Below, one piece after another: positions 1-64,000 of a stretch of DNA of 64,000 nt. The notes under the pieces are model-generated. The model was not told the DNA's origin, ran no database searches, and saw only the letters and a program-made list of their open reading frames with translations. Location: contig CP070719.1 of assembly GCA_020350725.1 (NCBI GenBank), positions 43,625-107,624 of the forward strand, written 5' to 3'. The position numbers and the translations under genes were made by a program. Origin of the DNA: a bacterium (GTDB lineage Bacteria; BMS3Abin14). Numbering within the stretch: position 1 is the stretch's first letter; every line of letters starts with the position of its first letter.

Positions 1-837
1 CAGGAGCAGTGACAGTTGTCGGTAGGCGGCCGCATGCTTGGAGAGGTCATCGTAGATGCACAGGGAGTGCTGACCCTTGTCACGGAAGTATTCGCCCATG
101 GCACACCCTGCAAAGGGAGCCAGGAAGAGCAGCGGTGCCGGCTCGCTTGCCGAGGCGGAAACGACGATGGTGAAATCCATGGCGCCGTTCTCCTCGAGGT
201 CCCGGACAACCCGGGCTACGGTGGATTCCTTCTGGCCGATGGCGACATAGATGCATATGACCGGCGGGTCGGCGTTCTTCTGGTTGATGATGGTGTCCAC
301 GGCCACGGCCGTTTTGCCCGTCTGCCTGTCGCCGATGATGAGCTCCCTCTGTCCGCGCCCGATGGGGATCATGGAATCGACCGCCTTCAGGCCGGTCTGA
401 AGGGGCTGATTGACCGGCTGCCTCCGGACGATACCCGGAGCGATGACCTCAACGAGCCTGCTGGTCTCTGTCTCGATGGGCCCCTTGCCGTCGATGGGCT
501 GGCCAAGGGCATTGACCACCCTGCCCAACATACCCTCGCCCGCCGGCACCTCCACGATGCGGCCGGTCCTCTTGACGATGTCGCCCTCTTTGATGAGCTG
601 ATACTCACCGAGGAGCACGATCCCCACGTTATCCTCCTCCAGGTTCAGGATCATGCCGAAGACCTCTCCGGGGAGCTCCACGAGTTCGCCGGCCATGGCG
701 TTCTCCAGGCCGTGAACACGGGCGATCCCGTCACCGGTGGAGAGGACGATCCCGGTCTCCTTGACATCGATGGTCTTTTCAAAGCCCTGAATCTGTTTCT
801 TTATGATCTCGGTGATCTCTTCCGCTCGAATCTGCAT
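1..837 (-). CDS. atpA: F-type ATP synthase alpha subunit, N-terminal part (gene continues beyond window start)
   Basis: Reverse-strand translation from ATG at 835-837 reads [21 protein letters not shown]...[19 protein letters not shown] (Walker A); antisense to the spurious + ORF 16..1257; follows atpH in operon order. Confidence 0.9.
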
Positions 838-843
838 GTCGGT

Positions 844-1389
844 CTATCTCCCCTTGCCAATGCTTTCTTTAACCTGATGCAGCTGGTTGCTCAGGCTGCC
901 GTCGTATACCTGTCCTCCCATGTAGGCCACTATGCCGCCCAGAAGGCCGGCGTCCACCTCCAGCTCGAGGATCACCTCCTTGCCGGACAGGCGGTTCAGA
1001 GCATCCTTGATCCTCTTCTCCTCCTCCTTGTCCAGGGCAACCGCCGTCACCACCCTGGCCCGGATCCGATTCGCCAGCTGGTCGGCAAATTCGATGTAGG
1101 CCTGACAGATCTCACCGACGCCCAGGATCCGTTTCTTCATCAGAAGGACATGGAGGAACTTGAGGGTCAGGTCCTTGATCTTGCCCCTGGCCAGGACCTT
1201 CTCGAGGATTTTTTCCTTGTCCTGAAGGGACACCGTCGGATCGGAAAAGGCGTGTAAGAGCTCGGGGCTCTGAGCGAAGATCGCCGCAACCCCTTGGAGA
1301 TCCTCTCCCACTTCCTTTATGATCCCCTGCTCATGGGCCAGGTCGATTACCGCTTTGGCGTAGCGCCGTGCGAGGACAAAGCCGATCAC
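844..1389 (-). CDS. atpH: F-type ATP synthase delta subunit (OSCP)
   Basis: 181 aa ORF; size, position between atpF and atpA, delta-subunit-like sequence. Confidence 0.85.
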   Translation of the reverse strand: MIGFVLARRYAKAVIDLAHEQGIIKEVGEDLQGVAAIFAQSPELLHAFSDPTVSLQDKEKILEKVLARGKIKDLTLKFLHVLLMKKRILGVGEICQAYIEFADQLANRIRARVVTAVALDKEEEKRIKDALNRLSGKEVILELEVDAGLLGGIVAYMGGQVYDGSLSNQLHQVKESIGKGR

Positions 1390-1390
1390 C

Positions 1391-1963
1391 TCAGTTAGCC
1401 TCCAGTTTTTCCAGGTATTCGCTGATAAAGCGCCTGTGGTCCTCAGGAGTCAGGTTCTCCTCGATGATCCCCCTTGCGATCTCCACTGAGGATTCGGCCA
1501 CCTCTTTTCGGAGGAGCGCCTGGGATTTTTTCAGTTCCTGTTCGATGGCCGTTCTGGCTTCCGTTTTCAGCTTCTCGACGGCCTCTTTCGCCTCGGCCAG
1601 GATCCTTTCCCTTTCCACCTCGCTCTCCTTTCGGGCGGCGGCGAGGAGTTCCTCGACCTCCCGATCGACTCCGGCGAGGCGGTCTTCGGCCTCTTTCATC
1701 CTGGCCTCGGCTTCCTTTCGGGCCTCCTCGGCGTCGCTGAGCGATTTGCGGACCGCATCAATGCTGCTCCGGATCCCATCCACAACGGGCCTGCGGGCAA
1801 AATAGAGGATAACGCCCATGAGGATGGTGAAATTGACGATCCTCAGGACCAGGTCCCAGATGGCTCTGCCCCCGCCTCCGCCGCCCTCCGCGGCGCCGGC
1901 CACCGCCGGCAGCACCAGAAGGACGGTCGTCACCAGGACTCTGAGCCCCAGCCGCGGACTCAT
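1391..1963 (-). CDS. atpF: F-type ATP synthase subunit b
   Basis: 190 aa; N-terminal TM helix then long charged coiled-coil (AEEARKEAEARMKEAEDRL...), operon position. Confidence 0.85.
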   Translation of the reverse strand: MSPRLGLRVLVTTVLLVLPAVAGAAEGGGGGGRAIWDLVLRIVNFTILMGVILYFARRPVVDGIRSSIDAVRKSLSDAEEARKEAEARMKEAEDRLAGVDREVEELLAAARKESEVERERILAEAKEAVEKLKTEARTAIEQELKKSQALLRKEVAESSVEIARGIIEENLTPEDHRRFISEYLEKLEAN

Positions 1964-2397
1964 GATCCACCTCCAACGGCCCGCCCCATGAGCTTTGACG
2001 CGATCCTCCCGGCCAGGCCCTCGGCCTCTGCCTTGAGCACCTTCCGGGAAGATTCCGCCTCGGCGGCCAAGGCTGCCCTGGCCTTGTCCAGCTCCCCGAC
2101 GTTCTCGATCTTGGTGTTCTGGACGGCCTCCCGGAAGAGGGCCATTGCCTCGCTCCGGTGGCCTGACCGCATGGCCATGGACTCCTGCTTGGCGGTGTGG
2201 AGTTTGGACTCGTACTCCTGGATGTTCTCCTGGGCCAGGGTCCCCAGCCGTTCCTTCAGCTCGGCCGATTCCCGGACCAGTTTCTCTCGTTCATCCAGGA
2301 CCTTGAGGATTGGCCTGAAGAGCAGAAAGTTTAGAACTACCAGCAATATCAAGAAGTTGGCGAGCTGTACCAGTAAGGTAAAGTTAACGTTGATCAA
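1960..2397 (-). CDS. atpF2: F-type ATP synthase subunit b'
   Basis: 145 aa; single N-terminal TM helix plus coiled-coil; start overlaps atpF by ATGA; second b-type gene typical of b/b' operons. Confidence 0.8.
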   Translation of the reverse strand: MINVNFTLLVQLANFLILLVVLNFLLFRPILKVLDEREKLVRESAELKERLGTLAQENIQEYESKLHTAKQESMAMRSGHRSEAMALFREAVQNTKIENVGELDKARAALAAEAESSRKVLKAEAEGLAGRIASKLMGRAVGGGS

Positions 2398-2533
2398 GTG
2401 TGCCTCCGCCTTCTGGCGTACGAAAAATGGCTGAATAAAGCGCTCAACAAGTTAATAAAACGTCCTGTGGCTGTCAACAGTTTTTACCCCGCGGGCCACC
2501 CGCGCCGGCCTGCGGTCGGATGACCCCGTGAAG

Positions 2534-2791
2534 CTAGCCCTTTACAACGAAGATGAGGAGCAGGGCGACCACCAGGGCGTAGATGCCCGTGGACTCGGAG
2601 ACGGCCTGGCCGACCAGCATCGTCCTGGTCAGGAGGCCGGCCTCGTCCGGGTTTCTTCCTATCGCCTCACAGGCCTTGCCGGCGGCAAAGCCCTCTCCAA
2701 TGCCCGGGCCGATAGCGCCGAACCCCATGGCCAACCCCGCCCCGAGCAGGGCCGCCGCCCTGATGAGTTCTGCTCCTGTGATTCCGTCCAT
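2534..2791 (-). CDS. atpE: F-type ATP synthase c subunit, two-carboxylate Na+-type motif
   Basis: 85 aa hairpin; helix 1 [11 protein letters not shown], helix 2 [17 protein letters not shown]; aligns with Ilyobacter tartaricus c subunit (Q32->E here; E65, S66, T67, Y70 conserved). Confidence 0.9.
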
Positions 2792-2884
2792 TTACAAACC
2801 TCCTTGAGAACATTCAGATATAGGTGTTGATGCAACACCCCCGTGCGGGGGCTTTCCGTCAACCCAGCCCCAGGCCGAGCGCTC

Positions 2885-3628
2885 CTAAACGAGCATGACC
2901 AGGACCAGGGATATCACGAGGGCGTAGATGCTGGTCGACTGCGCCACTGCCTGTCCGAGCAGCATCACCCGTGTCAACAGGCCCACGCACGCTTCGGGGT
3001 TCCTGTGATGTCTGATGCCGATAATCGCCGACTCCGCCGCGATCCCCGAACCCACCGACGGCCCCATGGCGCCGAATCCCATGCAGATGCCTGCGGACAG
3101 CACGGCCACGAATTCGACGAAACCGGCGTCCGGTTTGGCGGGCAGGAAGATGAGCATAAAGGAGATCATGAGAGCGAAGATGACCGGCGTCTGGCTGACC
3201 GCCTGTCCCAGGAGCATCAGCGTCATGAAGGGCCTCCGAAGATGGGGCTGGCGGGCGATGGCCTCACAGGCCCAGGCGACGGGCAAAGAGCTCCCCACGC
3301 CCGAGGCGAAAGCGGCTGCGCCGATGGAGATCCCGGCCCCGAGGGCGGCAAAACCCTGGATCAGGGTGGCTCCCTGGATGTTTCCAAAGAGCAGGAGAAT
3401 GGCCACCACCAGGGCGAAGGTCGGCGGTGTCGAAGCCGCGGCCTGCCCGATAAGCATGCTGCGGAAGAGCTCTGAGGTCATTTTGGGCTGGCGTCCCATC
3501 CCCTCGCAGGCTGCCCCGCCCGCCATGCCGATGCCGATCCCCGCACCGACGGCACCGAGCCCGATGGCCAGGGCGGCCCCCAGCAGGTAGAGGGTTTTAA
3601 CAATCTCGGACGCAGCTACCGAATCCAT
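2885..3628 (-). CDS. ATP synthase c-subunit paralog: three fused c-type hairpins (6 predicted TM helices), all lacking the ion-binding carboxylate
   Basis: 247 aa; three repeats each with Gly-rich helix 1 and a GQA...helix 2 (GQAAASTPPTF / GQAVSQTPVIF / GQAVAQSTSIY); the position equivalent to the conserved Glu is S, Q, Q; sits between atpB and atpE. Confidence 0.75.
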   Translation of the reverse strand: MDSVAASEIVKTLYLLGAALAIGLGAVGAGIGIGMAGGAACEGMGRQPKMTSELFRSMLIGQAAASTPPTFALVVAILLLFGNIQGATLIQGFAALGAGISIGAAAFASGVGSSLPVAWACEAIARQPHLRRPFMTLMLLGQAVSQTPVIFALMISFMLIFLPAKPDAGFVEFVAVLSAGICMGFGAMGPSVGSGIAAESAIIGIRHHRNPEACVGLLTRVMLLGQAVAQSTSIYALVISLVLVMLV

Positions 3629-3636
3629 GCGGGCCC

Positions 3637-4308
3637 CTATTTTATCGCCACCGATATGTAGGTGATGGTCAGCATGGTGAAGACGAAAGCCTGGATGGTG
3701 CCCACGAAGAGCCCGAAAAAGACGTAGAGGAAGGGCGGCAGGACCAGGCTGTACACCATGTGGGAGACAACGGCTATGATAATGGCTCCCCCCAGAATGT
3801 TGCCGAAAAGACGGAAGGAGATGGAGACAACCTTGGCCAGCTCACCCACCACATTGAGGGGAGCCATGATGAAGAAGGGCTGGCAATAGTCCTTCAGGTA
3901 GGCCACGATGCCCTTTTCCCTGATCGCCGCCGTGTGGGTCAGGAAAAACCCCATGATTCCCAGGCTCAGCGGTGTGTTGAGGTCTTTGGTCGGCTCCGAG
4001 AGCCCGGGAATGATCCCGAGCCAGTTGCACAGAAGCAGGAAAACGAACATTGTCGCCACCAGGGGGACGTAGCCCCTGCTGGTGGTTTCCAGGGTCTCCC
4101 TGGTAAGCTTGTCCATGAACCCTACGTAGAGCTCGGCAAGCCTCTGGGCGGGGTTGGGCAGCTTTTGGAGGCGGCGGGTCGCGATAAGGGACAGAGCGAA
4201 CAGGGCTACCATGATGAGCCAGGTGTTGAACACGGTTTCCGTGTTGACCGTCAGCCGCATGCCAAACAGCTCGAAGCTATATGTCGCAATCCGGGTCAGA
4301 TCTTCCAT
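3637..4308 (-). CDS. atpB: F-type ATP synthase subunit a
   Basis: 223 aa polytopic membrane protein with the conserved stator Arg in ISFRLFGNILGG. Confidence 0.9.
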   Translation of the reverse strand: MEDLTRIATYSFELFGMRLTVNTETVFNTWLIMVALFALSLIATRRLQKLPNPAQRLAELYVGFMDKLTRETLETTSRGYVPLVATMFVFLLLCNWLGIIPGLSEPTKDLNTPLSLGIMGFFLTHTAAIREKGIVAYLKDYCQPFFIMAPLNVVGELAKVVSISFRLFGNILGGAIIIAVVSHMVYSLVLPPFLYVFFGLFVGTIQAFVFTMLTITYISVAIK

Positions 4309-4325
4309 CGTTCCGCCAACCGTCT

Positions 4326-4709
4326 TTAATCCGACATGTCCTTGCCGATGAACTCGCCGGCAAACAGCATGACCTGGGCGCTGAACAGCGCCGGTATGGC
4401 TCCGCCCAGGGCAATGTTCTCGTTCAACCCGGCGTAGGCGAGAGCGACGGCCGTGACCGCCATCCTAAGTGCATACCTTGCCGCGGCCGGGCCGAAGACC
4501 TTTCCGCCCAGCGCCAGCGCCTGGCCGGGTATGCTGCGGGCCATCAACAGAAGGTTGACAAGGCTGACAGCCCCGCCGAGGGCGACGCCTCTGGCCCAGG
4601 GTTTCTTTCCCGCTAGGATAAGCAGTCCAGCGACCACCAAAACGAGCGCCAGGGTCCGGAAAAATATCTGCCTGACGTACCCTGAGAATGAAGCCTGCGG
4701 TGCGCTCAT
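4326..4709 (-). CDS. atpI: ATP synthase protein I-like small membrane protein
   Basis: About 127 aa hydrophobic protein immediately upstream of atpB; start placed at internal Met (MSAPQ...); assignment by position and hydropathy only. Confidence 0.5.
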   Translation of the reverse strand: MSAPQASFSGYVRQIFFRTLALVLVVAGLLILAGKKPWARGVALGGAVSLVNLLLMARSIPGQALALGGKVFGPAAARYALRMAVTAVALAYAGLNENIALGGAIPALFSAQVMLFAGEFIGKDMSD

Positions 4710-4752
4710 ACCCAAAATTGGGTATACAATATACTGTATCCCACTTCTATAA

Positions 4753-5181
4753 TCAATCGCCTTTTCCGACCTTGGCCTGCTCTTCCTGGTCGGCGGCACC
4801 CTTTCGCTCCTCCAGGGACGAGACCTTGCCCTCGCCCTGCGCCATGGAGCAGCTCCCCTCGAAGATCACCCCCTCCTCGATATGCAGTACAGGGGTCTTT
4901 ATGTTGCCGAAGAGTCTGCCCGGGCGGAGGACCTCCACCTTCCCCGTGGCCGCGACGTTTCCCCGCAGGGACCCGCTGACCACGACAGTGTGAGCGTTGA
5001 TCTCGGCATTGATCTGGGCGCTCTCGCCGACGATCAAGGTGTCCTTGGTGTAGATCTCCCCCTCCAGCTTTCCGTCCACGCGGACCGTACCCTCGAAGGT
5101 CAGGATGCCCTTGAATTCCGTTCCCTCACCGAGAAATGCCTTGATCTCTCCTCTTGCGCCGGCTGTCTCTTTCTTGATCAT
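4753..5181 (-). CDS. bactofilin family polymer-forming protein
   Basis: 142 aa; repetitive beta-helix-like pattern (GTVRVDGKLEGEIYTKDTLIVGESAQINAEINAHTVVVSGSLRGNV...) typical of bactofilin/CcmA. Confidence 0.7.
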   Translation of the reverse strand: MIKKETAGARGEIKAFLGEGTEFKGILTFEGTVRVDGKLEGEIYTKDTLIVGESAQINAEINAHTVVVSGSLRGNVAATGKVEVLRPGRLFGNIKTPVLHIEEGVIFEGSCSMAQGEGKVSSLEERKGAADQEEQAKVGKGD

Positions 5182-5291
5182 AACGATCCTCCCTTAAAAG
5201 GAGTGTTTGGTGTCACCGCCCTCAGTCAGATCCTGGTTTTTTGATCTGCTGTTCGGCTCTATCGCTCTGGCCATAACGGCGTGTTTCCGGT

Positions 5292-6146
5292 TCATCGCTT
5301 GAAGATCTTATCCACGATCCCGTTGAGTTCCTCAAGGCTGGAATAGGTGATCTCGACCCGTCCGCCCTTCTTCGTGTCCCGGATGCGGGCTTTGGTCCCG
5401 AGGTATCTCTCGAGACGTCTTTCCAGGTCCCTGATCTCAGGATCGGCCTGCGCCGGCTGCCGCCGGGCCGGTCGGTGGGCCTTGGCCCGGCCAACGATCC
5501 TCTCGACCTCGCGGACCGACAGGCCCATTTTCAGGATCCTGCCGAGTACGGAGCGAACGGAGGCCTCGTCCCGGAGGCCGATGAGGGCCCGGGCGTGCCC
5601 CGCCGATATCGTGCCCTTGATCAGCTCCTCCTTGACGAATTCCGGCAGCGACAGCAGCCTGAGGGCATTCGCAACCGTCGCCCTGTCCTTCCCGACCCTC
5701 TCCGCGATGTCCTCCTGGGTGAGGCCGTGCTGGCCCTGGAGCTCTCGGTAGGCCTGCGCCTCCTCGATGGGGTTGAGGTTTTCCCTCTGGATGTTCTCGA
5801 TGAGGGCCAGCTCCAGCCTGTCGTCGCCTATTCTCCTGACATGAACGGGGACCCTTTCCAGGCCTGCCAGTTTCGAGGCTCGCAGGCGCCTCTCGCCGGC
5901 CACCATCTCGTATCCACCCGGAACACGGTGGACCAGGATCGGCTGTATGACTCCCTTTTCCCGGATAGAGGCTGCCAGCTCCTCCAGACGCTCCCGGTCG
6001 AAGGCCCGCCTCGGCTGCTCCGGATTCGGGAAGACCTCCCCAATCGGGACCAGGAGGACTTCGCCCTGTTCCGCCGCTTCTTCTCCGCCCGGGATGAGGG
6101 CTCCAAGACCCTTGCCCAGCGCCTGTCTCTTCCTCTCTCTCGTCAT
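5292..6146 (-). CDS. parB: chromosome partitioning protein ParB
   Basis: 284 aa; ParB box GERRLRA, HTH region, adjacent to parA. Confidence 0.9.
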   Translation of the reverse strand: MTRERKRQALGKGLGALIPGGEEAAEQGEVLLVPIGEVFPNPEQPRRAFDRERLEELAASIREKGVIQPILVHRVPGGYEMVAGERRLRASKLAGLERVPVHVRRIGDDRLELALIENIQRENLNPIEEAQAYRELQGQHGLTQEDIAERVGKDRATVANALRLLSLPEFVKEELIKGTISAGHARALIGLRDEASVRSVLGRILKMGLSVREVERIVGRAKAHRPARRQPAQADPEIRDLERRLERYLGTKARIRDTKKGGRVEITYSSLEELNGIVDKIFKR

Positions 6147-6188
6147 GAGCTCCCTCTGCAGCCTGGCGGTCCTCGCTCCCCGTCCCTT

Positions 6189-6962
6189 CTACCGGCCTCT
6201 GTCCTCTCCGTTGAGCAGTTCCTTGGCCAACTGGAGATATCCCTGGGTCCCCGACGAGCGGATGTCGTAGAGGATCACCGGTTTGCCGTGACTGGGGGCC
6301 TCGCTGAGCTTGACGTTCCTGTGGATGACTGTCCTGAAAACCTTTCCGGGAAAATACTTTCTCGCCTCTCCTGCCACCTGGTGGGACAGGTTGTTTCTGG
6401 GGTCGAACATCGTCAGGAGGATCCCCTCGAGGAGGAGGCCCGGGTTGAGGGCCCCCCTGACGAGCTTGATCGTGTTCAGAAGCTTACTGAGCCCCTCCAG
6501 GGCATAGTATTCGCATTGCAGGGGGACAAGGACCGTGTCTGCCGCCGTCAGGGCGTTCAGGGTGAGGAGGCCCAGGCTCGGCGGACAATCTATGATCACG
6601 AAGTCGTAGTCTCCCCTGACGTCCTTGATGGCCCTGGCCAGGAGGGTCTCCCTCGACAGGGCGGTGACCAGCTCGACCTCGGCTCCGATGAGGTCCACGT
6701 GGGAAGGGGCCAGCTTGAGGTGTTTGAGATCGGTGTCCACCACGATGTTCTGGATGGATTCCTGATCGACGAGGACCTGATAGATGGAACGGTCAAGGGT
6801 CGACGGGTCCACCCCGACACCGCTGGTGGCGTTGGCCTGGGGGTCCACGTCCACCAGAAGGGTTCTCCTCTCGGCGGCTGCCAGGGACGCCGCCAGGTTG
6901 ATGGCAGTGGTTGTCTTGCCGACACCGCCCTTCTGATTGGCTATCGTGATGACCTTTCCCAT
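6189..6962 (-). CDS. parA: chromosome partitioning ATPase ParA/Soj
   Basis: Deviant Walker A KGGVGKTTT; start set at internal Met (MGKVITIANQKGG...). Confidence 0.9.
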   Translation of the reverse strand: MGKVITIANQKGGVGKTTTAINLAASLAAAERRTLLVDVDPQANATSGVGVDPSTLDRSIYQVLVDQESIQNIVVDTDLKHLKLAPSHVDLIGAEVELVTALSRETLLARAIKDVRGDYDFVIIDCPPSLGLLTLNALTAADTVLVPLQCEYYALEGLSKLLNTIKLVRGALNPGLLLEGILLTMFDPRNNLSHQVAGEARKYFPGKVFRTVIHRNVKLSEAPSHGKPVILYDIRSSGTQGYLQLAKELLNGEDRGR

Positions 6963-7261
6963 AGTTCTTATTGACGCCGCGGCCCGGGACCCGGACATCC
7001 GGCTGCGTTCTGTTTAAGCCGGACACCGGACTGGGACGGGGCTGAGTCTCCCCTCTGCCATGGGCCCATGAACCCATTTTGTCCCCATAACCTCTTAAAA
7101 ATAAACAGGTTTAATGGTTGTTTTGCCCCTCCAGGAACGTTTTCCACGGGGATCAGCCTGACATGGGTTCTGGGACCCGGCACCTCATTTCGTCCGGAGT
7201 ATGAAAACTAATATATGGCGGGGAAAATGGCAATGAAGAAAAACACCCCGGGCAGGGAGTG

Positions 7262-7277
7262 TGTTTCACGTGAAACA
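7262..7277. other. parS centromere-like site (perfect 16-bp palindrome TGTTTCACGTGAAACA)
   Basis: Exact match to the ParB-binding parS consensus; located in the rsmG-parA intergenic region. Confidence 0.85.
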
Positions 7278-7351
7278 TTCTGTCCGGCAGCGGCGGCGTG
7301 GAACCGTCAGGGGCCCGGCTTGTGGACTTCCGGAACCACCCGAGGTCGCCA

Positions 7352-7984
7352 CTAGCGCATGTCCCGGGCCTCCACCAGCCAGATCACGGTCGGCAGATCC
7401 GACCCGGGAAGCCGGTAAGGGTGGATGGTTCCTGGTCCCCGGGAGGCGAGGCTTTCCGAGGTGAAGATCATCGCCCGGCCTTCCTCGGCCAGGAAGGGGG
7501 CGGCCGCTTTCAGGATGGCGCCGGGCTTGGCGGCCGCCCGGGACACAGCCACGTCGAAGCTTCCGGCCATCCCGCCCTCAAGGACCCGGTCGAATCTTCC
7601 TTCGGCCACCTCGGCACCAGAAAGGTTCAGGGTTCGCACCACATGTCTCAGGAAAGCGCACTTTTTCCCCGAGGACTCCACCATCACCAGGGTGAGGGAG
7701 GGTCGGACGATTTTCAGGGGCAGGCCGGGAAAGCCGGCGCCTGCGCCGAGGTCCACCAGGCGCTCCTCGCCTTCCAGGAGCCCCATGGACAGGGGGACCA
7801 AAGAGTCCAGGAAGTGGACTCTCACCCAATCGGGCTGTTTCCTGGAGACCAGGTTCACCCTCCGGTTCCAGCGCTCCAGCTCCCGGCAGTACAGAAAGAG
7901 CTTTTCCGCCGCCCCTTCGCCGACCGGGACATTCAGCGTCGCAGCCCCGATCGTCACGGAATCGATGAACTCTGTTCTATTCAC
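7352..7984 (-). CDS. rsmG: 16S rRNA (guanine527-N7)-methyltransferase RsmG (GidB)
   Basis: 210 aa; SAM-binding LVDLGAGAGFPGLPL; conserved gidA-gidB-parAB neighbourhood. Confidence 0.85.
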   Translation of the reverse strand: MNRTEFIDSVTIGAATLNVPVGEGAAEKLFLYCRELERWNRRVNLVSRKQPDWVRVHFLDSLVPLSMGLLEGEERLVDLGAGAGFPGLPLKIVRPSLTLVMVESSGKKCAFLRHVVRTLNLSGAEVAEGRFDRVLEGGMAGSFDVAVSRAAAKPGAILKAAAPFLAEEGRAMIFTSESLASRGPGTIHPYRLPGSDLPTVIWLVEARDMR

Positions 7985-8020
7985 GGTCCTTCGGCCGCGA
8001 CCTGAGAGCCCTTGGACAGG

Positions 8021-9937
8021 CTAGGTCCGGCCCCCCCCGGCAGGATCGCCTTCCGGATCCCGGCCCCTGTTGCTCCCCGCCAGGTAAATCATCAGGGCGG
8101 ACACCGCCGCCGGCGTGACGCCCGGTATCCGGCTGGCCTGGCCCAGCGTACGGGGCCTCACTCCTTCCAGCTTCTCCCTCACCTCCGCCGATATCGCTCC
8201 CAGGGACGAATAGTCGATATCCTCCGGAATCCGCAGGCTCTCGAGGTGTCTCATCTTCTCGACCATCGCCTCCTGGCGTCTGATATAACCTTCATATTTG
8301 ACCTGGATCTGGACCTGGTCGGCAACGTCCCTCCGCTCTGCGGGCTCGAATCCGGGGTTATATTCCGTCAGGTCCCGGTAGGAGACCTCCGGCTGCCGGA
8401 GGGCATCGAAAAGGAGCGATCCCTGCCTGGGTGCCCCCTCGCCCAGGTCCACCGTCACCCGGTGCCTGCCCAGCCTCTCTATCTCCTCCTCGATCAGACG
8501 CGCCTTTTCTTTCGTGGTCTCCGCTTCTTCGGCGGTTATGAGGCCGACGGCGTGTCCCTTGTCCATGAGGCGGAGATCGGCATTGTCCTCCCTGAGGAGG
8601 AGCCGATGCTCCGCACGGGACGTCAACAGGCGATAGGGCTCGGATGTTCCCTTGGTCACCAGATCGTCGACCAGGACACCGATGTAGGACTCGTTGCGGC
8701 CGAGGACCAGGGGAGGGTCACCCTTCACCCGAAGGCCGGCATTGATTCCAGCGACCAGGCCCTGGCCGGCTGCCTCCTCGTAACCCGAGGTGCCGTTGAT
8801 CTGACCGGCCAGGAACAGGCCCGGCACGGATTTAACCTGGAGATCGGGGCCGAGCTGTGTGGGATGCACGAAGTCGTACTCGATGGCGTAACCGGGTCGC
8901 ATGATCTGCACCTCCTCGAGGCCGGGGATCGTACGCAGCATCTCGAGCTGGACGTCAATGGGGAGCCCGGTGAACATTCCGTTCGTGTAGATCTCCCTCG
9001 TGGAAAGGCCCTCCGGCTCGAGAAAGAGCCGGTGGCCGGTACGTCCGGGAAAGGCCCTCACTTTGTCCTCGACGCTGGGGCAGTAGCGGGGAGGCGCCCC
9101 CGTCATCACCCCGGAGATCATGGGCGAGCGATCGAGGTTGTCCGCAATGATCCTGTGGGTCTTCTCGTTGGTCCTGGCGATCCAGCAGGGCACCTGGTCT
9201 CTCTCGATCCGGTGGTTCCTGAAGGAGAAGGGGACAAAATCCGGATCGCCGTTCTGGGGCGTCAGGGGCCGAAAATCAATGGTCTTGGCGTCCAGCCGCG
9301 GCGTGGTGCAGGTCATGAGCCTTCCCATCCGCAGGCCGAGGCCGGCGAGGGCCGCCGACAGGGAAACGGCCGCAAACTCACCGGCCCTGCCTGCCGCGTA
9401 CCGGGTGTCACCGATGTGTACCATGCCGTTGAGAAACGTTCCCGAGGACACGACGACCGTCCGGGCCGGGAATTCCTCTCCCGCCTGGGTATGGACCCCG
9501 ACCACCTGCGCCCCGTCCATGAGGAAGCCCTCCGCCAGGCCCTGTTTGATGTGGAGCCGCTCCTGTCCCTCCAGCTTCTCCTTCATCCACGTCTTGTACT
9601 GGAGCATGTCGGCCTGGGCTCTTGAGGAGCGGACAGCCGGACCCTTCCGGGTGTTGAGGCGGCGGAACTGAATGCCGGTGGCGTCGATCGCCTGGGCCAT
9701 GACCCCCCCCAGAGCATCGATCTCCCTCACCACATGCCCTTTGGCGAGGCCCCCGATGGCGGGGTTGCAGGACATCTGGGCGATCTGGTCGATGGAAATC
9801 GACAGGAGAAGGGTCTCCAGCCCCATCCGGGCCGCTGCCATAGCTGCCTCGCATCCGGCGTGTCCGCCGCCGACCACAACCACATCGTATTGTGTAGAGG
9901 GGCGGAATCCCTTCGTCCGCCGATGGTCCCTATTCAT
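8021..9937 (-). CDS. mnmG: tRNA uridine 5-carboxymethylaminomethyl modification enzyme MnmG (GidA)
   Basis: FAD-binding N-terminus YDVVVVGGGHAGCEAA; start set at internal Met of the 655 aa ORF. Confidence 0.9.
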   Translation of the reverse strand: MNRDHRRTKGFRPSTQYDVVVVGGGHAGCEAAMAAARMGLETLLLSISIDQIAQMSCNPAIGGLAKGHVVREIDALGGVMAQAIDATGIQFRRLNTRKGPAVRSSRAQADMLQYKTWMKEKLEGQERLHIKQGLAEGFLMDGAQVVGVHTQAGEEFPARTVVVSSGTFLNGMVHIGDTRYAAGRAGEFAAVSLSAALAGLGLRMGRLMTCTTPRLDAKTIDFRPLTPQNGDPDFVPFSFRNHRIERDQVPCWIARTNEKTHRIIADNLDRSPMISGVMTGAPPRYCPSVEDKVRAFPGRTGHRLFLEPEGLSTREIYTNGMFTGLPIDVQLEMLRTIPGLEEVQIMRPGYAIEYDFVHPTQLGPDLQVKSVPGLFLAGQINGTSGYEEAAGQGLVAGINAGLRVKGDPPLVLGRNESYIGVLVDDLVTKGTSEPYRLLTSRAEHRLLLREDNADLRLMDKGHAVGLITAEEAETTKEKARLIEEEIERLGRHRVTVDLGEGAPRQGSLLFDALRQPEVSYRDLTEYNPGFEPAERRDVADQVQIQVKYEGYIRRQEAMVEKMRHLESLRIPEDIDYSSLGAISAEVREKLEGVRPRTLGQASRIPGVTPAAVSALMIYLAGSNRGRDPEGDPAGGGRT

Positions 9938-10028
9938 GGAACAACCCTCGAGCAAATGCCGGGATATCCGGCCGGGCCGCCAACACACCCGTTCCCCTGT
10001 CCGAGCCGTCCTCCGGGTACCCCATCAT

Positions 10029-10044
10029 TGTTTCACGTGAAACA
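10029..10044. other. parS centromere-like site (second perfect copy TGTTTCACGTGAAACA)
   Basis: Identical 16-mer to the site at 7262; in the mnmE-mnmG intergenic region. Confidence 0.85.
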
Positions 10045-10150
10045 CTCAATGCCCTGCCCCCGGGTTCTTCGCCGCATGGGCGGCTCCGCTTGGGTCACGG
10101 CCTTTATGAAAATCTGTTAACGCCATCAGGGAACGGCGGGCTTTTCGCTG

Positions 10151-11536
10151 TTACTTGCCGATGCAGAACCGGGAGAAGATCTCGTCGAGGACCATGTCGG
10201 CGGTCATCTCGCCGGTGAGCTCACCGATCCTCATCATGGCATCGCCTACATCAACCGCCACCAGTTCCGGATCGACACCTCCCTCCAGGCCGGCAGCGGC
10301 CCTCTCGCACGCTTCCTTGAGCCCGTTGAGGGCCTCGGCCTGTCGGACGGAGGTGACAACGCCTCCTTCCAGGCCAACGGGTTCCCCGCCCCGGTCCAGA
10401 ACGTGCCGATGAATGGCCGCCTTGAGGTCTTCCAGCCCGTGTCCGGTTTTCGCGGACACGGACACCGCCCCGCCGGGAGGACCGGCATCGGCAGGGTGCA
10501 GGTCGGATTTGTTGGCCACGATCACTCTGGCGACGCCCTCCGTTTCCCCGAGGAGGGACATGTCGCCCCGTCCGGGGGGCCTCGATGAGTCCAGAATGAT
10601 CAGCAGCAGGTCGGCCCTCTCCATCATCCTTCTCGTCCTCAGGACGCCCTCCACTTCCACGCCATCGGCCGCCTCTCTGATGCCCGCGGTATCCACCACC
10701 TTCACCGGAATGCCGTGGGCGTCGATCCTTCCCTCGATGAAATCTCTGGTCGTTCCGGCCATCTCATGGACGATGGCCCTCTCCTCGCCGAGGAGGGCGT
10801 TCAGGATGCTGGATTTCCCCACGTTGGGCGTTCCGATGATGACGGCGGAGAGGCCCTCCGACAGGGCGATGCCCTCCCGTGCGGTGGAAAGGAGCTTCCG
10901 GGTCAGGGCCAGTGCGTTTCGGGTGCATTCGAGGGCGCGGCCAGGCTGTATGTCGCCCTCGATCTCCTCCGGAAAGTCGATGGACGCTTCGAGGAGGGCC
11001 TTTACCTCCAGCAGGTTTCTCCTGATGGCGGCAGCTTCCCGCCCGGTCGCCCCCTCAACCTGCCGCAGCATCACCCTGCGGGCCTGATCCGTGGAAGCGT
11101 GGACGAGCCTGGCGACCGCCTCGGCCTGCGACAGATCCATCCGCCCATTGAGGAATGCCCGGCGGGTGAACTCACCCGGGTCCGCCAGGCGGGCCCCCGC
11201 CTCCAGAGAGGCCTCCAGGATGGCCTTCATGATGAGAGGTCCGCCGTGAGCGGTGATCTCGACGACGTCCTCTCCGGTGTACGACCTCGGTTGCTGAAAG
11301 AAGAGGAGGAGCGCCTGGTCAATGGGGTCGGATGCCGCGCCCGGGCGATGGGAGTGGCCCACCAGGGCCCGCCGCGGCTCCGGCGGAAAGGAGCGCCAGC
11401 CGGTCCGGGGAGTGAATACGGTCCGCGCCACCTCCAGGACCCGGGGCCCGCTGATGCGCACCATGCCTATCCCCCCGGGGCCGGGTGGGGTGGATACGGC
11501 GACGATCGTGTCCGTTCCTGGTCCTGTCCTTGCCAT
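10151..11536 (-). CDS. mnmE: tRNA modification GTPase MnmE (TrmE)
   Basis: 461 aa; G-domain GTPNVGKSS, C-terminal CIGK motif. Confidence 0.9.
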   Translation of the reverse strand: MARTGPGTDTIVAVSTPPGPGGIGMVRISGPRVLEVARTVFTPRTGWRSFPPEPRRALVGHSHRPGAASDPIDQALLLFFQQPRSYTGEDVVEITAHGGPLIMKAILEASLEAGARLADPGEFTRRAFLNGRMDLSQAEAVARLVHASTDQARRVMLRQVEGATGREAAAIRRNLLEVKALLEASIDFPEEIEGDIQPGRALECTRNALALTRKLLSTAREGIALSEGLSAVIIGTPNVGKSSILNALLGEERAIVHEMAGTTRDFIEGRIDAHGIPVKVVDTAGIREAADGVEVEGVLRTRRMMERADLLLIILDSSRPPGRGDMSLLGETEGVARVIVANKSDLHPADAGPPGGAVSVSAKTGHGLEDLKAAIHRHVLDRGGEPVGLEGGVVTSVRQAEALNGLKEACERAAAGLEGGVDPELVAVDVGDAMMRIGELTGEMTADMVLDEIFSRFCIGK

Positions 11537-11607
11537 CTCACACAGAGGTGTCGGTGCCGCTCGGCGCAGGCCAGAGGAGGCCGGACCTCTCCCCGTCGTC
11601 TCCCGGC

Positions 11608-13308
11608 CTACTTCTTCCCCTTGCCCTTCTTGACCTTGACCGGCTCGGGCTCAGGAAGGCTCTTGTCGTCCCTCTTGTTCAGATAGTACTGGTGGCCTAT
11701 GGTGAGGACGTTGTTGACCAGCCAGTAGATGACCAGGCCGGCCGGAAAATTGAGGAAGAGGGCGGTAAACATGATGGGCATGAAAAGCATGATCTTCTGC
11801 TGCCTGGGGTCCCCCGCGGCGGGCGTCATCTTCTGCTGGAGGAACATGGTGCCGCCCATGATGATGGGCGTTATGTAGTAGGGATCCTTGGCGGACAGAT
11901 CGGTGATCCAGAGGAAGAACGGAGCGTGTCTCAGCTCAATGGCCCCCAGCAGGGCCCGGTAGAGGGCAAAGAACACCGGAATCTGGACCAGGATGGGCAG
12001 GCAGCCACCCGCCGGGTTGACCCGGTGCTCCCGGTAAAGGGCCATGATCTCCTGGTTCAGTTTTTCCCGATCCTTCTTGTACCTCTCTCTCAGGGCGTTG
12101 ATCTGCGGGTTGAGCCGGCTCATCTTCTTCATGGACCGGTGGCTGGCCGTGGAGAAGGGGATGAAAAATATCTTGATCAAAATGGTCAGGATGATGATCG
12201 ACAACCCGTAATTCTTGACATATTTGTAAAAGAAATTGAGGAGGTCCATCAGCGGCTGGGCGATGAAACCGAAGAAGCCAAGGTTGATGGTCTTGCGGAG
12301 GGTCTCGTCCACAGTCCTGAGGGAGACCATCTCCTTCGGTCCGATGTAGACGAGCGCCTTCATCGCCGACGCCTGCCCCGTGAGCAGCCTCACCTGGGAG
12401 GTGAGAGCCACCCCCATTCTCCCGTCTTCCTGCTTCCGGGCAAGGGAACCGTCCGCTCCGCTGACCGGGATCATGGCGGCGGTGAAATACATGTCGGTGG
12501 TCGCGATCCATTGGGGCAGATATTCCAGGTCCTGCGTTCCGTCCACCTTTCCCGGCTTGATCTTCCTGGTCTTGTCGCCGACGAGGGCCAGTGCTCCCTG
12601 ATACCCGTACCGTCCTCCCCCGAAGGGTCCGCCCTCCTTCTCTTCCGCCAGGGGCTCGAGGCCGGGCTCCCAGACCAGGGAGAGCCTGCCGTTCAATGGG
12701 GCTGGACCGCGATTGAGGATCTTCACGTCTGTTTTGATGCCGTAATTGTCGCCGGAGAAGGTGAAGGTCTTGACCATCTCGAGGCCCTCCTCCGTCCGGA
12801 AGCGGAATCCTGCGGACGCCTCCTGGCCTTCCTCGATCAACATGTCGCGCCCCTCTATGACGAACAGGGCGTCCTGCAGGCCGAGCGGTCCGCCCGCCGC
12901 GGTGAACTCGGCGCTGAGGGGCAATGTTTCCGCCCGGGGTGACCGGACCATCTCGACGAAGGATTCGGGCTCTCTGGGATCCTCAAGGAACTTCATGAGC
13001 CGATAGCTCTTGATGCCTCCACCCCGGTTGGTGAGAACCGCCGTATATAGAGGCGTTCGAACGACGACCTGCTTCTCGGCCGACTCCTGCAGGGCGCCGG
13101 GACCCTCTTCCGGGAAAACCTCTCCGGTTTCCGGTGGCGGCAGAAGACCTGCGTCTGGCTCCCGGTCGGCCGGGACGATCTCCTCGACAACCGGCCCGGT
13201 CTCCTCCTCCGGCGTGGGGGGAGACGGAGCGAAATACGACTGCCAGACGAAGAGAAACACGAAGGAGATAGCAACGGCTAATATCAGGCGTTTTATCTGG
13301 TCATCCAT
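11608..13308 (-). CDS. yidC: membrane protein insertase YidC
   Basis: 566 aa; N-terminal TM, large periplasmic domain, C-terminal multi-TM core and basic tail; conserved position. Confidence 0.9.
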   Translation of the reverse strand: MDDQIKRLILAVAISFVFLFVWQSYFAPSPPTPEEETGPVVEEIVPADREPDAGLLPPPETGEVFPEEGPGALQESAEKQVVVRTPLYTAVLTNRGGGIKSYRLMKFLEDPREPESFVEMVRSPRAETLPLSAEFTAAGGPLGLQDALFVIEGRDMLIEEGQEASAGFRFRTEEGLEMVKTFTFSGDNYGIKTDVKILNRGPAPLNGRLSLVWEPGLEPLAEEKEGGPFGGGRYGYQGALALVGDKTRKIKPGKVDGTQDLEYLPQWIATTDMYFTAAMIPVSGADGSLARKQEDGRMGVALTSQVRLLTGQASAMKALVYIGPKEMVSLRTVDETLRKTINLGFFGFIAQPLMDLLNFFYKYVKNYGLSIIILTILIKIFFIPFSTASHRSMKKMSRLNPQINALRERYKKDREKLNQEIMALYREHRVNPAGGCLPILVQIPVFFALYRALLGAIELRHAPFFLWITDLSAKDPYYITPIIMGGTMFLQQKMTPAAGDPRQQKIMLFMPIMFTALFLNFPAGLVIYWLVNNVLTIGHQYYLNKRDDKSLPEPEPVKVKKGKGKK

Positions 13309-13684
13309 GGTGCAGCCTTTCTCTGTGGGATATCAGGCCCCGGCGACCGATCGCCGGCGGGCATGGCCGGAGAAGGCCCTTCTTCCTCGATCCCGGCCCC
13401 TCGATATCAGGCTGATCGTCCGGTGAGGCCGGCTTTCCTTTTCCCGGCAGCTCCGCCTCTTCCCTGCGGACGATCCCGGGCACAGGGTCGTATCCGCTCC
13501 TCCCCAGGGGGTGACACCTCAGAAGCCGTCCCGCGGCCAGGAAGCTTCCCCTGGCGGCACCGTGGACCTCAATGGCCTCCAGGGCGTAAAGAGAGCAGGA
13601 CGGAAGGTATCGGCATGATCCGGGGAGCGCCGGCGAGATCCAGGTTCGATAGACGCTGATCAGGGCAAGCAGAAACCTTTTCAT
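13301..13684 (-). CDS. yidD: membrane protein insertion efficiency factor YidD
   Basis: N-terminal YRTWISPALPGSCRYLPSCSLYALEAIEVHG matches YidD; C-terminal extension uncertain. Confidence 0.75.
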   Translation of the reverse strand: MKRFLLALISVYRTWISPALPGSCRYLPSCSLYALEAIEVHGAARGSFLAAGRLLRCHPLGRSGYDPVPGIVRREEAELPGKGKPASPDDQPDIEGPGSRKKGLLRPCPPAIGRRGLISHRERLHHG

Positions 13685-14055
13685 TGATCTTTCCCGAGGA
13701 GAAGACCGGCCTGGCCGGCAAGCTCGAGAAGCTCCCGTTCCAGGTCAGCGAAGCGGGCGCTCTGCGCCCCTTTTCTGGGTATGACGATGATATCGTACGC
13801 GGGGATAAACCGGTCTCTGTTGAGCCGCTGGATCTCGCGGATCCTCCTCTTAATCCTGTTTCTGCTGACCGCGTTGCCGTGCTTTCGGGATACGGTCTGT
13901 CCGAATCTGGTGGTGGTCAATCCGTTGGCAACGGATAAGAGGACGAGGTGTCGGCCCTGGACCCTGATCCCCCCTTGCTGTGCCCTGAGGAAATCCGAGC
14001 GAGAGCGGACGCGGCAGAGACGGGGAAAGGACCGTCGGGGGCTCTCTGTTTTCAG
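13681..14055 (-). CDS. rnpA: ribonuclease P protein component
   Basis: Basic protein with RNR motif region ([14 protein letters not shown]); no in-frame ATG after rpmH, so start is uncertain (possibly non-canonical near 14055). Confidence 0.65.
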
Positions 14056-14186
14056 ACTGTCAGACGTTTTCTTCCCTTTGCCCGCCTTCTCTTCAGGATC
14101 AGGCGGCCTGAGCGGGTCCGCATCCGGATTCTGAACCCATGTGTCCTCTTCCGGCTGATATTGCTGGGCTGGTAGGTCCTCTTCAA
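14052..14186 (-). CDS. rpmH: 50S ribosomal protein L34
   Basis: 44 aa, below the ORF-track size cut-off; hand translation from TTG at 14186 gives [44 protein letters not shown]; AGGAGG 7 nt upstream. Confidence 0.8.
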
Positions 14187-14651
14187 GATGAATCCTCCTG
14201 ATACGACATAACATCCCGGGAACACGTTCCGCGGCGGAGCTCGCGTTTCTCCTCTACAGGGTAACTCAGAAGCATGCGAATAAAATGTAGAACGTGCCTA
14301 TATAACAGAGAAACGGCCGTTATTCAAGACGATTCTGGACAGAGTGAGCGGTGCAGCGGGGGTGGAGGAGGGAAATCTGCCGCCGGCGGGTCAATACGGT
14401 CCGGAAGCGGGCATAGCGCCCGTCCGATCCGTTTGTTTTATCTCCCTCCGACCACCATCTGTCCCTTTTCTCTTGAACAATCATGGGCCAATCTGATATA
14501 TCAGTTGCTTGCCCCCCGAGAGAAGGGAGCAGGGGGGGCACGGCCCTCATTTTCGATTAATACACAGTCGGCCGCACTGTCCTGGGGGGGGCCCCGTTTC
14601 CGCAGAATCGAACATCCGATAAGTACCTGAGAAAACGCTTTTTTTCCTTGC

Positions 14652-14760
14652 TGTTCCACATATTAACAGCGGGTGTGAAGAGGAACCTTCAGGGGGGGTT
14701 TTTAACCTTCTATGTCCCTGTTTTAAATAGCTTTTTTGGGTTTTCCACAGGTGTGGATAA
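14652..14760. promoter_or_regulatory. DnaA boxes in dnaA upstream region (TGTTCCACA at 14652-14660; inverted pair TTTTCCACA / TGTGGATAA at 14741-14760)
   Basis: Matches to TTATCCACA consensus (one perfect reverse-complement copy) 70-180 bp upstream of dnaA start. Confidence 0.6.
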
Positions 14761-14829
14761 GGCTGTGTGTAACTGGCAGGGTTTCAAACGGGGTTTTACT
14801 CCTTACAAACACCCATAACTAAACGAAAA

Positions 14830-16200
14830 ATGCCCGCTTCAAAACTCTGGAAAGAGATTCTGACAAACCTCCAGGGAGAGGTCAACCCACAGATCTTCTC
14901 CACCTGGTTCGACCCTCTCGTCCCGGTTGACATCGAGGGCGGCAGGCTTGTCCTGGAGGCACCCCACGCCTTCATCCGCGACTGGATCGAGGAGAACTAT
15001 GCCACCACCCTGAACCGCATCGTTCAGTCCCTGACGGGGAAGGATCTGTCGGTCCTGATATTGGTCAGCGAAGGCGGCGCTCCAGAGCCGCCTCCCGCCA
15101 GGAAGCGTCCCAAGAAACCCGCCCGGGAGGCCTCGCCCCCCAAACAGGAGGTCGGAGGGTTCGGAAACGGCGGTCTGAATCCCAAGTACACGTTCGACTC
15201 TTTCGTCGTCGGGTCTTCCAACCAGTTCGCCCACGCCGCCGCCATGGCGGTATCGGAACACCCGGCCAGATCGTACAATCCCCTTTTCGTCTACGGCGGC
15301 GTGGGGCTCGGCAAGACACACCTGATGCATGCCATCGGCCACATGGCCCTTTCCCGAGATCCGAGCCTGCGCCTCTGCTACCTGTCCAGTGAACGCTTCA
15401 TGAACGAGCTGATCAACTCCCTGCGTTTCGACCGCATGCCCCAGTTCCGGGAGATGTACCGGACCATGGACATCCTCCTGGTGGACGACATCCAGTTCAT
15501 TGCCGGCAAAGAACGGACCCAGGAGGAATTCTTCCACACCTTCAATACCCTCTTCGATTCCCACAAGCAGATCGTCGTCTCCTCCGACAAGTACCCCCGC
15601 GAGATACCGGACCTCGAGGAGCGCCTGCGGTCCCGGTTCGAGTGGGGCCTCGTGGCCGACATTCAACCGCCTGACCTGGAGACAAAGATAGCCATCCTCA
15701 ACAAGAAGGCGGCCCAGTCGGGCATCGCCCTCCCTCCGGACGTGTCGCTTTTCCTCGCGGAGAACACGGCTTCCAACATCCGGGAGCTGGAGGGTTTCCT
15801 CCTCCGCATAGCGGCCTTCGCCTCCATCAAGAAAACGACCAAGATCAGCATGGATCTGGTCAACGATGCCCTGCGTAATTTCCTGGATCAGAAGAGGAAG
15901 ATCATCACCGTTGAGGACATCAAAAGAAAGGTGGCCTCCAAGTACAACATCAAGGTGTCGGATATTAAATCCAAGAAGAAGAACAAGACCTTCATTCTCC
16001 CCCGCCACATTGCCATGTATCTGACCCGCCAACTCACGGATCTCTCCCTGCCCGAGATCGGCAGGAGCTTCGGCGGCCGCGACCACACAACCATCATCCA
16101 CGCCATCAACAAGGTGGAGAAGATGTTGTCTGATTCCCCCGAATTCGCCGACAACGTCAACAGGCTCACCAAGGAGATCGAAAACGGCAACCACCACTGA
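14830..16200 (+). CDS. dnaA: chromosomal replication initiator protein DnaA
   Basis: 456 aa; AAA+ Walker A GGVGLGKTHLMHAIG, C-terminal DNA-binding domain. Confidence 0.95.
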   Translation: MPASKLWKEILTNLQGEVNPQIFSTWFDPLVPVDIEGGRLVLEAPHAFIRDWIEENYATTLNRIVQSLTGKDLSVLILVSEGGAPEPPPARKRPKKPAREASPPKQEVGGFGNGGLNPKYTFDSFVVGSSNQFAHAAAMAVSEHPARSYNPLFVYGGVGLGKTHLMHAIGHMALSRDPSLRLCYLSSERFMNELINSLRFDRMPQFREMYRTMDILLVDDIQFIAGKERTQEEFFHTFNTLFDSHKQIVVSSDKYPREIPDLEERLRSRFEWGLVADIQPPDLETKIAILNKKAAQSGIALPPDVSLFLAENTASNIRELEGFLLRIAAFASIKKTTKISMDLVNDALRNFLDQKRKIITVEDIKRKVASKYNIKVSDIKSKKKNKTFILPRHIAMYLTRQLTDLSLPEIGRSFGGRDHTTIIHAINKVEKMLSDSPEFADNVNRLTKEIENGNHH

Positions 16201-16259
16201 TCCTAAGGGGCTCGCCCGGCGCGGTATCCTGAGTCTGTCCACGCCCGTCTGTTCGCAAC

Positions 16260-16520
16260 CCTGTTTACATTCCTGTGGACCTTTCTGTGGACCTTTCTGT
16301 GGAATGCCGCACCTGTGGATGAACGTGGGCTCTTCAACAGATCCGTCCACAGCGACGCCGGAATCTGTTGTCCAATAACTTCATGCAGTTAACCGCCCAT
16401 ACCCCCAATCCACAGTTCCTTCTTTACCTACTACTATCTTTTTTTATATAATAACTAGAAGTGCTAAGTGTTGCTTTACGGTGTGACTTTTTCCATATAA
16501 AATACGCAGAGATTCCGGAC
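16260..16520. other. probable replication origin (oriC): DnaA-box-like repeat cluster plus AT-rich DNA unwinding element
   Basis: Tandem TGTGGAC/TGTGGAA/TGTGGAT motifs with 12-bp spacing around 16275-16325, further box-like ATCCACAG near 16410, then a strongly AT-rich stretch (about 16430-16500) in a GC-rich genome; between dnaA and dnaN. Confidence 0.55.
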
Positions 16521-16701
16521 GTTCGGTAGGGAAAAGGGGGATCGTCCAGAGCTGAGAATCATCCTTCAGGGAGTCGATTCTCCCCGTTACCGAACAGGTA
16601 CTGATATTGGACTCCGGATGGACACCGGCCGGAAGCCGGCTCGACTGTAGATCCGGAATTTGGCGGCCCCCGGGGCTGCATTTACGAACAGGAGGTAAAA
16701 G

Positions 16702-17820
16702 GTGCTTGCATTCTCCATCAACAGAGAAGCCTTTCTCCAGGGCCTGTCGCGTGTCCAGAATATAGTGGAGAAGAAGAACACCGTTCCCATTCTCAGCAAC
16801 GTTCTCATCGACGGAAGCGGTGGAAATCTCAAACTGGTGGCCACCGATATGGAAGTGGGGATCAGCGGCTACCTGGACGGTTCGATGAAAAGCGAAGGGG
16901 CGGTCACGGTCTCGGCCAGAAAGCTTTTCGAGATCATCAAGGAACTGCCGCCGGAAGCGGAGGTTTCCCTCCAGGTCAGGGAAGGCAACATATCGGAAAT
17001 CACCTGCGGGACGTCTTCCTTCGAACTGAAGGGCCTTCCTGCGGAGGACTTTCCCAATCTGCCCTCCTACGAGGAGGAGAACTTCCTCACCCTCGATGCG
17101 GAGTCCTTCGGCGAGATGATCAGGAAGACGATCTACGCCGCCTCAACCGATGAGACCCGTTACAATCTCACCGGGATCCTCCTGGAGATGGAAGACAGGG
17201 AAGGGACCAACATCGTGCGCATGGTAGCCACCGACGGCCACCGTCTGGCGATGGTGGAGAGAGAGGCAAAGGGCAGCATTCGGCCCGGGGAGAGTGTTGT
17301 CATTCCCCGCAAATCACTGAACGAGGTCCGGCGCCTGCTGGACGAGGGAAACGAAGGGGTCGAGATGGACTTTCAGAAACAACACGGTATCTTCCGAAAG
17401 GACTCCATCGTGTTGACGACAAGGTTGATCGACATGTCCTTTCCCAGCTACCAGCAGGTTATACCCGAGGAGAACGGCACTGCGGCCACGGTTGACAGGG
17501 AGGGAATGATCTCCGCCATCAGAAGGGTTTCTCTGTTGTCCTCGGAAAGGTCCAGGGCCGTGAAGTTCACCTTCTCGTCATCGGGCATCACCGTCTTCAC
17601 CAACAACCCCGACCTCGGCGCCGCCACGGAATCGATACCCGTTACCTACGAGGGTGAGGACATGGAGGTGACCTTCAACGCACGCTACATGCTCGACACC
17701 CTGAACTCGATGACTGCCGACGACGTGATTTTAAGCCTCAAGGACGAACTCAGCCCCTGCAAGATTTTCCAGAAGGACGATAAAAGCTACATCGCCGTGA
17801 TTATGCCCATGCGCATCTGA
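16702..17820 (+). CDS. dnaN: DNA polymerase III beta sliding clamp
   Basis: 372 aa; GTG start after AGGAGG; canonical position after dnaA. Confidence 0.9.
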   Translation: MLAFSINREAFLQGLSRVQNIVEKKNTVPILSNVLIDGSGGNLKLVATDMEVGISGYLDGSMKSEGAVTVSARKLFEIIKELPPEAEVSLQVREGNISEITCGTSSFELKGLPAEDFPNLPSYEEENFLTLDAESFGEMIRKTIYAASTDETRYNLTGILLEMEDREGTNIVRMVATDGHRLAMVEREAKGSIRPGESVVIPRKSLNEVRRLLDEGNEGVEMDFQKQHGIFRKDSIVLTTRLIDMSFPSYQQVIPEENGTAATVDREGMISAIRRVSLLSSERSRAVKFTFSSSGITVFTNNPDLGAATESIPVTYEGEDMEVTFNARYMLDTLNSMTADDVILSLKDELSPCKIFQKDDKSYIAVIMPMRI

Positions 17821-17823
17821 TCC

Positions 17824-21578
<3,755 letters not shown>

Positions 21579-21665
21579 GGAGAAAAGACATCGACCGCCG
21601 GAAACAGGAGGCCGGCAGAGGACGGCCGGTCCGCGGTCCCATAGGGGAGTGAAACGGGAAGATAT

Positions 21666-24113
21666 ATGAGCGACCTGATCGGTTCTGTCAACGCACCTAT
21701 CAGCAGCGTTAACATCGAGGACGAGATGAAAACCTCCTACCTCGATTACGCCATGAGCGTCATCGTCGGCAGAGCCCTCCCCGACATCAGGGACGGCCTC
21801 AAACCGGTGCACCGCAGGACCCTTTTCGCAATGCACGACCTGGGCAACGTCTATAACAAACCGTATAAAAAATCAGCCCGTGTCGTGGGTGACGTCATAG
21901 GCAAGTATCACCCTCACGGTGATCAGGCGGTTTACGACACCATTGTGCGCATGGCCCAGGACTTTTCCCTCCGCTACCTGCTCGTGGACGGGCAGGGGAA
22001 CTTCGGCTCCATCGACGGGGACGCGGCGGCCGCCATGCGGTATACCGAGGTCCGCATGACCCGGCTGGCCGGAGAGCTCCTTGAGGATATCGACAAGGAG
22101 ACGGTGGACTTCGGGTCCAATTACGACGACACCCTGACCGAGCCGCTCGTCTTCCCCGCCTCCTTCCCCAACCTCCTGGCCAACGGCTCGTCCGGCATCG
22201 CGGTGGGCATGGCTACCAACATACCGCCGCACAATCTGGCTGAGGTCATCGACGCCTGCATCCTGGTCATCGAGAAACCCAACGCCGGTATCGACGAGAT
22301 CATGAGTATCATGCCCGGCCCGGATTTTCCCACCGGCGGATTCGTTTACGGCCTGCAGGGGATAAGGGACGCTTACACCACGGGCAGAGGCCTTATCAAG
22401 ATGCGGGCCCGGGCCCAGATCGAGAGGGGAAAGAAGAAGACCGCTATCGTGATCACGGAGCTTCCCTACCAGGTCAACAAAGCCAGGCTCGTGGAGAGGA
22501 TCGCCGACCTCGTCAAGGAAAAGAAGATCGAGGGGATCTCCGACCTCCGCGACGAGTCGGACCGGGAGGGCATGCGGCTTGTCGTGGAGCTCAAGCGGGA
22601 CAGGGACGAGATCGCCGAGGTGGTCCTCAATCAGCTCTATTCCATGACCCAGATGAAGTCGACATTCGGCGTTCAGATGCTGGCCATCCACCGGAACCAG
22701 CCGGTCCTCTGCACCCTGCCCCAGGTGCTTGGCCACTTTGTCGACTTCCGGGTCGAGGTGGTCACCCGCAGAACCCGGTTCCTCCTGGCCAGGGCGGAAG
22801 AGCGAGCCCACATCCTGGAGGGTCTGAAGATCGCCCTGGACAACATCGATGCCGTCGTGGAGCTGATCAAGAAGTCCAAGGATGTCCCCGAGGCCCGGGG
22901 CGGCCTCATAAAGCGGTTCGGCCTGTCGGAAAAACAGGCCAACGCCATCCTGGAGATGCGACTCTCCCGTCTCACAGGGCTGGAAAGGGAAAAGGTCGAG
23001 ACAGAACTGACAGAGACGCTGGCCGAGATCAGCCGGCTCCGGGCCATCCTGGCCGACGAGAAGAAGGTGTTGGCGGTCATCGTGGACGAACTGAGGGGGG
23101 TCCGCGACCGATACGGCGACGCCAGGCGGACCGAGATCGTGGCGGACACCGGTGAGCTGTCAATGGAGGACCTCATCGTGGACGAGGAGGTCCTCGTCAC
23201 CGTGTCCCACTCGGGCTATATCAAGAGATCATCTCTGGCGCTGTACCGCTCCCAGCAGCGCGGCGGCAAAGGGCTGACCGGCCTGTCCATGAGGGATCAG
23301 GATTTCGCCGAACATATCTTCGCGGCCTCGACCCACAGCCATATCCTGTTCTTCACCAATCGGGGAAAAGTGTATTGGCTGAAGGTCCACGAACTTCCCC
23401 AGATGGGGCGGGCGGCCAGGGGCAAGAACATGGTTAATATCCTGCCTGTCGAGGCAGACGAGGAAGTCACGGCCTTCCTCCCGGTCAGGCACTTCACCGA
23501 TCGGCACTTCGTCGTCATGGCGACCAGGAACGGCGTGGTGAAGAAGACGGCGCTCTCCGCCTATTCCAATCCCCGCTCAACCGGGATCATCGCCCTGACC
23601 CTCGACGCCGGGGACGAACTGATCTCCTCCCTTCTCACCGACGGGGAGCGGGATCTCCTTATCTGCACCCGTCAGGGACAGGGGATCCGTTTCCGGGAGC
23701 AGGCGGTCCGCCCGATGGGCCGGACCGCCAGGGGCGTTCGGGGGATCAATCTGAGAACGGGCGACAGGGTCGTGGGCATGGAGGTCGTCAACGACGCCGC
23801 CTACCTCCTCACCGTCACCGAGCGCGGCTTCGGCAAGCGCACGTCCATGAAGGATTACAATCCCATCGGGCGGGGCGGGAAGGGCGTGCGATCGGTAAAG
23901 GTCACGGAAAAGTCGGGAGAGCTGGTGGGCATCCTCCAGGTGGGCTCCGAGGAGGAGATCATGTTGATCACTGACGCGGGCAGGCTGATCCGCATGCCCG
24001 TGGGGGGCATCTCGGTCTACAGCCGATCTTCCCAGGGCGTCAAGCTCATCGACATGCCTAAACCCGACGAGAAGGTCGTCTCCGTGGCCCTCATTCAGAA
24101 GGGGGAAGGCTGA
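21666..24113 (+). CDS. gyrA: DNA gyrase subunit A
   Basis: 815 aa; active-site region AAMRYTE, C-terminal beta-pinwheel repeats. Confidence 0.95.
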
Positions 24114-24278
24114 CTGAAGGAGGGGGGCCGGGCCGGGCCGGGAACCGCGGGACGTCCGACGGAGACCATACAGGGAGAACTGGATCTTGCTTGGAGTGTT
24201 GAGCCGGGTCTCGAGGTGGGAAAGATCTGACGGCAGGTCTCCTGTCCGCCTCTCCTTTCGCGATCAGGGGTTACGCAC

Positions 24279-24599
24279 ATGAAAGAAGACCGCAGACATC
24301 CACGCCGCGAGGCCCCCGATGGATCCATCGCCATCTGCGGCAGCAAACCCTTCCGCCTGCTGGACTACAGCGAAAACGGCGTGGGCCTGAGATTCTACGG
24401 AGACGACGATATCTCCGAGGACATGGATATCATTCTCCTCGTGCCGGAGAAGGACCTCCCCGGGGATGAGCTGAAGTGCCGCAAGGTCTATGACGTGACC
24501 ATGAAAAAAACCGGGACATTCACCTATTCCCGGGACAGGCGCATTGGTCTGCAGTTCGTGGAGCCCCAGCCGGACCTCGTCAAAGCGATGGAGGGCTAG
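24279..24599 (+). CDS. PilZ domain protein (putative c-di-GMP receptor)
   Basis: 106 aa; RRHPR (RxxxR) followed by DYSENG (DxSxxG) with PilZ-typical spacing. Confidence 0.6.
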   Translation: MKEDRRHPRREAPDGSIAICGSKPFRLLDYSENGVGLRFYGDDDISEDMDIILLVPEKDLPGDELKCRKVYDVTMKKTGTFTYSRDRRIGLQFVEPQPDLVKAMEG

Positions 24600-24635
24600 A
24601 AGAGAACACCTCCCTCCAGAGAAGACCCTTGTATC

Positions 24636-25454
24636 TTGAATGACACCTCACTGAAAAGACCGGCCTTGCTCCTGGTCGCCGCCGCGGCTCTGTTCGCCCT
24701 GGCAGCGGCCGGCTGTTCCGCGGAAAGAAAGGAGCGGGCCCTGTACCGGCAGGCCATGATCGCCCTGGACGACGGCCTGGACGGAGCGGCTGTCGAGTAT
24801 CTTACCCGGTTTCTGGTCAAATACCCCGACAGCCCTCTCATTGAGGACTGCCTGTTCCAAAGGGGCACCATCTACTACCTTTATCAGGGACGCTATCAGG
24901 AGGCCGTATCCGATTTCAGGGAACAGCTGGCGAGATTCCCTGAGGGGGAGCGCGCCTACCAGGCAAGGAAGAACATTGCTGAGATCCTTGAGAACAAGGT
25001 GGGCAACTGCCGGGGGGCCATCGCGGAGTACCAGCGGCTCATAACCGATTTCGAAACGATCTTCGGTGACGATGAAGCCCAACTCCGGATCGCCAACTGT
25101 TACTTCGAGCTGATGAACTTCGAGCAGTCGATCCTGGAATACCAGATCCTGATCGACCGCTACCAGACGAGCCCGTTGGTTCCGGAAGCCTATTTCCGGA
25201 TCGCGACCGCCTATCAGACCGCCGGAGAGCTGGTGGACGCCGAGAGGTCCTGGCGCACCTACCTGGCCCGATACCCCGATGGGGGCCTTCGCCTGGACGC
25301 CATGTTCGGCCTCGCCTCCACCCTGGAGGAAAAGGAGGACCTGACGGAAGCACTGGCCATTTACCAGGAGATCTTCGACGCCTATGAGAACAAAGAGGCC
25401 ATCACGTGGCGAATAGAGAGAGTACGGGAAAGGCAGAGATTGAGGGGGAGGTAA
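24636..25454 (+). CDS. tetratricopeptide-repeat lipoprotein
   Basis: 272 aa; signal peptide with lipobox (LAAAGC), TPR-like helical repeats. Confidence 0.65.
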   Translation: MNDTSLKRPALLLVAAAALFALAAAGCSAERKERALYRQAMIALDDGLDGAAVEYLTRFLVKYPDSPLIEDCLFQRGTIYYLYQGRYQEAVSDFREQLARFPEGERAYQARKNIAEILENKVGNCRGAIAEYQRLITDFETIFGDDEAQLRIANCYFELMNFEQSILEYQILIDRYQTSPLVPEAYFRIATAYQTAGELVDAERSWRTYLARYPDGGLRLDAMFGLASTLEEKEDLTEALAIYQEIFDAYENKEAITWRIERVRERQRLRGR

Positions 25455-25543
25455 ACGGGGAGCAGGAGTTGCAGGTGCCGGGTTTCGGGTAAATGGCATA
25501 AAACTGGAACCTGGAACATGCCTTATCATCCCCGGAGGCGGCA

Positions 25544-26104
25544 ATGGGGAGAGAGAGACACAGGGTGTGTCCCTGGTACGAGGCCTACCTTTTCGACAAT
25601 CCCCTCAGGCGCCTCGTCCACAGTCCGGCCCGGATCCTTGGCCCGTATGTCGACACGGGCATGACCGTGCTGGACATCGGCTGCGGCATGGGGTTCTTCT
25701 CCCTGGCAATGGCTCGCCTGGTGGGGCCCGAGGGGAGGGTCTTCGCCTTGGACATCCAGCCCCAGATGCTGCGGGTGCTGAAGCGGCGGGCAATGCGGGC
25801 CGACCTGATGGACAGGATAGAGACAAGGCTCATCGGGGATAATGACCTCGGGCTCGACGGAGGTGTCGATTTCGTCCTCGCCTTCTGGATGGTTCACGAG
25901 GTCCCGGACCAGGAATCCTTCCTCCGCCGCACGGCGGCCGTTCTGAACCACGGGGCGAAGCTGCTCATCGCCGAGCCGTTCTACCATGTCAAGGCCAGGG
26001 AGATGGAAGAGGTGATCTCGGTTGCCGCCCGCCTGGGACTGACGGCCCTGGAGAGACCGAAAGTCAGGATGAGCCGCGCTGTGGTTCTGGAGAGGAAGCG
26101 GTGA
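25544..26104 (+). CDS. class I SAM-dependent methyltransferase
   Basis: 186 aa; motif I VLDIGCGMG. Confidence 0.7.
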   Translation: MGRERHRVCPWYEAYLFDNPLRRLVHSPARILGPYVDTGMTVLDIGCGMGFFSLAMARLVGPEGRVFALDIQPQMLRVLKRRAMRADLMDRIETRLIGDNDLGLDGGVDFVLAFWMVHEVPDQESFLRRTAAVLNHGAKLLIAEPFYHVKAREMEEVISVAARLGLTALERPKVRMSRAVVLERKR

Positions 26105-26270
26105 GGGCTGCTCATAAAGCGATCGGCGAGGACAATGATCCCGGGGAGCGCAGAGGGAGAAAGAGTGGCGGGGCCGACCGGGAGGAACAGCTGGGCCTGT
26201 CCCTGCCGCCGGACCGCGGCAGCCTGCCGAACCGTTCCTCACGGATCCGTCGGCGGCCGCAGGATGCACT

Positions 26271-26537
26271 TTGACCGGGCATACCCCGCACGGAGGACCC
26301 ACCTGTCTCGTGCCTTCTGATCTCGTCACAGTCTCCACCCACGCGAACGTCCTGGAGGCCGAAATGGCCAGGTCCCTCCTGAAATCGGCCGATGTCGAGT
26401 CCTTCATTCAGGCCCCTTTCGCCAACGCCCTATATCCTGGAGTGCTGGGGGAGGTCAGGCTTCAGGTCAGAGAGGCCGACCTGGGCCGGGCGAGAGAGGT
26501 GCTGGAGGGCCTGTCCGGGGCCAACGGGCAACCCTGA
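26271..26537 (+). CDS. DUF2007-like small protein (putative signal-transducing protein)
   Basis: LVTVSTHANVLEAEMARSLLKSADVESFI resembles the DUF2007 pattern; start uncertain. Confidence 0.4.
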   Translation: MTGHTPHGGPTCLVPSDLVTVSTHANVLEAEMARSLLKSADVESFIQAPFANALYPGVLGEVRLQVREADLGRAREVLEGLSGANGQP

Positions 26538-26730
26538 GGGCTGGAAACAGCGGACACGGCCCCCTGCCGGGCTTCTCCCCGTGACGGCCGTCTCGGGCCT
26601 GGTCGCCCCCGGTGCCCGCTTTTTCCATGGTCTTTCCCGGCAGGTATGGCGGCTGTTTTTCTTTGGTCGGAGCCCGTGGTAAGATCGCCGGCACGATGTC
26701 ACCGGAAACCCTCCCCGGGCAAGGGCCGAA

Positions 26731-27723
26731 ATGGACGACAGGACACGTCGGCGGTTGAAACGTCTGATGATGTGGGCGGTGATCATATTGGGAGTGGCGG
26801 CCCTGTGGTTCTGGACCACTCAGCCCCTGTTCGGAAGACAGGCTGCCTTCGAGCAGGGGCCGTCCGTCGATCCGGAAAGGCTGGAGGCCCACGTAAGGGC
26901 TCTGGCCGAGGAAATGGTCCCCCGGGACTCCGGGCACCCCGAGAACCTGCGCCGGGCGGCAGAATACATCCGGCGGGAATTCGACAGGACGAAGGGCGAG
27001 GTGACCGGGATCGATTATCAGATAGGAGGCAGGGAGTACAGCATCGTTTCCCTGCTCCTGGGCCCGCAGACGCAGGAGCGGATCGTTATCGGCGCCCACT
27101 ACGACTCGCCGCCGGGCTCCCCCGGGGCGGACGACAACGCCAGCGGAGTCGCAGGGCTGGTGGAACTGGCCCACGCGTTGAGCAGCGCGCGCCTGCCGAT
27201 GGCGGTGGAGCTGGTAGCCTATCCCGTGGAGGAGCCCCCCTTTTACCGGACGCAAGCCATGGGCAGCTTTGTCCACGCCTCTTCCCTGAGGAGACGGGGC
27301 GTGAGGGTCCGGCTCATGGTCTGCCTGGAGATGATCGGCTATTTCAACGACGGCCCCTTCACCCAGTCCTACCCTTTTCCCCTCTTTCGTCTCACCTATC
27401 CCTGGCGGGCCAACTACATAGCCGTGGTGGCCCGCCTGCGGGAGGGGAGGATCACGCGCCGGTTCAAAAGGGCCATGCGGGCTGCCTGCTCGGTGCCGGT
27501 GTTCTCTTTCAACGGCCCCTCTCTGGTCCCCGGAGTGGACCTCTCCGATCACCTGAATTACTGGAAGATGGGGTTCCGCGCCGTCATGGTAACCGACACC
27601 TCATTTTACAGGTACGATCATTATCACGGACCGGGCGACGTGGCGGCCAACCTCGATTACGGGAGGATGGCTGAGGTGGTCCGGGGCCTGTATGGTGCCG
27701 TCCTGGACACGGCAAAACGCTAG
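26731..27723 (+). CDS. M28 family zinc peptidase
   Basis: 330 aa; N-terminal TM anchor, GADDNASGVAGL metal-binding motif. Confidence 0.75.
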   Translation: MDDRTRRRLKRLMMWAVIILGVAALWFWTTQPLFGRQAAFEQGPSVDPERLEAHVRALAEEMVPRDSGHPENLRRAAEYIRREFDRTKGEVTGIDYQIGGREYSIVSLLLGPQTQERIVIGAHYDSPPGSPGADDNASGVAGLVELAHALSSARLPMAVELVAYPVEEPPFYRTQAMGSFVHASSLRRRGVRVRLMVCLEMIGYFNDGPFTQSYPFPLFRLTYPWRANYIAVVARLREGRITRRFKRAMRAACSVPVFSFNGPSLVPGVDLSDHLNYWKMGFRAVMVTDTSFYRYDHYHGPGDVAANLDYGRMAEVVRGLYGAVLDTAKR

Positions 27724-27860
27724 GGGGCAGGTGCCCGCTCCCCACCCCGGCCCCACCGGCCTTCCCCGCGCGGGGCAGCTGCCCCACACCGGCGGCCATC
27801 GCTTCGGCGAGCCGGCCGGCCGCCCTTGACGGCACCGCAGCGGGGGCATACCCTTTAAAC

Positions 27861-28994
27861 ATGCCCCTTCTCGACAAACAGGTGACCATCGGCCGGGTGC
27901 GTGGGATCTCCATCGTCATCGATCCCTCCTGGTTTCTCATCTTCATCCTCCTGTCCTGGGTCCTGTCGGCCAGCTATTTCCCGCTCCAGGTCCCTGGTCT
28001 GGCACCGTTCGCCTACTGGGCGGCAGGCACCCTGGCCGCCGCCGGCCTCTTTCTGTCCGTAACCCTGCACGAGCTGGGACATTCCCTTGTCGCCATCCGG
28101 CGGGGCCTGCCGGTCAAGAAGATAGTGCTCTTCGTGTTCGGCGGCGTCAGCCAGCTGGAGGAGGAGCCGGAGGATGCCGGCACGGAGATGATCATGGCCA
28201 TCGTGGGCCCCCTTGTCAGCGCCGCCCTCGCGGGAGGCCTGCACCTGGCCAAGGTGGCGGCCTCGGCCGCAGGCGCCGCCCCCCTGGCGGTGGTCTTCCT
28301 GGGCTATCTGGCCTTTGTCAATCTCATCCTGTCGGTGTTCAACCTGCTGCCGGGCCTTCCCCTGGACGGCGGCCGCCTGCTGCGGGCCCTGATGTGGAAG
28401 CGGGGCGGAGACCCCCTGAGGGCGACCTGGGTGGCAAGTGAGGTGGGAGCCGGGTTCGGATCAGCCCTGTTCATCATCGGCGCCTTTCTCGTGTTGATGG
28501 GCAACCTCGCCGGGCTGTGGTACATCCTCATCGGGTTTTTCCTGAGGAACGCCGCCCAGGCGAGCTACCAGCAGATGACATACAGGAGCCTGCTCGCGGG
28601 GGTGAAGGTCGAACAGATAATGACGGAAAATCCCGTCACGGTCGACCAGGATATCCTGCTGGAGGAATTTGTCGACCAATTCCTCCTCGCCTACCATCAC
28701 CCGGTCTTTCCCGTTCTGGCGGGGGACCGGGTCAGGGGCGTTGCCGAGGCCGAGGCGGTAAAAAAGGTGCCACGGGAGCTCTGGAAAACCCAGACCATCG
28801 AACGCTGTTATCGTCCGCTTTCCGAGGTGCAGGTGCTCTCTCCCTCCGAGGACGCCTCCGAGGCCCTGAAAAAGATGGTGGAAACAAAGTCGGGACGTCT
28901 TCTGGTCATGCAGGGAGACCGTCTCGTCGGCATCCTCTCCAGACGGGACATCATGGACTACCTGAACCTGAAGTCCAGCCTGTTTCTCGGCTGA
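27861..28994 (+). CDS. site-2 protease family (M50) membrane metalloprotease with tandem CBS domains
   Basis: 377 aa; HELGHSL zinc motif in TM region, LDG motif, C-terminal CBS pair. Confidence 0.8.
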   Translation: MPLLDKQVTIGRVRGISIVIDPSWFLIFILLSWVLSASYFPLQVPGLAPFAYWAAGTLAAAGLFLSVTLHELGHSLVAIRRGLPVKKIVLFVFGGVSQLEEEPEDAGTEMIMAIVGPLVSAALAGGLHLAKVAASAAGAAPLAVVFLGYLAFVNLILSVFNLLPGLPLDGGRLLRALMWKRGGDPLRATWVASEVGAGFGSALFIIGAFLVLMGNLAGLWYILIGFFLRNAAQASYQQMTYRSLLAGVKVEQIMTENPVTVDQDILLEEFVDQFLLAYHHPVFPVLAGDRVRGVAEAEAVKKVPRELWKTQTIERCYRPLSEVQVLSPSEDASEALKKMVETKSGRLLVMQGDRLVGILSRRDIMDYLNLKSSLFLG

Positions 28995-29141
28995 CCGCAG
29001 CGGCCTCCGCCGGGGCAAGGGGAGACCGCCTCTCATCCGCAGGCCACCCACTTTCGCTAATATTAACAATTTTTGTTGACAAGCAATTACAATATTGTTA
29101 TTTTGGGCCATGTTCTGTTCCTGTTGACCCGGGAGTTGGTT

Positions 29142-30251
29142 ATGGAAAGGGGAACATCTGACAGAAACGCGTCACCGGCTTCCAGGATCGATGCCGGGGC
29201 CGACCTGCACACGAGGATCCTGGTGGTGGAGGACAACAGGGTCACCAACGACATGGTCAAGGATTTTCTCCGGGAGAGAAATTACCGGGTGGACCAGGCT
29301 TTCAACGGGAGCGAGGCGCTGCAGATGATGGCCCGGAACTCCTACGACATCGTGATCTCCGACATCGTTATGCCCGGCATGGACGGCATCGAATTCCTCA
29401 AGAGGGTGAAAAGCATCAAACCCGACCAGGAGGTGATCATGGTCACCTCCTCGGTGGATATCAGTCACTCCATAGAGGCCATCAAGCTGCAGGCAATGGA
29501 CTATATTCTGAAGCCCATCGACTTCAAGGAGTTCGATGCCAGCATTCGAAGGGCACTGGAGAGGCTAACCCTCGGGAGGCTTCAGAAAGAGCACCGGGAC
29601 ATCCTCGAGTTCAAGATGATCGAGGAGGGAAGAAGGGCTCAAAGTGTCTTCTTCGACGCCGTCCAATCTCTGATCAATGCCATCGAGGCAAGGGATTCCT
29701 ACACCAGGGGACACTCCCAGCGCGTCACCCGTTACACCGAGCTGATCACCGAGGTGCTTCAGCTTCCCGGAGAGGCGGCTTCAGAGATCAGGTTGGCCGC
29801 CCAGCTCCACGACATCGGCAAGCTGGGCATGTCCGACTTCGTTCTGTCGAAAAGCGGAAAACTGACGGAGGAGGAGTTCGATCTGATTCGGAAACACCCG
29901 GATGTGGGCTATGCTATCCTGCAGCCCATTCTTCCCGGTCAGGCCCTTCTCGCGGTGAGGCACCACCACGAGAGATGGGATGGCGGAGGATATCCCCATG
30001 GATTGGCCGGCGAGGAGATTCCCCTCAGTGCGAGGATCATCGCCCTCGCCGATGCCTTTGACGCCATGACCTCAAGAAGGGTGTACAGGTCGGCCATGAA
30101 TACCCGTCAGGCCAGGGATGAGATCCTCCGCTGCTCCGGGTCACAGTTCGATCCGGCGCTGGTAGAACTGGCCCAGGATCTCATTGCCCGGGGAAAGGGT
30201 TTTGGGGAGGCATCCGACAGCCAGGAGGGGGGGAGCGTCACCGTGAACTGA
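29142..30251 (+). CDS. response regulator with HD-GYP c-di-GMP phosphodiesterase domain
   Basis: N-terminal receiver (ILVVEDN...D) and HD-GYP signature HHERWDGGGYP; start set at internal Met. Confidence 0.8.
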   Translation: MERGTSDRNASPASRIDAGADLHTRILVVEDNRVTNDMVKDFLRERNYRVDQAFNGSEALQMMARNSYDIVISDIVMPGMDGIEFLKRVKSIKPDQEVIMVTSSVDISHSIEAIKLQAMDYILKPIDFKEFDASIRRALERLTLGRLQKEHRDILEFKMIEEGRRAQSVFFDAVQSLINAIEARDSYTRGHSQRVTRYTELITEVLQLPGEAASEIRLAAQLHDIGKLGMSDFVLSKSGKLTEEEFDLIRKHPDVGYAILQPILPGQALLAVRHHHERWDGGGYPHGLAGEEIPLSARIIALADAFDAMTSRRVYRSAMNTRQARDEILRCSGSQFDPALVELAQDLIARGKGFGEASDSQEGGSVTVN

Positions 30252-30686
30252 GGACGAGGAAGCTCTCAACTTCTCGAGCTCAATCACCACCCGGTCTATC
30301 CTCGTTCCGGGCTCCTTCACCCGTAAGGGTTCCAGTGTTCCCTCCAGCACGACCGATTCAGATCCGATCTCAATGGTTGTCCGGGCCAGGAGGCGGTATG
30401 TGCCCCGGGGCGCGGCAAAGACGAAAGACCCGTGGTACCCGCTTTTGGTGTCGGTGAACCGCTTCCACCCCGGCTCGCCCCACCGGTAGACCTCGATATC
30501 GACGCCCTCCAGGGCCATTCCCCTGTGGACTGTTTTTCCGCTGACGGTGGCAAGCGACCGCGGGGACGGCCGGCAGGCGGAAGATCCTGAGATCAGGATC
30601 AGGCCCGCTGCCAGAAGGGCGATCGGGAGACGGAGGGTGCCGTTTCGGGGGAGGCGTCCTGAAATCGAGTCGGTTCTGTCTGTCAT
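30141..30686 (-). CDS. hypothetical lipoprotein (carboxypeptidase-regulatory-like beta-sandwich?)
   Basis: 181 aa; signal peptide with lipobox; 3' end overlaps the convergent HD-GYP gene by about 110 nt. Confidence 0.45.
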   Translation of the reverse strand: MTDRTDSISGRLPRNGTLRLPIALLAAGLILISGSSACRPSPRSLATVSGKTVHRGMALEGVDIEVYRWGEPGWKRFTDTKSGYHGSFVFAAPRGTYRLLARTTIEIGSESVVLEGTLEPLRVKEPGTRIDRVVIELEKLRASSSSVHGDAPPLLAVGCLPKTLSPGNEILGQFYQRRIEL

Positions 30687-30775
30687 GTCGTATTCCTGCC
30701 GTCAGCTCCCTGCGTAAGACATACGTCTGCTCACGGCTGCCTGCCGGCTATATCCGACGGGAGGTGCGGTCCGGA

Positions 30776-31438
30776 TCAGATCGCCACCAGAAGAAGGGCG
30801 GCCGTCGACAGACCCGCGAGGACGAAGACGGTTCCCACCCCCAGCCTGGATCCATAAAGGAGCCTTTCCTGAACCCTTCTGTGGAGCAGGTTCGCGAGGG
30901 CGCAGATGAGCAGGAACCAGATAGTGGCGCCGAAGGAGACGCCGGCTCCGATGAGGAAGGTCTCCCTGCTGAAGAGACTCCCCCCTCCAAGGCCCAGGGC
31001 CGCGAAGGCGGCCAGAAAGAAGGCGAGGGTCAGGGGGTTGGTAAGGACCAGGGTGCAGTTGAGCGCAGCGAGCCGGACGGAAGGGAAGTCGTCCCTTTCC
31101 GCGGTCCGGCCCCCGGAGCGCGACGAGAGAAGGACGGCTCCCATGGATACCAGGAGCAGGCTCCCGGCGAGGCGAAGCCAGATCCCATCCCGGATGATGG
31201 CAGCTGAGATGAAGTCGGCGGAGACGGCGGCAAGGATGCCGAAGATACCGTCCCCCAGCACGGCGCCCATCGCCGGGAGAAAAGCCCGCAGGAAACCGTA
31301 GGCTACCGTCCGCTGGATCGTCAGGATGCTGATGGGACCGAGGGGGACTGCTGCGGCGAAGCCCACACCGGCCGCGACGAGGAAGAGATTGGTGCCTGTC
31401 AGGAACTGATTCAGATAGAGGTGGCCGGACATGAGCAT
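30776..31438 (-). CDS. LysE/RhtB family amino-acid exporter
   Basis: 220 aa, about 6 TM helices, LysE-type pattern. Confidence 0.75.
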   Translation of the reverse strand: MLMSGHLYLNQFLTGTNLFLVAAGVGFAAAVPLGPISILTIQRTVAYGFLRAFLPAMGAVLGDGIFGILAAVSADFISAAIIRDGIWLRLAGSLLLVSMGAVLLSSRSGGRTAERDDFPSVRLAALNCTLVLTNPLTLAFFLAAFAALGLGGGSLFSRETFLIGAGVSFGATIWFLLICALANLLHRRVQERLLYGSRLGVGTVFVLAGLSTAALLLVAI

Positions 31439-31648
31439 GGTTCATACACCATCGGCGATGAATTTGCACGCCATAAAGGGCAGACCGGTCAGGATCACAG
31501 CACGAGCCGGGCGAGCCGGCCCCAGGCATCGATGGGCCATCTTGACTTTTTTTTCAAGCCCCCCGAGAATATGCCGACGCCTGGGAAGGGCGCCTGCCGC
31601 GGCCTGCCGGGATGCTTCTCAAACTCAAATCCGCAGCGAGGTGAACAG

Positions 31649-31837
31649 ATGCCACTGTACGAATTCGAATGCCGCAAGTGCGGGGAGGTTTTCGACAGGA
31701 TTATTTCCCTTTCCGAACGCGAGAAAGGGGAGGTCTCCTGCCCCAAGTGCGAGAGCCCTGATGTAAAACAGGTCCTCGGAGGGGGTACCTACAGCATCCA
31801 GGTCGGGCTGAAAGGTTATCGGGGAAAGGTGCGATGA
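31649..31837 (+). CDS. FmdB family zinc-ribbon protein
   Basis: 62 aa; MPLYEFEC..CG...CPKC motif; start at internal ATG of the track ORF. Confidence 0.7.
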   Translation: MPLYEFECRKCGEVFDRIISLSEREKGEVSCPKCESPDVKQVLGGGTYSIQVGLKGYRGKVR

Positions 31838-31855
31838 GCCGACGTCAGGACACGG

Positions 31856-32308
31856 TTATTTCTGAACGCTGTTCGACCAGTGGATGTGGACGATCCGCCA
31901 CCCCGCATCCGTATTCCTCAGGACCATGGTCTCTGTGGTGGCTACGGTGACCCTCTTCCCGCTGAGTTTTCCCTTGGTCTCATATCGGGACATCACCCAC
32001 GCCGTATCATCCATAGCGTTGGCCTGCTGAGCGACCAGATCCCGTTTGGACTTCTGGCTGAATTTCAGGTCCGCATCAAGGTGGCCCGACCCGTATTCGT
32101 CCCTCGACAGCTCCGCATGACCGTCCTCGAAAAGGATGAGGTTGGGCGCGAGAAGATCCAGGGCACTTTCCCTGTCGCCCGCCGACAGGGCTCTGTGAAA
32201 TGCCGCCACGGATTCGGCCGGTCCGTCAGCGGCCGCAGGCAGAACTCCGGTCAGGAGAAAGAGGGCTGCTGCGGCAAAAGAGAAAAGAGCCAGGGTAAAA
32301 GATCTCAT
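31856..32308 (-). CDS. secreted SnoaL-like/DUF4440 (NTF2-fold) protein
   Basis: Signal peptide (MRSFTLALFSFAAAALFLL...) at internal Met; GGAGG upstream; NTF2-like C-terminus. Confidence 0.55.
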   Translation of the reverse strand: MRSFTLALFSFAAAALFLLTGVLPAAADGPAESVAAFHRALSAGDRESALDLLAPNLILFEDGHAELSRDEYGSGHLDADLKFSQKSKRDLVAQQANAMDDTAWVMSRYETKGKLSGKRVTVATTETMVLRNTDAGWRIVHIHWSNSVQK

Positions 32309-32601
32309 CGATTCCTCCCCGTGTGGCGCTGTCGAAGCTGGGCAACGCCGACCCGCCACCTGCACGTAGCGACCGGTCAGGGTGTCGACAGCGAGAGATT
32401 GTTCCCGCAGAGGATAACGAAAACACGCAGGGTTATCAATGACAACATCCTCGGCCGCGTCCCCGTCCGGCCCCCGCCCCTGTCTGGGGTCGGTGTCGGC
32501 AAACCGGCTGCGGCGGGAAGAGCGCATGTTGTGCCGTCAATACCGGACGAAGGCGTGTTAATATAATAGGAAACGGTCGAACATAACGGGCGGAGGCGAA
32601 A

Positions 32602-32973
32602 ATGCCGGACGAAGGGACAGGGACAGAAGCGGGAAAACAGAGGAAAGACGTAAGGGAATTGACCAAAAAGTTGACAGCTGTGGGGTGGGGCCTGTTCTTC
32701 ATCTGGCTGGGGATCGCCCTTCTGTTCGATGCCGAGGTGGGATTCATCCTCGTGGGTGTGGGGCTCATCACCTTTATCATGCAGGCGGCCCGCAAATACT
32801 ACGGCCTGGAATCGGAGACCTTCTGGATCGTCGTCGCGGTCCTCTTCATGGTCGTGGGGCTGTGGCAGATCCTCGATCTCAAACTCTCCCTCATGGCGGT
32901 TCTGCTGATCGTCGTCGGGGCCGCTCTCCTCGTCTCGGCCGCAAAGGGGAGACGGAAGGGGGAGGAAGGGTAG
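32602..32973 (+). CDS. small integral membrane protein, unknown function
   Basis: 123 aa with 3-4 hydrophobic helices. Confidence 0.5.
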   Translation: MPDEGTGTEAGKQRKDVRELTKKLTAVGWGLFFIWLGIALLFDAEVGFILVGVGLITFIMQAARKYYGLESETFWIVVAVLFMVVGLWQILDLKLSLMAVLLIVVGAALLVSAAKGRRKGEEG

Positions 32974-33168
32974 GCCGAAGGGATACCCTGCGCCCTTCCC
33001 CCTTCCCGGGTCCGGTCATGCCGCCGGCCTCTGTCTTCCTTGCGGTTTGGTTTTGGCGGTGGTATAGATTGTCTCTTTCCCCGCGGAGGGCCTTGAGCGG
33101 CCCCCTTGCCCATCAATTCTTCCCCCTTTACCGGGTCGATACGGAACTTTCGGGAGCGCGAGGCCGGG

Positions 33169-34035
33169 ATGAAGATCAGTGACCTGTTCGGGAAAAAAAG
33201 GGTGCTCGTTTCCTTCGAGTTCTTCCCCCCAAAAGACACCGAAAGCGAGACCATCCTCGACGAGACGGTCAGCAGGTTGAGGCGGTTCGAACCGGACTTC
33301 GTGTCGGTGACCTACGGCGCCGGGGGAAGGACGCGGGCCGGAACCATGTCCTGGACCCTGAGGATCAAGGAGAAATACGGCCAGAACGTCATGATGCATC
33401 TGACCTGCATCGCCTCGTCCAGAGAGGATATCGATCGGATCATCTCAGACCTGAAGAGTGAGGACATCAGAAATGTGCTGGCCCTCAGAGGTGATCCGCC
33501 CAGGGATTTCCCCGCCCACGAGATCAGGGATGATTTCCAGTACGCCTATCAGCTCGTGGAATATCTTCGCAGCAAAAACGGTTTTTCCATCGGGGTAGCC
33601 GGCTATCCGGAGGGCCACGTGGAAGCTCCCTCCCTGGAAAAGGACATGGAATATCTGAAGCGGAAAGTGGACTCCGGTGCGGACTTCGTCATCACCCAGA
33701 TCTTCTTCGACAACAGATACTTCTACGAATTCATGAACAGGGCCGCCCGGGAGAGGATCGGAGTGCCCATCGTCCCCGGCATCATGCCCATCATCAACCT
33801 GGGTCAGATCCAGAGATTCACCGATATGTGCGGAGCCACGGTGCCGGACCGCATTGTCCGGAACATGGAGGGCAGGAATGCCGCGGACATGTTCCGGGTC
33901 GGCGTTGACGGCGCCATCGACCAGTGCCGAGAGCTCCTGGAGTTCGGTGTCGCCGGCCTCCATTTCTATACCCTCAATCGAAACGGAGCCACCGAGGAGA
34001 TCCTCGAGGAGATCATCACGGACGTCAGGGCCTGA
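33169..34035 (+). CDS. metF: 5,10-methylenetetrahydrofolate reductase
   Basis: FFPPK...VSVTYGAGG...HLTC motifs; start at internal Met (MKISDLF...). Confidence 0.85.
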   Translation: MKISDLFGKKRVLVSFEFFPPKDTESETILDETVSRLRRFEPDFVSVTYGAGGRTRAGTMSWTLRIKEKYGQNVMMHLTCIASSREDIDRIISDLKSEDIRNVLALRGDPPRDFPAHEIRDDFQYAYQLVEYLRSKNGFSIGVAGYPEGHVEAPSLEKDMEYLKRKVDSGADFVITQIFFDNRYFYEFMNRAARERIGVPIVPGIMPIINLGQIQRFTDMCGATVPDRIVRNMEGRNAADMFRVGVDGAIDQCRELLEFGVAGLHFYTLNRNGATEEILEEIITDVRA

Positions 34036-34123
34036 CCGGGCAGGTCAAGATCGCTCGCCGCCGTCGCGAAAGCCGTCCTCCGGGGCGGCTTTCACGTCTG
34101 GAAAGGTACCTGGTGGGCTTGGT

Positions 34124-35098
34124 TTATTCGAACAGGACGTTGGCGTCCACCCGATGGCCGGCTGCCTTGAGCAGCTTGATGAGGTTGATCTGCCACCCGC
34201 CGTCGGCCTGATAGGGCAAATAGGCGACGCCGAAGAACCCGGTTGGAACATCACTGGGCCTGTCTCCCCCGTGGAGGACGGCGACCCTGCCCTGTCCGAG
34301 CCTGCCGACGAGGTATCCGAGTTCGAAGATGATGTCCTGCCGGTGCCTCGGCTTGGCGATCTTGGCGGTGAGCCCCGGCAGGCCGCTCCTGTCGTCGGAG
34401 GGCAGTATGATCAGACAGAAACCAAGATCGGGCAGGGCCGCGATCCCCTCGATCTGGGATGCGGAGGATGACTGGGTTTCATCGATCATTGTCGCCTCGA
34501 CACCGAGCTTGTCGAGAAGACTGACCACGGAAAGGGTCATCTCGTCTTCCCTGGTGTGGAGCAGGAGGACACCCCTGTTCTCTTCCGGGGCGGGCCCCTC
34601 TGCCGGGGGGGGAGGTGGTGCGGCCGGCACCCTCGGCGCCTCCGGAGCCTTGGTCTTTGGGGCCGGCTTTTCCTCCACCAGGTCCTCTGCCTTGATCTCC
34701 AGGATCGCTCCACCCGCCCCGGACGGGAGGTCGTCGATGGCCGCCAGGATCTCCTCCAGCTGGGCGATGGCCTTGGGAATTCCCATCTCGAATTTCATCT
34801 GCTTTTCCGCGTGGGAATCCCTCAGGCTGACGTGGCCCATGAAGACCCTGAAAGCGCCGAACCTTTCCTGCTCGGGCGAATCCTCACCGAAGACGCCGGC
34901 GACAGTAGCGGCGACGGTCCGCTGCAGATCTTCGATCTCAGGGCTGTCGAAAGGGACGATCTTGGGATCGATGAAGCGGAGCTGGTCAAGGACCGAGGTA
35001 ATGGTCTGTCTGCCTCTGTCGACGGATATCCTGCCCACGGCCGCTCCCATGTCTCCGGCCCCTGCCGGGGAGAATGAGTGACGCACTCTACCGGACAA
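34124..35098 (-). CDS. two-domain protein: unknown N-terminal domain, Pro-rich linker, C-terminal TIR-like nucleotide-binding domain (COG4271-like)
   Basis: C-terminus VLLLHTREDE...FCLIILPSDD...RQDIIFELGYLVGRLGQGRVAVL...RPSDVPTG matches the TIR-like pattern recalled from memory (FIVHGHD / AIVLLTPDD / RQNVIFELGYFIGKLGR). Confidence 0.6.
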   Translation of the reverse strand: MSGRVRHSFSPAGAGDMGAAVGRISVDRGRQTITSVLDQLRFIDPKIVPFDSPEIEDLQRTVAATVAGVFGEDSPEQERFGAFRVFMGHVSLRDSHAEKQMKFEMGIPKAIAQLEEILAAIDDLPSGAGGAILEIKAEDLVEEKPAPKTKAPEAPRVPAAPPPPPAEGPAPEENRGVLLLHTREDEMTLSVVSLLDKLGVEATMIDETQSSSASQIEGIAALPDLGFCLIILPSDDRSGLPGLTAKIAKPRHRQDIIFELGYLVGRLGQGRVAVLHGGDRPSDVPTGFFGVAYLPYQADGGWQINLIKLLKAAGHRVDANVLFE

Positions 35099-35308
35099 TC
35101 TGGTTCTATTGTAACGACCATTACCCTGTTTTGCCAGCGAAAGAGGGTCTTTCTGAGGCAGGCGGCCGTAACGAAGGAAGGACAGGGTGTATTGCGCACC
35201 GCGTCTGTTTTTCCTACAATTAACCCGGGTTCACGGTTTTTGACCGGAGGCCCCCCGGGTCGCATACTCCGGACCGGGGCCTTCGAGCGGCCAGAGGGGG
35301 CTTTGCCC

Positions 35309-36229
35309 GTGAAGAGCACCCTGCTGAGCAGTAGCTTTCTCGCCCTGCTCCTCTTCCTGCCGGCCCAGGTTGTCGCCGGGGCTCTGGAGCAGGGGGTCGA
35401 CGCCTATGATCGCCAGGAGTTCGAGCTTGCCCTTTCCCTTCTCGAGCCCCTTGCAGCGGAAGGTCTCCCGGAGGCACAGCACTATCTGGGCAACATGTAC
35501 GCCTCCGGCGGGGGTGTTGTCCAGGATTTCACCGAAGCCCTTAAGTGGTGGTCTCTGGCCGCGGCTCAGGATCATACGGCCTCTCAGTACAACCTGGCAT
35601 ATCTCTATCATGACGGTCTCGGTGTCCCGGCCGACATTGACAGGGCTCTGGAATGGTACCGCCGCGCCGCGTCACACGGTGAACCGAACGCCCTGTATAC
35701 TCTCGGACAGATGTATGCAGTCGGGGAAGGCGTTCCACAGAGCCGCACCGAGGCCAAGCGTTATTGGCAGGATGCTGCAAACAGGGGCGATCCCGATGCC
35801 CAATACGACCTGGGCCTTCTGTACAGCGAGGAGGATGGCCGGGATCAGGCGGCGGCGCTGGGCTGGTTCCTCAGGGCGGCAGAGCAGGGGCATCCCTATG
35901 CCCAGTACCGCGCGGGTACCAGCTATTACGAGGGACGAGGGTGCACCGCAGATCCGCGAAGGGCCTTTGATTGGCTCAAGAAGGCGGCCGAACAGGGGGT
36001 CCCTGACGCCCAGGCCGACGTCGCAGCCATGTACGCACGGGGCGTGGGGGCACCCCTGGACATCTCGGCCGCCGTAACGTGGTATCATCGGGCCGGCCGA
36101 TCCCTCCTGTCGGACGGGAGGAGGGACGAAGCCATGGAGATCCTGGACATGATCGCCGAGACCGATCCGGGCAGCGACTCCTACCGGAAACTCTACACCG
36201 AGATCTTCGGCGGGGCGTCGGCCCCTTGA
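35309..36229 (+). CDS. secreted Sel1-repeat protein
   Basis: GTG start, signal peptide, multiple Sel1-like repeats (AQYNLAYLYHDGLGVPAD..., ALYTLGQMYAVGEGVPQS...). Confidence 0.7.
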   Translation: MKSTLLSSSFLALLLFLPAQVVAGALEQGVDAYDRQEFELALSLLEPLAAEGLPEAQHYLGNMYASGGGVVQDFTEALKWWSLAAAQDHTASQYNLAYLYHDGLGVPADIDRALEWYRRAASHGEPNALYTLGQMYAVGEGVPQSRTEAKRYWQDAANRGDPDAQYDLGLLYSEEDGRDQAAALGWFLRAAEQGHPYAQYRAGTSYYEGRGCTADPRRAFDWLKKAAEQGVPDAQADVAAMYARGVGAPLDISAAVTWYHRAGRSLLSDGRRDEAMEILDMIAETDPGSDSYRKLYTEIFGGASAP

Positions 36230-36654
36230 CGCGTCGTCCGGGACCGTGACAGGGGGGGGCTCTCCCCAGCGCCGGGGAAGCTGGGGATGACCGGGGCAAG
36301 AGGTTATCGATCATGACGTTCTGCGACTTTCTGTGTGTCTATGCCAAGCCGGCCAGGTCGGAGCTCGACGGAGGCCGTTCCTGCATGACCTTTACGGCCA
36401 TCTATTGTGAGCTCCACGACAGACATGTCGCGAAGGCCCAGCCCTGCCGGGAAAAGATCCAGAGAGACCTCGACAGGACCGGAGAGGACGGCGGGGAGAA
36501 GGCTTGAGGTCCCAGGACCGGGCCAAGGCCGGCCTTTACTTCCCTGTCGGCCCCCGCTAGACTGCTGTTCTCGGGCGACCGGACTCCGTGTCGGAGCCGT
36601 CCCCGTCTCGACTGGCGCTAAGGGTTGTCCACAACATACTCGGAGGTTGTCTCG

Positions 36655-36981
36655 ATGATCAGGATAGGGAGGATGGGAATACTGGCTGCAGCTCTTGTCC
36701 TGGGGCAGGCCCTGGCCGCCCTGCCGGCACTTGCCGATGATGTCATTCCCGTCAAGATCGAGGGGGATATCGTCCACAGGGACGGCCGATACGTGTTTAC
36801 CCCCAAAAAGGTGATCGTGTTGTCCCAGGCGTGTGACGAGATCGAGGGGTCCCTCTACCGGAGGTCCTATGAACTGACCCCGGAGGAGGTCAAGATCGAA
36901 GTCGTCTTCCAGGGTGAGGCGTTGAAGACGCTGGACAGGTGCCGCAAGGAGAGACCTCCGGCAGACAAGGGGGATCAATGA
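36655..36981 (+). CDS. small secreted protein, unknown function
   Basis: 108 aa; GGAGG 8 nt upstream; signal peptide MIRIGRMGILAAALVLGQALAALPALA; coding-like GC3. Confidence 0.4.
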   Translation: MIRIGRMGILAAALVLGQALAALPALADDVIPVKIEGDIVHRDGRYVFTPKKVIVLSQACDEIEGSLYRRSYELTPEEVKIEVVFQGEALKTLDRCRKERPPADKGDQ

Positions 36982-37122
36982 TCCTGCCGGACCGGCTTGA
37001 CGGCTCCTCCCCCTCTGGCAGGCCGAAGCCCCTGTGGACGATCACGGTCCGGGGGGCCGGATGGCGGGGCCCGGATGGCCGCCGGGCCGGCGACGTTCGC
37101 TCCCCAGAGGTCATGGAAGATA

Positions 37123-37884
37123 ATGGTCCGCCCGGGCAATCCTGACCACGGGAGGCATCCGCCGATCCACCTCGGAGGAATAGGGATCTCCCATGACAGA
37201 TACCCCACCCGGGATCATCATCCGTTCAACCTCGAGATCCTGCAGAACACATCCAGACTGATCTTCTCCTCACCGGTCACGTTCTTTGCCGGCGAGAACG
37301 GGTCCGGCAAGTCCACCCTCCTCCGTGGCATCTGCCTGAGCTGCGGCATTCACATATGGGAGAGCGAGCGACGCAGGCGCCTCGAGCCCAACCGATACGA
37401 GGGCAGACTGCACGAGGCGATTGACGTCCAGTGGAGCAGCCAAGGGGTTCCTGGTGCGTTCTTCGCGTCCGAGATCTTCAGGGATTTTTCCCAGGCGTTG
37501 GACGAGTTCGCGGCGGCGGATCCGGGCTTCCTTCGCTACTTCGGCGGCAGATCCCTTGTCAGCCAGTCTCACGGTCAGTCCATCATGTCCTATTTCAGGT
37601 CACGGTGCCGGATCGAGGGCCTGTACCTCCTCGATGAACCGGAGACGGCGCTGTCGCCGCGGAGCCAGATCCAACTCCTGCGGATCCTGGCCGGAGCCTG
37701 CCGGGGTGGGGGAGCCCAGTTCATCATAGCCAGCCACTCGCCCATCCTGCTGTCCTGCCCCGGAGCCCTGATCTACAGCTTCGACGGCGACGCAGTCGAG
37801 CCCATTTCCTATGAGGAGACCGATCACTACCGGGTCTACCATGATTTCATGCTGGACAGAAACAGGTACCTCGCCGGCCCGTGA
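37123..37884 (+). CDS. orphan ABC-type (AAA_21-like) ATPase
   Basis: 253 aa; Walker A GENGSGKST, Walker B LYLLDEPETALS, H-loop ASHSP; no transporter permease nearby. Confidence 0.7.
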   Translation: MVRPGNPDHGRHPPIHLGGIGISHDRYPTRDHHPFNLEILQNTSRLIFSSPVTFFAGENGSGKSTLLRGICLSCGIHIWESERRRRLEPNRYEGRLHEAIDVQWSSQGVPGAFFASEIFRDFSQALDEFAAADPGFLRYFGGRSLVSQSHGQSIMSYFRSRCRIEGLYLLDEPETALSPRSQIQLLRILAGACRGGGAQFIIASHSPILLSCPGALIYSFDGDAVEPISYEETDHYRVYHDFMLDRNRYLAGP

Positions 37885-37920
37885 AGGTCTTGTCGGCAAG
37901 GGGCGATCGCCAACCCCTGA

Positions 37921-38044
37921 TCTCCAATCTCCAATGTCTAATGTCTAATGCTCCAATCTCTATTGCTCTAATGCTCCAATGTCTAATGCTCCAATGTCTA
38001 ATGCTCTAATCTCTAATGTCTAATCTCCAGCCTCTAACGTCTCA
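37921..38044. repeat. degenerate 7-8 bp tandem repeat array (about 17 units, TGTCTAA / TGCTCCAA / TCTCCAA)
   Basis: Read directly from sequence; relatively AT-rich; lies between convergent 3' ends of the ATPase gene and the FTR-like gene. Confidence 0.8.
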
Positions 38045-38052
38045 CTCCACCT

Positions 38053-38583
38053 TCACATAAACCGGTCAAAGCGGTCCCCTTCCGCGTGGCAGATGGGACA
38101 GGTCTCGGGCGGTGTATGGCGCGCACAGAGGTATCCGCACACCCGGCACCTCCAGACCGGGTAGGCCAGGCCGGAGGATGCCGGGTGGTCGGTGTTCTCC
38201 CTTCCGGCCCGTTTCTGCCCCTCGGGGGGGCGCCGCTCCGGGATCGGCCCGGCCTGCCCCCTGCCCTCAGCGATATCGGCCGATACGTAAAGGGCACAGT
38301 AGCAGGACCCGAATTCAGCCAGGTCGGGATCCCTGTAATCACAGGGGCAGATGATGTCGAGGTCGCGCTCCCGTTGGCCGTCGGCGAGACGACAGGGGCA
38401 GGCCATGTAGCCGTAGCGCTCCTGGTTGACAAGCAGGCTTCGGACGAGCTCCATCGTGAAGGGTCTGTCAGGATTGAGGTGATATCCTCCTGCCGAGGCG
38501 TTCTCGATGAGCTCCCGGTATGCTTCCTCCACCCGGCGGGAGGAAGGCTCCTCCATCGACTCCCTCCGGTCCCTGTTCTTCAT
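38053..38583 (-). CDS. ferredoxin:thioredoxin-reductase catalytic-subunit-like protein fused to C-terminal rubredoxin (FDR-type)
   Basis: CPC...CPC...C.C cysteine pattern (ACPCRL, ICPCDYR, SCYCAL) plus rubredoxin CxxC...CPxC (CRVCGYLC...CPICHA); start ATG overlaps upstream stop (ATGA). Confidence 0.75.
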   Translation of the reverse strand: MKNRDRRESMEEPSSRRVEEAYRELIENASAGGYHLNPDRPFTMELVRSLLVNQERYGYMACPCRLADGQRERDLDIICPCDYRDPDLAEFGSCYCALYVSADIAEGRGQAGPIPERRPPEGQKRAGRENTDHPASSGLAYPVWRCRVCGYLCARHTPPETCPICHAEGDRFDRFM

Positions 38584-38861
38584 TTGGAGACCATTTCCTG
38601 GAGCCTGTCGGGATCGAAGCCGACCAGACACTCCGATCCGTTGACCACCACTGTGGGATAGGAACAGCGGGGATTCCACCGCTTCAGTTCCTCCAGCGCC
38701 CGGGTCTTCTCCTCCGGTGGAAGAAGGTCCACGTCAACGTAAGTGTATTCCAGGCCGGCATCGTTCAGCCAGGCCTTCGTCTTTCGACACCACCCGCAGG
38801 TGCTGAGAGTATACAGAAAGATCTTTCCTCTGTCGGTTCCGGGAACGTGGACCTTCTCCAT
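38580..38861 (-). CDS. glutaredoxin/thioredoxin-like protein (CGWC active site)
   Basis: FLYTLSTCGWCRKTKAWL...VDVD...PTVVVNG; translationally coupled to the downstream FTR-like gene. Confidence 0.7.
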   Translation of the reverse strand: MEKVHVPGTDRGKIFLYTLSTCGWCRKTKAWLNDAGLEYTYVDVDLLPPEEKTRALEELKRWNPRCSYPTVVVNGSECLVGFDPDRLQEMVSK

Positions 38862-39016
38862 TGACAACCTCCGGGCTGTTTGAGTGCTGGCAGGGGAGGG
38901 CGGGGCGAACTCCATCCCCGGCTCCTGGTTTTTCCCAAAGTATATTACAGACAGAGCCCTCCTTCCACCCGTTCGACCCTCCTGCCTGACAGGTCATCCC
39001 TGTCGGCCCGGAAGCG

Positions 39017-39571
39017 TCACCAGAAATGGTAGACATAGGATACGGTCACTTCGGTAGTGGCCGTCTCCAGGTCGAGGACGAGGGTGGTTCCGTCGATTTT
39101 GAGGTCGCCCGGGAAGGGGTGGTAACGGAGGGCCCACTGGATAACTCCCCTCGGGCCGACGATGAGGTCGAAGCCGCCCGCCGCGGAGAATCCAAGACCT
39201 TCCATGCCGGCATCCAGGCCCTCCCACTCGAGCGAATGGTGGCTGAGGTAGATCGATGCCCAGGGGGTCAATTTCTTCGCCTTCAGGTCCACGAAGTCCA
39301 GGCGGGGACCGAGGCCGAGAATGCCGTAGGTCAGATCCGAGGTGACGAACCCCGAGAAGACGCAATCCATCGAGAGGCGCCTGTTGAACCTCAGTCCGCC
39401 GTTGATGACCAGGCCGGAACCCTCTGTCCCGTCCGCGAGAGTACGCTCATCACTGGTAACGGACCCGAATTCGAGCCCGCCCCCCAGATACCAGGTCGGT
39501 TGAGGAAAGGCCGTCGTGGCTGACAGGGCCAGAGCTGCCAGAGACATCATCAGGCTCGAGAGACGCTGCAT
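39017..39571 (-). CDS. outer-membrane beta-barrel protein (OmpA-like 8-strand type)
   Basis: 184 aa; signal peptide, alternating hydrophobic strands, C-terminal ...YVYHFW. Confidence 0.6.
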   Translation of the reverse strand: MQRLSSLMMSLAALALSATTAFPQPTWYLGGGLEFGSVTSDERTLADGTEGSGLVINGGLRFNRRLSMDCVFSGFVTSDLTYGILGLGPRLDFVDLKAKKLTPWASIYLSHHSLEWEGLDAGMEGLGFSAAGGFDLIVGPRGVIQWALRYHPFPGDLKIDGTTLVLDLETATTEVTVSYVYHFW

Positions 39572-39918
39572 TTTTCCTCCCTTCCCGTTCGGTTTGGTGC
39601 GCGAGGACCCCGCCCTCGCTTCCTTGCCGGGGACTTACAATGTTCGTGCCAGGAGAAGAGAAAGGGCGGTGTCCCTAACTGCTTGATTTTGTGAAGGTTG
39701 TCGGGCCGGACTCTTCCCGCCCACCGGGGTGCTGTGAAGAGGGCTTCTCAAACGGTATGCTGAAGTGCGAAGCGATCCGCACACGCCGCCGGACGGGGGA
39801 GCCGCTTTCAATCCTCAGGGGGCAGAAAAGGCTGTATGTGGTACAATGACAACAGGTGGTCAATCGGGGGGAGCACCGGGTCCGGTAGGCAACCCATGTT
39901 ATGACGGGAGGTGATGTC

Positions 39919-40206
39919 ATGGCCGAACTTAGCCCAGATCTGGCTGTGGGCGTGGTGCGGGATTATTTCCGCAAAATAGAGGTGGCTGCTATTGAGGTGA
40001 CCGGGGGCACCATTAAAACCGGCGATACCCTTCGGTTCAGAGGCCACACCACGGACTTTGTCCAGAGGGTCGATTCCATGGAGGTCAATCACCGGAGTGT
40101 CACAGAGGCGAAGAAGGGCGACCTGGTGGGCATCAAGGTCGCCGACAGGGTCAGGGAGCACGACCTGGTCTTCATAGAGGGAGGAAAGGACGAGGAAATC
40201 CTCTAG
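39919..40206 (+). CDS. small hypothetical protein (possible EF-Tu domain-2-like beta-barrel)
   Basis: 96 aa from ATG preceded by GGGAGG; fold assignment is a guess. Confidence 0.4.
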   Translation: MAELSPDLAVGVVRDYFRKIEVAAIEVTGGTIKTGDTLRFRGHTTDFVQRVDSMEVNHRSVTEAKKGDLVGIKVADRVREHDLVFIEGGKDEEIL

Positions 40207-40256
40207 CGCCGCCGGCTTGCCCGCCGGGGGCAATTCCCCGGGGTCCTTCTGCAGGT

Positions 40257-40967
40257 GTGATCTTAACTCGTTACAGGATAATAGCTCTGGCGGCGCTGGT
40301 CGCCCTTTCGGCCATTCCCGTCCACGGTGCCGGAGCAGGATACAAGGCGCTTCGGGAAAGGATGGTCAAGCGCCAGATCGAGGACCGGGGGGTAAAAAAT
40401 CCCGCGGTCCTCGAGGCGATGAAAGAGGTTCCCCGCCACCTCTTTGTCCCGGAGAGATATCGGTCGGAGGCCTATGAGGATCACCCTCTTCCCATCGGCC
40501 TCGGTCAGACGATTTCCCAGCCCTATATCGTGGCCTTCATGACGGAGCTGCTCCAGCTCAAGCCGGGGGACCGCGTCTTTGAACTGGGCACCGGTTCCGG
40601 ATATCAGGCGGCTGTCGCCTCCAGGGTGGCCGGTGAGGTGTTCACCGTCGAGATCTACCGGGAGCTTGCCGCCTCCGCGGAGGCGAGACTGGCCGGGCAC
40701 GGATATTCCAACGTCACCGTCAGGGAGGGCGACGGATATTTCGGCTGGGAGGAGAAGGCTCCTTTCGACGCCATAATCGTCACCGCGGCCGCCGACCACA
40801 TACCTCCTCCCCTCCTGGAACAGCTGAGGCCGGGAGGACGTCTGGTGATACCCCTGGGCGGCCCCTTCTCGGTGCAGCAGCTGGTCATGGTCAACAAGGA
40901 CCTCAAGGGGCGCATAAGCGAGAGAGGCGTCATGCTCGTCCGGTTCGTCCCCCTTCTGGGCCATTGA
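40257..40967 (+). CDS. pcm: protein-L-isoaspartate O-methyltransferase, with N-terminal signal-like extension
   Basis: GLGQTISQPYIVAFMTELL...ELGTGSGYQAAV...LRPGGRLVIPLG. Confidence 0.85.
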   Translation: MILTRYRIIALAALVALSAIPVHGAGAGYKALRERMVKRQIEDRGVKNPAVLEAMKEVPRHLFVPERYRSEAYEDHPLPIGLGQTISQPYIVAFMTELLQLKPGDRVFELGTGSGYQAAVASRVAGEVFTVEIYRELAASAEARLAGHGYSNVTVREGDGYFGWEEKAPFDAIIVTAAADHIPPPLLEQLRPGGRLVIPLGGPFSVQQLVMVNKDLKGRISERGVMLVRFVPLLGH

Positions 40968-40973
40968 CGCATA

Positions 40974-43292
40974 ATGCTGCTCCGCCTGTCCGTCCTCCTC
41001 CTGTCCTCTTCGGTCCTCTGCTACGAGATCGTCATCATACGGCTTCTCACCATCTCTCACTGGCAACCCTTCGTCACCCTGGCCATCTCCGTCGCCCTGC
41101 TCGGCTTCGGTATCAGCGGGAGTGTCCTGGTGCGTACGGGCGGGTTCCTCTTTCCGAGGCGCCACGTCTGCTACCCTCTCTTCGCCGCCCTGGCCGCCCT
41201 TTCCTACAGGCCGATGCTGGCCGCGGCCGGCCTTCTCCGGCTTGAACCGGCCCTGATCGTCAGGGATCTGGAGCAGTGGGCGACCCTTGCTCTCCTGGTG
41301 GTCACGCTGACCTTGCCTTTTCTCCTCGCCTCACTCGCCCTCGCCCTGCCCCTTCTGGAGCGCGAGACAGTGGGCCGATATTATGGGTGGAACCTCACCG
41401 GGTCCTGTCTCGGAGCCCTTATGGCCCTGGCGGCCCTCGCCCTTCTCCCCCCCGGCGCCCTGGCAGGCGTGCCGACGGCGGCCGCCGCCGCCGCATGCGC
41501 CGTGTCCCTTCCCCATTATCACCGGCTGTCCCGTCCCTATGACATGGTGATCCTGGCGACGGCGATCCTCCTCCCGACTTTACTCATACCTTTCGGCCCC
41601 GTTCGCTACGGTCCTTACAAGGACATCTCCTATGCCCTCCTGCTCCCCGGGTCCCGGATCTCCGCCCGGGAGGGGGGCGTCACGGGGTTGATCCAGGCCG
41701 TTCAGGCGCCGGCGATACGTTCAGCAGCGGGGCTCTCGACCGGTTATCCGGGCCAATTGCCCCCCCAGGGGGCGCTTTTCAGGGACGGCGACCGCATCGG
41801 GACGCTCGTCCTGGCTGACGACGTAGCGGATACCCGCCTGGAGTATGTCCGCTGGCAGACGGGAGCAGCTGCCTACGAGATGCTGACCCCCGGAGCGGAG
41901 GTGGCTGTCGTCGGTTTCGACGGAGGGGAGGAGATGGTAAGGTCGCTGGTCTACGGGGCCTCCCGGGTTGCGGTAGCCGAAGCGGATCCGGTGGCGCAGA
42001 GGATGGCAGGGTCGACTCCCGAGGTCTTCAAGGAGTGGATATTTTTCCACCCGGGTGTGTCCCTGGTCACCTCCAATATCCGATCCTTTCTGGTCTCGGC
42101 TCCGGGACGGTTCGATGCAGTGATCTTCCCGGCCTCGGGCAACCTGGCGGCCGCCGCGGCGGGGTTGACCGGCACGGCTGAAAGCTATGAACTCACCCAT
42201 GAGGGAATAGGCGCCGCCCTGGAGGCCCTCCGGGAGGGAGGCCTGGTCGCCATCAGCGGGTGGAACCAGGAGCCGCCCACCGCCCGCCTGAAGATATTGG
42301 CCGTGCTGAGGGACCTGGCCGAGGACCTGAACGAGAGCTGGTACCCAGAAGGGGTGGCCGTCATCGAGGGGTGGTCCACCCACACCGTCATCGTCCGACG
42401 CACTGCCCTCTCGGCAGGGGATCTGGATGCCCTGGCGGCCTTCTGCCGATCCAGGGCCTTTTCCCTGGTCAGGAAATGGGACCTTGGGGATGGGGAGGGG
42501 AGGATGCTGGGAGAGCGGAACGTGGGCGGTCTTGAAGGGTATGATCTGCGGCCGCCCGTGGACGACAGGCCCTTCCCCTGGCACTCCATGAAAGTGTCCC
42601 AGCTGGGCCGCATGGCCGGCCGCCGGGGGGAGGCAGCCTTCCTGAAGGTCGAGTGGGGATTTCTCTTCCTGATCATGACCCTGGTCCTGTCGGTGGCGCT
42701 TTCGCTGGTTCTGTTGGCCCTTTCCAGGCCAGCCAACCGATCGTCGGCCGCCCGTTGGCCGTTTACCCTTTACTTCTCCTCTCTGGGAATTGGGTACATG
42801 GTCATCGAGGTCATGACCATCAAGAGGGGCGGCCTCGTCCTGGCGCCTCCGGCCGTCTCGGCCGCCCTCGTTCTGGCCGGCTTTCTCCTCTTCTCCGGGC
42901 TGGGGAGTCTCACGGCGGGTAAACTCCACCGCAGGACAGGACATGTTCCCATGCTGTTCCCGTTCATCCCGATCGCGGCAGCGGGCATTTACTTCCTGAT
43001 GCCCCACCTCGTCCAGCTGGCGACGCCGATCAGGGTCATCATGGTCCTTGTCCTTTTGGCCCCCTGCGCCTACCTGATGGGGTTTCCTTTCCCGGCGGCT
43101 CTCGGCGGTTTCCGAACCCGAAGGGAATCCCTTGTGCCGTGGGCGTGGGCCGCCTCGGGATACACGTCGGTCCTCGGCAGTTCCCTGGCCGGGGTTCTGG
43201 CCATCACCGGAGGCCTCTTCGTCCTGCTCCTCCTCGGAGCCGCCTGTTATGTCCTGGCCGCCATCCTTTTTCCCCGGGTGGCACGGGAGTGA
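40974..43292 (+). CDS. polytopic membrane protein with central spermidine-synthase-like (methyltransferase-fold) domain
   Basis: 772 aa; N- and C-terminal multi-TM blocks; N-terminal YEIVIIRLL motif typical of membrane-fused SpeE-like proteins; starts 7 nt after pcm. Confidence 0.55.
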   Translation: MLLRLSVLLLSSSVLCYEIVIIRLLTISHWQPFVTLAISVALLGFGISGSVLVRTGGFLFPRRHVCYPLFAALAALSYRPMLAAAGLLRLEPALIVRDLEQWATLALLVVTLTLPFLLASLALALPLLERETVGRYYGWNLTGSCLGALMALAALALLPPGALAGVPTAAAAAACAVSLPHYHRLSRPYDMVILATAILLPTLLIPFGPVRYGPYKDISYALLLPGSRISAREGGVTGLIQAVQAPAIRSAAGLSTGYPGQLPPQGALFRDGDRIGTLVLADDVADTRLEYVRWQTGAAAYEMLTPGAEVAVVGFDGGEEMVRSLVYGASRVAVAEADPVAQRMAGSTPEVFKEWIFFHPGVSLVTSNIRSFLVSAPGRFDAVIFPASGNLAAAAAGLTGTAESYELTHEGIGAALEALREGGLVAISGWNQEPPTARLKILAVLRDLAEDLNESWYPEGVAVIEGWSTHTVIVRRTALSAGDLDALAAFCRSRAFSLVRKWDLGDGEGRMLGERNVGGLEGYDLRPPVDDRPFPWHSMKVSQLGRMAGRRGEAAFLKVEWGFLFLIMTLVLSVALSLVLLALSRPANRSSAARWPFTLYFSSLGIGYMVIEVMTIKRGGLVLAPPAVSAALVLAGFLLFSGLGSLTAGKLHRRTGHVPMLFPFIPIAAAGIYFLMPHLVQLATPIRVIMVLVLLAPCAYLMGFPFPAALGGFRTRRESLVPWAWAASGYTSVLGSSLAGVLAITGGLFVLLLLGAACYVLAAILFPRVARE

Positions 43293-43432
43293 CGGTTCCT
43301 CCGGATCGGCCCCGCCGGGTGCGGACGTGACGGCATCGCCGTCGCCGGAAGGGGGTTAAGGGTGCGGGATGGTCCTTGAAGAGGGCAGCCCCTGGGCTTT
43401 TCTTTCGGCGGGGAGTGGCCGGAAAGGGAAAC

Positions 43433-44467
43433 ATGACGGAGCATATCATCCACATAGACGGATCCCTTGGCGAGGGAGGCGGGCAGGTTCTCAGGACGGC
43501 CACCGGCCTGTCGTCCCTGCTGAAGATCCCGGTTCGGGTTGACAATATCAGGGCGAGCAGGCCTCGACCCGGCCTGGCAGCCCAGCACATGACCGGCATC
43601 AAGGCGCTTTGCCGTCTCACCGGCGGAACAGCCGAGGGCCTTTCGGTTGGATCGGAAGAAGTCATATTCAGACCGGGCGGCGGACAGAAGGCGCGACTGG
43701 ATATCGATGTCGGCACGGCCGGATCCGTCACCCTGATCCTCCAGGGGCTCCTCGTTGCCCTGGCGAGGGCTCCCGGCCGGGTCCGGTTGACCCTGAGGGG
43801 GGGCACAGACGTGGGATGGAGCCCCCCCTTTCACTATTTCTCGCGGGTTCTGTGCCCCCTGCTCGCCCAGATGGGGATTCCGGTCAAGGGGCGGCTGATC
43901 CGTACCGGTTTCTATCCCAAGGGGGGCGGGGAAGTGGAGGTGGCGGTGACCGCCCCGGGTCCCCTGCAGCCGTTCCGCCCGGCATCTCCCCCGGCGGCCC
44001 CCGCCATCCGGGCCTTTGTCGTGGCCAGCGAGGACCTGAGGAAAGCCCGGGTGGCCGAAAGGCTTCTCAGGGGGGCGAGGTCGATCTTTCCGGAGATCAA
44101 GGCCGAAAGGGAATATCGGTCCTGCCTGTCCACGGGGTGTTCCATCGTCGTAACCGCTTCCGGTGGTGGAGCCGTCCTGGGAGCTGATTCCCTCGGGGAG
44201 AAGGGGACCAGGGCCGAGGAGGTCGGAGCGAGGGCGGCGGCGCGCCTTGCCGAAGAGCTGGCGTCGGACGTATCGGTCGACGAATGGGCCTCGGATCAGA
44301 TCCTTCCCTTCCTGGCCCTGGCCGGCGGCGAGTCCTCCTTTCTCGCCCGGACCCTGACCCGGCACGCCGAGACGAACATGAGGATCATAGAACGCTTCCT
44401 CCCGGCCCGGTTTCGCGTCCAGGAGGTGGGAGGAAAGGTTCGGGTTTCCTGCCTCCCGAAAGGGTGA
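43433..44467 (+). CDS. rtcA: RNA 3'-terminal phosphate cyclase
   Basis: IDGSLGEGGGQVLRTA N-terminus and overall RtcA-like sequence; start at internal Met. Confidence 0.8.
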   Translation: MTEHIIHIDGSLGEGGGQVLRTATGLSSLLKIPVRVDNIRASRPRPGLAAQHMTGIKALCRLTGGTAEGLSVGSEEVIFRPGGGQKARLDIDVGTAGSVTLILQGLLVALARAPGRVRLTLRGGTDVGWSPPFHYFSRVLCPLLAQMGIPVKGRLIRTGFYPKGGGEVEVAVTAPGPLQPFRPASPPAAPAIRAFVVASEDLRKARVAERLLRGARSIFPEIKAEREYRSCLSTGCSIVVTASGGGAVLGADSLGEKGTRAEEVGARAAARLAEELASDVSVDEWASDQILPFLALAGGESSFLARTLTRHAETNMRIIERFLPARFRVQEVGGKVRVSCLPKG

Positions 44468-44578
44468 GCGCCGTCTCGGGATGGTCAGGACCCCTTGCCG
44501 AATTTCCCCATCGGTTGCGGTATAATAATCAGTAGGGAACCATCATCCTTTTCCATTCACCGGGGGGAGGTGACGACC

Positions 44579-44812
44579 ATGAAAAGGGAAGGGTATTCTG
44601 AGGCGGAAGGCACCGAAGAGGTAAGCTCGTCGGAGCTGGGGGGCGTTTCGATCATTCTGACACCGGAAGAGAGGGAGATCCTCGTCGACGTGTTGGACAC
44701 CTGCCTGTCCGACCTGAGGATGCAGATCGCCCACACGGACCGCCAGAATTTTCGCGACATGCTCAAGGAGAGGAAGAAAGTCCTCATGAAGGTCCGGGAC
44801 AGGTTCATCTGA
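44579..44812 (+). CDS. hypothetical small acidic protein
   Basis: 77 aa from ATG preceded by GGGGAGGTGA. Confidence 0.4.
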   Translation: MKREGYSEAEGTEEVSSSELGGVSIILTPEEREILVDVLDTCLSDLRMQIAHTDRQNFRDMLKERKKVLMKVRDRFI

Positions 44813-44862
44813 GAACGGTCCACGGGGGACGAGCCCGGCAGAGGATATGTTGTTTTTGGTCA

Positions 44863-44899
44863 AGAGGGCCGGCTTCGGCAGCAGGCCCTCTGGTTTTTT
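44863..44899. terminator. probable bidirectional rho-independent terminator
   Basis: 8-bp perfect stem AGAGGGCC...GGCCCTCT followed by TTTTTT, T-run also on the 5' side; between convergent genes. Confidence 0.55.
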
Positions 44900-44929
44900 A
44901 TCGGATCTCGCCTCCGGGACCCGCTGGAT

Positions 44930-45403
44930 TCAGGCCATGCGCGGCCTTCTCATGAGTTCCTCCTCGCTCTGAATCTCCAGGGGAACGACGAGGATGTCGC
45001 AGGGAGCGTGACGGATCACCTTTTCCGAAGCGTGGGACACGAAGAGGTGTTCCAGGGCTCCTCCCCACTTGTGGCTTCCGATGACGATGGCGGACACATT
45101 CTCCTCTTTCGCCACCCTGAGGATCTCGCGGAACGGCACCCCGAACTCCACCCGGAACGGTGTCCCCTGGGCGTACCTCGACGCGAACCGCTCCACGTCA
45201 CTGGCCGCATCTTCTATGAGTTCCTCCCGGGCCTTGTCGGTGGACAGGTGAGGGATATGAAACCCCGCGAACTCCGACGGGTTGAAGACGACGTGGAGGA
45301 GAATGATCTCGCCGTTGGTGCCGGAGGCAAACTCCAGCGCCTTGGCCATCACCTTGTCCGAATCCTGGCTCAGGTCGATGGGTACCAGTATCTTTCTGCT
45401 CAT
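44930..45403 (-). CDS. universal stress protein (UspA family)
   Basis: MSRKILVPIDLS...; C-terminal GSHKWGG...VIRHAPCDILVV; start at internal Met with GAGGAGG upstream. Confidence 0.75.
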   Translation of the reverse strand: MSRKILVPIDLSQDSDKVMAKALEFASGTNGEIILLHVVFNPSEFAGFHIPHLSTDKAREELIEDAASDVERFASRYAQGTPFRVEFGVPFREILRVAKEENVSAIVIGSHKWGGALEHLFVSHASEKVIRHAPCDILVVPLEIQSEEELMRRPRMA

Positions 45404-45503
45404 GGCGGGCTCCTCCTCTTGCGACCACCTCTGGGGTACCGGGGAGTGAAAGGCCCTGCTCTCCGGCGGAAAGGCTCGAGCAGCGGGATGCCCGACATCT
45501 CCC

Positions 45504-46238
45504 CTATCGCATGTCGCGGATACGGACTTCGATATCCTGGTCGGCCAGGAGCTTTGCCAGCGCGGCGGGGTCCGTTTCACCGAAATGGTATGGGTAGAGG
45601 ATCCTCGGCCTGAAGGACCGGGCCGCTTCGGCTGCCATCTCCGGCGTCATCGTGTAGGGAAGGTTCATGGGAAGAAAGGCGACGTCAATCCCCTTCAGAT
45701 CGGCCATCTCCGGGATGTTCTCGGTATCCCCGGCAACATAGACTCTGGTGTCTGCAAAGGTGAGGACATAGCCGTTGCCGACGCCTTTGGGGTGGAAGGG
45801 GTTGCCGGGGCTCCTCATGTGAACCAGGTTGTACGCCGGCACCGCCTCGATGGTGACCCCTGAAACCGTCCTGCTGGATCCGTTGCCCATTGGCAGGCCG
45901 CCGCTGACCTTGGGGGCGCTGGCCTCGTTGAGGACGACGACCGTTCCGTCTTTCCTTATCTCCCCGATGGCAGCGGAATCCAGATGGTCCCGGTGGTCAT
46001 GGGTGATCAGAATGACATCGGCATCGGGGAGCTTTGAATAGTCGGCAAGGTTTCCATAGGGGTCCACATGGAGGACTTTGCCTCGGAAGGTGATATACAG
46101 AGATCCATGTCCCACGAAGGTGATGGCCAGCTCGCCATCCGAGGTCATGATCCTGTCAGTGGCCAATCCGTCTCCCGCCACGGCATATCCCCCCCCTGCC
46201 AACAGAAAAAACAGGGCAATCAGAGCATTCCTTGCCAT
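45504..46238 (-). CDS. secreted metallo-beta-lactamase-fold hydrolase
   Basis: Signal peptide; HxHxDH motif (ITHDHRDHLD). Confidence 0.75.
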   Translation of the reverse strand: MARNALIALFFLLAGGGYAVAGDGLATDRIMTSDGELAITFVGHGSLYITFRGKVLHVDPYGNLADYSKLPDADVILITHDHRDHLDSAAIGEIRKDGTVVVLNEASAPKVSGGLPMGNGSSRTVSGVTIEAVPAYNLVHMRSPGNPFHPKGVGNGYVLTFADTRVYVAGDTENIPEMADLKGIDVAFLPMNLPYTMTPEMAAEAARSFRPRILYPYHFGETDPAALAKLLADQDIEVRIRDMR

Positions 46239-46396
46239 CGGTCACCTCCTGTTCTGAGAACCGGGCTGTCCCTATAGATCATTATAGAGCATCTGACCTC
46301 GACAGGGTGACGGCTGACGGCATTGGAAAGCCGGATTCGACAGCGGCCGCTCTGCGTCAGCCCGGACCAGAAACGATGGCACCTTCTGCGTCGGGC

Positions 46397-47128
46397 CTAA
46401 TCTCTTTGCATCCGACTGAGATTCTGCCGCTCGATGTCGCCTTCGAGGCGCTGGGCGAGAAAATGATCAGGGGCGATCCTCTTTATGGAGACCAGGCAGT
46501 CAAAGGCCTTCACCGTGTCGGCAGCCTTCAGAAAGCCTGTCCCGAGGCTGTAGAACCATTGGGCCAGTTCGTCCTCCGAGGTCTCTGTCGTCTTGCCCTC
46601 CATCATCATCTCGGCGAGGTTGAACGCGGAACTCTCGTCGCCCTGACCGGCGGCCATCCGGAACCACCGCTCGGCCAGTGCATCATCAGCCACCACTCCG
46701 GCCCCTTCCATGTAGAGTTTCCCGAGAAAGGCCTGGGCGTATGCGACTCCCCCTTCGGCTGACGCCGTAATGGCCTTGACGACGCTGGAGTCCGGTCCGA
46801 AACCGAACCCTTTGATCAACATGGTCCCCAGCTTCATCTTCGCACCGCTGTCCCCGCGCTCGGCCGCCTGCCAGTACCAGAAACCCGCTTCCTCCAGGTC
46901 CGGGGCCACTCCCATACCCTGCTCGTAGATCACCCCCAGGTTGAATATGGAGTCAACATCCCCCTTTTCGGCGGCCCGCTTGAGCCACGTCAGGGCAAGG
47001 TCCATATCCTGAGGGACTCCCTGTCCGGCTGCGTACAGGGTGCCCAGCCGGCCCTGGGCCCCCGCGTCTCCCTTTTCGGCCGCCTCGATCAGGCTCTGCA
47101 GTTCCTGTTTTTCAAGGTCTTCCGTCAA
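46397..47128 (-). CDS. Sel1-repeat protein
   Basis: Repeated Sel1-like units; start placed at TTG after AGGAGGGAG to avoid overlap with the divergent gene; start uncertain. Confidence 0.6.
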   Translation of the reverse strand: MTEDLEKQELQSLIEAAEKGDAGAQGRLGTLYAAGQGVPQDMDLALTWLKRAAEKGDVDSIFNLGVIYEQGMGVAPDLEEAGFWYWQAAERGDSGAKMKLGTMLIKGFGFGPDSSVVKAITASAEGGVAYAQAFLGKLYMEGAGVVADDALAERWFRMAAGQGDESSAFNLAEMMMEGKTTETSEDELAQWFYSLGTGFLKAADTVKAFDCLVSIKRIAPDHFLAQRLEGDIERQNLSRMQRD

Positions 47129-47238
47129 AGCTCCCTCCTGAATTTCCGGGCTGGTTTGCCAATTAAGGCCACCGCATGATCGACCAATGTTATACTGAAA
47201 GGTACTCAATTGGAACCGCCTTTGCGAGGAGGGGACCA

Positions 47239-47928
47239 ATGCCCTACATCGCCGGGGTAGACGGGTGCCCGGCCGGCTGGATCGTGGTGCTTGTCGAGAT
47301 CCACGAAGCAGTGGTCCGGGAGGAAGCTCTTCTCTTCGGCAGTTTCGAGGAGGTCCTGTCCGCCTCCCCCCGGCCCGCCGTCATCGCCGTGGACTCCCCC
47401 ATAGGCCTCCTCGAACGGAGGGAGGCCGGCGGCAGGCAGTGCGATCGGGAGGCCCGGAGGGTCCTGGGAAAACCTCGATCCAGCAGCATCTTCTCGCCAC
47501 CGCCAAGGCCCGCCCTCACGGTCGGGGACTTCACAGAAGCCGCCGTATGGGGCCTGAACAGGCAGTCATTCGGCATCATGGCGAAGGTGCGTGAACTCGA
47601 CGATATCATGACACCGGAACGGCAGTCGCTGGTCCACGAGGTCCATCCTGAGGTGACCTTTTTCGTCATGGACGGACTGGTGCCCATGGCCGAGGGCAAG
47701 AGGAGCAGGTCCGGCAGGGAGGCGCGGCGGGCGATCCTCGGCCGGTACTTCTATCAGGTCGATGAGATGCTCGGAAAATATCCCAGAAGGTCGGTCGGTT
47801 CCGAAGATGTCCTCGACGCCTACGCTGCGGCCTGGACCGCCATGAGGATCTATCGGAAGGAGGCGGGACGGATACCGGATGACCCTCCCAGGGATGAAAA
47901 AGGGCTCGAGATGGCCATCTGGTACTGA
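47239..47928 (+). CDS. DUF429-like protein (predicted RNase H-fold nuclease)
   Basis: MPYIAGVDGCPAGWIVV N-terminus typical of DUF429; start at internal Met. Confidence 0.55.
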   Translation: MPYIAGVDGCPAGWIVVLVEIHEAVVREEALLFGSFEEVLSASPRPAVIAVDSPIGLLERREAGGRQCDREARRVLGKPRSSSIFSPPPRPALTVGDFTEAAVWGLNRQSFGIMAKVRELDDIMTPERQSLVHEVHPEVTFFVMDGLVPMAEGKRSRSGREARRAILGRYFYQVDEMLGKYPRRSVGSEDVLDAYAAAWTAMRIYRKEAGRIPDDPPRDEKGLEMAIWY

Positions 47929-48297
47929 TGCAGACCCCTGGCCGTCGCTGTGCCGGCTGCTGATGGCCGATGCTTCCCTCCCATAACGTCCGCCGGTCAA
48001 AAGGGGAAAGGGGCCATCGACCACTGCGCGGACAGGGAGGGGGCTGGAGTACCGGGCGGGCCCGGGTGGCTCCTTTTTTAAAACAATGTTATAATTTTAT
48101 TGCAACTGGGTGCAGACGGATGGGGATCCCGTACATTCAGACTGACGAATGACAGCCAGGACCAGCTCGAGACACCGCCGTCCGCCATGCGTCCATCGGA
48201 CGGTCAAAGGAGCTTGTGTCTCACAGGGAAAAGTCCCTGGTCGGGACGGAAGGGAGCGTCCGGCCATCCGCCGGACGGGTCCAAACCCGGGAAGACA

Positions 48298-49638
48298 GTG
48301 AAAGGAAGAATTTACCCTGTCATTTTTCTCGGTCTTTTTTTCCTTTTCCTTTGGGGAAGGGCCGGGGCAGGCGTGCCGAATGCCGGCGACGGCATGAGGA
48401 TCGGCTCGGCTGTCGGCCGGATCACGGTCTACAACTGGAAAGGCTCCTTTATGAGAAACGGATGGGGTTTTTTCATCGATGACCAGGGGTCGCTGGTTAC
48501 CTGGGGCCACCTGCTTGAGGGGGGCTCCTTTGCCGAGGTGACGACCTCAGCCGGCGAAACGGTGACGCTGACCCATATCGTCCACGAGGACAGAGAGACC
48601 GGCCTTGTCGTCGCCGGACTCGAGTATCCGCCCGACAGGATCACCTTCATTCGAACCCAGGACAGATTCCCCGGAGAGGGCGACAGGGTCCTGGTCGGGG
48701 GCGGCATCGGGTGTGATCCCGGTTCCTACGTCGACGGCCGGGTCCTCTCGGTGCGGGATGTGGACGTTTTCGGGTCCATGGCGAGGATATCCTCTCCCTT
48801 CGCCACCAGCGGCAGTCCCGTCTTCAACAGGTGGGGAAAACTGGTCGGGATGGTCTTCCTGAAGCCGGAGGGGTCCGGGGACGGGTCCTGGGCCGTCCCG
48901 GTCAGCGGGCTGGCAATGCTTGTCCAGGCGGAGAGGAAGCCCGTTGAGTATGCCCAGTGGTCCGACCAGGACGGGGGTGGTTGGCTGGAGGGAAACACGG
49001 GAGCCTACCTCGCCGGCTTTGTCTACTACTGGGCGGGCGATTTCGAGAACGCCCTGTCCTGCCTGGCGAGGGCGGCACGGGACGAGCGGTTCGCCCGGGA
49101 GGCCCATTTTCTCATAGGTGGATGCAACGACGGACTGGCCAGATACAGTCGATCCGTGGATGCCTATGCCATGGCCATCGCCCTGGGCAGCAGGTCGTCG
49201 GAGGCCCACCTCAGGCTGGCCCGGGCCTACCGGGAAACGGGTGATCTCGAATCGGCCATCGGCAGCTGCTGGGAAGCGATCAGGATAGAACACGAAAAAG
49301 CGGAAGCCTTTCTGCTCCTGTCAGCCATTTACAATGCCCTGGGCAACTTCCAGAACGCGCTTGCCGCCAGCTACGCCGCCATCAGGCTCCTGCCGGACAG
49401 CGCGGAGGCCTACCTGGAGGCCGGCATCTCGCTCAGGTCTATGAACAGGTTTCCCGACGCCGTGAGGCTCTTCAGGAAAGCCATGGCATCTCAGCCCGAA
49501 TGGGGCATTGTCTACTGGCACCTCGCCCTCACCTACTATTACAGCGGCGACCTGCCCTCGGCGATGGAGACCTGCGAAGCTCTGCGGCCCATTGACGGCC
49601 GGCTAGCCGAAAGGCTCCAGGCCGGCCTGAGGCAATAG
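48298..49638 (+). CDS. secreted trypsin-like serine protease domain fused to TPR repeats
   Basis: Signal-like N-terminus; S1-type GxSGxP-like motif (TSGSPV); C-terminal TPR repeats; start (GTG at 48298) uncertain. Confidence 0.55.
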   Translation: MKGRIYPVIFLGLFFLFLWGRAGAGVPNAGDGMRIGSAVGRITVYNWKGSFMRNGWGFFIDDQGSLVTWGHLLEGGSFAEVTTSAGETVTLTHIVHEDRETGLVVAGLEYPPDRITFIRTQDRFPGEGDRVLVGGGIGCDPGSYVDGRVLSVRDVDVFGSMARISSPFATSGSPVFNRWGKLVGMVFLKPEGSGDGSWAVPVSGLAMLVQAERKPVEYAQWSDQDGGGWLEGNTGAYLAGFVYYWAGDFENALSCLARAARDERFAREAHFLIGGCNDGLARYSRSVDAYAMAIALGSRSSEAHLRLARAYRETGDLESAIGSCWEAIRIEHEKAEAFLLLSAIYNALGNFQNALAASYAAIRLLPDSAEAYLEAGISLRSMNRFPDAVRLFRKAMASQPEWGIVYWHLALTYYYSGDLPSAMETCEALRPIDGRLAERLQAGLRQ

Positions 49639-49819
49639 GATCCGGAGGCCAGGGTCCCGGCAACCCGCCCCGGTGGCCCGAATCGCGGCGATCCACCCAT
49701 CCCCCGTCCCCTGACACTGATTCTCTTTGCACTTTCCGGCACCTCCGTATACATTGGCAATCGGCCCCTCCGGGCTCCCGAGGGGGGATCCACCGCCCCT
49801 GCCGCCAAGGAGATCGCCT

Positions 49820-51196
49820 GTGAAGAATTTCGTCCTGGACACCAACGTCATCCTCTATTCTCCCAACTGCCTGGACACCTTCGAGGACAACAACATCGTC
49901 ATCCCTTCAGTGGTCCTCGAGGAGCTGGACGCCTTCAAGAGGCACTACGATCCCAGGGGCTTCGCGGCGCGGCAGTTCTCCAGGCAGCTCGATGAGCTCA
50001 GGGTGAAGGGTGACATGACAAAGGGCGTCCAGCTGCAGAACGGCGGCAAGCTTTTCGTCAGGTTCTACGATGAGGACATCCATCTTCCCCGCGAGCTGGA
50101 GATGGCCATCGCCAGGACGGCAAGCGACAATGTCATCCTCAATGTGGCGCTGAGTGTCATGAAAGAGTCCAGGCTCCCGACCATCGTCGTCAGCAAGGAT
50201 ATCAACGTCCGCATCAAGGCCAACATCCTCGGTGTTGATTCGGAAGACTACTACCACAACAAGACGGTATCGGATTTTCAAGAGGACTCGGGTTTTGTCC
50301 TGGTCAAGGGGGCGTACATCGACCGGCTCTACCAGGAAAAAACACTGCCCGTTGAGGGCTATCGGAGTGACGGAAAGGAGTTCGATCCCCATCCCAACGA
50401 CTACTTCCTTCTCAAGAACGAGACCGACCTGAACCAGAGCGCGCTGGTCCGATACAGGGAGGACGAGCGTGGCGCCGGCCATCTCCAGCTCTTGGGCAAG
50501 CAGGACGACGTTTTCGGGATCCGGCCCCGAAACCACAAGCAGCGCTTTCTCATGGACGCGATCCTGGACGAGGACATCGATCTGGTCTTCTGCATGGGCA
50601 TCGCCGGAAGCGGCAAAACCCTTGTCTCCCTGGCCTGTGCCCTGGACATGGTCCTGGAGGAGAAGTTCAAGCGTCTCATCATCGCCCGCCCCATTATACC
50701 CATGGGTCCGGACCCCGGAGCGCTTCCGGGGAGCGAGATCGAGAAGGTCCGGCCCTGGCTTCAGCCCATATATGACAACCTGGAGTTTCTGGTGGACAAT
50801 CTGGCCAACGGCTACCACGGCAAGGGAAAGGACCTGCACCACGGGGCGAGGGACATCACCCTTCAGTATCTCTTCGACGCCAAACTCATCGAGGTGCAGC
50901 CCCTGGCGTATATCAGGGGCAGAAATGTGTCCAACGGTATCTTCATGATCGATGAGGCCCAGAACCTGACGCCCCATGAGATCAAGACCATCATCACGAG
51001 GGCTGGCGAGAACACGAAGATCATCCTCACGGGCGACATCTACCAGATCGACAGCCCCTACATGAGCCCGACCGATAACGGACTGGCCGTGGCCTCCGAG
51101 AAGTTCAGGATGTCCGACGACAATATCTCGGCCACCCTCTTTCTGGACAAAGGGGAGAGGAGCCGGCTGGCCACAACGGCCGCCAGGATCCTCTAG
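49820..51196 (+). CDS. PhoH2-type protein (N-terminal PIN domain fused to PhoH-like ATPase)
   Basis: PIN motif FVLDTNVIL...D; PhoH Walker A GIAGSGKT; GTG start after AAGGAG. Confidence 0.8.
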   Translation: MKNFVLDTNVILYSPNCLDTFEDNNIVIPSVVLEELDAFKRHYDPRGFAARQFSRQLDELRVKGDMTKGVQLQNGGKLFVRFYDEDIHLPRELEMAIARTASDNVILNVALSVMKESRLPTIVVSKDINVRIKANILGVDSEDYYHNKTVSDFQEDSGFVLVKGAYIDRLYQEKTLPVEGYRSDGKEFDPHPNDYFLLKNETDLNQSALVRYREDERGAGHLQLLGKQDDVFGIRPRNHKQRFLMDAILDEDIDLVFCMGIAGSGKTLVSLACALDMVLEEKFKRLIIARPIIPMGPDPGALPGSEIEKVRPWLQPIYDNLEFLVDNLANGYHGKGKDLHHGARDITLQYLFDAKLIEVQPLAYIRGRNVSNGIFMIDEAQNLTPHEIKTIITRAGENTKIILTGDIYQIDSPYMSPTDNGLAVASEKFRMSDDNISATLFLDKGERSRLATTAARIL

Positions 51197-51251
51197 ACTG
51201 ACGGGGAGGGAGGGGCCCCGGGCCCGGCCGGCAGGGCCAGGACTTGAAGCA

Positions 51252-52376
51252 ATGATCCGCAGGTTATCGCCGACCAGGTTCCTTTTTGTGACCGTCCTCA
51301 TGCTCTGCCTGACCGTAGCGGGAGGAGTGGGCGCCACGGAGCATCCGGGGGAGATTGGGGCCGTGCCGGGCATGCCGTCAGGGGAGATCCTCGAGGTCAA
51401 GCCGGCCGGGGAAAGGAGGTCGGGAACCTCCTTCACACCCACGGTCGCCCTGAGCCCTGTCTACGACGTCGTCTACGGTTTCGCCTATTTCAGGTCTCTC
51501 CCCGAAAAGCCGGGTTTCGAGTACGGGGCCAAGATCAACGGGACCGCCGAAGACGGGGAGAGCTTTCAGTTCAACTACGACAAGTGGACCAGCCCGAAGA
51601 GGCTCTTCAGCTTGAGGTTTTCCTGTTCCACCTTCTTCGATCCCTATTACGGCGAGGGCAACGACACCGACGAGGACAGTGATGTCCGGCTCGAGGGGAC
51701 CAGATACCGGATGCAGCTATTCGCCAAGAGGAGCATCGGTGGATCCTTCACCGCCGGCCCCTACCTTGATATCAGGACGAGGGACGAGCAGAGCGTGGAC
51801 GGTGATTCGGCCCTCCGGGTGATCCCCGACGAGGCTTCCATGGCGTTGGGGGCCTGTGTCACATACGACACCCGCGACAGCACCATGAGCCCGTCGCTGG
51901 GGCAGTTCGCTGAGTTTCGGCTGGCCTATGTGCCCGATGCTCTCACCACCCTGGACAACACCAACGGATTCGCATCCGGGTCTGTGGATATCAGGCTGTT
52001 CGATTCCCTGGCGCCGGGGTGGATCATCGGCGGCAGGCTTCATTTCGGGTCGTCACTGGGCGGCCCCTCCTATCTCTTCCGCCACACCCTCGGGGGGCCG
52101 GACGACCTCAGGGGCTACCTGATAAACCGGTTCCGCGGTAACAGCTTCTATCTGGTTCAGTGGGAGACCAGGTTTCCCCTGCTCTGGGTCTTCACAGGGG
52201 CGGCCTTCGCCGGCCTGGGAGATGTGGGGGACGATTCCTTCAGGCGGCCCAAGTGGTCGGCAGGGTTGGGCATCAGGGCCTCCCTGCCACCCGACTGGGT
52301 CAAGAAAGCAAGGGTGGACGTCGCATGGTCCGAGGACCAGCATGCCGTTCGGTTCCTTTTTGGAGAGGCGTTCTGA
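51252..52376 (+). CDS. outer-membrane beta-barrel protein (Omp85/surface-antigen-like barrel, no POTRA)
   Basis: 374 aa; signal peptide; C-terminal ...RFLFGEAF aromatic terminus. Confidence 0.45.
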   Translation: MIRRLSPTRFLFVTVLMLCLTVAGGVGATEHPGEIGAVPGMPSGEILEVKPAGERRSGTSFTPTVALSPVYDVVYGFAYFRSLPEKPGFEYGAKINGTAEDGESFQFNYDKWTSPKRLFSLRFSCSTFFDPYYGEGNDTDEDSDVRLEGTRYRMQLFAKRSIGGSFTAGPYLDIRTRDEQSVDGDSALRVIPDEASMALGACVTYDTRDSTMSPSLGQFAEFRLAYVPDALTTLDNTNGFASGSVDIRLFDSLAPGWIIGGRLHFGSSLGGPSYLFRHTLGGPDDLRGYLINRFRGNSFYLVQWETRFPLLWVFTGAAFAGLGDVGDDSFRRPKWSAGLGIRASLPPDWVKKARVDVAWSEDQHAVRFLFGEAF

Positions 52377-52578
52377 GAAGCAGGAGTAAACAACCCCCGG
52401 GGTCGTATCTTGCCTTTTAACCTTTTCCCGCACCTTCCGGGGTTTTCCCCGCCTCGCTCTGCGGCCTGCGGTGCGGTACCGGACAGGGCCGCTTTTACCG
52501 GGATCGGGCTCGCTTCGCCCCGATAATGGTTCGCGACGACAACCTTCACACCGGGTTGTTCTCCCTCATCCCGACCCC

Positions 52579-53343
52579 TCAGCTCTGAAACCGCTCTGCC
52601 AGTTTCAGGTAGCGGATCTCCTCCGGATCATGGCCCAGCAGCTTCGCCGCCTCACGGTCCGCGGCGAGTACGTCCGTACCCGCTATGATCCGCCGGAGCG
52701 GCGGATCCGGCACCCTTCCCGACAGGTGGCCGCCCTCCAGACCGTCCAGGGCGTCTATGACCGTCAGGTGCGGCCGGATGTACAGCATGAGGTCGGCCAG
52801 AGCCTGGTGCTCGTCCACGGCGTGGATCTGGGACTTCTTGTAGGTCCAGTAGCCACCGTAGTGCCTGGCCGGCAGGCAGCCCACCATGTTCTTCAGGCCC
52901 TGGGTGACCCCGGTGATGGAGTGGTCCTTGGCCGGGGGCACCGATACGAGGCCCGCACCCTCGAGGATCTCGGGAAGCCGTATCTCGCTGTAGACACCGG
53001 CTGCATCGTTGCTGTAGGTCCTGTCGGGCAGGGCGTCGAGGTCAACCAGGGGTACACCGACCCTCTCATACCCGTGCCTCCTGAGGTTCTCCAGGGTGTC
53101 TCCCTCCCCGGAGCCTTCGGCGACGAGGATCTCCGACCCGATCCTCTCCCTCAGGTAGTCGACCACCGCCATGACGCAGCGCACATCCGTTGTCACCGGC
53201 GGCGGGCTGAGGTTGACAACGTTGGGCTTGACGATGACGCGGTCGAAACCGGCCAGGGCGCCGCCGGCGTCGACCTCCTCCAGGGCGCGGGCGATGGCTG
53301 CGGGGTAGTCAGCAGCGGACTCTATGGGGACGACGGAGATCAT
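52579..53343 (-). CDS. DUF362 domain protein
   Basis: VIVKPNVV...; GVTQGLKNMVGCLP...; TVIDALDGLEGG pattern typical of DUF362. Confidence 0.6.
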   Translation of the reverse strand: MISVVPIESAADYPAAIARALEEVDAGGALAGFDRVIVKPNVVNLSPPPVTTDVRCVMAVVDYLRERIGSEILVAEGSGEGDTLENLRRHGYERVGVPLVDLDALPDRTYSNDAAGVYSEIRLPEILEGAGLVSVPPAKDHSITGVTQGLKNMVGCLPARHYGGYWTYKKSQIHAVDEHQALADLMLYIRPHLTVIDALDGLEGGHLSGRVPDPPLRRIIAGTDVLAADREAAKLLGHDPEEIRYLKLAERFQS

Positions 53344-53490
53344 GAAAACTCCAGATTCCAGGTGCCGAATTCAAGAAACGCAGTGTGATCCGCGCTTTCT
53401 GCGGTCGTTACCGAACAGGCAAGAGACAACGGGCGGCATTCGAACCCCATATTAAAGTATTTTCCCCTCGCTGTCTTCGTGGGAGACAGC

Positions 53491-53556
53491 CCTTTCCGCT
53501 CTTGCGCCGGCCGCGCTCCTCTCCTCCATTCCGGCTCCCCGGATCCTGACTTCCGG
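53491..53556. repeat. copy A of a ~65-bp conserved element (5' leader of DUF362 gene)
   Basis: About 89% identical to the copy at 54016-54080; same orientation relative to downstream minus-strand gene. Confidence 0.6.
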
Positions 53557-53562
53557 GTTCTC

Positions 53563-54006
53563 TCAAGGCACCTGCTCGGACCTTTCCCATCCTTCCGCAT
53601 ATTTCGGCAGGTCATCGGAAATCCCATAATAATCGGCCATCTGGCTGACCCAAACGTGGCCTATGATCCTCAGGTCAGTCGGTCCGTCCAGCGACCCCGC
53701 CGCAACAGCGATCCTGTCCTCACCCCTGGGGTGCCAGAACAGGGAAGAGCCGCAATCGCCGCAGAACCCGCGATGGACGTTGGGTGTCTCATCGGCTGTC
53801 GATCGGAACCATTTCAGGCCCCCCTCCTCGATAATGGCCAGATTTTCGGGTTTCGTACCCACGTAGGCGGCATAATTGCCATGGAAGCGGCGGCACTTGG
53901 AGCAATGACAGTTGACGACACCCCGCAGGTCACCGGTGATCCGGTAACGAACGGAACCGCACAGACAGCCGCCGGCTTTGACCTGGTTGTCCGAACCGGT
54001 AGACAT
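53563..54006 (-). CDS. GFA/CENP-V family protein (glutathione-dependent formaldehyde-activating-like)
   Basis: 147 aa; CLCGSVRY...CHCSKCRR...CGDCGS zinc-binding cysteine pattern. Confidence 0.75.
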   Translation of the reverse strand: MSTGSDNQVKAGGCLCGSVRYRITGDLRGVVNCHCSKCRRFHGNYAAYVGTKPENLAIIEEGGLKWFRSTADETPNVHRGFCGDCGSSLFWHPRGEDRIAVAAGSLDGPTDLRIIGHVWVSQMADYYGISDDLPKYAEGWERSEQVP

Positions 54007-54015
54007 ATGATCCTT

Positions 54016-54080
54016 CCTTTCCCCTTTTGCGCCGGCCGAGCTCCTCTCCTCCGTTCCGGCTCCTGGATCCTGACTCCCGA
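54016..54080. repeat. copy B of the ~65-bp conserved element (immediately upstream of GFA start codon)
   Basis: See copy A; ends about 10 nt before the GFA ATG. Confidence 0.6.
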
Positions 54081-54081
54081 T

Positions 54082-57000
54082 CTACAACACCTCATAATTC
54101 CCCGAGTCCACCCACAGGATCCCCACCTCCTTCACCTCTCCTGCCCCGAAGCTCTCCCACGCCTCCTGGTAGGCCTCCAATTGAAAACGGTACCTCTCCA
54201 GGTCCTGTGCCCCGGTCTTGTAGTCCACGATGACCCAACCGCCGTCCTCCTCGAACACCAGATCCATGACGCCGGTCTCGACGGTCTCGATCTCTCTGCC
54301 CTCGAGCAGGCGAGTGTAGGGGATCTCCGTAAAGATCCGCTCAGCCCGGCGGGCCCGGGCCCACTCGGACGACTGCGCTGCCTCTCGGGCGGTGCGGACG
54401 AACTCGGCTGCCCTCTCCACGTCCAGGTCCTGGTTGGCGCAGAGGGACCGTGACAGCTCCTCGAGGTCGACTTCCGGGCGGGTCATGGCCGCCTCCAGAA
54501 GGCCGTGGATGACGGTGCCCCGCTTTGCGGCCTCCTCGTCCACGGGCCGGCGCCTGTCCGCCTTGCCTTCGGCGCCGTACTGTGACGGGAATCCCTTGTC
54601 GTAGCTCTGTTCCATGGTCCGCTGCCAGGAGGCGGCGATGGTCTCCCGGGCCTTCTCCGCTTCCGCCGCCGCAATGGCGGGGCCGGTTTTTTTGGAATGT
54701 GCCGTGACCTCCTTTCCAGGATCCTCCAGTGGCGCGGCCTCTTCCAGTCCCTCCTTGAAGAACAGCCAGGGGTTTGACCGCTCGCCCTTGGCGCGCTGGC
54801 TCACCACCAGGCGGCTGCCGGCACGGGTGGCGGCCACGTAGAGACGCCTTAACTCCTCGGCGTCGGCGAACCTTTTCTCCTCGGCGGCCAGGTGTTCCCA
54901 ATCCAGGGGCCGGGCCAGGACCTCCCCGGGCATGAACCCCCGGGTGGGGCCGAGCACCTTCATGTACCCAGCGATCTCATCGCTGGAGCGGTTGCCGTGG
55001 GACCGGTCGATGTGAATGAGGGGTTCCCGGTCCGACTGGCCGGTGGGGTCGGCAAGGTACACCACCGGGGCCTCGAGCCCCTTGACCTTGTGAAGGTTCA
55101 TCACCCGCACCGGTTCCTCGGCCGGGGACACGGCTGTGATCCCGTCGTGCTTCTCCTCGCCGGAGGCCAACTGATGGAGGTAGTCGAGGAGATCCTCGGG
55201 GGACCAGCGGTCCCGCAGGTCGCCGCGCAGGAGCTCCAGGGCCTTCAGCAGTGAACCGGCCATGAGGTCGCCGTTCTCCCCCGCCGCGGCCGAGGCGGCG
55301 AGGCCCAGCTCCTCGGTCATGGCCGACAGGACGGCCACCGGAGGCATGGCCCCCAGCCTTTCCCGGAAACCGGTCAGAAGGTCGAAGATCTCCCGGTAGA
55401 TCCCTCCGGTACCCTCACCCAGGACCTCGGGGACGCCCTCCCGATAGTTGAAGGTCCCCCCTGCCAGGGCGTAATCGTAAAGCTGCTGGTCCGTCAGGCC
55501 GAACAGCCCTCCCCGGAGCACGGCCAGAAGGGCCACCGGGTCCTCCGGGAAGAGCACCGCTTTAAAGCACGCTGCCAGCATCCCGAGTTCCGGCGGCGTG
55601 GAGAGCCCCGAGCCGCCGGTGACCTGGTGGGGGATCCCCATCTCCTGGAGTGCCGCGCCGTAGAGCCCCAGCTGGTGGGTGTAGGCGGTGACCACCATGA
55701 AGTCCCCGGGGCAGCACGGCGAAGGGCCCTCCTTTCGGGGGACGGTCTGTCCCCCGGTAAGGCGTGCGCGCACGTCCCGGGCGATGAGCCCCGGCTCAAA
55801 CGCGTGGATGAGCTCCCTGTTGGACAGGTGGCGGAGGTTGTCAGACCGCTCGATGCCCGTCAGATCCGCGGTGTCCGTCTCCGGCCCGGGCTGCAGGGGC
55901 ACGTACCCGGGGGAGTAGGGCCTCGTCAGCTCCCCGAAGGGTCCGGAGAATCGATCGTTGACCCACCTGATGAGTTCCGGCGTTGAGCGGAAGGAAGTGG
56001 ACAGGTGAACCGGGGGGTTGTCAGGACCGCACAGGATCTCCTTGACCGTCTCGTAGACGACGATGTCGGCCCGGCGGAAGCGGTAGATGGACTGCTTGGG
56101 ATCGCCCACCACGAAGAGGGATCCCGGTACGGGCCTGCACCGGGTCCAGTCGGTCTCGTTGACGTCGTCGGCCGTGAGCAGCAGCATGACCTGGGCCTGG
56201 ACGGGATCGGTGTCCTGGAACTCGTCCACCAGCAGGTGAGTAAAGCGGGCCCGGAAGTACTCCCTCACCGCCGGCTTGTCCCTTAAAAGACCGGCTGCGG
56301 CCATGAGCAGGTCCTGGAAGTTCATGCTCCCCGACTCGGCGCGGATGTCTTCGTAGATGCCGGCGGCCGCCGCGAAGGCCTCCATGACCAGCCCGTATCG
56401 ATAGGCCAGCCACCGGTTGACGGCCGGGACGGCATGATCCTCCGCCAGGCGGGTGTGGCGTTCCTTTTCCGCCAGGGCCTGCTCCTTTTTGCCGGGCCAC
56501 ACCTTCTGGATGATGCCGGGTTCCGGCTTGATCTCGCTCAGGATGGCGAAGAGGGAGGCTGGGCCCTCTGGCAGGCGGCGGCTCATGCGGCGGATGCGCC
56601 TTAAACGCGGGATGAGCCCGTCGTTGCCCGGGTCCCGGGGCAGGTCGGGAAGGAGCCTGTCCAGGTGGCGCAGGTAGTCAGCGAGGGCCTTTCGGGCCTG
56701 GGAAAGGTCCGGCGGCCCCGTTCGATCTGCCGGCCAGCGGTCCAGGTCCGGGTAGCGGCAGTAGTCCACAAAGGACGCGGCGAGGTCGGTCGGCGTCAAC
56801 CCCGAAGCTGCAAGCTCTTTCAGCACAGGGTCGTCGGGCCCGGCCTGTTCCAGGTACCGGGCCCAGGCCTCCTTGCGATAGCGCACGTCGGCGTCTTCGG
56901 CAAGCTCACCGAAGCCGGGATCCACGCCGGCCTCCACCGGCCTCTCCCGAAGCAGCCGGGAGCAGAAGGAGTGGATGGTGCCCACGAAGACCTGGTCCAG

Positions 57001-57294
57001 GTCGGCGAGGGCCTCCGAGAGACGCTCGGCCTCGCCTCCGGCGGCCTCCCGGGCCGCCACGGCAAGGTCCGCAGCAAAGCGTCCTTTAAGTTCAGCCGCC
57101 GCCTTGCGGGTGAACGTCATCGCCGCAATGGTGGACGGGGTGCAGCGGCCCTCCCGGAGGAGAGCGATCATGCGGGCCACCATAACCGTGGTCTTGCCGG
57201 TGCCCGCGGCCGCCTCCACCAGCATACTGCTGCCGAGGTCGGCGACGACGCGATCCCTCTGGTCCTGGTCGGGGGGGATGAAATTACGGGTCAC
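54082..57294 (-). CDS. addA: AddA/RecB-like helicase-nuclease (UvrD-type helicase with C-terminal PD-(D/E)xK nuclease)
   Basis: Walker A AAAGTGKTT near N-terminus; C-terminal nuclease motif GVMDLVFEE...IVDYKTG; start set at GTG (the first ~88 codons of the track ORF look non-coding). Confidence 0.8.
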   Translation of the reverse strand: MTRNFIPPDQDQRDRVVADLGSSMLVEAAAGTGKTTVMVARMIALLREGRCTPSTIAAMTFTRKAAAELKGRFAADLAVAAREAAGGEAERLSEALADLDQVFVGTIHSFCSRLLRERPVEAGVDPGFGELAEDADVRYRKEAWARYLEQAGPDDPVLKELAASGLTPTDLAASFVDYCRYPDLDRWPADRTGPPDLSQARKALADYLRHLDRLLPDLPRDPGNDGLIPRLRRIRRMSRRLPEGPASLFAILSEIKPEPGIIQKVWPGKKEQALAEKERHTRLAEDHAVPAVNRWLAYRYGLVMEAFAAAAGIYEDIRAESGSMNFQDLLMAAAGLLRDKPAVREYFRARFTHLLVDEFQDTDPVQAQVMLLLTADDVNETDWTRCRPVPGSLFVVGDPKQSIYRFRRADIVVYETVKEILCGPDNPPVHLSTSFRSTPELIRWVNDRFSGPFGELTRPYSPGYVPLQPGPETDTADLTGIERSDNLRHLSNRELIHAFEPGLIARDVRARLTGGQTVPRKEGPSPCCPGDFMVVTAYTHQLGLYGAALQEMGIPHQVTGGSGLSTPPELGMLAACFKAVLFPEDPVALLAVLRGGLFGLTDQQLYDYALAGGTFNYREGVPEVLGEGTGGIYREIFDLLTGFRERLGAMPPVAVLSAMTEELGLAASAAAGENGDLMAGSLLKALELLRGDLRDRWSPEDLLDYLHQLASGEEKHDGITAVSPAEEPVRVMNLHKVKGLEAPVVYLADPTGQSDREPLIHIDRSHGNRSSDEIAGYMKVLGPTRGFMPGEVLARPLDWEHLAAEEKRFADAEELRRLYVAATRAGSRLVVSQRAKGERSNPWLFFKEGLEEAAPLEDPGKEVTAHSKKTGPAIAAAEAEKARETIAASWQRTMEQSYDKGFPSQYGAEGKADRRRPVDEEAAKRGTVIHGLLEAAMTRPEVDLEELSRSLCANQDLDVERAAEFVRTAREAAQSSEWARARRAERIFTEIPYTRLLEGREIETVETGVMDLVFEEDGGWVIVDYKTGAQDLERYRFQLEAYQEAWESFGAGEVKEVGILWVDSGNYEVL

Positions 57295-60200
57295 CGGCCG
57301 TCCTCTTGTCGCGGAGCTCCCTGCCGCGCAGTTCTCTGAAGCAGTCGAGCCTGTTGTCGGCATCCGAGGAGAGCTTGGCACCGGCCGCCTTCGCCAGGGT
57401 TTCCAGGTCACCGCACACGTCCCTGTAGTCGCAGTAGCGGCAGTCTTTGTCCGTGTCCGTGGAGCAGAAAGCCCCGCCGGAAGCCGCCCGGACGAGAAGG
57501 GCCAGGATGGCGTCCCCCCCGGCGAGGTCGGAGCTGTGCCAAAAGACCGCTTCGTCAACGGTCCGGGAGGCCGGGAAGGCGTATCGGAATTCCTCCACCA
57601 CGGCGCCAGGGTCTACGGTATCCTTAAGGAGGCGTTCAGCCAGCCTGATGTACAGGGCCTGCTGCACGGTGCGGCCCTGGCGGAAGGCGTCGGCCACATC
57701 GTACCGGTAGGCGCTGCCGCTCTTGTAGTCGGTGATGCGATAGCGGTGACCCCTGCCGGCGAGCCGGTCGATGCGATCGATGCGCCCGCTGCTGCGGATG
57801 GTCACTCCTCCCGGCAGCACGAGGGCCATCGGCTGGCCGTCCCGGTCAAGTCCCACTCTCTGCTCTAACAGGAACGGCTCGGCTTCGCCCGCGGCCTCCT
57901 CCTCGTCCTGCAGGAACACGCGGGCCGCTTCCGTGAGGCGGTTCACCTGCTCCCGGTAGAGGGTGTCGTCAGGGGGTGGGTACTTCTCCCGATACCGTCG
58001 GGCCTCGTCGGCCACGATCGTTTCCATCTCCTCCATGTGGGTGGTCAAAGAGGGGGACTCCCCCCTTTCCATGACGTGGGACATGAAGCGGTGCAGGACA
58101 TCGTGCAGGAGGGAGCCGAAATGCAGAGGTTCAAGCCACACCTCGCGCTCGGCGCCGGGGTCTTCCGGGGGTTTCACCCCAAGGAGGTCGGAAAAGAAGT
58201 AGGCCAGGGGGCAGCGGCCTATGGTCTCCAGCCGGGTGGCCGACATGGCCGGGCCGTCGGTCAGGGGGTCATGGCGGCGGTGCAGGTCCACCAAACCGTC
58301 CCAGGGGGTGAGGGTATCCGAAAGCCGGCCGGCCAGGGCGGCCCTGCCGGCGGCGAGGCGGGGGAAGGCCTGGTGGATCGTCTCACGGGCGTTTGCCGGT
58401 CTGTCACCTTTTAAAAGGGCCCGCAGCCACCACTCGGTTTCGTCGGCACAGGCCTCCCCCTCCCCCGGCGTGAAGGCGGCGGCGGGTCCGGCAAGTTCCA
58501 TGAGCCGCCCGGCCTGGGCGTCGAGTTCCCCGGTGACGTACCGTAAGAGCTCCTGGCAGATAGCCGCAGGGAACAGCTCCCTGTCGTCGGCAAGGTCCAG
58601 GGAAGACCAGCTCATGACCACCTCGCCCCGGAGCCGGGCGATCATGCCCCGCAGCTCCTCTGCCCGCCGGACCTGGGTGCCGGCGGCGGTGGGGAGGTCG
58701 TCCGAGATGCCTGCCCGCTCCCGGTCCAGGAGCACCGGGTCCTGAAGGCCGGCCCCGGGGTGCCGGCTGTCGTCCATCCCGATGATAAAGGTGTAGGGGC
58801 GCCCCGTGTGGCCGCCGCCCGAAAGCCGGGAGGCGTGCAGGCACCCGGGCCGGGGCCCGCTGCCGCCCATCCGCTCGTCTCGTGCCATCTCCCGCAGCTA
58901 GTCGAAGGGGTTAAGGGTGCACGGTTCGGCGCCGGCCCGGAACCAGTGAACCAGTTCCAGTATCTTTTCCTCGAACTTCTCCAGGGCGTAGGCGTCCCAG
59001 CGGTTGGTGCCCCGGGCCAGGTTTTTCAGGAAGGCGCCGGCTTTTTCCAGTACCTCGTCCACCGGGGAGTCCGGTGAAGGGCAGGTGGAAAGGAGTTCCC
59101 GGGTCACCCTCCTGAGTTCCTTTAACGCGGCAAGGTCCGCGCCGCGGTCGTGGTATTCCTCCTCCGGGTCACCGGACTCTTGGATCCCTTCCTCGATCTC
59201 CCTGCCCAGTTACCGGACCCTGCTGACCATGACCGGCAAGAAGCGGTTCCGTCCCCTGCCGACAGGCAGGTTTCTGAGCAGCCGGGCCATGCGGGCGGCA
59301 GGGATATTCCCGTCGGTCACCAGCAGGCCGTTTCTGACCATGGTCAACAGGACCGGCTGTGGAAAGCCTTCCCGGATCCAGTCGACCCAGGCCATCAGGG
59401 CCCGTCCGGGCCGGGTGAAGCGGGTGGGAATGCCGTCGGCGAAGGTCACCGGGGGGTCGGACACGTCGGTGACGTGGTCCCTGGCGAGGCGCACACTTTC
59501 CTCAAAGAGGAGGGGCAGGTAGCTCTCCTGGTCGGTGTACAGGACCTCCACCTGGTCCAACGGGATCCCTCGGGAAAGGCAGCGGCGGAAGATATTGCGC
59601 ACCTCGGCCGTCTCTCCCAGGGCGGTGGCGAAGGAGACGGTGAGCCCCCTGCCGCCCCCGACGACGGCGGACAGGTCCACGGCCGTCTCGCCGGGAACCT
59701 TGAGAAGTTTCTCTCCGGGCAGGGAGCTCGCAAACCGGCCCTCGAGGCCCTGCAGATGAATAAAGTCGGGCACCAGAGCCACGGAGTCACCGGCCAGCCC
59801 GTCAAGCCGGGCAGCTTCCTCCAGGACCCGGGCACTGTCGTAGATATCAAGGGCATCGAGCTGCCGGCAGTAGGCGCCGTAAAGGGCGGCCACCTCCAAT
59901 CCCTTGGCCCCCACCTCGAAGTGGCCGGCGTCCATCTGTCCGGCGGTCACCCCGGCCATGCGCAGGTCAGAGATGGTGAATGAGAGACGGGACAGGAAAC
60001 CAGGGGTCACCTGGATCGTGGCAAGGTACGGGTCCTTCTGCTTGTCTTTTAGGCCGTCCCAGAGCCGGTCCACCATGAACTCGTGGGCCTGGCCCGGGAG
60101 CAGGGTCACCTCCCGGCCGGCGGAGCTCAGGAACTGGAGGGCGAGGCCCAGGACCGTCGTCACCCGCAGATTTACGGCCGGCTGTCCCGAGCGGGCCACC

Positions 60201-60331
60201 TGTTCTATCCACTGGTGCCCGACCCGCAGGTTGGGCGCGATGAGCCACTTCTCGGCCAGAAGATGATGGCGGCAGATCCCGGCCAGGTTGGAGATGAATC
60301 TGTTGGGCAGTGGATTTTTCATTAATGGCAA
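57284..60331 (-). pseudogene. addB: AddB-like nuclease subunit, single frame interrupted by two in-frame stop codons
   Basis: Track ORFs 59210..60331, 58898..59107 and 57284..58888 share one frame (all starts = 1 mod 3); separated only by TAA (59210-59212) and TAG (58898-58900); C-terminal part has PD-(D/E)xK motif and Cys cluster CSTDTDKDCRYCDYRDVC. Confidence 0.6.
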
Positions 60332-60393
60332 GTTTCCCGAGTGTCTGGTTTCTAGATTCCAGACGCTAGATCCCAGAAACCAGAACCTGGGCC

Positions 60394-60999
60394 CTAAACA
60401 CGGCCCTCAGGCCACTGCCCGGCCACCGCCACCTCGGCCAGGGGTTTGCGGTCTTTGGGGAATTCGCTGGCCCGGATCTCCCCGGGGAGGTCCTCCGGGT
60501 CGCCGTATCTCCCGATGGCGATGGCACAGATGACCTCGTATTCCTCCTCCGGTATGCCGGCGGCCTGGTAGGCACGGTCCCGGCGGTACCCCGCCATGGC
60601 GTGGGTATAGAGTCCGAGAAACCTGGCCTGAACGGTCAGGGACATCCAGGCCGCACCGCAGTCAAAGGCGGCCCAGCGGTTCGGCCTGCCCGTCTTCCGG
60701 AAAGTCCGCCGGGCGAACAGGAGGGCCAGAACAGGAGCGTTCTTTGCCCAGACCTGGTTCCTCTCGGTCAGGACGTCCAGAATACGCAGCCGGTCCTCCT
60801 CGGTGCCCGAATAGATGAAGACCCAGGGCTGTTCGTTGAAGCATGACGGGGCCCATCGGGCGGCCTCGAAGAGCGTCCTCAGCGTTTCCCCGGCAATGGG
60901 TTCCGGACTGAAGGCTCGGGGCGACCACCTGTCCAGGAACAGGCGGTCCACCGGGGCGTCGGCGACCCGTTCGTTCCGGGCGGGGGCTTTCACGGTCAT
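60394..60999 (-). CDS. nitroreductase family protein
   Basis: About 201 aa from internal Met; nitroreductase-like motifs (RWSPRAF, AAWMSLTVQARFLGL). Confidence 0.7.
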   Translation of the reverse strand: MTVKAPARNERVADAPVDRLFLDRWSPRAFSPEPIAGETLRTLFEAARWAPSCFNEQPWVFIYSGTEEDRLRILDVLTERNQVWAKNAPVLALLFARRTFRKTGRPNRWAAFDCGAAWMSLTVQARFLGLYTHAMAGYRRDRAYQAAGIPEEEYEVICAIAIGRYGDPEDLPGEIRASEFPKDRKPLAEVAVAGQWPEGRV

Positions 61000-61111
61000 G
61001 TCACGCTCCTTCCTGGATTTTTCGTTCGACCTCGTCACCCGGCATGATATGATGTCCGGGTAGACAGATGAAATATCCCATCCCCCGCCGAGCACGGTCA
61101 AGGAGAGATAT

Positions 61112-61810
61112 ATGTCCCGTTTTTTCCCATGGATCCTTGCGGCCGCGGCTGCCATGAGCTGCGCTCACGCCGGAACGGCGGCCAGGGTCCCCTCGGTGGA
61201 TCTCTCCCCGGCCAAGGCCCCCTTTGGCGCTTCCGTCGGCACGGTTCTCGATCCCTATAGCCGGTATGGGGTCACGGAGGATGGAACACCCTACATCGAG
61301 GCCATCGGCGGTTACGTTCTCGAGGAATTCTTCAAGGGCGGGCTCCAGAAACAGGACAAGGGGACCTGCTTCTATCCCAGCGTGGTGAAAAAATACAGAG
61401 TTGTCGGACCGCCATCGGGCGGCGTGGGGGAGCTGACGTTCTACTTCGAGGGATTCGAGAGCCCCCGGCAGCCCTACCGCCTCTTTATCGTCAAACAGAG
61501 ATACCGGAAACCGGCCGAGGGAGAGGGTGACTTCCGGCAGGTTTTCAAGGTCCGTTCCCGGGCCATTACCGGGAACCTGAAGGTCGAGCCCGCCGTCCAC
61601 CAGGGAACCTACCAGGACTTCCGGACCGGCGTGCACGACTACTTCTACGCTCCGGCCCTTGTCGGGGTGTGGGACACGGGACGCATCCTCGTCTTCCTGA
61701 TGGTGGCCGATTCCACCGACGGCCCCGTGGAGCCGGAGATCATGTTCGTGTTCCGGGAGGGGCTCGAGCGCTACCTGAAGAACTGCAAGTTCATGTCCGA
61801 CTCCCGGTAG
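61112..61810 (+). CDS. hypothetical lipoprotein
   Basis: 232 aa; signal peptide with Cys (AAAAMSC); no recognisable domain. Confidence 0.5.
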   Translation: MSRFFPWILAAAAAMSCAHAGTAARVPSVDLSPAKAPFGASVGTVLDPYSRYGVTEDGTPYIEAIGGYVLEEFFKGGLQKQDKGTCFYPSVVKKYRVVGPPSGGVGELTFYFEGFESPRQPYRLFIVKQRYRKPAEGEGDFRQVFKVRSRAITGNLKVEPAVHQGTYQDFRTGVHDYFYAPALVGVWDTGRILVFLMVADSTDGPVEPEIMFVFREGLERYLKNCKFMSDSR

Positions 61811-61836
61811 GCTTCCCCTTCCCCGGTCCGGCGGGA

Positions 61837-62880
61837 TCATCTCGGGGTCGGCAGGAGGATCCCTCTGTCCCCCGCCCACCGCACGTCGGCGGCGCCTTTC
61901 GGGATGCCGGCCGTGAGCCTGTCGAAGACACCCCTTCCCTCATCCCCGGTCAGGATCCTGGGCCTGAAGGCGATCACGGTGTTGTCCACCAGCAGGGGGT
62001 AGATCTCGACTCCCGAACAGAGGCCCTCCGGGGTGAACTCAGCCCTGGCCATGAGGCCGTGCCGGGCGTTTCTGCTGTAGGATCCGAAGGAAAAATTCCC
62101 CAGGCTGTACAGTATGACCCGACCCCGGTAGACCTCGATCGGCTGGAGTACGTGGGGATGGTGTCCCACGACCATGGCGGCGCCCGAATCGATGGCCAGG
62201 CGAGCCAGATCAACCTGATAGTCCTTCGGCGTCTCCATGAGCTCCTGGCCCCAGTGAAAGGATACGATCACGGTCCCTCTAACCGAGGCGGCCGCGACAG
62301 CCCTCCGGACGGTCCCGGGCGACCCGAAAAGGGTGCCGGGCCTTGACTCTCCTGCCCAGTACGAGTCGGGGAAGGTGTTGCTGAAAGCCAACAGGAGAAG
62401 GTTTCCGGGCGGTGCGGTCATCTCCGCCGGCAGGCCGGCCTCAGCGAGGTCCATGCCGGCTCCGGCCGGGGAGACGCCGGCCTCCCGGAGGAAGGCGAGG
62501 GTGTCCTCGAGGGCCTCGGGACCGAAATCAAGGATGTGGTTGTTGGCCAGGGAGACGGACCTCACCCCTTCTGCGAACATGGCCTCGGCGGCCTCGGGTT
62601 CGGCCCTGAAGGTGTAGGTTTTGCCCTCGACGGATGTCCCGCGGTGGGACAGGGGAGCCTCGAGGTTGAGGAAAACCCCGTCGGAATCTGCTAGGATGTG
62701 GCGGACCCCTCCGAAGAGGTAGGGAAAGCCCCTGGCCGCAATAACCCCCTCGGCGCTCCCCGCCGGAAGGAAGTCTCCGAGGAGTACCACGCGCCGGCCT
62801 GCGGGGGGGCTGCCGTCGGCGGTCGAAGGTGGGGCGAGGACGGCGAACAAGATGACCAGAAAAGAAAAAAACCTTTGCAT
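61837..62880 (-). CDS. CapA/PgsA-like metallophosphatase (poly-gamma-glutamate/capsule synthesis family)
   Basis: Signal peptide; metallophosphatase-like motifs (VSLANNHILDFG, MVVGHHPHVLQ). Confidence 0.7.
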   Translation of the reverse strand: MQRFFSFLVILFAVLAPPSTADGSPPAGRRVVLLGDFLPAGSAEGVIAARGFPYLFGGVRHILADSDGVFLNLEAPLSHRGTSVEGKTYTFRAEPEAAEAMFAEGVRSVSLANNHILDFGPEALEDTLAFLREAGVSPAGAGMDLAEAGLPAEMTAPPGNLLLLAFSNTFPDSYWAGESRPGTLFGSPGTVRRAVAAASVRGTVIVSFHWGQELMETPKDYQVDLARLAIDSGAAMVVGHHPHVLQPIEVYRGRVILYSLGNFSFGSYSRNARHGLMARAEFTPEGLCSGVEIYPLLVDNTVIAFRPRILTGDEGRGVFDRLTAGIPKGAADVRWAGDRGILLPTPR

Positions 62881-62967
62881 GGCGGGAAGTTAGCACGTCA
62901 CCGGCCTGTTTGACAACCCCCATCATTGGTGTTATAGATTGCCACTCCAGCGGAGAGAGGGATCTTG

Positions 62968-64000
62968 ATGCTCGACGTCCGTTTCCTGAGAGAGAACATC
63001 GATTTCGTGGAGGAGAGGCTGGCCGCCAGGGGCGAGGTGCTGGATCTCGACCCTTTCCGGAAACTGGACGGGGAGCGGCGTTCCCTCCTCCGGGAGACGG
63101 AGGACATGAAGGCGCGCCGGAACGCGGAGTCCCTCGAGATCGGCCGCCTCCGGAAGGAGGGCGTCGATGCCGCCGACCGCATGGAGGTGGTCCGGGGTCT
63201 CGGGGAGAGGATCAAGGCCAACGATGAGAGGCTCAAGTCCATCGAGACGGAGCTGAGGGAGTTTTTGCTCACTGTACCGAACCTCCCCCATGACTCGGTT
63301 CCGGTGGGAAAGGACGAGAACGCAAACAGTCTGGTCAGGACGTGGGGAGAGAAGCCTGACCCTGCCTTCGATCCGCTTCCCCACTGGGAACTCGGCGAGT
63401 CTCTGGGGGTTTTGGACCTCCCCAGGGCTGCCCGGATGGCCGGGGCCCGGTTTTCCGTCCTCTCCGGTGCCGGCGCCCTCCTGGAGAGGGCGCTGATCTC
63501 GTTCATGCTCGATCTGCACACCAGGGAGCACGGATACAGGGAGGTCCTCACCCCCTTCATGGTCAACGCAGACAGCATGCTGGCAACGGGGCAGCTGCCC
63601 AAATTCGAGGAGGACCTGTTCCGTGTCGAGGGGGGACAGTTCTACCTGATCCCCACAGCGGAGGTTCCGGTGACGAACCTCCATCGCGAGGAGATCATGA
63701 AGGAGAAGGACTTCCCTCTCCTCTATGCTGCCTACAGCCCCTGCTTTCGCCGGGAGGCCGGATCCCACGGCAAGGACACGAGGGGGCTTATCAGGCTTCA
63801 CCAGTTCAACAAGGTGGAGCTGGTGAAATTCACCCTGCCGGAGAACTCCTACGAGGAGCTCGAATCGCTGACCAGGGATGCGGAAGAGGTCCTCAAGCGG
63901 CTCGGCCTGCACTACAGGGTAATGTCCCTGTGCACGGGAGATCTGGGATTTTCCGCGGCCAAGACCTACGATCTCGAGGTGTGGCTTCCCGGGCAGGAAT
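62968..64000 (+). CDS. serS: seryl-tRNA synthetase, N-terminal part (runs off window end)
   Basis: Hand translation [23 protein letters not shown]...[25 protein letters not shown] (class II motif 2); absent from ORF track because no stop in window. Confidence 0.9.

Follow-up and report, generated by a model that had tools for sequence, protein, structure and literature searches.

The window, which here means the whole stretch of 64,000 nucleotides of bacterial DNA that was analysed, carries on the minus strand of its first 4.8 kb a cluster of genes that the open reading frames and their Pfam matches place in the order atpI-atpB-tri-c-atpE-atpF'-atpF-atpH-atpA. This is the order of an F-type ATP synthase operon, and tri-c denotes the fused paralogue of subunit c with which this work is concerned. 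The features of the cluster are the following.

4728..4756, minus strand: promoter-like hexamers TTGATT-17-TATATT upstream of atpI (consensus scan, weak evidence)
4326..4709, minus strand: atpI-like gene, 127 aa, likely ATG start at 4709 (PF03899)
3637..4308, minus strand: atpB, subunit a, 223 aa (PF00119, E 2.7e-49, full-length match)
2885..3628, minus strand: tri-c, fused three-hairpin c paralogue, 247 aa, ATG start (open reading frame, PF00137)
2799..2805, minus strand: strong Shine-Dalgarno sequence AAGGAGG, 7 nt upstream of the atpE start (sequence)
2534..2791, minus strand: atpE, normal single-hairpin subunit c, 85 aa (open reading frame, Pfam)
1960..2397, minus strand: atpF', subunit b' (PF00430)
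1391..1963, minus strand: atpF, subunit b (PF00430)
844..1389, minus strand: atpH, subunit delta, OSCP (PF00213, E 1.4e-46)
1..837, minus strand: 5' part of atpA, subunit alpha, the first 279 codons, after which the gene leaves the window (translation)

Tri-c starts 8 nt past the stop codon of atpB and ends 93 nt short of atpE; tri-c and atpE are the only c-type genes within the window. The mechanical reading frame of the atpI-like gene reaches 4799, and an independent contig (L003) carries a called gene of 127 aa. The atpB product contains the motif S-F-R-L-F-G-N, which we take to hold the conserved stator arginine (cf. E. coli aR210), and the atpA fragment includes a P-loop-like GDRQTGKT stretch. 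In two syntenic loci, L014 and L018, the delta-alpha-gamma-beta-epsilon order is present, and with its full F1 gene set and a position close to oriC that is conserved in both loci the operon looks like that of a housekeeping enzyme. The consensus scan for promoters returned 3 sites against 0.9 expected, the one upstream of atpI being the sole promoter-like site in the operon. Terminator matches in the operon were no more frequent than by chance, the tri-c/atpE gap (2792..2884) folds no better than shuffled sequence (z = -0.22) when searched for structured RNA, and Rfam has no matches within the window.

A preliminary description of this DNA had read the 247-aa frame between atpB and the normal atpE as three c-type hairpins, and PF00137 (ATP-synt_C) indeed matches three distinct segments of it (E 7.4e-36; 122.6 bits, cut-off 24). 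The hairpins were aligned to a profile composed of the window's own subunit c and the solved c subunits of Acetobacterium woodii, F. nucleatum and I. tartaricus, the latter sequences being taken from PDB alignments. E66 of the window's c (E65 in I. tartaricus) served as reference for the carboxylate position of helix 2, and E33 (Q32 in I. tartaricus) for its partner in helix 1. The profile alignment delimits the hairpins as follows.

3377..3628, minus strand: hairpin 1 (aa 1-84), 'first' class, with I33 and S66
3131..3376, minus strand: hairpin 2 (aa 85-166), 'middle' class Q-T-P-x-I-F, with S113 and Q146
2885..3130, minus strand: hairpin 3 (aa 167-247), 'last' class Q-S-T-x-I-Y, with S194 and Q230

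The membrane-embedded Glu/Asp of the outer helix of subunit c is therefore absent from tri-c, its place being taken by S66, Q146 and Q230 in hairpins 1, 2 and 3, respectively (codons read by eye: tcg at 3431-3433, cag at 3191-3193 and cag at 2939-2941), and the partner position in helix 1 is occupied by I33, S113 and S194. The motifs GQAAASTPP, GQAVSQTPV and GQAVAQSTS, the I/S/S partner residues and the lack of an ion-site carboxylate in any hairpin, all put forward in the preliminary description, are found as described in this alignment, which includes the c subunits of A. woodii and I. tartaricus. The complete set of acidic residues in the protein (D2, E8, E42, E53, E122, D167, E172, E199 and E212) lies at helix ends or in loops, and the membrane core is without any.

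The three hairpins share a Gly-rich helix 1, with runs of the GxGxGxG type, and loops that read RQP, RQP and RNP, and both the helix-1 Gly runs and the R-Q/N-P cytoplasmic loops are invariant across 50 homologues. The alignment of these 50 three-hairpin homologues has 52 invariant columns, which include G28, G32, G34, Q47, R126, Q127, P128, G189, G193 and G195. Each hairpin also has features of its own: the S66-T-P-P-T-F71 motif of hairpin 1 is invariant in 51/51 sequences of the zero-site clade, the loop of hairpin 2 retains A-R-Q-P, and hairpin 3, whose loop R-H-H-R-N-P-E is longer and includes an invariant His208, retains S231, T232 and Y235. Identity among the hairpins is 36-40%, that to the adjacent atpE is 40-57%, and the best identities of hairpins 1, 2 and 3 to relatives outside the zero-site clade are 69%, 77% and 77%.

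AlphaFold2, run on the 50-homologue alignment, predicts six helices in three hairpins (pLDDT 94.1, pTM 0.88), with helix breaks exactly at residues 66 and 146. The best solved match to this model is A. woodii c1 (4bem_J; rmsd 1.5 Å over 161 columns), which is also the best solved match in sequence (E 4e-19) and occupies the same operon slot (atpE1). V-type proteolipids are the next fold matches, and each rotor-subunit match spans about two of the three hairpins.

That tri-c is a real and conserved gene, neither an artefact nor a pseudogene, is confirmed by its occurrence and by the selection acting on it. At least four sequencing runs, assembled independently, gave contigs that encode the identical 247-aa protein, and a MAG chromosome of 2.78 Mb encodes it too (UCF30911.1); orthologues occur in eight loci of the genome collection, and those that are 60-87% identical share the same zero-site pattern. 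Compared with orthologues from three MAGs (81%, 76% and 87% identity), tri-c has dN/dS values of 0.085, 0.154 and 0.072, at a dS of about 1.0-1.4, which is saturated. Taken singly, every hairpin is under purifying selection (omega 0.06-0.25), hairpin 1 being the most relaxed and fastest evolving (0.07-0.25) and hairpin 3 the most constrained (about 0.06), while the omega of the neighbouring atpE is 0.01-0.05.

The absence of every ion-binding carboxylate and the faster evolution of hairpin 1 are what might be expected of a decaying, functionless paralogue on its way to becoming a pseudogene, but this reading is highly improbable and effectively refuted by an omega of 0.07-0.15 at saturated dS, where neutrality would give values near 1, by a frame that stays open in over 50 cluster representatives, with identities as low as 60%, and by the invariant columns and the high-confidence structural model. 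An assembly or frameshift artefact joining tandem normal atpE copies, named as an alternative in the preliminary description, is refuted outright, because the hairpins are far from identical to one another and to atpE, and the same protein and pattern recur in the independent assemblies and in the orthologues.

Two other origins for tri-c were considered and rejected. Operons of N-ATPases are defined by atpQ/atpR and their gene order; here atpQ/atpR were not seen, atpI and atpH are present in the standard F-type order, and TIGR03322 scores 77.6 bits against a cut-off of 130.85. For a V/A-type origin, the best V-type K model (NCBIfam) reaches 47.1 bits against a cut-off of 211, and the operon is F-type.

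The partner encoded by atpE has a two-carboxylate, Na+-type motif (E33, E66, S67, T68 and Y71) and aligns with the c subunits of F. nucleatum (3zk1) and I. tartaricus (1yce); compared with the 11-mer formers, its helix 1 has one inserted residue. Its motif is the F. nucleatum-type two-carboxylate Na+ motif (PMC3692424). The two c-type genes also differ in their ribosome-binding sites. Whereas atpE has the strong Shine-Dalgarno sequence given above, that of tri-c is weak (AGGGG), and the energies of the anti-Shine-Dalgarno duplex are -12.1 and -5.6 kcal/mol, respectively. The same asymmetry is seen in 10/10 loci, the fused gene ranging from -3.0 to -8.8 kcal/mol and atpE, whose GGAGG is near-perfect in all ten, from -9.5 to -12.5 kcal/mol. 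Across loci the fused gene starts 1-26 nt beyond the atpB stop, and GTG or TTG is often used as start codon. This asymmetry would fit an enzyme with few copies of the fused protein and many of the single-hairpin c.

A first homologue search returned 1027 matches, of which the best 120 have lengths that group around 247, 324 and 404 aa. Written as the residue at the carboxylate position, hairpin by hairpin, the patterns among these best 120 of 1027 matches are as follows.

SQQ: 39 of the best 120
SQH: 12 of the best 120
EQQ: 3 of the best 120
EQQQ: 21 of the best 120
EQQE: 10 of the best 120
EQQQQ: 33 of the best 120
EQQQE: 1 of the best 120
QQQQQ: 1 of the best 120

The zero-site three-hairpin clade accounts for 51 of the best 120 matches and has I/M33 and S66 in hairpin 1. 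Going beyond what had been described before, tri-c turns out to be one clade of a far larger family of fused c paralogues, in which the number of hairpins ranges from 2 to 6 and most members have one site, in hairpin 1. A scan of the genome collection added a six-hairpin EQQQQQ protein of 489 aa (at locus L012) and a two-hairpin EQ protein (at L013, from a MAG with the label Omnitrophota); when a five-hairpin sequence served as the query of a second search, 2370 matches were obtained at E <= 1e-20, many of them with six hairpins, and a library of 50%-identity representatives held further fused forms. Throughout, the hairpins belong to three classes, a 'first' hairpin that bears the site if there is any, variable 'middle' hairpins with Q-T-P-x-I-F and a 'last' hairpin with Q-S-T-x-I-Y, and hairpins 1, 2 and 3 of the window fit these classes in that order.

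Fused genes in the same operon position, which the preliminary description had suggested looking for in relatives, were found. All of the 13 loci that extend past the fused gene (L001-L004, L005-L008 and L011-L015, of which L001-L004 are independent assemblies of the window's own gene) have an E33/E66 single-hairpin c directly downstream, with a motif that consists of (G/A) and ten further residues, and atpB lies upstream of the fused gene wherever upstream DNA is present. A 14th locus, L018, differs from this layout only in its single-hairpin c, which reads GQAISESTGIY. L014 carries a one-site EQQ three-hairpin gene with exactly the synteny of the window, in the order mnmE, mnmG, rsmG, parA, parB, bactofilin, atpI, atpB, fused c and c, followed by the genes for b', b, delta, alpha, gamma, beta and epsilon.

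The one-site three-hairpin sequences (P0027, P0029 and P0038), which keep the site of hairpin 1, form a single cluster in a neighbour-joining tree. For this reason the zero-site state is most simply explained if a three-hairpin lineage with one site left (E-Q-Q) secondarily lost it, a single-loss scenario that depends on the outgroups being E-type, the tree being midpoint-rooted. The invariant STPPTF of hairpin 1 would then, again most simply, have been acquired after the site was lost. The derivation from a one-site ancestor type that is extant in a syntenic sister lineage was not part of the preliminary description.

MAGs that carry fused genes are labelled Desulfobacterales, Thermodesulfobacteriota, Deltaproteobacteria, Proteobacteria, 'bacterium' and, in one case, Omnitrophota, and their prefixes presumably stand for hydrothermal sulfide (SZUA), cold seep (CSMAG) and Zodletone spring (Zod_Metabat). 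No cultured carrier was found among the records from the second homologue search and two cluster look-ups. Database annotation of the family is everywhere plain 'ATP synthase F0 subunit C', and metabolic reconstructions therefore count the fused protein as an ordinary c.

Taking together the observed anatomy, operon position, conservation and family series with the predicted fold, we consider it most likely, with a probability of roughly 0.6, that tri-c is a rotor subunit that adds three adjacent null positions to the ring and thereby lowers the ion/ATP ratio; its incorporation into the ring, its copy number and its effect on this ratio are what we infer from the genes. Tri-c would be part of the rotor ring of the main, oriC-proximal F1Fo ATP synthase, with Na+ as the probable coupling ion, and one or a few copies would co-assemble with many single-hairpin c subunits into a hetero-oligomeric ring in which covalent fusion would guarantee that the three null positions are adjacent. 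The neutral Gln or Ser at each of these positions would pass the lipid and the arginine of subunit a without binding or releasing an ion, and the ring would carry three fewer ions per turn than its number of hairpins implies. Purely as an example, a ring of 11 hairpins that includes one tri-c would hold 8 ions instead of 11, or 2.7 instead of 3.7 ions per ATP. Such a scheme would extend the principle of A. woodii c1, which has one null hairpin, to three, with a paralogue that contributes no site at all.

Several lines of evidence point in this direction. The slot occupied by tri-c is that of atpE1, and its closest solved relative is a proven ring component, which by analogy favours a place in the ring. 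All three hairpins retain the Gly packing motif and the loops expected to contact the central stalk, and every one of them is held by purifying selection, with the omega values given above at a dS of about 1 or more. The family series EQ, EQQ, EQQQ, EQQQQ and EQQQQQ, with a single-hairpin c directly after the fused gene in the loci that extend past it, points the same way. In the single-chain c10 of Bacillus PS3 adjacent paired site defects are better tolerated than dispersed ones (PMC8809890), and an adjacency enforced by fusion fits this tolerance.

On the other hand, if the ring has 11 hairpins, three consecutive null positions would by our estimate require about 100 degrees of rotation without ion-driven ratcheting, and we know of no F-type motor shown to do this. 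Since a single E56Q in the fused c10 of PS3 abolished ATP synthesis (PMC8809890), a run of three null hairpins is a real mechanistic problem. In addition, the two prolines of STPPTF at the former site suggest a new constraint beyond a simple null-spacer model, and hairpin 3, whose longer loop is rich in His (R-H-H-R-N-P, including the invariant H208), points to another constraint.

The residues that remain around the lost sites also bear on the place of tri-c in a ring. In E. hirae NtpK the Na+ ligands are E139 and Q110 of hairpin 2 and T64 of hairpin 1, and in I. tartaricus subunit A supplies E65 and Q32, and subunit B supplies S66 (PMC2359735). Ligands come from two hairpins, and each hairpin therefore donates its Ser or Thr to the site of the following one. 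In the I. tartaricus structure a Tyr is likewise donated to the site of the following hairpin. Outside the zero-site clade, T68 and Y71 are retained only in last hairpins (67/69), whereas F71 is found in 69/69 first and 149/170 middle hairpins, and A. woodii c1 has the same F-then-Y pattern (...ETSGIF then ...QTTGIY). Such retention in the last hairpin would be expected if this hairpin abuts a normal c and completes its Na+ site. The argument is weaker inside the three-hairpin clade: in the zero-site sequences the last hairpin has F71 in 18/51 and P68 in 18/51, the last hairpins of L014 and L019 read QSP(G/S)VF, and in the one-site sister L014 the motif is QSPGVF although its atpE is unchanged.

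Second in our ranking, although unlikely, is that tri-c sits in the ring as a brake or latch, the motor stalling or idling when the null hairpins reach subunit a. An anaerobe short of energy could in this way restrict ion leak or the futile hydrolysis of ATP; alternatively, the enzyme could serve chiefly to pump Na+ at the expense of ATP, in a high gear like that of V-ATPases. The loss of synthesis with one E56Q in the PS3 ring (PMC8809890) is in line with this reading, an ATP-driven rotor crosses null positions without difficulty, and the conserved His-rich loop of hairpin 3 could set the angle of the gap relative to the central stalk. However, the operon looks like a housekeeping one, with the full F1 set and the position near oriC conserved in L014 and L018, A. 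woodii synthesises ATP despite a null hairpin in its ring (PMC9171764), and the gradation from 1 to 5 null hairpins across many lineages resembles tuning more than an on/off latch.

A role outside the rotor, as a static partner of subunit a, a scaffold for assembly or sizing of the c-ring that the mature enzyme no longer contains, or in some other membrane function, ranks third and seems to us improbable. It would account for the lack of the residue that defines the function of subunit c and for the new, invariant STPPTF motif, and the tight spacing to atpB suggests production 1:1 with the stator subunit. It sits poorly with the conservation of the stalk-contacting R-Q/N-P loops and of the helix-1 Gly packing in all three hairpins, with the neighbour-completing ligands retained in the last hairpin of the window's subclade, and with the one-site relatives (EQQ, EQQQ etc.), which have the same architecture and a site that would be useful only in a rotor.

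The reading of tri-c as a subunit that adds null positions to the ring has consequences beyond this operon. The ion/ATP ratio of rotary ATP synthases sets the ATP yield per membrane potential and is commonly held to be determined by how many c subunits there are; to our knowledge, the single null hairpin of A. woodii c1 is the only documented exception among bacterial F-type enzymes. We propose, tentatively and at somewhat less than even odds, that a wide range of uncultured anaerobes use a natural 'gearbox' in which fused c proteins with 1 to 5 consecutive null hairpins are built into an F-type rotor. If so, an F-type motor would stay coupled while turning across about 100 degrees or more without sites, and its Na+/ATP ratio, which might equal or undercut any measured (2.7 or less), would be set genetically by how many null hairpins are fused. 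The conserved zero-site tri-c and its relatives with up to five null hairpins challenge the laboratory result that one E-to-Q exchange kills the motor, and the family offers a natural series for testing the a/c interface at positions without a site and elastic coupling across the gap. It could also reveal how anaerobes living near the thermodynamic limit tune their gear.

In the literature covered, fused c subunits with lost sites are described only for V-type and archaeal enzymes, with 1, 2, 3 or 13 hairpins, and for bacteria solely as c1 of A. woodii and C. aceticum, which has two hairpins and one site (PMC9171764, PMC7911925, PMC2359735). For Desulfatiglans a paper of 2026 gives 'two to four atpE copies' and has no mention of fusion (PMC13343851). 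The preliminary description knew of no bacterial three-hairpin, zero-site F-type c, and our search of the full-text literature likewise found no description of an F-type c with at least three hairpins or with zero sites, an earlier mention in a review being possible. As far as checked, tri-c is thus an undescribed extension of the hybrid-rotor c1 type, from which it departs in the number of hairpins and in the retained site.

The closest known proteins are A. woodii AtpE1 (c1; PDB 4BEM), from an F/V-hybrid ring, and with it the c1 of C. aceticum. The A. woodii gene is in the same slot, between atpB and a single-hairpin atpE, and its null hairpin also has Gln in place of Glu (GQAVAQTTGIY, against GQAVAQSTSIY in tri-c), so that the Glu-to-Gln null hairpins (Q146 and Q230) and S231, T232 and Y235 of the last hairpin are shared features. 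In contrast, c1 has two hairpins and four transmembrane helices, whereas tri-c has three and six; c1 keeps one Na+ site, in hairpin 1, and contributes a single null position, whereas tri-c has no site (I33, S66) and would contribute three null positions. The partners differ as well, the window's c having the two carboxylates E33/E66 and the c2/3 of A. woodii a Gln in helix 1. In A. woodii c1 and the single-hairpin c are present in the ring at 1:9; for tri-c, the asymmetry of the ribosome-binding sites lends indirect support to a sub-stoichiometric share. Within its own family, the one-site members (P0029/L014, P0096/L005, P0053/L015 and L012) have the same slot, the same first-middle-last architecture and a downstream E/E c, but they keep the two-carboxylate site in hairpin 1, where the window's clade has I/M33 and S66 with STPPTF.

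Further afield, subunit K/c of the A1Ao enzyme of Methanocaldococcus jannaschii has, like tri-c, three linked hairpins and fewer sites than hairpins; it reportedly keeps two carboxylates, as Ruppert et al. are said to have described in 1999. This triplicated proteolipid (PMC2359735) belongs to an archaeal A-type enzyme, where it forms a homo-oligomeric ring and is not the minor partner of a single-hairpin c. The 16-kDa proteolipids of V-ATPases (E. hirae NtpK, 2BL2, and the eukaryotic c, c' and c'') are also fused hairpins with lost sites and match the tri-c fold over two hairpins (TM about 0.8, normalised to the target), but they come from V-type operons, always have one site per polypeptide and are 14-26% identical to tri-c. 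The single-chain c10 of Bacillus PS3, with E56Q or E56D introduced, is the laboratory analogue, in which F-type hairpins were fused and chosen sites disabled; there one E56Q abolished synthesis (PMC8809890), whereas in tri-c hairpins with Gln or Ser at the site are naturally kept under purifying selection.

Apparently zero-site fused c proteins also exist beyond the clade of zero-site three-hairpin proteins to which the window's paralogue belongs (P0089, P0142, P0137, P0148 and P0233), and this suggests that full site loss occurred more than once among fused c proteins. Reading the residue at the carboxylate position hairpin by hairpin (E, site kept; Q, S or G, Glu replaced), their architectures are QQQQQ in five hairpins, SQQQ in four, and SQQ or GQQ in three. 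Within the window's clade, one subclade, comprising P0043, P0045, P0047, P0050, P0065-P0067, P0074, P0079, P0085, P0091 and P0093, bears the motif AVAHASCIY in its last hairpins; there the carboxylate position, usually a Glu, holds the protonatable residue His. At the locus of this type, L018, the c subunit adjoining the fused gene is unchanged. The fused c proteins with six hairpins (481-490 aa) are represented by the protein of locus L012 and by P0274-P0299 from the homologue search. In L012 a single site is followed by five successive hairpins lacking the carboxylate, and a normal c gene lies directly 3' of the fused gene; the gap in these proteins would exceed that of the window's three-hairpin paralogue. 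The corresponding loci are:

L016, 1131-2357: P0089, apparently zero-site, outside the window's clade, on contigs too short to reach a c gene downstream
L018, 6001-6747: fused c of the His subclade
L012, 5504-6973: six-hairpin fused c, pattern EQQQQQ

The atp operon of the window lies in an oriC-type neighbourhood (4753-24113), in which bactofilin was assigned by Pfam, parB, parA, rsmG, mnmG and mnmE were named through the Pfam labels of the syntenic genes in loci L014 and L018, and one further gene is presumably yidC. Putative dnaN, recF, gyrB and gyrA ORFs, proposed from gene order and size, come next at 16.7-24.1 kb. The bactofilin-atpI junction is common to the window, L014, L018 and a further locus, L019. 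In the window's lineage the Fo and F1 genes are contiguous, whereas the Fo cluster of carriers with four or five hairpins (atpZ-like, atpI, atpB, fused c, c, b', b) stands by itself, and F1 genes were not found inside the 8-kb flanks of these two stand-alone clusters:

L005, 6671-10361: Fo cluster
L015, 6657-10696: Fo cluster

Elsewhere in the window, a TIR protein and a nearby ATPase may constitute a small anti-phage defence islet, the reductase is the sole pointer within the window to the organism's C1 metabolism, and two long ORFs with high GC3 gave no Pfam match at E <= 0.001:

33106-34035, + strand: methylenetetrahydrofolate reductase (PF02219, E 3.5e-91)
34124-35098, - strand: CAP12/Pycsar-effector TIR domain protein (PF10137, E 3e-12)
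36997-37884, + strand: AAA_21/AbiEii-like ATPase
40974-43292, + strand: long ORF, 772 aa
59210-60331, - strand: long ORF, 373 aa

Among the 50%-identity representatives, the four-hairpin c proteins P0168-P0273 are a large group of about 315-321 aa with ~30% identity to the query, and their recurrent pattern, E-Q-E-D/E, corresponds to three sites per four hairpins. The same library holds single chains in which the number of c-hairpins ranges from 5 to 12 or more and each hairpin retains the Glu (P0140, 1139 aa; P0230, 968 aa; P0240, 631 aa; P0251, 524 aa; P0129, 434 aa), and these resemble the 'whole rotor in one chain' type of Methanopyrus kandleri.

Follow-up and report, generated by a model that had tools for sequence, protein, structure and literature searches.

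A standalone TIR-like protein with a widespread helical N-terminal module, a divergent and vertically inherited offshoot of the candidate anti-phage family PDC-S35

The described system closest to the protein considered here is PDC-S35, which PADLOC lists as a single-gene candidate and in which an N-terminal module is followed, in collinear order, by a PF10137 TIR-like domain. Our literature search found no experimental report on PDC-S35 or on any member of the same architecture. TIR domains of the same PF10137 subclass are known from Cap12, the TIR-STING protein of CBASS, where the TIR is N-terminal, and from PycTIR of the Pycsar system, where it is C-terminal and follows an N-terminal regulatory domain. 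According to the literature, TIRs of the CAP12 type are NADases that require both a catalytic Glu and oligomerisation, and standalone TIRs are regarded as likely NAD+-depleting effectors. A different kind of relationship is offered by the AbiJ-NTD modules described by Anantharaman et al. 2013 (PMC3710099), the constant heads of abortive-infection proteins with swappable toxic tails; they are N-terminal, mostly helical and about 100 aa long, and their partners are HEPN domains (Ymh, AbiJ/Abi_C), REase, HKD/PLD and TIR. The same paper assigns Hypoth_Ymh to the HEPN families. The gene that we have analysed lies in a 64,000-nucleotide stretch of a bacterial contig, to which we refer as the window, and its product shares the layout of PDC-S35 and is likewise encoded by a standalone gene. 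It differs from PDC-S35 in having a linker which is 30-75 aa longer, and the canonical motifs HG[RH]D, GRT..EKFE and RQN are lost or changed (to RQD) in its group of orthologues. This group is moreover vertically inherited in a conserved neighbourhood without defence context, and the subclade which is sister to that of the window protein lacks the Glu.

Could the protein simply be one of the known TIR effectors? Cap12 provides the closest solved structures and its F-E-x-G Glu aligns with that of our protein, in which, however, the TIR domain is C-terminal. There is no STING domain and no CD-NTase nearby, and the NCBIfam Cap12 models scored only 18 and 14 bits, the cutoff being 450. PycTIR has the same order of domains and gave weak profile matches, the PADLOC PycTIR model covering the TIR part only (E 1.6e-5), whereas the N-terminal domain of our protein is a helical bundle with no cNMP-binding domain, and no pyrimidine cyclase is adjacent to the gene. 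As to Thoeris ThsB, the gene is monocistronic and no SIR2, SLOG, Macro or TM effector lies next to it in any orthologous locus. Since STING and CD-NTase, the cNMP domain and the cyclase, and an effector partner are all absent, the protein is not Cap12, PycTIR or ThsB.

The gene itself is real, an intact ORF of the minus strand with a maximal extent of 34124..35098 in the ORF list. This is the ORF given in a preliminary description of the locus, and all the peptides quoted there (HTREDE, FCLIILPSDD, RQDIIFELGYLVGRLG, RPSDVPTG and the linker PAPKTKAPEAPRVPAAPPPPPAEGPAPEE) are found in its translation, but translation probably starts with the ATG at 35050, for a product of 308 aa, and not with the TTG at 35098. 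We prefer the ATG because inspection of the sequence places GGAG immediately 5' of it, because gene calling done independently on an identical contig from a metagenome gave the same 308-aa protein (P0001), and because in the orthologue alignment the relatives start at the equivalent position. The flanking genes were also described correctly: the gene is monocistronic between metF and a Sel1-repeat gene, with a small secreted protein and an ATPase encoded beyond the latter. It converges with metF (stop at 34035) across a gap of 88 bp and diverges from the Sel1 gene, with 255 bp between them, and its G+C content of 0.63 equals that of the flanks, without compositional anomaly. In the divergent region a promoter scan found, on the minus strand, a sigma-70-like sequence (35137-35108, CTGGCA-18-TACAAT) that is weak, with only 9/12 matches. 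The stem of the hairpin between the convergent stops is real; because it has no U-tract and the z-score of the 101-nt region is only -1.3, it may at most possibly serve as a bidirectional terminator, and it is not among the results of the terminator scan. A comparison of the whole window with Rfam, at gathering thresholds, gave no match, and in 33900-35500 there was none even at E <= 1, so there is no riboswitch clue for this gene. The protein has no signal-like N-terminus and is most likely a cytoplasmic, standalone one. The coordinates of all features are collected in Table 1.

Table 1. Features of the TIR-like gene and its immediate flanks (window coordinates).
Feature	Residues	Coordinates	Strand	Remarks
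Complete CDS of the TIR-like protein (start likely)	1-308	34124..35050	-	308 aa plus TAA stop at 34124-34126
N-terminal helical module	8-107	34730..35029	-	up-down four-helix bundle
Linker	108-157	34580..34729	-	between N-terminal module and TIR-like domain
C-terminal TIR-like domain	158-308	34127..34579	-	PF10137, CAP12/Pycsar class, five-stranded alpha/beta fold
Clade-specific loop S-G-L-P-G-L-T-A-K-I-A-K-P-R-H	220-234	34349..34393	-	just before the putative catalytic helix
Motif R237-Q-D-I-I-F-E243-L-G245	237-245	34316..34342	-	Glu243 codon GAA at 34322-34324
Divergent intergenic region		35051..35305	.	common to the TIR-like and Sel1-repeat genes; promoter scan
GC-rich hairpin, 11-bp stem		34065..34096	.	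between the convergent metF and TIR-like stops; RNA fold centroid structure

The C-terminal half of the protein is a PF10137 TIR-like domain of the CAP12/Pycsar class. The preliminary description had recognised a TIR-like C-terminus from the sequence alone and proposed that it be compared with Pfam PF10137 and the PADLOC models, and both comparisons gave significant matches. The Pfam model was matched over positions 2-117 of 119 with 47 bits (E 3e-12, gathering cutoff 24.7), and five PADLOC models of PDC-S35 matched with E values from 7e-33 to 6e-13, far beyond chance, the best of them being PDLC05005 over its positions 115-262 (E 7e-33). A profile of the family matched Cap12 (7un8, 9lmq) and PycTIR (8jsj) in the PDB. 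Structure comparison led to the same class of proteins: the AF2 model of the domain is confident, and TIR-STING structures (9lmq, 9lmr, 7un8) occupied Foldseek ranks 1-10 with E 2.6e-5 and a probability of 1.0, followed by the SPARTA TIR-APAZ complex and, lower down, by SARM1, MAL and SEFIR among generic receiver folds. In the HMM alignment E243 of the F-E-L-G motif falls on the Glu of F-E-F-G in Cap12 (7un8, 9lmq), and all the canonical relatives that the motif pattern picked out have a Glu in this position. E243 thus stands in the catalytic-glutamate position; that the Glu found there is the catalytic one follows from the literature on CAP12-type TIRs and from E84 of SfSTING, which we take to be the catalytic Glu. 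Just before the putative catalytic helix our protein carries a loop which, according to the alignments, is absent from the canonical relatives and is kept in the Glu and the Lys subclades of orthologues alike; residues 221-235, which comprise most of it, are of low confidence in the AF2 model.

The N-terminal domain, which had been called not recognisable, proved to be a widespread module, although no Pfam or NCBIfam model exists for it. Its AF2 model has a pLDDT of 83, with helices at residues 10-26, 37-54, 59-64 and 80-107, and its signature motifs are F-G-x-x-S-x-E and Q-x-K-F-E-x-G-[IL]-P-x-A. Structure prediction followed by a fold search, which had been suggested as a way to identify this domain, thus gave a confident helical bundle but only generic helical bundles as its neighbours in the PDB. 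The module alone matched the N-terminal positions 6-95 of PDLC05005 weakly (E 5e-4), and since both halves of the protein match this 264-position PDC-S35 model in order, the protein is collinear with it. A profile of the module found 439 cluster representatives at E <= 1e-3 when 1.84 billion representatives were searched. This original profile had taken in one canonical sequence, P0011; an orthologue-only profile from which it was left out still detected 112 of 145, with E values scaled to the whole library and a threshold of E <= 1e-3, and the homology of the module is therefore robust. In 136 scanned proteins bearing the module we scored the partner domains, which were PF10137 in 36, the HEPN domain Hypoth_Ymh in 16, TIR_2 in 6, the DpnII/MboI nuclease in 4, and PLDc_2, CHAT, Abi_C, TIR, GGDEF and DUF2321 in one each. 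Such fusion of one module to interchangeable effectors is how conflict systems with swappable effectors are laid out. The spectrum of partners is like that reported for the AbiJ-NTD modules, and it is by this described spectrum, not by sequence, that we liken the two: in the 136 proteins neither Pfam AbiJ_NTD nor DUF3644 gave a recurring match even at E <= 1, and no Pfam family at all was recurrent over the module at this threshold.

The two domains are joined by a linker that begins with E-I-x-[AP]-E-D-[LM]-V, an acidic motif which is short and conserved, and continues as a stretch rich in Pro, Ala, Glu and Lys, with 13 P, 10 A and 8 E in its 50 residues. Residues 112-155 have an AF2 pLDDT below 50 and are predicted to be disordered. 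The mean pairwise identity of the linker is 0.26, compared to 0.50 and 0.53 in the two domains, and its length varies in the alignment. In the orthologous group, 136-181 aa separate the end of the N-terminal module from the motif Glu, whereas in 135 canonical proteins the median distance is 106 aa (5th-95th percentile 104-111), which indicates that a linker which is normally short and often Pro-rich has been extended here by 30-75 aa. The preliminary description had found this linker unusual, which is true of its length, while a Pro-rich composition is normal for the family. The window copy has the shortest expansion in the orthologous group.

How does the protein relate to the rest of its family? 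The canonical protein of head and TIR-like domain, of about 287 aa and annotated as a predicted nucleotide-binding protein, is very common: one canonical query matched at least 7,195 clusters at E <= 1e-20. When the window protein was searched over its full length, no more than ten full-length relatives came up, 41-62% identical to it, and with further representatives counted the orthologous group comprises about 15 clusters and five GTDB species, all of them uncultured MAGs. In a neighbour-joining tree without support values this group is monophyletic with respect to the canonical proteins. No orthologue has HG[RH]D after beta-1 or GRT..EKFE, RQN has become RQD, and the loop GL[PS]GLTAxIAKP[RK] has been gained and conserved in front of the putative catalytic helix. 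Lys replaces the Glu at the presumed catalytic position in about half of the orthologues (P0005, P0008, P0009, P0013, P0015, L013 and L014), which also have GQ in place of DD, and the sequence around the change is strongly conserved. These proteins form a single nested, derived clade of at least 7 lineages, so that the change from Glu to Lys arose once and was followed by diversification. The subclade of the window protein keeps Glu243, the DD motif and the His after beta-1. Because the Lys clade is conserved, the common function of the group may not need NAD+ hydrolysis. The window gene belongs to a divergent and vertically inherited branch of PDC-S35, a very common candidate anti-phage family, and is therefore moderately ordinary and no new kind of system. 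Relatives in GTDB designated L017-L037 have the TIR-like domain in common with it and no N-terminal module, for which reason their contexts were not used for calibration. No relative of the protein was found on viral contigs.

The genomic surroundings are those of an ordinary chromosomal gene. On the metF side lie genes for an HD-GYP response regulator, LysE, a Zn-ribbon protein, a secreted SnoaL/DUF4440 protein, a 123-aa membrane protein (TM123) and MTHFR, and on the other side those for the Sel1-repeat protein (Sel1 x6), a 118-aa secreted protein, a 270-aa AAA_21/ABC-type ATPase, an FTR-rubredoxin fusion, a glutaredoxin, an outer-membrane protein and PCMT. Within about 15 kb of the gene there are no integrase, transposase or other mobile genes and no PADLOC defence genes, apart from two ATPases with generic similarity in the P-loop. 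The entire block is syntenic in the sister species, where the TIR-like protein is 62% identical and its neighbours are 54-77% identical. Orthologues with 40-45% identity are still encoded a few kb from SnoaL, Zn-ribbon, TM123 or metF, in a rearranged order. We conclude that the gene is standalone and vertically inherited, and since no neighbour is conserved across the orthologues, the protein is self-contained. Among the close relatives none was found from which the gene is clearly missing, but the sampling is too thin for a claim that it is universal. When metF homologues were used to look for loci without the gene, the one close syntenic contig (L045) ended directly after metF, and the metF homologues at 65-70% identity spanned unrelated lineages, among which P0166 has a different context. 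The contexts of four canonical genes of the same architecture served for calibration. One is found, together with a TIR_2 fragment, in a region rich in transposases, one adjoins a TIR_2 gene that the sister contig lacks, and the other two are solitary among ordinary genes. An association with defence islands or variable regions is thus absent from the orthologous group of the window and mixed, at 2/4, among the canonical members.

By analogy with the CAP12/Pycsar TIRs, and starting from what was observed directly (the domain identities, the fold, the presence of the Glu, the shuffling of the N-terminal module, the lack of partner genes and the vertical inheritance), we tentatively propose that the protein is an oligomerisation-activated NADase, a reading to which we give a probability of roughly 45%. 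The helical bundle would be the module for regulation, sensing or self-association, tethered by the disordered linker to the TIR-like domain. Upon a trigger the TIR-like domains would associate under the control of this head and form a composite active site, in which Glu243 would hydrolyse NAD+ and so bring about growth arrest, as in abortive infection or in a stress response. The preliminary description had considered a single-gene sensor and effector, and this reading, with a sensor head and an effector tail, is supported in that it fits both the modular architecture and the single-gene listing of PDC-S35. For the NADase reading we also counted the occurrence of some canonical relatives alongside other TIR genes in regions that are variable or mobile, and against it the synteny, the neighbour-like divergence, the lack of defence context, the lost motifs and the Lys clade. 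A defence role of the window gene is a plausible hypothesis. The anti-phage role that had been suggested for it can be presumed only at the level of the family, and locally it is weakened by the synteny, the lack of defence genes and the Lys orthologues. Conserved presence in the clade, which had been named as an outcome that would speak against such a role, is to a substantial degree what we found, given the conserved neighbourhood and the orthologues at 40-62% identity; a failure to match TIR-like models, the other such outcome, is not what we found. The term TIR-like was hence right, and the anti-phage proposal is the weaker part because of the conservation in the clade, the missing defence context and the replacement of Glu by Lys in about half of the orthologues.

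The same facts raise the question of whether the protein still serves defence at all. It may be that an ancestral gene of the defence type became fixed in this lineage and now serves the host, for instance as a regulator that binds a nucleotide or ligand or as an adaptor between proteins, with NAD+ hydrolysis dispensable or residual, and the window copy would then have the same conserved non-defence role despite its Glu243. Synteny kept over a long time together with a divergence like that of the neighbours, the absence of defence or mobile context and of viral copies, the loss of canonical motifs along with the gain of a loop common to the Glu and Lys subclades, and a Glu-to-Lys change that arose once in a nested clade and diversified under conservation all point this way, and the literature offers a precedent in TIR proteins of the CAP12-type class that, once domesticated, act independently of the catalytic Glu. 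The subclade of the window protein, however, keeps Glu243, DD and the His after beta-1, as is expected of an active enzyme. Single-gene defence genes are also often found outside islands, as the solitary position of 2/4 canonical relatives illustrates, and the clade is sampled by only about 15 clusters from 5 GTDB species. We regard domestication as the main and a serious rival of the NADase reading, if somewhat less likely than it. The fuller course of events, in which an effector was captured and domesticated, its gene becoming fixed, its disordered linker growing longer, a new loop being exchanged for the canonical motifs and the Glu being lost in one daughter clade, seems to us distinctly doubtful.

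Perhaps the domain performs another chemistry on nucleotides, acting as a nucleoside or nucleotide N-glycosidase, in the manner of a deoxyribosyltransferase or in the production of a signalling nucleotide, rather than in bulk depletion of NAD+. A weak similarity to Nuc_deoxyrib_tr recurs in 6/136 family members at E <= 1, the surroundings of the active site are divergent in the clade of the window protein, and TIRs are known from the literature to be able to make signalling molecules instead of depleting NAD+. This similarity is nevertheless sub-threshold, the best matches in sequence and structure are the NAD+-depleting domains of Cap12 and PycTIR, and the conserved adjacent effector gene that a signalling TIR would need is missing, which leaves such a chemistry with a small chance. 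Still less can be said for a multi-gene module with the Sel1-repeat protein, the small secreted protein and the AAA_21/ABC-type ATPase, an arrangement which the preliminary description had mentioned as an accessory module and which we consider very improbable. All four genes lie side by side, in the sister species as well as in the window, and the ATPase is weakly similar to defence ATPases such as AriA, PtuA and MAD3, but in more distant relatives the supposed partners are absent or separated. The neighbourhoods of L007, L008, L010 and L014 lack the Sel1 and ATPase genes, and in L013 the ATPase gene stays with those for FTR and glutaredoxin, with metF and about 6 kb between it and the TIR-like gene. 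The Sel1 and 118-aa proteins, unlike the TIR-like protein, have signal-like N-termini, and the genes are divergently transcribed. The matches of the ATPase cover only generic P-loop and signature regions and are far below the curated cutoffs, and together with the synteny they led us to reject it as a partner.

If the NADase mechanism holds, it would add little, since the protein would be one more standalone TIR effector that depletes NAD+. If the protein has been domesticated, it would be a bacterial parallel to the eukaryotic passage from an enzymatic TIR to a non-catalytic adaptor, with the window copy as an intermediate that retains the Glu. The natural pair of Glu and Lys forms, in a conserved and vertically inherited protein, allows a clean test for possible non-catalytic roles of bacterial TIR-like domains. 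The N-terminal module, common to thousands of TIR-like, HEPN, nuclease, PLD and CHAT proteins and still outside Pfam, is a good target for the study of how single-gene abortive-infection proteins sense their triggers. In some very long proteins this module is present in 2-4 copies.

Between the helical N-terminal module of the TIR-like protein and its Pro-rich linker we found an acidic motif of only eight residues, E-I-x-[AP]-E-D-[LM]-V; in the alignment, orthologues with as little as about 40% identity still carry it, but conservation does not extend to the remaining linker. We hypothesize that this motif may serve in docking or in autoinhibition. The N-terminal module itself also occurs in two to four copies per protein in nine very long representatives of 918–2,020 aa (P0019, P0021, P0028, P0029, P0043, P0055, P0066, P0115 and P0133). 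Six of them (P0019, P0021, P0028, P0029, P0043 and P0055) were scanned against Pfam and gave no significant match outside the module.

Several neighbours of the TIR-like gene were also compared across loci (see the table). The gene immediately upstream of metF encodes a small predicted membrane protein without family assignment, and it holds this position in the window, in L001/L002, L013, L014 and L045, with 50–72% identity; it seems to accompany metF as a lineage-specific gene. The orphan ATPase resembles AriA, PtuA, MAD3 and ABC transporters only in its generic P-loop and signature, and all of these matches fall far below the curated cutoffs. In the related locus L013 its gene adjoins those of the ferredoxin-thioredoxin reductase (FTR) and glutaredoxin as a conserved arrangement, and the ATPase gene is also present in L002, which makes it a further case of vertical inheritance. 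The FTR catalytic-subunit domain shares one protein with a rubredoxin-like domain fused at the C-terminal end, and the glutaredoxin-family gene lies immediately upstream, the two ORFs overlapping. These genes form a compact redox pair, which is likewise conserved in L013. The 772-aa ORF had no match in Pfam, PADLOC or NCBIfam, and the three consecutive ORFs had none in Pfam or PADLOC; in a sequence of such high GC content, the wrong strand may have been called for some of these ORFs.

Coordinates of the features discussed, in the window unless another locus is named
Feature	Position	Strand	Remark
Three consecutive ORFs	24648-27552	-	298, 293 and 361 aa
SnoaL/DUF4440-type gene	31856-32311	-	
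Predicted membrane protein	32602-32973	+	123 aa
Acidic motif	34694-34717	-	residues 112-119 of 308
Orphan AAA_21/ABC-type ATPase	37072-37884	+	270 aa
FTR-rubredoxin fusion and glutaredoxin-family gene	38053-38915	-	
772-aa ORF	40974-43292	+	
SnoaL/DUF4440-type gene	L007 9334-9780		
SnoaL/DUF4440-type gene	L010 221-694		
SnoaL/DUF4440-type gene	L047 7538-7957		
TIR_2 gene	L047 9991-10872		293 aa
Unrelated gene	L048 1795-2196		133 aa

A SnoaL/DUF4440-type gene was repeatedly observed close to the TIR-like gene across several loci. In L007 and L010, which carry two orthologues of the Lys subclade, it immediately precedes the TIR-like gene in the same orientation. The distance is about 2 kb in the window and in the sister species, and in L047 the SnoaL-type gene lies about 1 kb upstream of the canonical relative. 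One protein, P0056 (684 aa), even fuses two copies of the N-terminal module to a C-terminal SnoaL domain. A direct functional link between the SnoaL and TIR-like proteins is doubtful, because the N-terminus of the window SnoaL protein is signal-like. In L047 the canonical gene is also adjoined by a TIR_2 gene, whereas in its sister contig L048 an unrelated gene takes that place beside the same canonical gene, a small polymorphism in the presence or absence of a second TIR gene.

Follow-up and report, generated by a model that had tools for sequence, protein, structure and literature searches.

The enzyme family of the ferredoxin:disulfide reductases (FDRs), the structure of one of its members, its glutaredoxin (Grx) partner and the transfer between the two have been described earlier for Methanosarcina, and the structure of a bacterial fusion protein has been solved. 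The archaeal structure, PDB entry 4TPU, is titled 'ferredoxin-dependent disulfide reductase from Methanosarcina acetivorans', and the enzyme reportedly features in publications from 2015 and 2018. The partner is methanoredoxin (MRX), which we take to be the protein of PDB entry 5CAX, whose CVWC motif fits; it is said to have been described in 2016. The bacterial fusion is PDB entry 7PWE, 'glutaredoxin/ferredoxin disulfide reductase fusion protein from Desulfotalea psychrophila'. [quoted passage not shown] A second article assigns an active-site [4Fe-4S] cluster to both FTRs and FDRs and names CoM-SH as the reductant of methanoredoxin in an insulin reduction assay (PMC7278568). According to a statement in a review, methanoredoxin is reduced by FDR.

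The locus described here lies in a window of 64,000 nucleotides, the whole stretch of DNA that was analyzed. It consists of a gene for a Grx-like protein followed by a gene for a reductase, and the pair is an ordinary bacterial member of the known FDR/methanoredoxin system, the enzyme being already named for this function in GenBank. Both genes were found on the minus strand, exactly where the preliminary description had placed them (Table 1). The host is a bacterium because gyrA, gyrB, dnaA and yidC all occur within the window; these genes and mnmG place it near the replication origin. The GC content is about 60-65%, and the GenBank source of both proteins is a 2.78-Mb contig of a bacterial MAG. 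Judged from sequence comparisons, the pair would form a bicistronic, self-contained operon that serves a ferredoxin-dependent relay of protein-disulfide reduction, a reading to which a probability of roughly 85% is attached.

Table 1. Features of the gene pair and its surroundings, with positions counted from the first nucleotide of the window.
Feature	Position	Strand	Details
Upstream intergenic region, 155 nt	38862-39016	minus	candidate promoter of the pair
Shine-Dalgarno sequence GGAGG	38868-38872	minus	6 nt 5' of the Grx ATG; direct sequence reading
Grx-like (methanoredoxin-type) gene	38580-38861	minus	93 aa; ORF and translation
ATGA stop/start overlap	38580-38583	minus	Grx TGA 38580-38582, in-frame reductase ATG 38581-38583
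Ferredoxin:disulfide (glutaredoxin) reductase gene	38053-38583	minus	176 aa from the overlapping ATG; 167 aa from 38556
Alternative reductase start	38554-38567	minus	ATG 38554-38556 (Met10), GGAGG 38563-38567
FTR-type catalytic domain, residues 25-107	38263-38511	minus	Pfam FeThRed_B
Rubredoxin-like domain, C-terminal, residues 144-172	38068-38154	minus	Pfam RUBY_RBDX (rubrerythrin-type), E 1.7e-12

The first gene had been characterized as encoding a thioredoxin-fold protein with a CGWC motif, and this assignment holds. The translated protein has the active site C22-G-W-C25, within TCGWC, and a cis-proline, P69, within S-Y-P-T, and Pfam Glutaredoxin matches it with an E-value of 1.7e-13. An identical protein is present in GenBank as UCF30941.1, a 'glutaredoxin family protein' of 93 aa. 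In phmmer searches, the closest solved structures are 5CAX (E 2.9e-26) and 3NZN from M. mazei (E 3.9e-25). The Grx-like protein shares with both a Grx fold of about 93 aa, the CxWC active site and the cis-proline in S(F/Y)PT, and its identity to the 5CAX fragment is 49%. It differs from methanoredoxin in possessing CGWC instead of CVWC. This position is variable among the 78 partner Grx sequences, all of which have a CxWC active site, CGWC being the most frequent form (35/78), while LSTCxWC and the cis-proline are kept in at least 95%. The Grx proteins encoded directly upstream of FDR in the related loci that were analyzed, an arrangement identical to that in the window, share 50-60% identity with the 5CAX fragment and can therefore be assigned to the methanoredoxin family.

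Other interpretations of this gene were rejected. A classical glutathione-dependent glutaredoxin is ruled out by the active site, which is CGWC and not CPYC, and by scores below the cut-offs of the Grx equivalog models TIGR02181 (28.3 versus 90) and TIGR02180 (22.2 versus 87.25). The protein lacks the canonical motifs for glutathione binding, CPYC and GG. The top NCBIfam match, the YruB-family model TIGR02196, also scores below its cut-off (53.9 versus 88.55 bits). A longer ORF of 111 aa, starting at 38915, is disfavored because the homologues are 92-95 aa long, GenBank calls a protein of 93 aa and the start in the syntenic sister genome (JBFFDD010000083) is equivalent. The sister genome also has GGAGG at equal spacing before the equivalent Met.

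The second gene encodes a fusion of an FTR-type catalytic domain with a rubredoxin, as had been proposed from the sequence alone. FeThRed_B (PF02943) matches residues 25-107 with an E-value of 1.4e-18 and a score of 67.3 bits (cut-off 22), and the rubredoxin-like domain is found at the C-terminus. The 167-aa form is identical to the GenBank entry UCF32065.1, 'ferredoxin:glutaredoxin reductase'. The cluster and active-site cysteines of FTR, on whose presence the proposal depended, are in place. When 24 diverse homologues are aligned, the six FTR-type cysteines, C62-P-C64, C79-P-C81 and C94-Y95-C96, are invariant, as are the rubredoxin cysteines C146-xx-C149 and C162-xx-C165, and Tyr95 is at least 90% conserved. 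The cysteines of the reductase align one-to-one with the CPC/CPC/CHC motifs of the Arabidopsis FTRc 7BZK, and in pairwise alignments they also match those of 4TPU (CPC/CPC/CYC) and 7PWE. The position of the FTR histidine in CHC is occupied by Tyr95 in the reductase, which thus has CYC as in 4TPU. By homology, the six CxC cysteines would supply the ligands of a [4Fe-4S] cluster and the redox-active disulfide.

The suggested kinship with the FDRs of methanogens extends over the full length of the protein. Both the reductase and 4TPU combine an FTR catalytic domain with a C-terminal rubredoxin, and both possess the CPC...CPC...CYC cysteines, the tyrosine in place of the FTR histidine and the four rubredoxin cysteines. 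The two are collinear (residues 15-176 to 3-172, E 2.5e-56), with 53% identity over 167 aligned residues. The reductase differs from 4TPU in its bacterial host, in a possible 9-residue extension at the N-terminus and in the inter-domain linker, which is shorter and of another sequence. The Desulfotalea fusion protein 7PWE is matched by both proteins of the window, and its N-to-C order is that of the genes (E 7e-14 for the Grx-like protein and 4e-38 for the reductase). The catalytic domain of the reductase is 60% identical to it. However, 7PWE is one polypeptide with no match to rubredoxin, whereas the window has two genes and a reductase with a rubredoxin domain.

An AlphaFold model of the reductase, with a mean pLDDT of 78.6, agrees with these relationships in its catalytic part. 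4TPU is the top match of the model in Foldseek (E 3e-17), and its catalytic domain can be superposed on 7PWE at 1.6 A. Superposition of the whole chain on 4TPU results in an rmsd of 16.8 A, a value that includes a low-confidence placement of the rubredoxin domain. Because the linker to this domain is modeled at low confidence (pLDDT below 50 for residues 126-137), no conclusion is drawn about the domain arrangement.

The conservation of the gene pair in relatives, which had been named as a check on the functional link, is high. At least 598 relatives were found, with one genome per species, and the best 80 of these loci, about 27 archaeal and about 53 bacterial, were analyzed. The archaea include Methanoculleus, Methanobacteriaceae, Methanothrix, Methanosarcinaceae, Thermoplasmatota, Hadarchaeum and Altiarchaeota, and the bacteria include Chloroflexota, Aminicenantes, Zixibacteria, Elusimicrobia, Thermodesulfobacteriota, Spirochaetota, Bacillota, Ignavibacteria, Actinomycetota and Armatimonadetes. 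In 77 of these 80 best species-level loci, the gene directly upstream, on the same strand, encodes a Grx homologue. The three exceptions are trivial: one locus ends at a contig edge (L075), another has a degraded reductase ORF (L016), and the third (L019) carries an insertion of a nucleotidyltransferase/HEPN-like, that is toxin-antitoxin-like, pair between the Grx and reductase genes. Additionally, all ten of the N-terminally extended relatives tested are Grx-FTR fusions, and these include a Grx-FTR-Rd triple fusion. The synteny and the fusions support the proposed role of the Grx-like protein as dedicated substrate of the reductase as far as the link itself is concerned, but 'dedicated' is slightly too strong, since the archaeal FDR is reported to reduce Trx5 as well.

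The clustering of all ORFs from the 80 loci and the window region revealed no third conserved partner, such as a ferredoxin, NrdD or a peroxiredoxin. The recurring clusters consist of FDR, Grx and their antisense shadow ORFs, and every other cluster is confined to at most 7 closely related loci. With no other conserved neighbor, the pair is a self-contained two-gene module. Plus-strand ORFs, for example at 38086-38661, were dismissed as antisense shadows of a genome with 60-65% GC; equivalent antisense ORFs form clusters only by way of the conserved genes that they overlap.

The two genes had also been described as joined by an overlap of the Grx stop codon TGA with the ATG of the reductase. 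The ATGA is present, and such an overlap is the norm in the family. When the plausible starts in the related loci are considered, 69 of the 77 adjacent pairs have a candidate reductase start that overlaps the Grx stop, with 48 overlaps at -4 (ATGA/GTGA), 11 at -1 (TAATG) and 10 of other types. Likewise, where there is a single plausible reductase start, as in 52 loci, it overlaps in 45. These counts indicate that the stop/start overlap is a family trait and more frequent than expected by chance. What did not stand without reservation is the use of this ATG in the window itself, where the actual start is ambiguous because Met10 is a rival. With slightly less than an even chance, the ATGA is incidental here and the reductase is translated from Met10 (38556) with its own strong ribosome-binding site, so that the nine upstream codons remain untranslated. 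A strong GGAGG stands 6 nt before the Met10 ATG; the overlapping ATG has only a weak AGGAA, at a distance of about 12 nt upstream. GenBank and the metagenome gene callers place the start at Met10, 27 nt downstream of the overlapping ATG, which leaves a gap of 23 nt after the Grx gene and a protein of 167 aa. Moreover, Met10 results in a family-typical N-terminus, with 23 aa ahead of the conserved Gly33. Nevertheless, the overlap is the rule across the family, and similarly long N-termini are found in the sister genome and in the relative P0030, MTHRKVSQQTEEP and MKDRSRSKSGADP, respectively, compared with MKNRDRRESMEEP here, so that the nine additional residues have similar counterparts in both. 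The sister genome contains an ATG at the overlap position only, with no internal ATG, and its reductase is called as a protein of 179 aa with a 4-nt overlap. Both starts may also be in use.

For the window, the odds between the overlapping ATG and Met10 are thus roughly even, and coupling through a literal overlap is plausible in this genome. The two genes are no more than 23 nt apart with either start. The start of the GenBank reductase entry may lie 27 nt too far downstream, and its possible correction is a small addition of this work. Also added are the figures on the order of Grx followed by FDR (77/80) and on the overlap (about 90% of the pairs), with no conserved third gene. These figures for order and overlap support the Grx-like protein as the cognate substrate of the reductase in bacteria as well.

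The surroundings of the pair are consistent with a unit that stands by itself. By Pfam, the neighboring genes encode an OMP beta-barrel protein, an EF-Tu domain-2 protein, a PCMT, a 772-aa membrane protein and a convergent AAA ATPase; no redox-related gene is among the flanking genes, and neither a ferredoxin gene nor an obvious target gene occurs within about 4 kb. The upstream OMP gene is followed by a terminator-like hairpin at 38947-38972 and then by an AT-rich stretch, TAATATACT, and the sister genome has an AT-rich stretch with TATAAT upstream of its Grx gene. The 155-nt spacer probably carries the pair's own promoter. This fits with the sister genome, where the synteny is kept even though the OMP gene is missing. 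A scan for promoter and terminator consensus sequences gave counts no better than those in shuffled sequence, so the promoter is proposed only as a probable element. No match to regulatory RNAs in Rfam was obtained at gathering thresholds for the whole window.

In the ferredoxin-dependent relay proposed here, reduced ferredoxin would deliver single electrons to the Fe(Cys)4 center of the rubredoxin domain, formed by C146, C149, C162 and C165. From this center, electrons would pass to the [4Fe-4S] cluster, for which FTR homology suggests C62, C79, C81 and C94 as ligands. The cluster-adjacent disulfide C64-C96 would then be reduced in two one-electron steps, with Tyr95 located where FTR has an essential histidine. 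The exposed thiol of C64 would attack the C22-C25 disulfide of the Grx-like protein, and the reduced Grx-like protein would in turn reduce the disulfides of target proteins. The synthesis of the two proteins would be coupled, either through the stop/start overlap or across the gap of at most 23 nt. The division of the six cysteines into cluster ligands and disulfide cysteines and the role of the tyrosine in place of histidine follow from what is known of FTRs and FDRs. The roles of these residues are reportedly treated in papers from 2000 and 2007 for FTR and from 2015 and 2018 for FDR. The inferred parts of this scheme are the metals bound, ferredoxin as donor, the direction and sequence in which electrons are transferred, and the targets downstream. 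The Grx-like protein may not be the sole substrate of the reductase, because the archaeal FDR also reduces Trx5. Conversely, FDR need not be the sole reductant of archaeal methanoredoxin, because coenzyme M can reduce it too.

This second point leads to the alternative that a low-molecular-weight thiol is the chief reductant of the Grx-like protein, in the way that coenzyme M reduces methanoredoxin, and that the reductase acts on the small-molecule disulfide or on other proteins and not directly on the Grx-like protein. The insulin reduction assay, in which CoM-SH served methanoredoxin, provides a precedent (PMC7278568). The covalent Grx-FDR fusions, however, have the same order as the genes and favor direct transfer from protein to protein, and the statement in the review has methanoredoxin using FDR itself. 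In addition, the bacterial host is unlikely to make coenzyme M, which makes a dependence on it, as for methanoredoxin, unlikely in this bacterium, and the Grx-like protein does not possess the canonical CPYC and GG motifs for glutathione. A small thiol as the main reductant is for these reasons unlikely.

A narrower role would make the pair a dedicated source of electrons for the anaerobic (class III) ribonucleotide reductase (RNR). A system of this kind is reported for M. barkeri (Wei et al. 2015), and JGI often names the Grx partners 'glutaredoxin-like protein NrdH'. The name is at odds with the sequence of the Grx-like protein in the window, which falls far below the cut-offs of the NrdH models TIGR02194 (32.9 versus 85.75 bits) and NF007657 (25.6 versus 131) and matches NrdH structures at about 1e-6 or weaker (best E 2.2e-6), compared with 2.9e-26 for methanoredoxin. 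Neither nrdD/nrdG nor any conserved third gene stands beside the pair in the window and the 80 loci, where the largest cluster of neighbors other than the pair itself comprises 7 closely related loci. RNR could be one among several targets of the Grx-like protein, but the supply of class III RNR is unlikely to be its sole role, and the reading as a whole appears quite improbable.

The reductase shares some features with the FTRc of plants and cyanobacteria, namely the catalytic domain family and fold and the arrangement of six cysteines around the [4Fe-4S] cluster. Its identity to FTRc is 22-27%, and the similarity is weak, with E-values of 1.6e-4 to 0.04 as opposed to 2.5e-56 for FDR. FTRc needs a variable subunit (FTRv), and no gene for such a subunit occurs within about 4 kb of the pair or is conserved beside its relatives in the 80 loci. 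A classical FTR system that regulates enzymes in response to light or redox state, in which the small protein would be an ordinary thioredoxin, is excluded for practical purposes by the tyrosine in place of the CHC histidine, the rubredoxin domain that FTRc does not have, the weak similarity to FTRc and a partner of the CxWC Grx type, as FTRc reduces WCGPC thioredoxins.

A wider proposal can be built on the relay from ferredoxin through the reductase to the Grx-like protein, although it is tentative and somewhat doubtful as a whole. The pair might be an autonomous pathway from ferredoxin to protein disulfides that operates without a small thiol, in effect a 'split' version of the Desulfotalea fusion, in which the overlap would enforce a one-to-one obligate pair. 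It might have spread horizontally as a cassette and could be a principal disulfide-reducing system of strict anaerobes. The reductase family is large, with matches to the reductase at E <= 1e-10 in more than 8000 clusters of 90% identity. It is also tightly conserved: among 1.84 billion representatives, only 40 clusters of 50% identity match at E <= 1e-30. Methanogens and more than 15 bacterial phyla have the two-gene cassette itself, with 50-65% identity.

The relatives that score highest against the reductase protein, its exact self-match aside, differ from it in domain architecture. These five proteins (P0002, P0005, P0017, P0023 and P0061) are about 218 amino acids long and consist of an FTR domain followed by two tandem rubredoxin domains. 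Other relatives, likewise encoded outside the window, are fusions of the glutaredoxin-like and FTR domains to which a third element has been added, a MarR-type DNA-binding domain in P0349 and DUF3422 in P0352 and P0368. These architectures suggest that the three proteins use the glutaredoxin-FTR module as a base for redox sensing or regulation linked to ferredoxin.

The gene pair itself is interrupted in a WOR-3 bacterium (locus L019, 3075-3979), where two small inserted genes separate the glutaredoxin-like gene from the reductase gene, its usual neighbour. Judged by eye, the inserted genes look like a nucleotidyltransferase/HEPN toxin-antitoxin pair. In the window, the public annotation of the reductase (GenBank UCF32065.1) begins at Met10, the in-frame ATG at 38554-38556, and yields a protein of 167 amino acids. 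By comparison with related loci, the start within the ATGA overlap at 38580-38583, which gives 176 amino acids, may be the real start or an additional one.

The AAA ATPase and the large membrane protein that flank the pair are both in synteny in the sister genome JBFFDD010000083, and a search of the membrane protein against Pfam returned no match. The convergent spacer between the stop codons of the ATPase (37884) and the reductase (38053) is occupied by an array of 7-nt repeats, in which periods of 15 and 38 nt can likewise be read. The 64-kb window holds no other sizeable tandem repeat, and inspection of the equivalent spacer in the sister genome revealed no such array. On the reductase strand, the RNA of the repeat has unusually little structure (z = +3.0). 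Of the short-read metagenome contigs, the four with the reductase gene all stop within 150 nt past its stop codon, a sign that they probably break at this repeat.

Features of the window outside the gene pair
Feature	Position	Strand	Remarks
mnmG	8021-9988	-	
yidC	11608-13308	-	
dnaA	14830-16200	+	
gyrB	19053-21578	+	
gyrA	21666-24113	+	
ORF, 324 aa	34124-35098	-	CAP12/Pycsar-effector TIR domain (Pfam PF10137, 3e-12)
Sel1-repeat protein	35078-36229		Adjoins the TIR-domain ORF
AAA_21/AbiEii-like ATPase	36997-37884	+	Flanks the gene pair region
Tandem repeat	37920-38037		About 15 copies of a 7-nt, CTAATGY-like unit
Multi-pass membrane protein, 772 aa	40974-43292	+	Flanks the gene pair region

Elsewhere in the window, the TIR-domain protein is possibly an anti-phage defence effector. 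The stretch from 8021 to 24113 is the neighbourhood of a bacterial chromosome replication origin, with dnaA lying between yidC and the gyrase genes.

Follow-up and report, generated by a model that had tools for sequence, protein, structure and literature searches.

AddB of B. subtilis (PDB 3U44, 3U4Q and 4CEH-4CEJ, chain B) is the described protein closest to the one encoded at the locus studied here, which resembles it in a near full-length profile match, in fold, in its RecB-type nuclease motifs, in Fe-S ligands of the pattern C...CxxCxxxxxC and in a gene that sits directly before, and overlaps, one of AddA type. Nevertheless, the two share only ~15% identity, and the protein from the window (the whole 64-kb stretch of DNA that was analysed) is ~150 residues shorter, has no visible Walker A motif and is interrupted by two stops. 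The Walker A motif of B. subtilis AddB (K14/T15) is not universal among AddB proteins, only some of which retain the residues for NTP hydrolysis (PMC3321194). AdnA of the mycobacterial AdnAB and RecC of RecBCD are second-tier structural and profile matches to the family, and each likewise derives from a helicase and serves as the partner subunit in an end-resection machine. However, AdnA keeps an active motor and RecC lacks an active nuclease and the Fe-S cluster, whereas the window protein retains the nuclease and four cysteines, as AddB does. The stops themselves invite comparison with ordinary nonsense-mutation pseudogenes, in which premature in-frame stops, one base change each, also stand where intact orthologues have sense codons. 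Yet, unlike those, addB here is free of frameshifts, its dN/dS is not raised and its conserved residues are retained, and such stops without the usual decay must be either extremely young or not real.

The source is a GenBank metagenome-assembled genome (MAG) of an uncultured bacterium, a single contig of 2.78 Mb. Positions 60322..57284 of the minus strand form a single reading frame of 1012 sense codons, which on translation of the window is broken only by the TAA and the TAG listed in Table 1; the natural stop is a TAA at 57286-57284. The preliminary description had placed three minus-strand ORFs in one common frame, split by these two stops, and had read the translation as continuous across both. 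The DNA and its translation show the former, the ORF list giving 59210..60331, 58898..59107 and 57284..58888 in that frame, and homology that runs straight through each stop bears out the latter. The gene is also on the minus strand, as claimed, but its start is probably ATG 60322 and not TTG 60331. With the stops bridged, the product is a full-length AddB-type nuclease of 1012 aa. Used as a query, it matched 116 database proteins, ~100 of them over 95-99% of the query length and ~1000-1110 aa long (best E = 0 at 69% identity); homology at full length in so many proteins means that the arrangement is not due to chance. GenBank annotates addB as three separate CDSs (UCF30957-59) that are not marked as a pseudogene. 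Piece 1 alone has no Pfam or NCBIfam match and aligns with the N-terminal part of intact orthologues, UCF30958.1 corresponds to the last 69 codons of piece 2, from GTG 59107, and UCF30957.1 to piece 3 from its second ATG (58870).

Table 1. Coordinates of the addB-addA features in the window.
Feature	Position	Strand	Description
addB piece 1	59213..60322	-	codons 1-370; N-terminal part of inactivated helicase-like domain; GenBank UCF30959.1 'hypothetical protein JSV26_00550'
In-frame TAA	59212-59210	-	codon 371; context AGG GTC CGG TAA CTG GGC
addB piece 2	58901..59209	-	codons 372-474; helical sub-domain in orthologue model
In-frame TAG	58900-58898	-	codon 475; context TTC GAC TAG CTG CGG GAG ATG
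addB piece 3	57284..58897	-	codons 476-1012 and natural TAA; end of helicase-like domain, RecB-type PD-(D/E)XK nuclease, four Fe-S cysteines
Catalytic and cluster residues	57413..58213	-	all kept; invariant alignment columns
addA	54082..57294	-	1070 codons, GTG start, TAG end; intact

The family of the window protein is confirmed as AddB, since Pfam, a PDB profile match and the predicted fold of an orthologue all agree with the earlier naming of the gene as an addB-like nuclease. The nuclease domain in piece 3 scores 107.7 bits with Pfam PF12705 (cut-off 22; E = 1.2e-30), and the family profile aligns its positions 55-929 to residues 71-986 of PDB 3U44_B with E = 2.8e-25. The structure modelled was that of the orthologue P0001 (69% identical, pLDDT 89), not of the window sequence, and the top five Foldseek PDB matches of this predicted fold are AddB chains (E ~1e-28, TM 0.62). 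In the region of piece 2 the model has helices at 361-382, 391-416, 425-438, 445-465 and 476-486. The residues of the nuclease motifs (D, D-x-K, Q-xxx-Y) are kept as Asp849, Asp865-Tyr-Lys867 (57730-57722), Gln887 and Tyr891. Cys704 (58213-58211), upstream of the nuclease domain, and Cys961, Cys964 and Cys970 (57442-57413; CxxCxxxxxC), downstream of it, are invariant in 30 homologues, have all their codons in the window and are predicted to be the ligands of a putative 4Fe-4S cluster. By alignment, the B. subtilis counterparts are C801, D944, D961, K963, Q981, Y985, C1121, C1124 and C1130 (PMC3321194). Inspection of the first 60 residues (MKNPLPNRFISNLAGICRHHLLAEKWLIAPNLRVGHQW...) found no Walker A motif of the form GxxGxGK[ST]. 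The lineage is a divergent AddB-like one, known in databases only under the names 'PD-(D/E)XK nuclease family protein' or 'ATP-dependent helicase/nuclease subunit B'. Both curated NCBIfam equivalogs are missed, TIGR02773 addB_Gpos with 47.2 bits against 903.7 and TIGR02786 addB_alphas with 46.9 against 486.5, and only piece 3 matches them.

All seven close orthologues (P0001-P0006 and L001; 66-81% identity) are uninterrupted, and so are ~100 more distant ones; a scan of genome contigs yielded a single addB orthologue, 80% identical. In L001, the closest orthologue at the DNA level, codon 371 is AAA (Lys) and codon 475 is TGG (Trp), so that each stop is one base change: A>T on the coding strand at the first site (plus-strand A at 59212, T in L001) and G>A at the second (plus-strand T at 58899, C in L001). 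Lys occupies the first site in the six closest protein orthologues (P0001-P0006), and Trp the second in all of these except P0005, which has Arg; this Trp is ~90% conserved in the family. The comparison with orthologous addB genes that the preliminary description had proposed thus gave a clear answer: they run on past both stops with Lys and Trp in place, so that these are not genuinely split genes. Ribosomal bypassing was also rejected, since the homology with L001 picks up with the codon immediately following each stop.

Relaxed selection was not seen in addB by dN/dS, frameshift count, relative-rate or conserved-column tests. Against L001, dN/dS is 0.31 for piece 1, 0.30 for piece 2 and 0.24 for piece 3, compared with 0.23 for addA, and the addB alignment contains one in-frame codon indel and zero frameshifts. 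The amino-acid changes specific to the window and to L001 number 53 and 53 with six outgroups, or 50 and 54 with L006; in addA, the lineage-specific changes are 56 and 74. Conservation reaches 90% or more in 70 columns, and the window sequence deviates at none of them, the stop at Trp475 itself excepted. As the rest of addB still looks to be under purifying selection, the stops would be very recent, in line with the recent pseudogene that was among the earlier readings. Gene conversion from a decayed paralogue was considered and dismissed, because window-specific changes are not in excess in piece 2 (5 vs 7). Only 2.8% of random substitutions in addB create a stop, which makes two of them under simple neutral decay, with no excess of other changes or indels, somewhat unlikely; we estimate the odds at ~0.02-0.2, depending on the number of recent substitutions assumed.

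The adjacent addA had been described as looking intact, and it is: its frame is unbroken, it encodes an SF1 helicase of the UvrD type that carries a PD-(D/E)XK nuclease at its C-terminus (UvrD-helicase, UvrD_C and PDDEXK_1 domains; motifs GTGKT, DEFQD and DYKTG), and its low dN/dS agrees. The mechanical ORF begins at TTG 57558, but the true start is GTG 57294, which gives an overlap of 11 nt with the addB stop. The addB-addA arrangement is common to L001 and L006. The window also contains recF, and in a relative recR is found close to addB.

We consider it probable that addB was very recently nonsense-mutated and carries two premature stops, and we infer that the stops exist in the cells and not only in the assembly. 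The main competing possibility, unlikely but deserving real weight, is that the cells carry an intact addB and that the MAG is wrong at one or both stops, through consensus, polishing or strain-mixing errors or because two minority alleles were joined into a chimera. Two wrong bases in an intact gene would leave precisely this picture of no other decay, and the source was after all assembled, as a single 2.78-Mb contig, from a metagenome. Compared with four independent Logan assemblies, the MAG has one difference (61024) in ~4.3 kb, and is thus not identical to the sequenced population. In addition, Logan contigs yielded the proteins of the flanking genes (GFA, nitroreductase and CapA) but none of the products of the three addB pieces, although the shortness of these contigs makes that absence weak evidence. 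No independent contig spanning 58898-59212 was found among genome contigs, metagenome contigs, Logan contigs and database proteins. The nearest Logan contig of the same strain, reached via the flanking nitroreductase gene, ends at 59559 and so misses the TAA by 347 nt; the scan of metagenome contigs for addB returned only ~25%-identical relatives; and exact look-up of the addB pieces gave the GenBank MAG and nothing else. The protein search recovered hits patchily (one run overlooked the window's own pieces), so missing matches are weak evidence. On the other hand, given how few mismatches occur elsewhere, two independent stop-making substitution errors inside 312 bp are improbable: with a rate of ~2e-4 per base, we estimate the odds at ~1e-4 for addB and ~0.03 genome-wide. 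Most errors in long reads are indels, a kind not seen in addB. Nor do the two sites share a sequence motif that would suggest a systematic base-calling error, which was discarded because their plus-strand contexts, CAGTTA and CAGCTA, differ in the base changed. No other broken gene was found in the 64-kb window, which has no other pair of same-frame ORFs without a nearby start codon; all ten other window proteins compared with the GenBank record are identical to it; and Illumina-derived Logan contigs from seven other runs show 0-2 mismatches per 1.2-2.7 kb. This cleanness wherever the assembly could be checked weakly disfavours a generally error-ridden sequence, and a generally low-quality assembly was rejected on these grounds.

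The remaining explanations fare worse. It is quite improbable that the stops are real and tolerated or even favoured, either because loss of AddAB end resection was selected in the population, leaving two independent knock-out alleles, or because a split AddB works via reinitiation after the TAG, although either would explain two nonsense changes without other decay. A functional split as such, in which an N-terminal fragment of 370 aa and a C-terminal one of 528 or 534 aa, the latter made by termination-reinitiation at ATG 58888 or 58870 right after the TAG, combine with AddA to give an enzyme that works fully or in part, strikes us as very unlikely. ATG 58888 does lie 9 nt past the TAG, the C-terminal fragment holds all the nuclease and Fe-S residues, and a still-functional gene would account for the lack of decay downstream of the stops. 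Yet this ATG is ancestral rather than newly evolved (Met in 4 of 7 close orthologues, Thr in L001), and neither candidate Shine-Dalgarno-like element is usefully spaced: the best one, GGGAG, abuts ATG 58888 with zero spacer, and the sole one before ATG 58870 is 18 nt off. Moreover, 104 codons would be lost, and in the orthologue model (pLDDT 89) both stops fall within helices, not in domain linkers. Close orthologues are never split here, and a split site conserved in other genomes was excluded, since the short AddB-like fragments in the databases break at other positions. We give hardly any credence to recoding, by which a suppressor tRNA, pyrrolysine at the TAG or RNA editing would yield full-length AddB. 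C after a stop codon is the weakest termination context in E. coli. Both addB stops are followed by C (TAA-C and TAG-C), which is rare at the natural terminators of the window (2 of 17 TAG, 2 of 6 TAA), but in each case this C belongs to an ancestral Leu codon, CTG, that is present in L001 too. The 55 window genes end in TGA (32), TAG (17) or TAA (6), addA itself in TAG and addB in TAA; with TAG and TAA ending 23 of the 55, these codons are not reassigned, and codon reassignment, pyrrolysine included, was set aside. The two sites differ in their amino acid (Lys and Trp) and neither fits a known reassignment, the TAG replacing a conserved Trp; no tRNA gene or Rfam element was found within the 64-kb window; and two readthroughs in series would give a negligible yield. 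The ranking given at the outset, a recent pseudogene or sequencing errors and, less likely, readthrough, has held up.

If the nonsense mutations are real, two independent point mutations, AAA>TAA at codon 371 and TGG>TAG at codon 475, would have struck the addB half of an addB-addA operon for double-strand-break resection. Ribosomes that start at ATG 60322 would then stop at codon 371 and leave a 370-residue N-terminal fragment, devoid of the rest of the helicase-like Chi-scanning domain, of the Fe-S cluster and of the 5'-3' nuclease. As these parts would be missing, a functional AddAB complex is not expected, and AddB function, judged from the coding sequence, would be lost. The start of addA overlaps the addB stop, and termination ~1.9 kb upstream of it may also lower addA expression. 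Such an organism would be without a working AddAB and would need another route of double-strand-break repair, for example RecFOR. Most likely, though, the stops reflect a very recent knock-out or an assembly flaw, either of them ordinary and of little import beyond annotation: UCF30957.1, UCF30958.1 and UCF30959.1 represent one disrupted addB, which merits a pseudogene flag or a re-check of the reads. Of broader use is the finding that a widespread lineage of 'PD-(D/E)XK nuclease family protein' entries is true AddB by fold and motifs, though far under the curated AddB cut-offs.

On the minus strand, addB occupies a single reading frame which, according to the ORF listing, the translation and the DNA alike, runs from an ATG at 60322 to a TAA at 57286-57284. 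The frame is interrupted only by a TAA at 59212-59210 (codon 371) and a TAG at 58900-58898 (codon 475), leaving pieces 1, 2 and 3 (codons 1-370, 372-474 and 476-1012). The DNA and its translation bear out exactly the stop positions reported in the preliminary description, whose remaining coordinates also hold, except that the addB start is likely ATG 60322 and not TTG 60331. For addA, the TTG at 57558 of the mechanical ORF was set aside in favour of GTG 57294, which overlaps the addB stop by 11 nt (57284-57294). The two genes likewise overlap in L001, the closest DNA orthologue (addA GTG at 2961, addB stop at 2966-2968). This arrangement suggests translational coupling, so that AddA synthesis could also drop through premature addB termination.

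Piece 3 matches the Pfam model PF12705 for a PD-(D/E)XK nuclease domain (E = 1.2e-30), and the downstream gene has the UvrD-helicase, UvrD_C and PDDEXK_1 domains of the AddA architecture. When both stops are bridged, the 1012-residue protein finds 116 matches in the database search, the best being 66-69% identical; some 100 of these matches have lengths of roughly 1000-1110 aa and align over 95-99% of the query. A 30-member family profile matches Bacillus subtilis AddB (3U44_B) almost end to end (E = 2.8e-25), and an AlphaFold model of the orthologue P0001 (69% identical; pLDDT 89, pTM 0.80) retrieves AddB chains as its five best PDB matches (E about 1e-28), followed by AdnA and RecC. In the alignments, the Fe-S cysteines C801, C1121, C1124 and C1130 and the nuclease residues D944, D961, K963, Q981 and Y985 of the B. 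subtilis protein (PMC3321194) all have invariant counterparts within piece 3. The lineage is nevertheless remote from the curated equivalogs of AddB (47 bits versus cut-offs of 904 and 487), and no N-terminal Walker A is visible in the bridged protein.

L001, from a Gemmatimonadota MAG (80% amino-acid identity), has an addB that runs without interruption in its contig: 974 codons counted from its first start codon, the N-terminal ~19 codons being lost at the contig edge. At the first site the window reads CGG TAA CTG against CGG AAA CTG in L001, and at the second GAC TAG CTG against GAC TGG CTG. Lys occupies the first site in all six closest database proteins and Trp the second in five (Arg in P0005); conservation of this Trp in the family as a whole is about 90%. 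A single base change thus separates each stop from a sense codon. Genuinely split orthologues, which the preliminary description had set against its own claim, are absent, the orthologues being unsplit at both sites; the short AddB-like fragments in the database end or start elsewhere, none at the window stops.

No decay is detectable in the window addB. Relative to L001, dN/dS is 0.31, 0.30 and 0.24 for pieces 1 to 3 and 0.23 for addA, and the addB alignment contains a single in-frame codon indel and no frameshift. With six outgroups, amino-acid changes specific to the window and to L001 number 53 each, no piece deviating significantly; with L006 alone as outgroup they are 50 versus 54 in addB and 56 versus 74 in addA. 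Among the 70 family columns conserved at 90% or more, the only window deviation is the TAG itself. Since stop-creating changes make up just 2.8% of the possible single-base substitutions in addB, two stops should normally be accompanied by dozens of other neutral substitutions and a few indels. As these are lacking, the stops must be very recent or else not real. Apart from this mild statistical tension, nothing about the finding is unusual.

The most likely reading is that addB has probably suffered a real and very recent double nonsense mutation. Translation would then halt at codon 371, the Fe-S cluster and nuclease would not be made, AddAB would be inactive without them, and polarity might affect addA, with its start overlapping the end of addB. 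The main rival, which we regard as less likely, is that the stops arose in assembly or consensus calling. In a scan of the window, same-frame coding ORF pairs split by one stop were ordinary neighbours with a start codon right after the stop, addB being the sole exception, and the Pfam domains of the adjoining genes are complete. Essentially the same strain is represented by short Logan contigs from seven further SRA runs (SRR31444205, -220, -221, -223, -231, -232 and -233; loci L007-L014), which differ from the window at 0-2 positions per 1.2-2.7 kb across 59559-63821, a span that lies outside both stops. At 61024, 5' of the nitroreductase start, four of these runs agree on a base that departs from the MAG, reflecting a fixed difference between strains or else a MAG error; positions 61056, 62164 and 62449 were listed beside it.

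An AddB that still functions in two parts, through reinitiation at ATG 58888 or 58870, is conceivable but finds no support. In the P0001 model both stops lie within helices belonging to a helical sub-domain, and a usefully spaced Shine-Dalgarno element is absent: GGGAG directly abuts ATG 58888, and the element nearest to ATG 58870 lies 18 nt upstream. Reassignment, pyrrolysine use and programmed readthrough are likewise unsupported. TAG and TAA are normal terminators here (TGA 32, TAG 17 and TAA 6 among 55 window genes; TAG ends addA and TAA addB itself), no tRNA genes or Rfam matches were found in the window, the two sites stand for different amino acids, and the C after each stop is, by comparison with L001, the first base of an ancestral Leu codon CTG. 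This agrees with the preliminary description, which had graded readthrough as less likely.

The finding is an ordinary one, and its chief practical consequence is a correction of the annotation in the GenBank record, a MAG in a single contig of 2,777,263 bp (locus tags JSV26_).

Features of the addB locus and its surroundings
Feature	Position	Strand	Details
dnaA	14830..16200		name from GenBank protein
dnaN	16702..17820		name from GenBank protein
CAP12/Pycsar-effector-type TIR domain protein	34124-35098	-	PF10137, E = 3e-12
AAA_21/AbiEii-like ATPase	36997-37884	+	Pfam
772-aa protein	40974-43292	+	"hypothetical protein JSV26_00475"; strong coding signature
addB, disrupted	57284-60322	-	three independent CDSs in GenBank, no pseudogene entry
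UCF30957.1			528 aa, part of disrupted addB
UCF30958.1 / JSV26_00545			69 aa, part of disrupted addB
UCF30959.1 / JSV26_00550			370 aa, part of disrupted addB

The window includes the chromosomal origin region (10151-24113; mnmE, yidC, dnaA, dnaN, recF, gyrB and gyrA by GenBank protein names). Its G+C content falls to 0.55-0.56 at 14-18 kb, where cumulative GC skew reaches its minimum, consistent with an oriC adjoining dnaA, about 40 kb from addAB. The TIR-domain protein and the AbiEii-like ATPase, between which a Sel1-repeat protein is encoded, may be anti-phage defence genes. The 772-aa protein, which has no Pfam match, is encoded directly 3' of a protein-L-isoaspartate O-methyltransferase gene. 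Upstream of addB (60394-63999), a nitroreductase gene follows immediately, then a CapA-family gene and serS; on the contig of P0003, a 69% identical relative (JGI 3300042731), the order is dnaX-ybaB-recR, MglB/MglA-like genes, nitroreductase, addB and addA, so that synteny around addBA is partly conserved.
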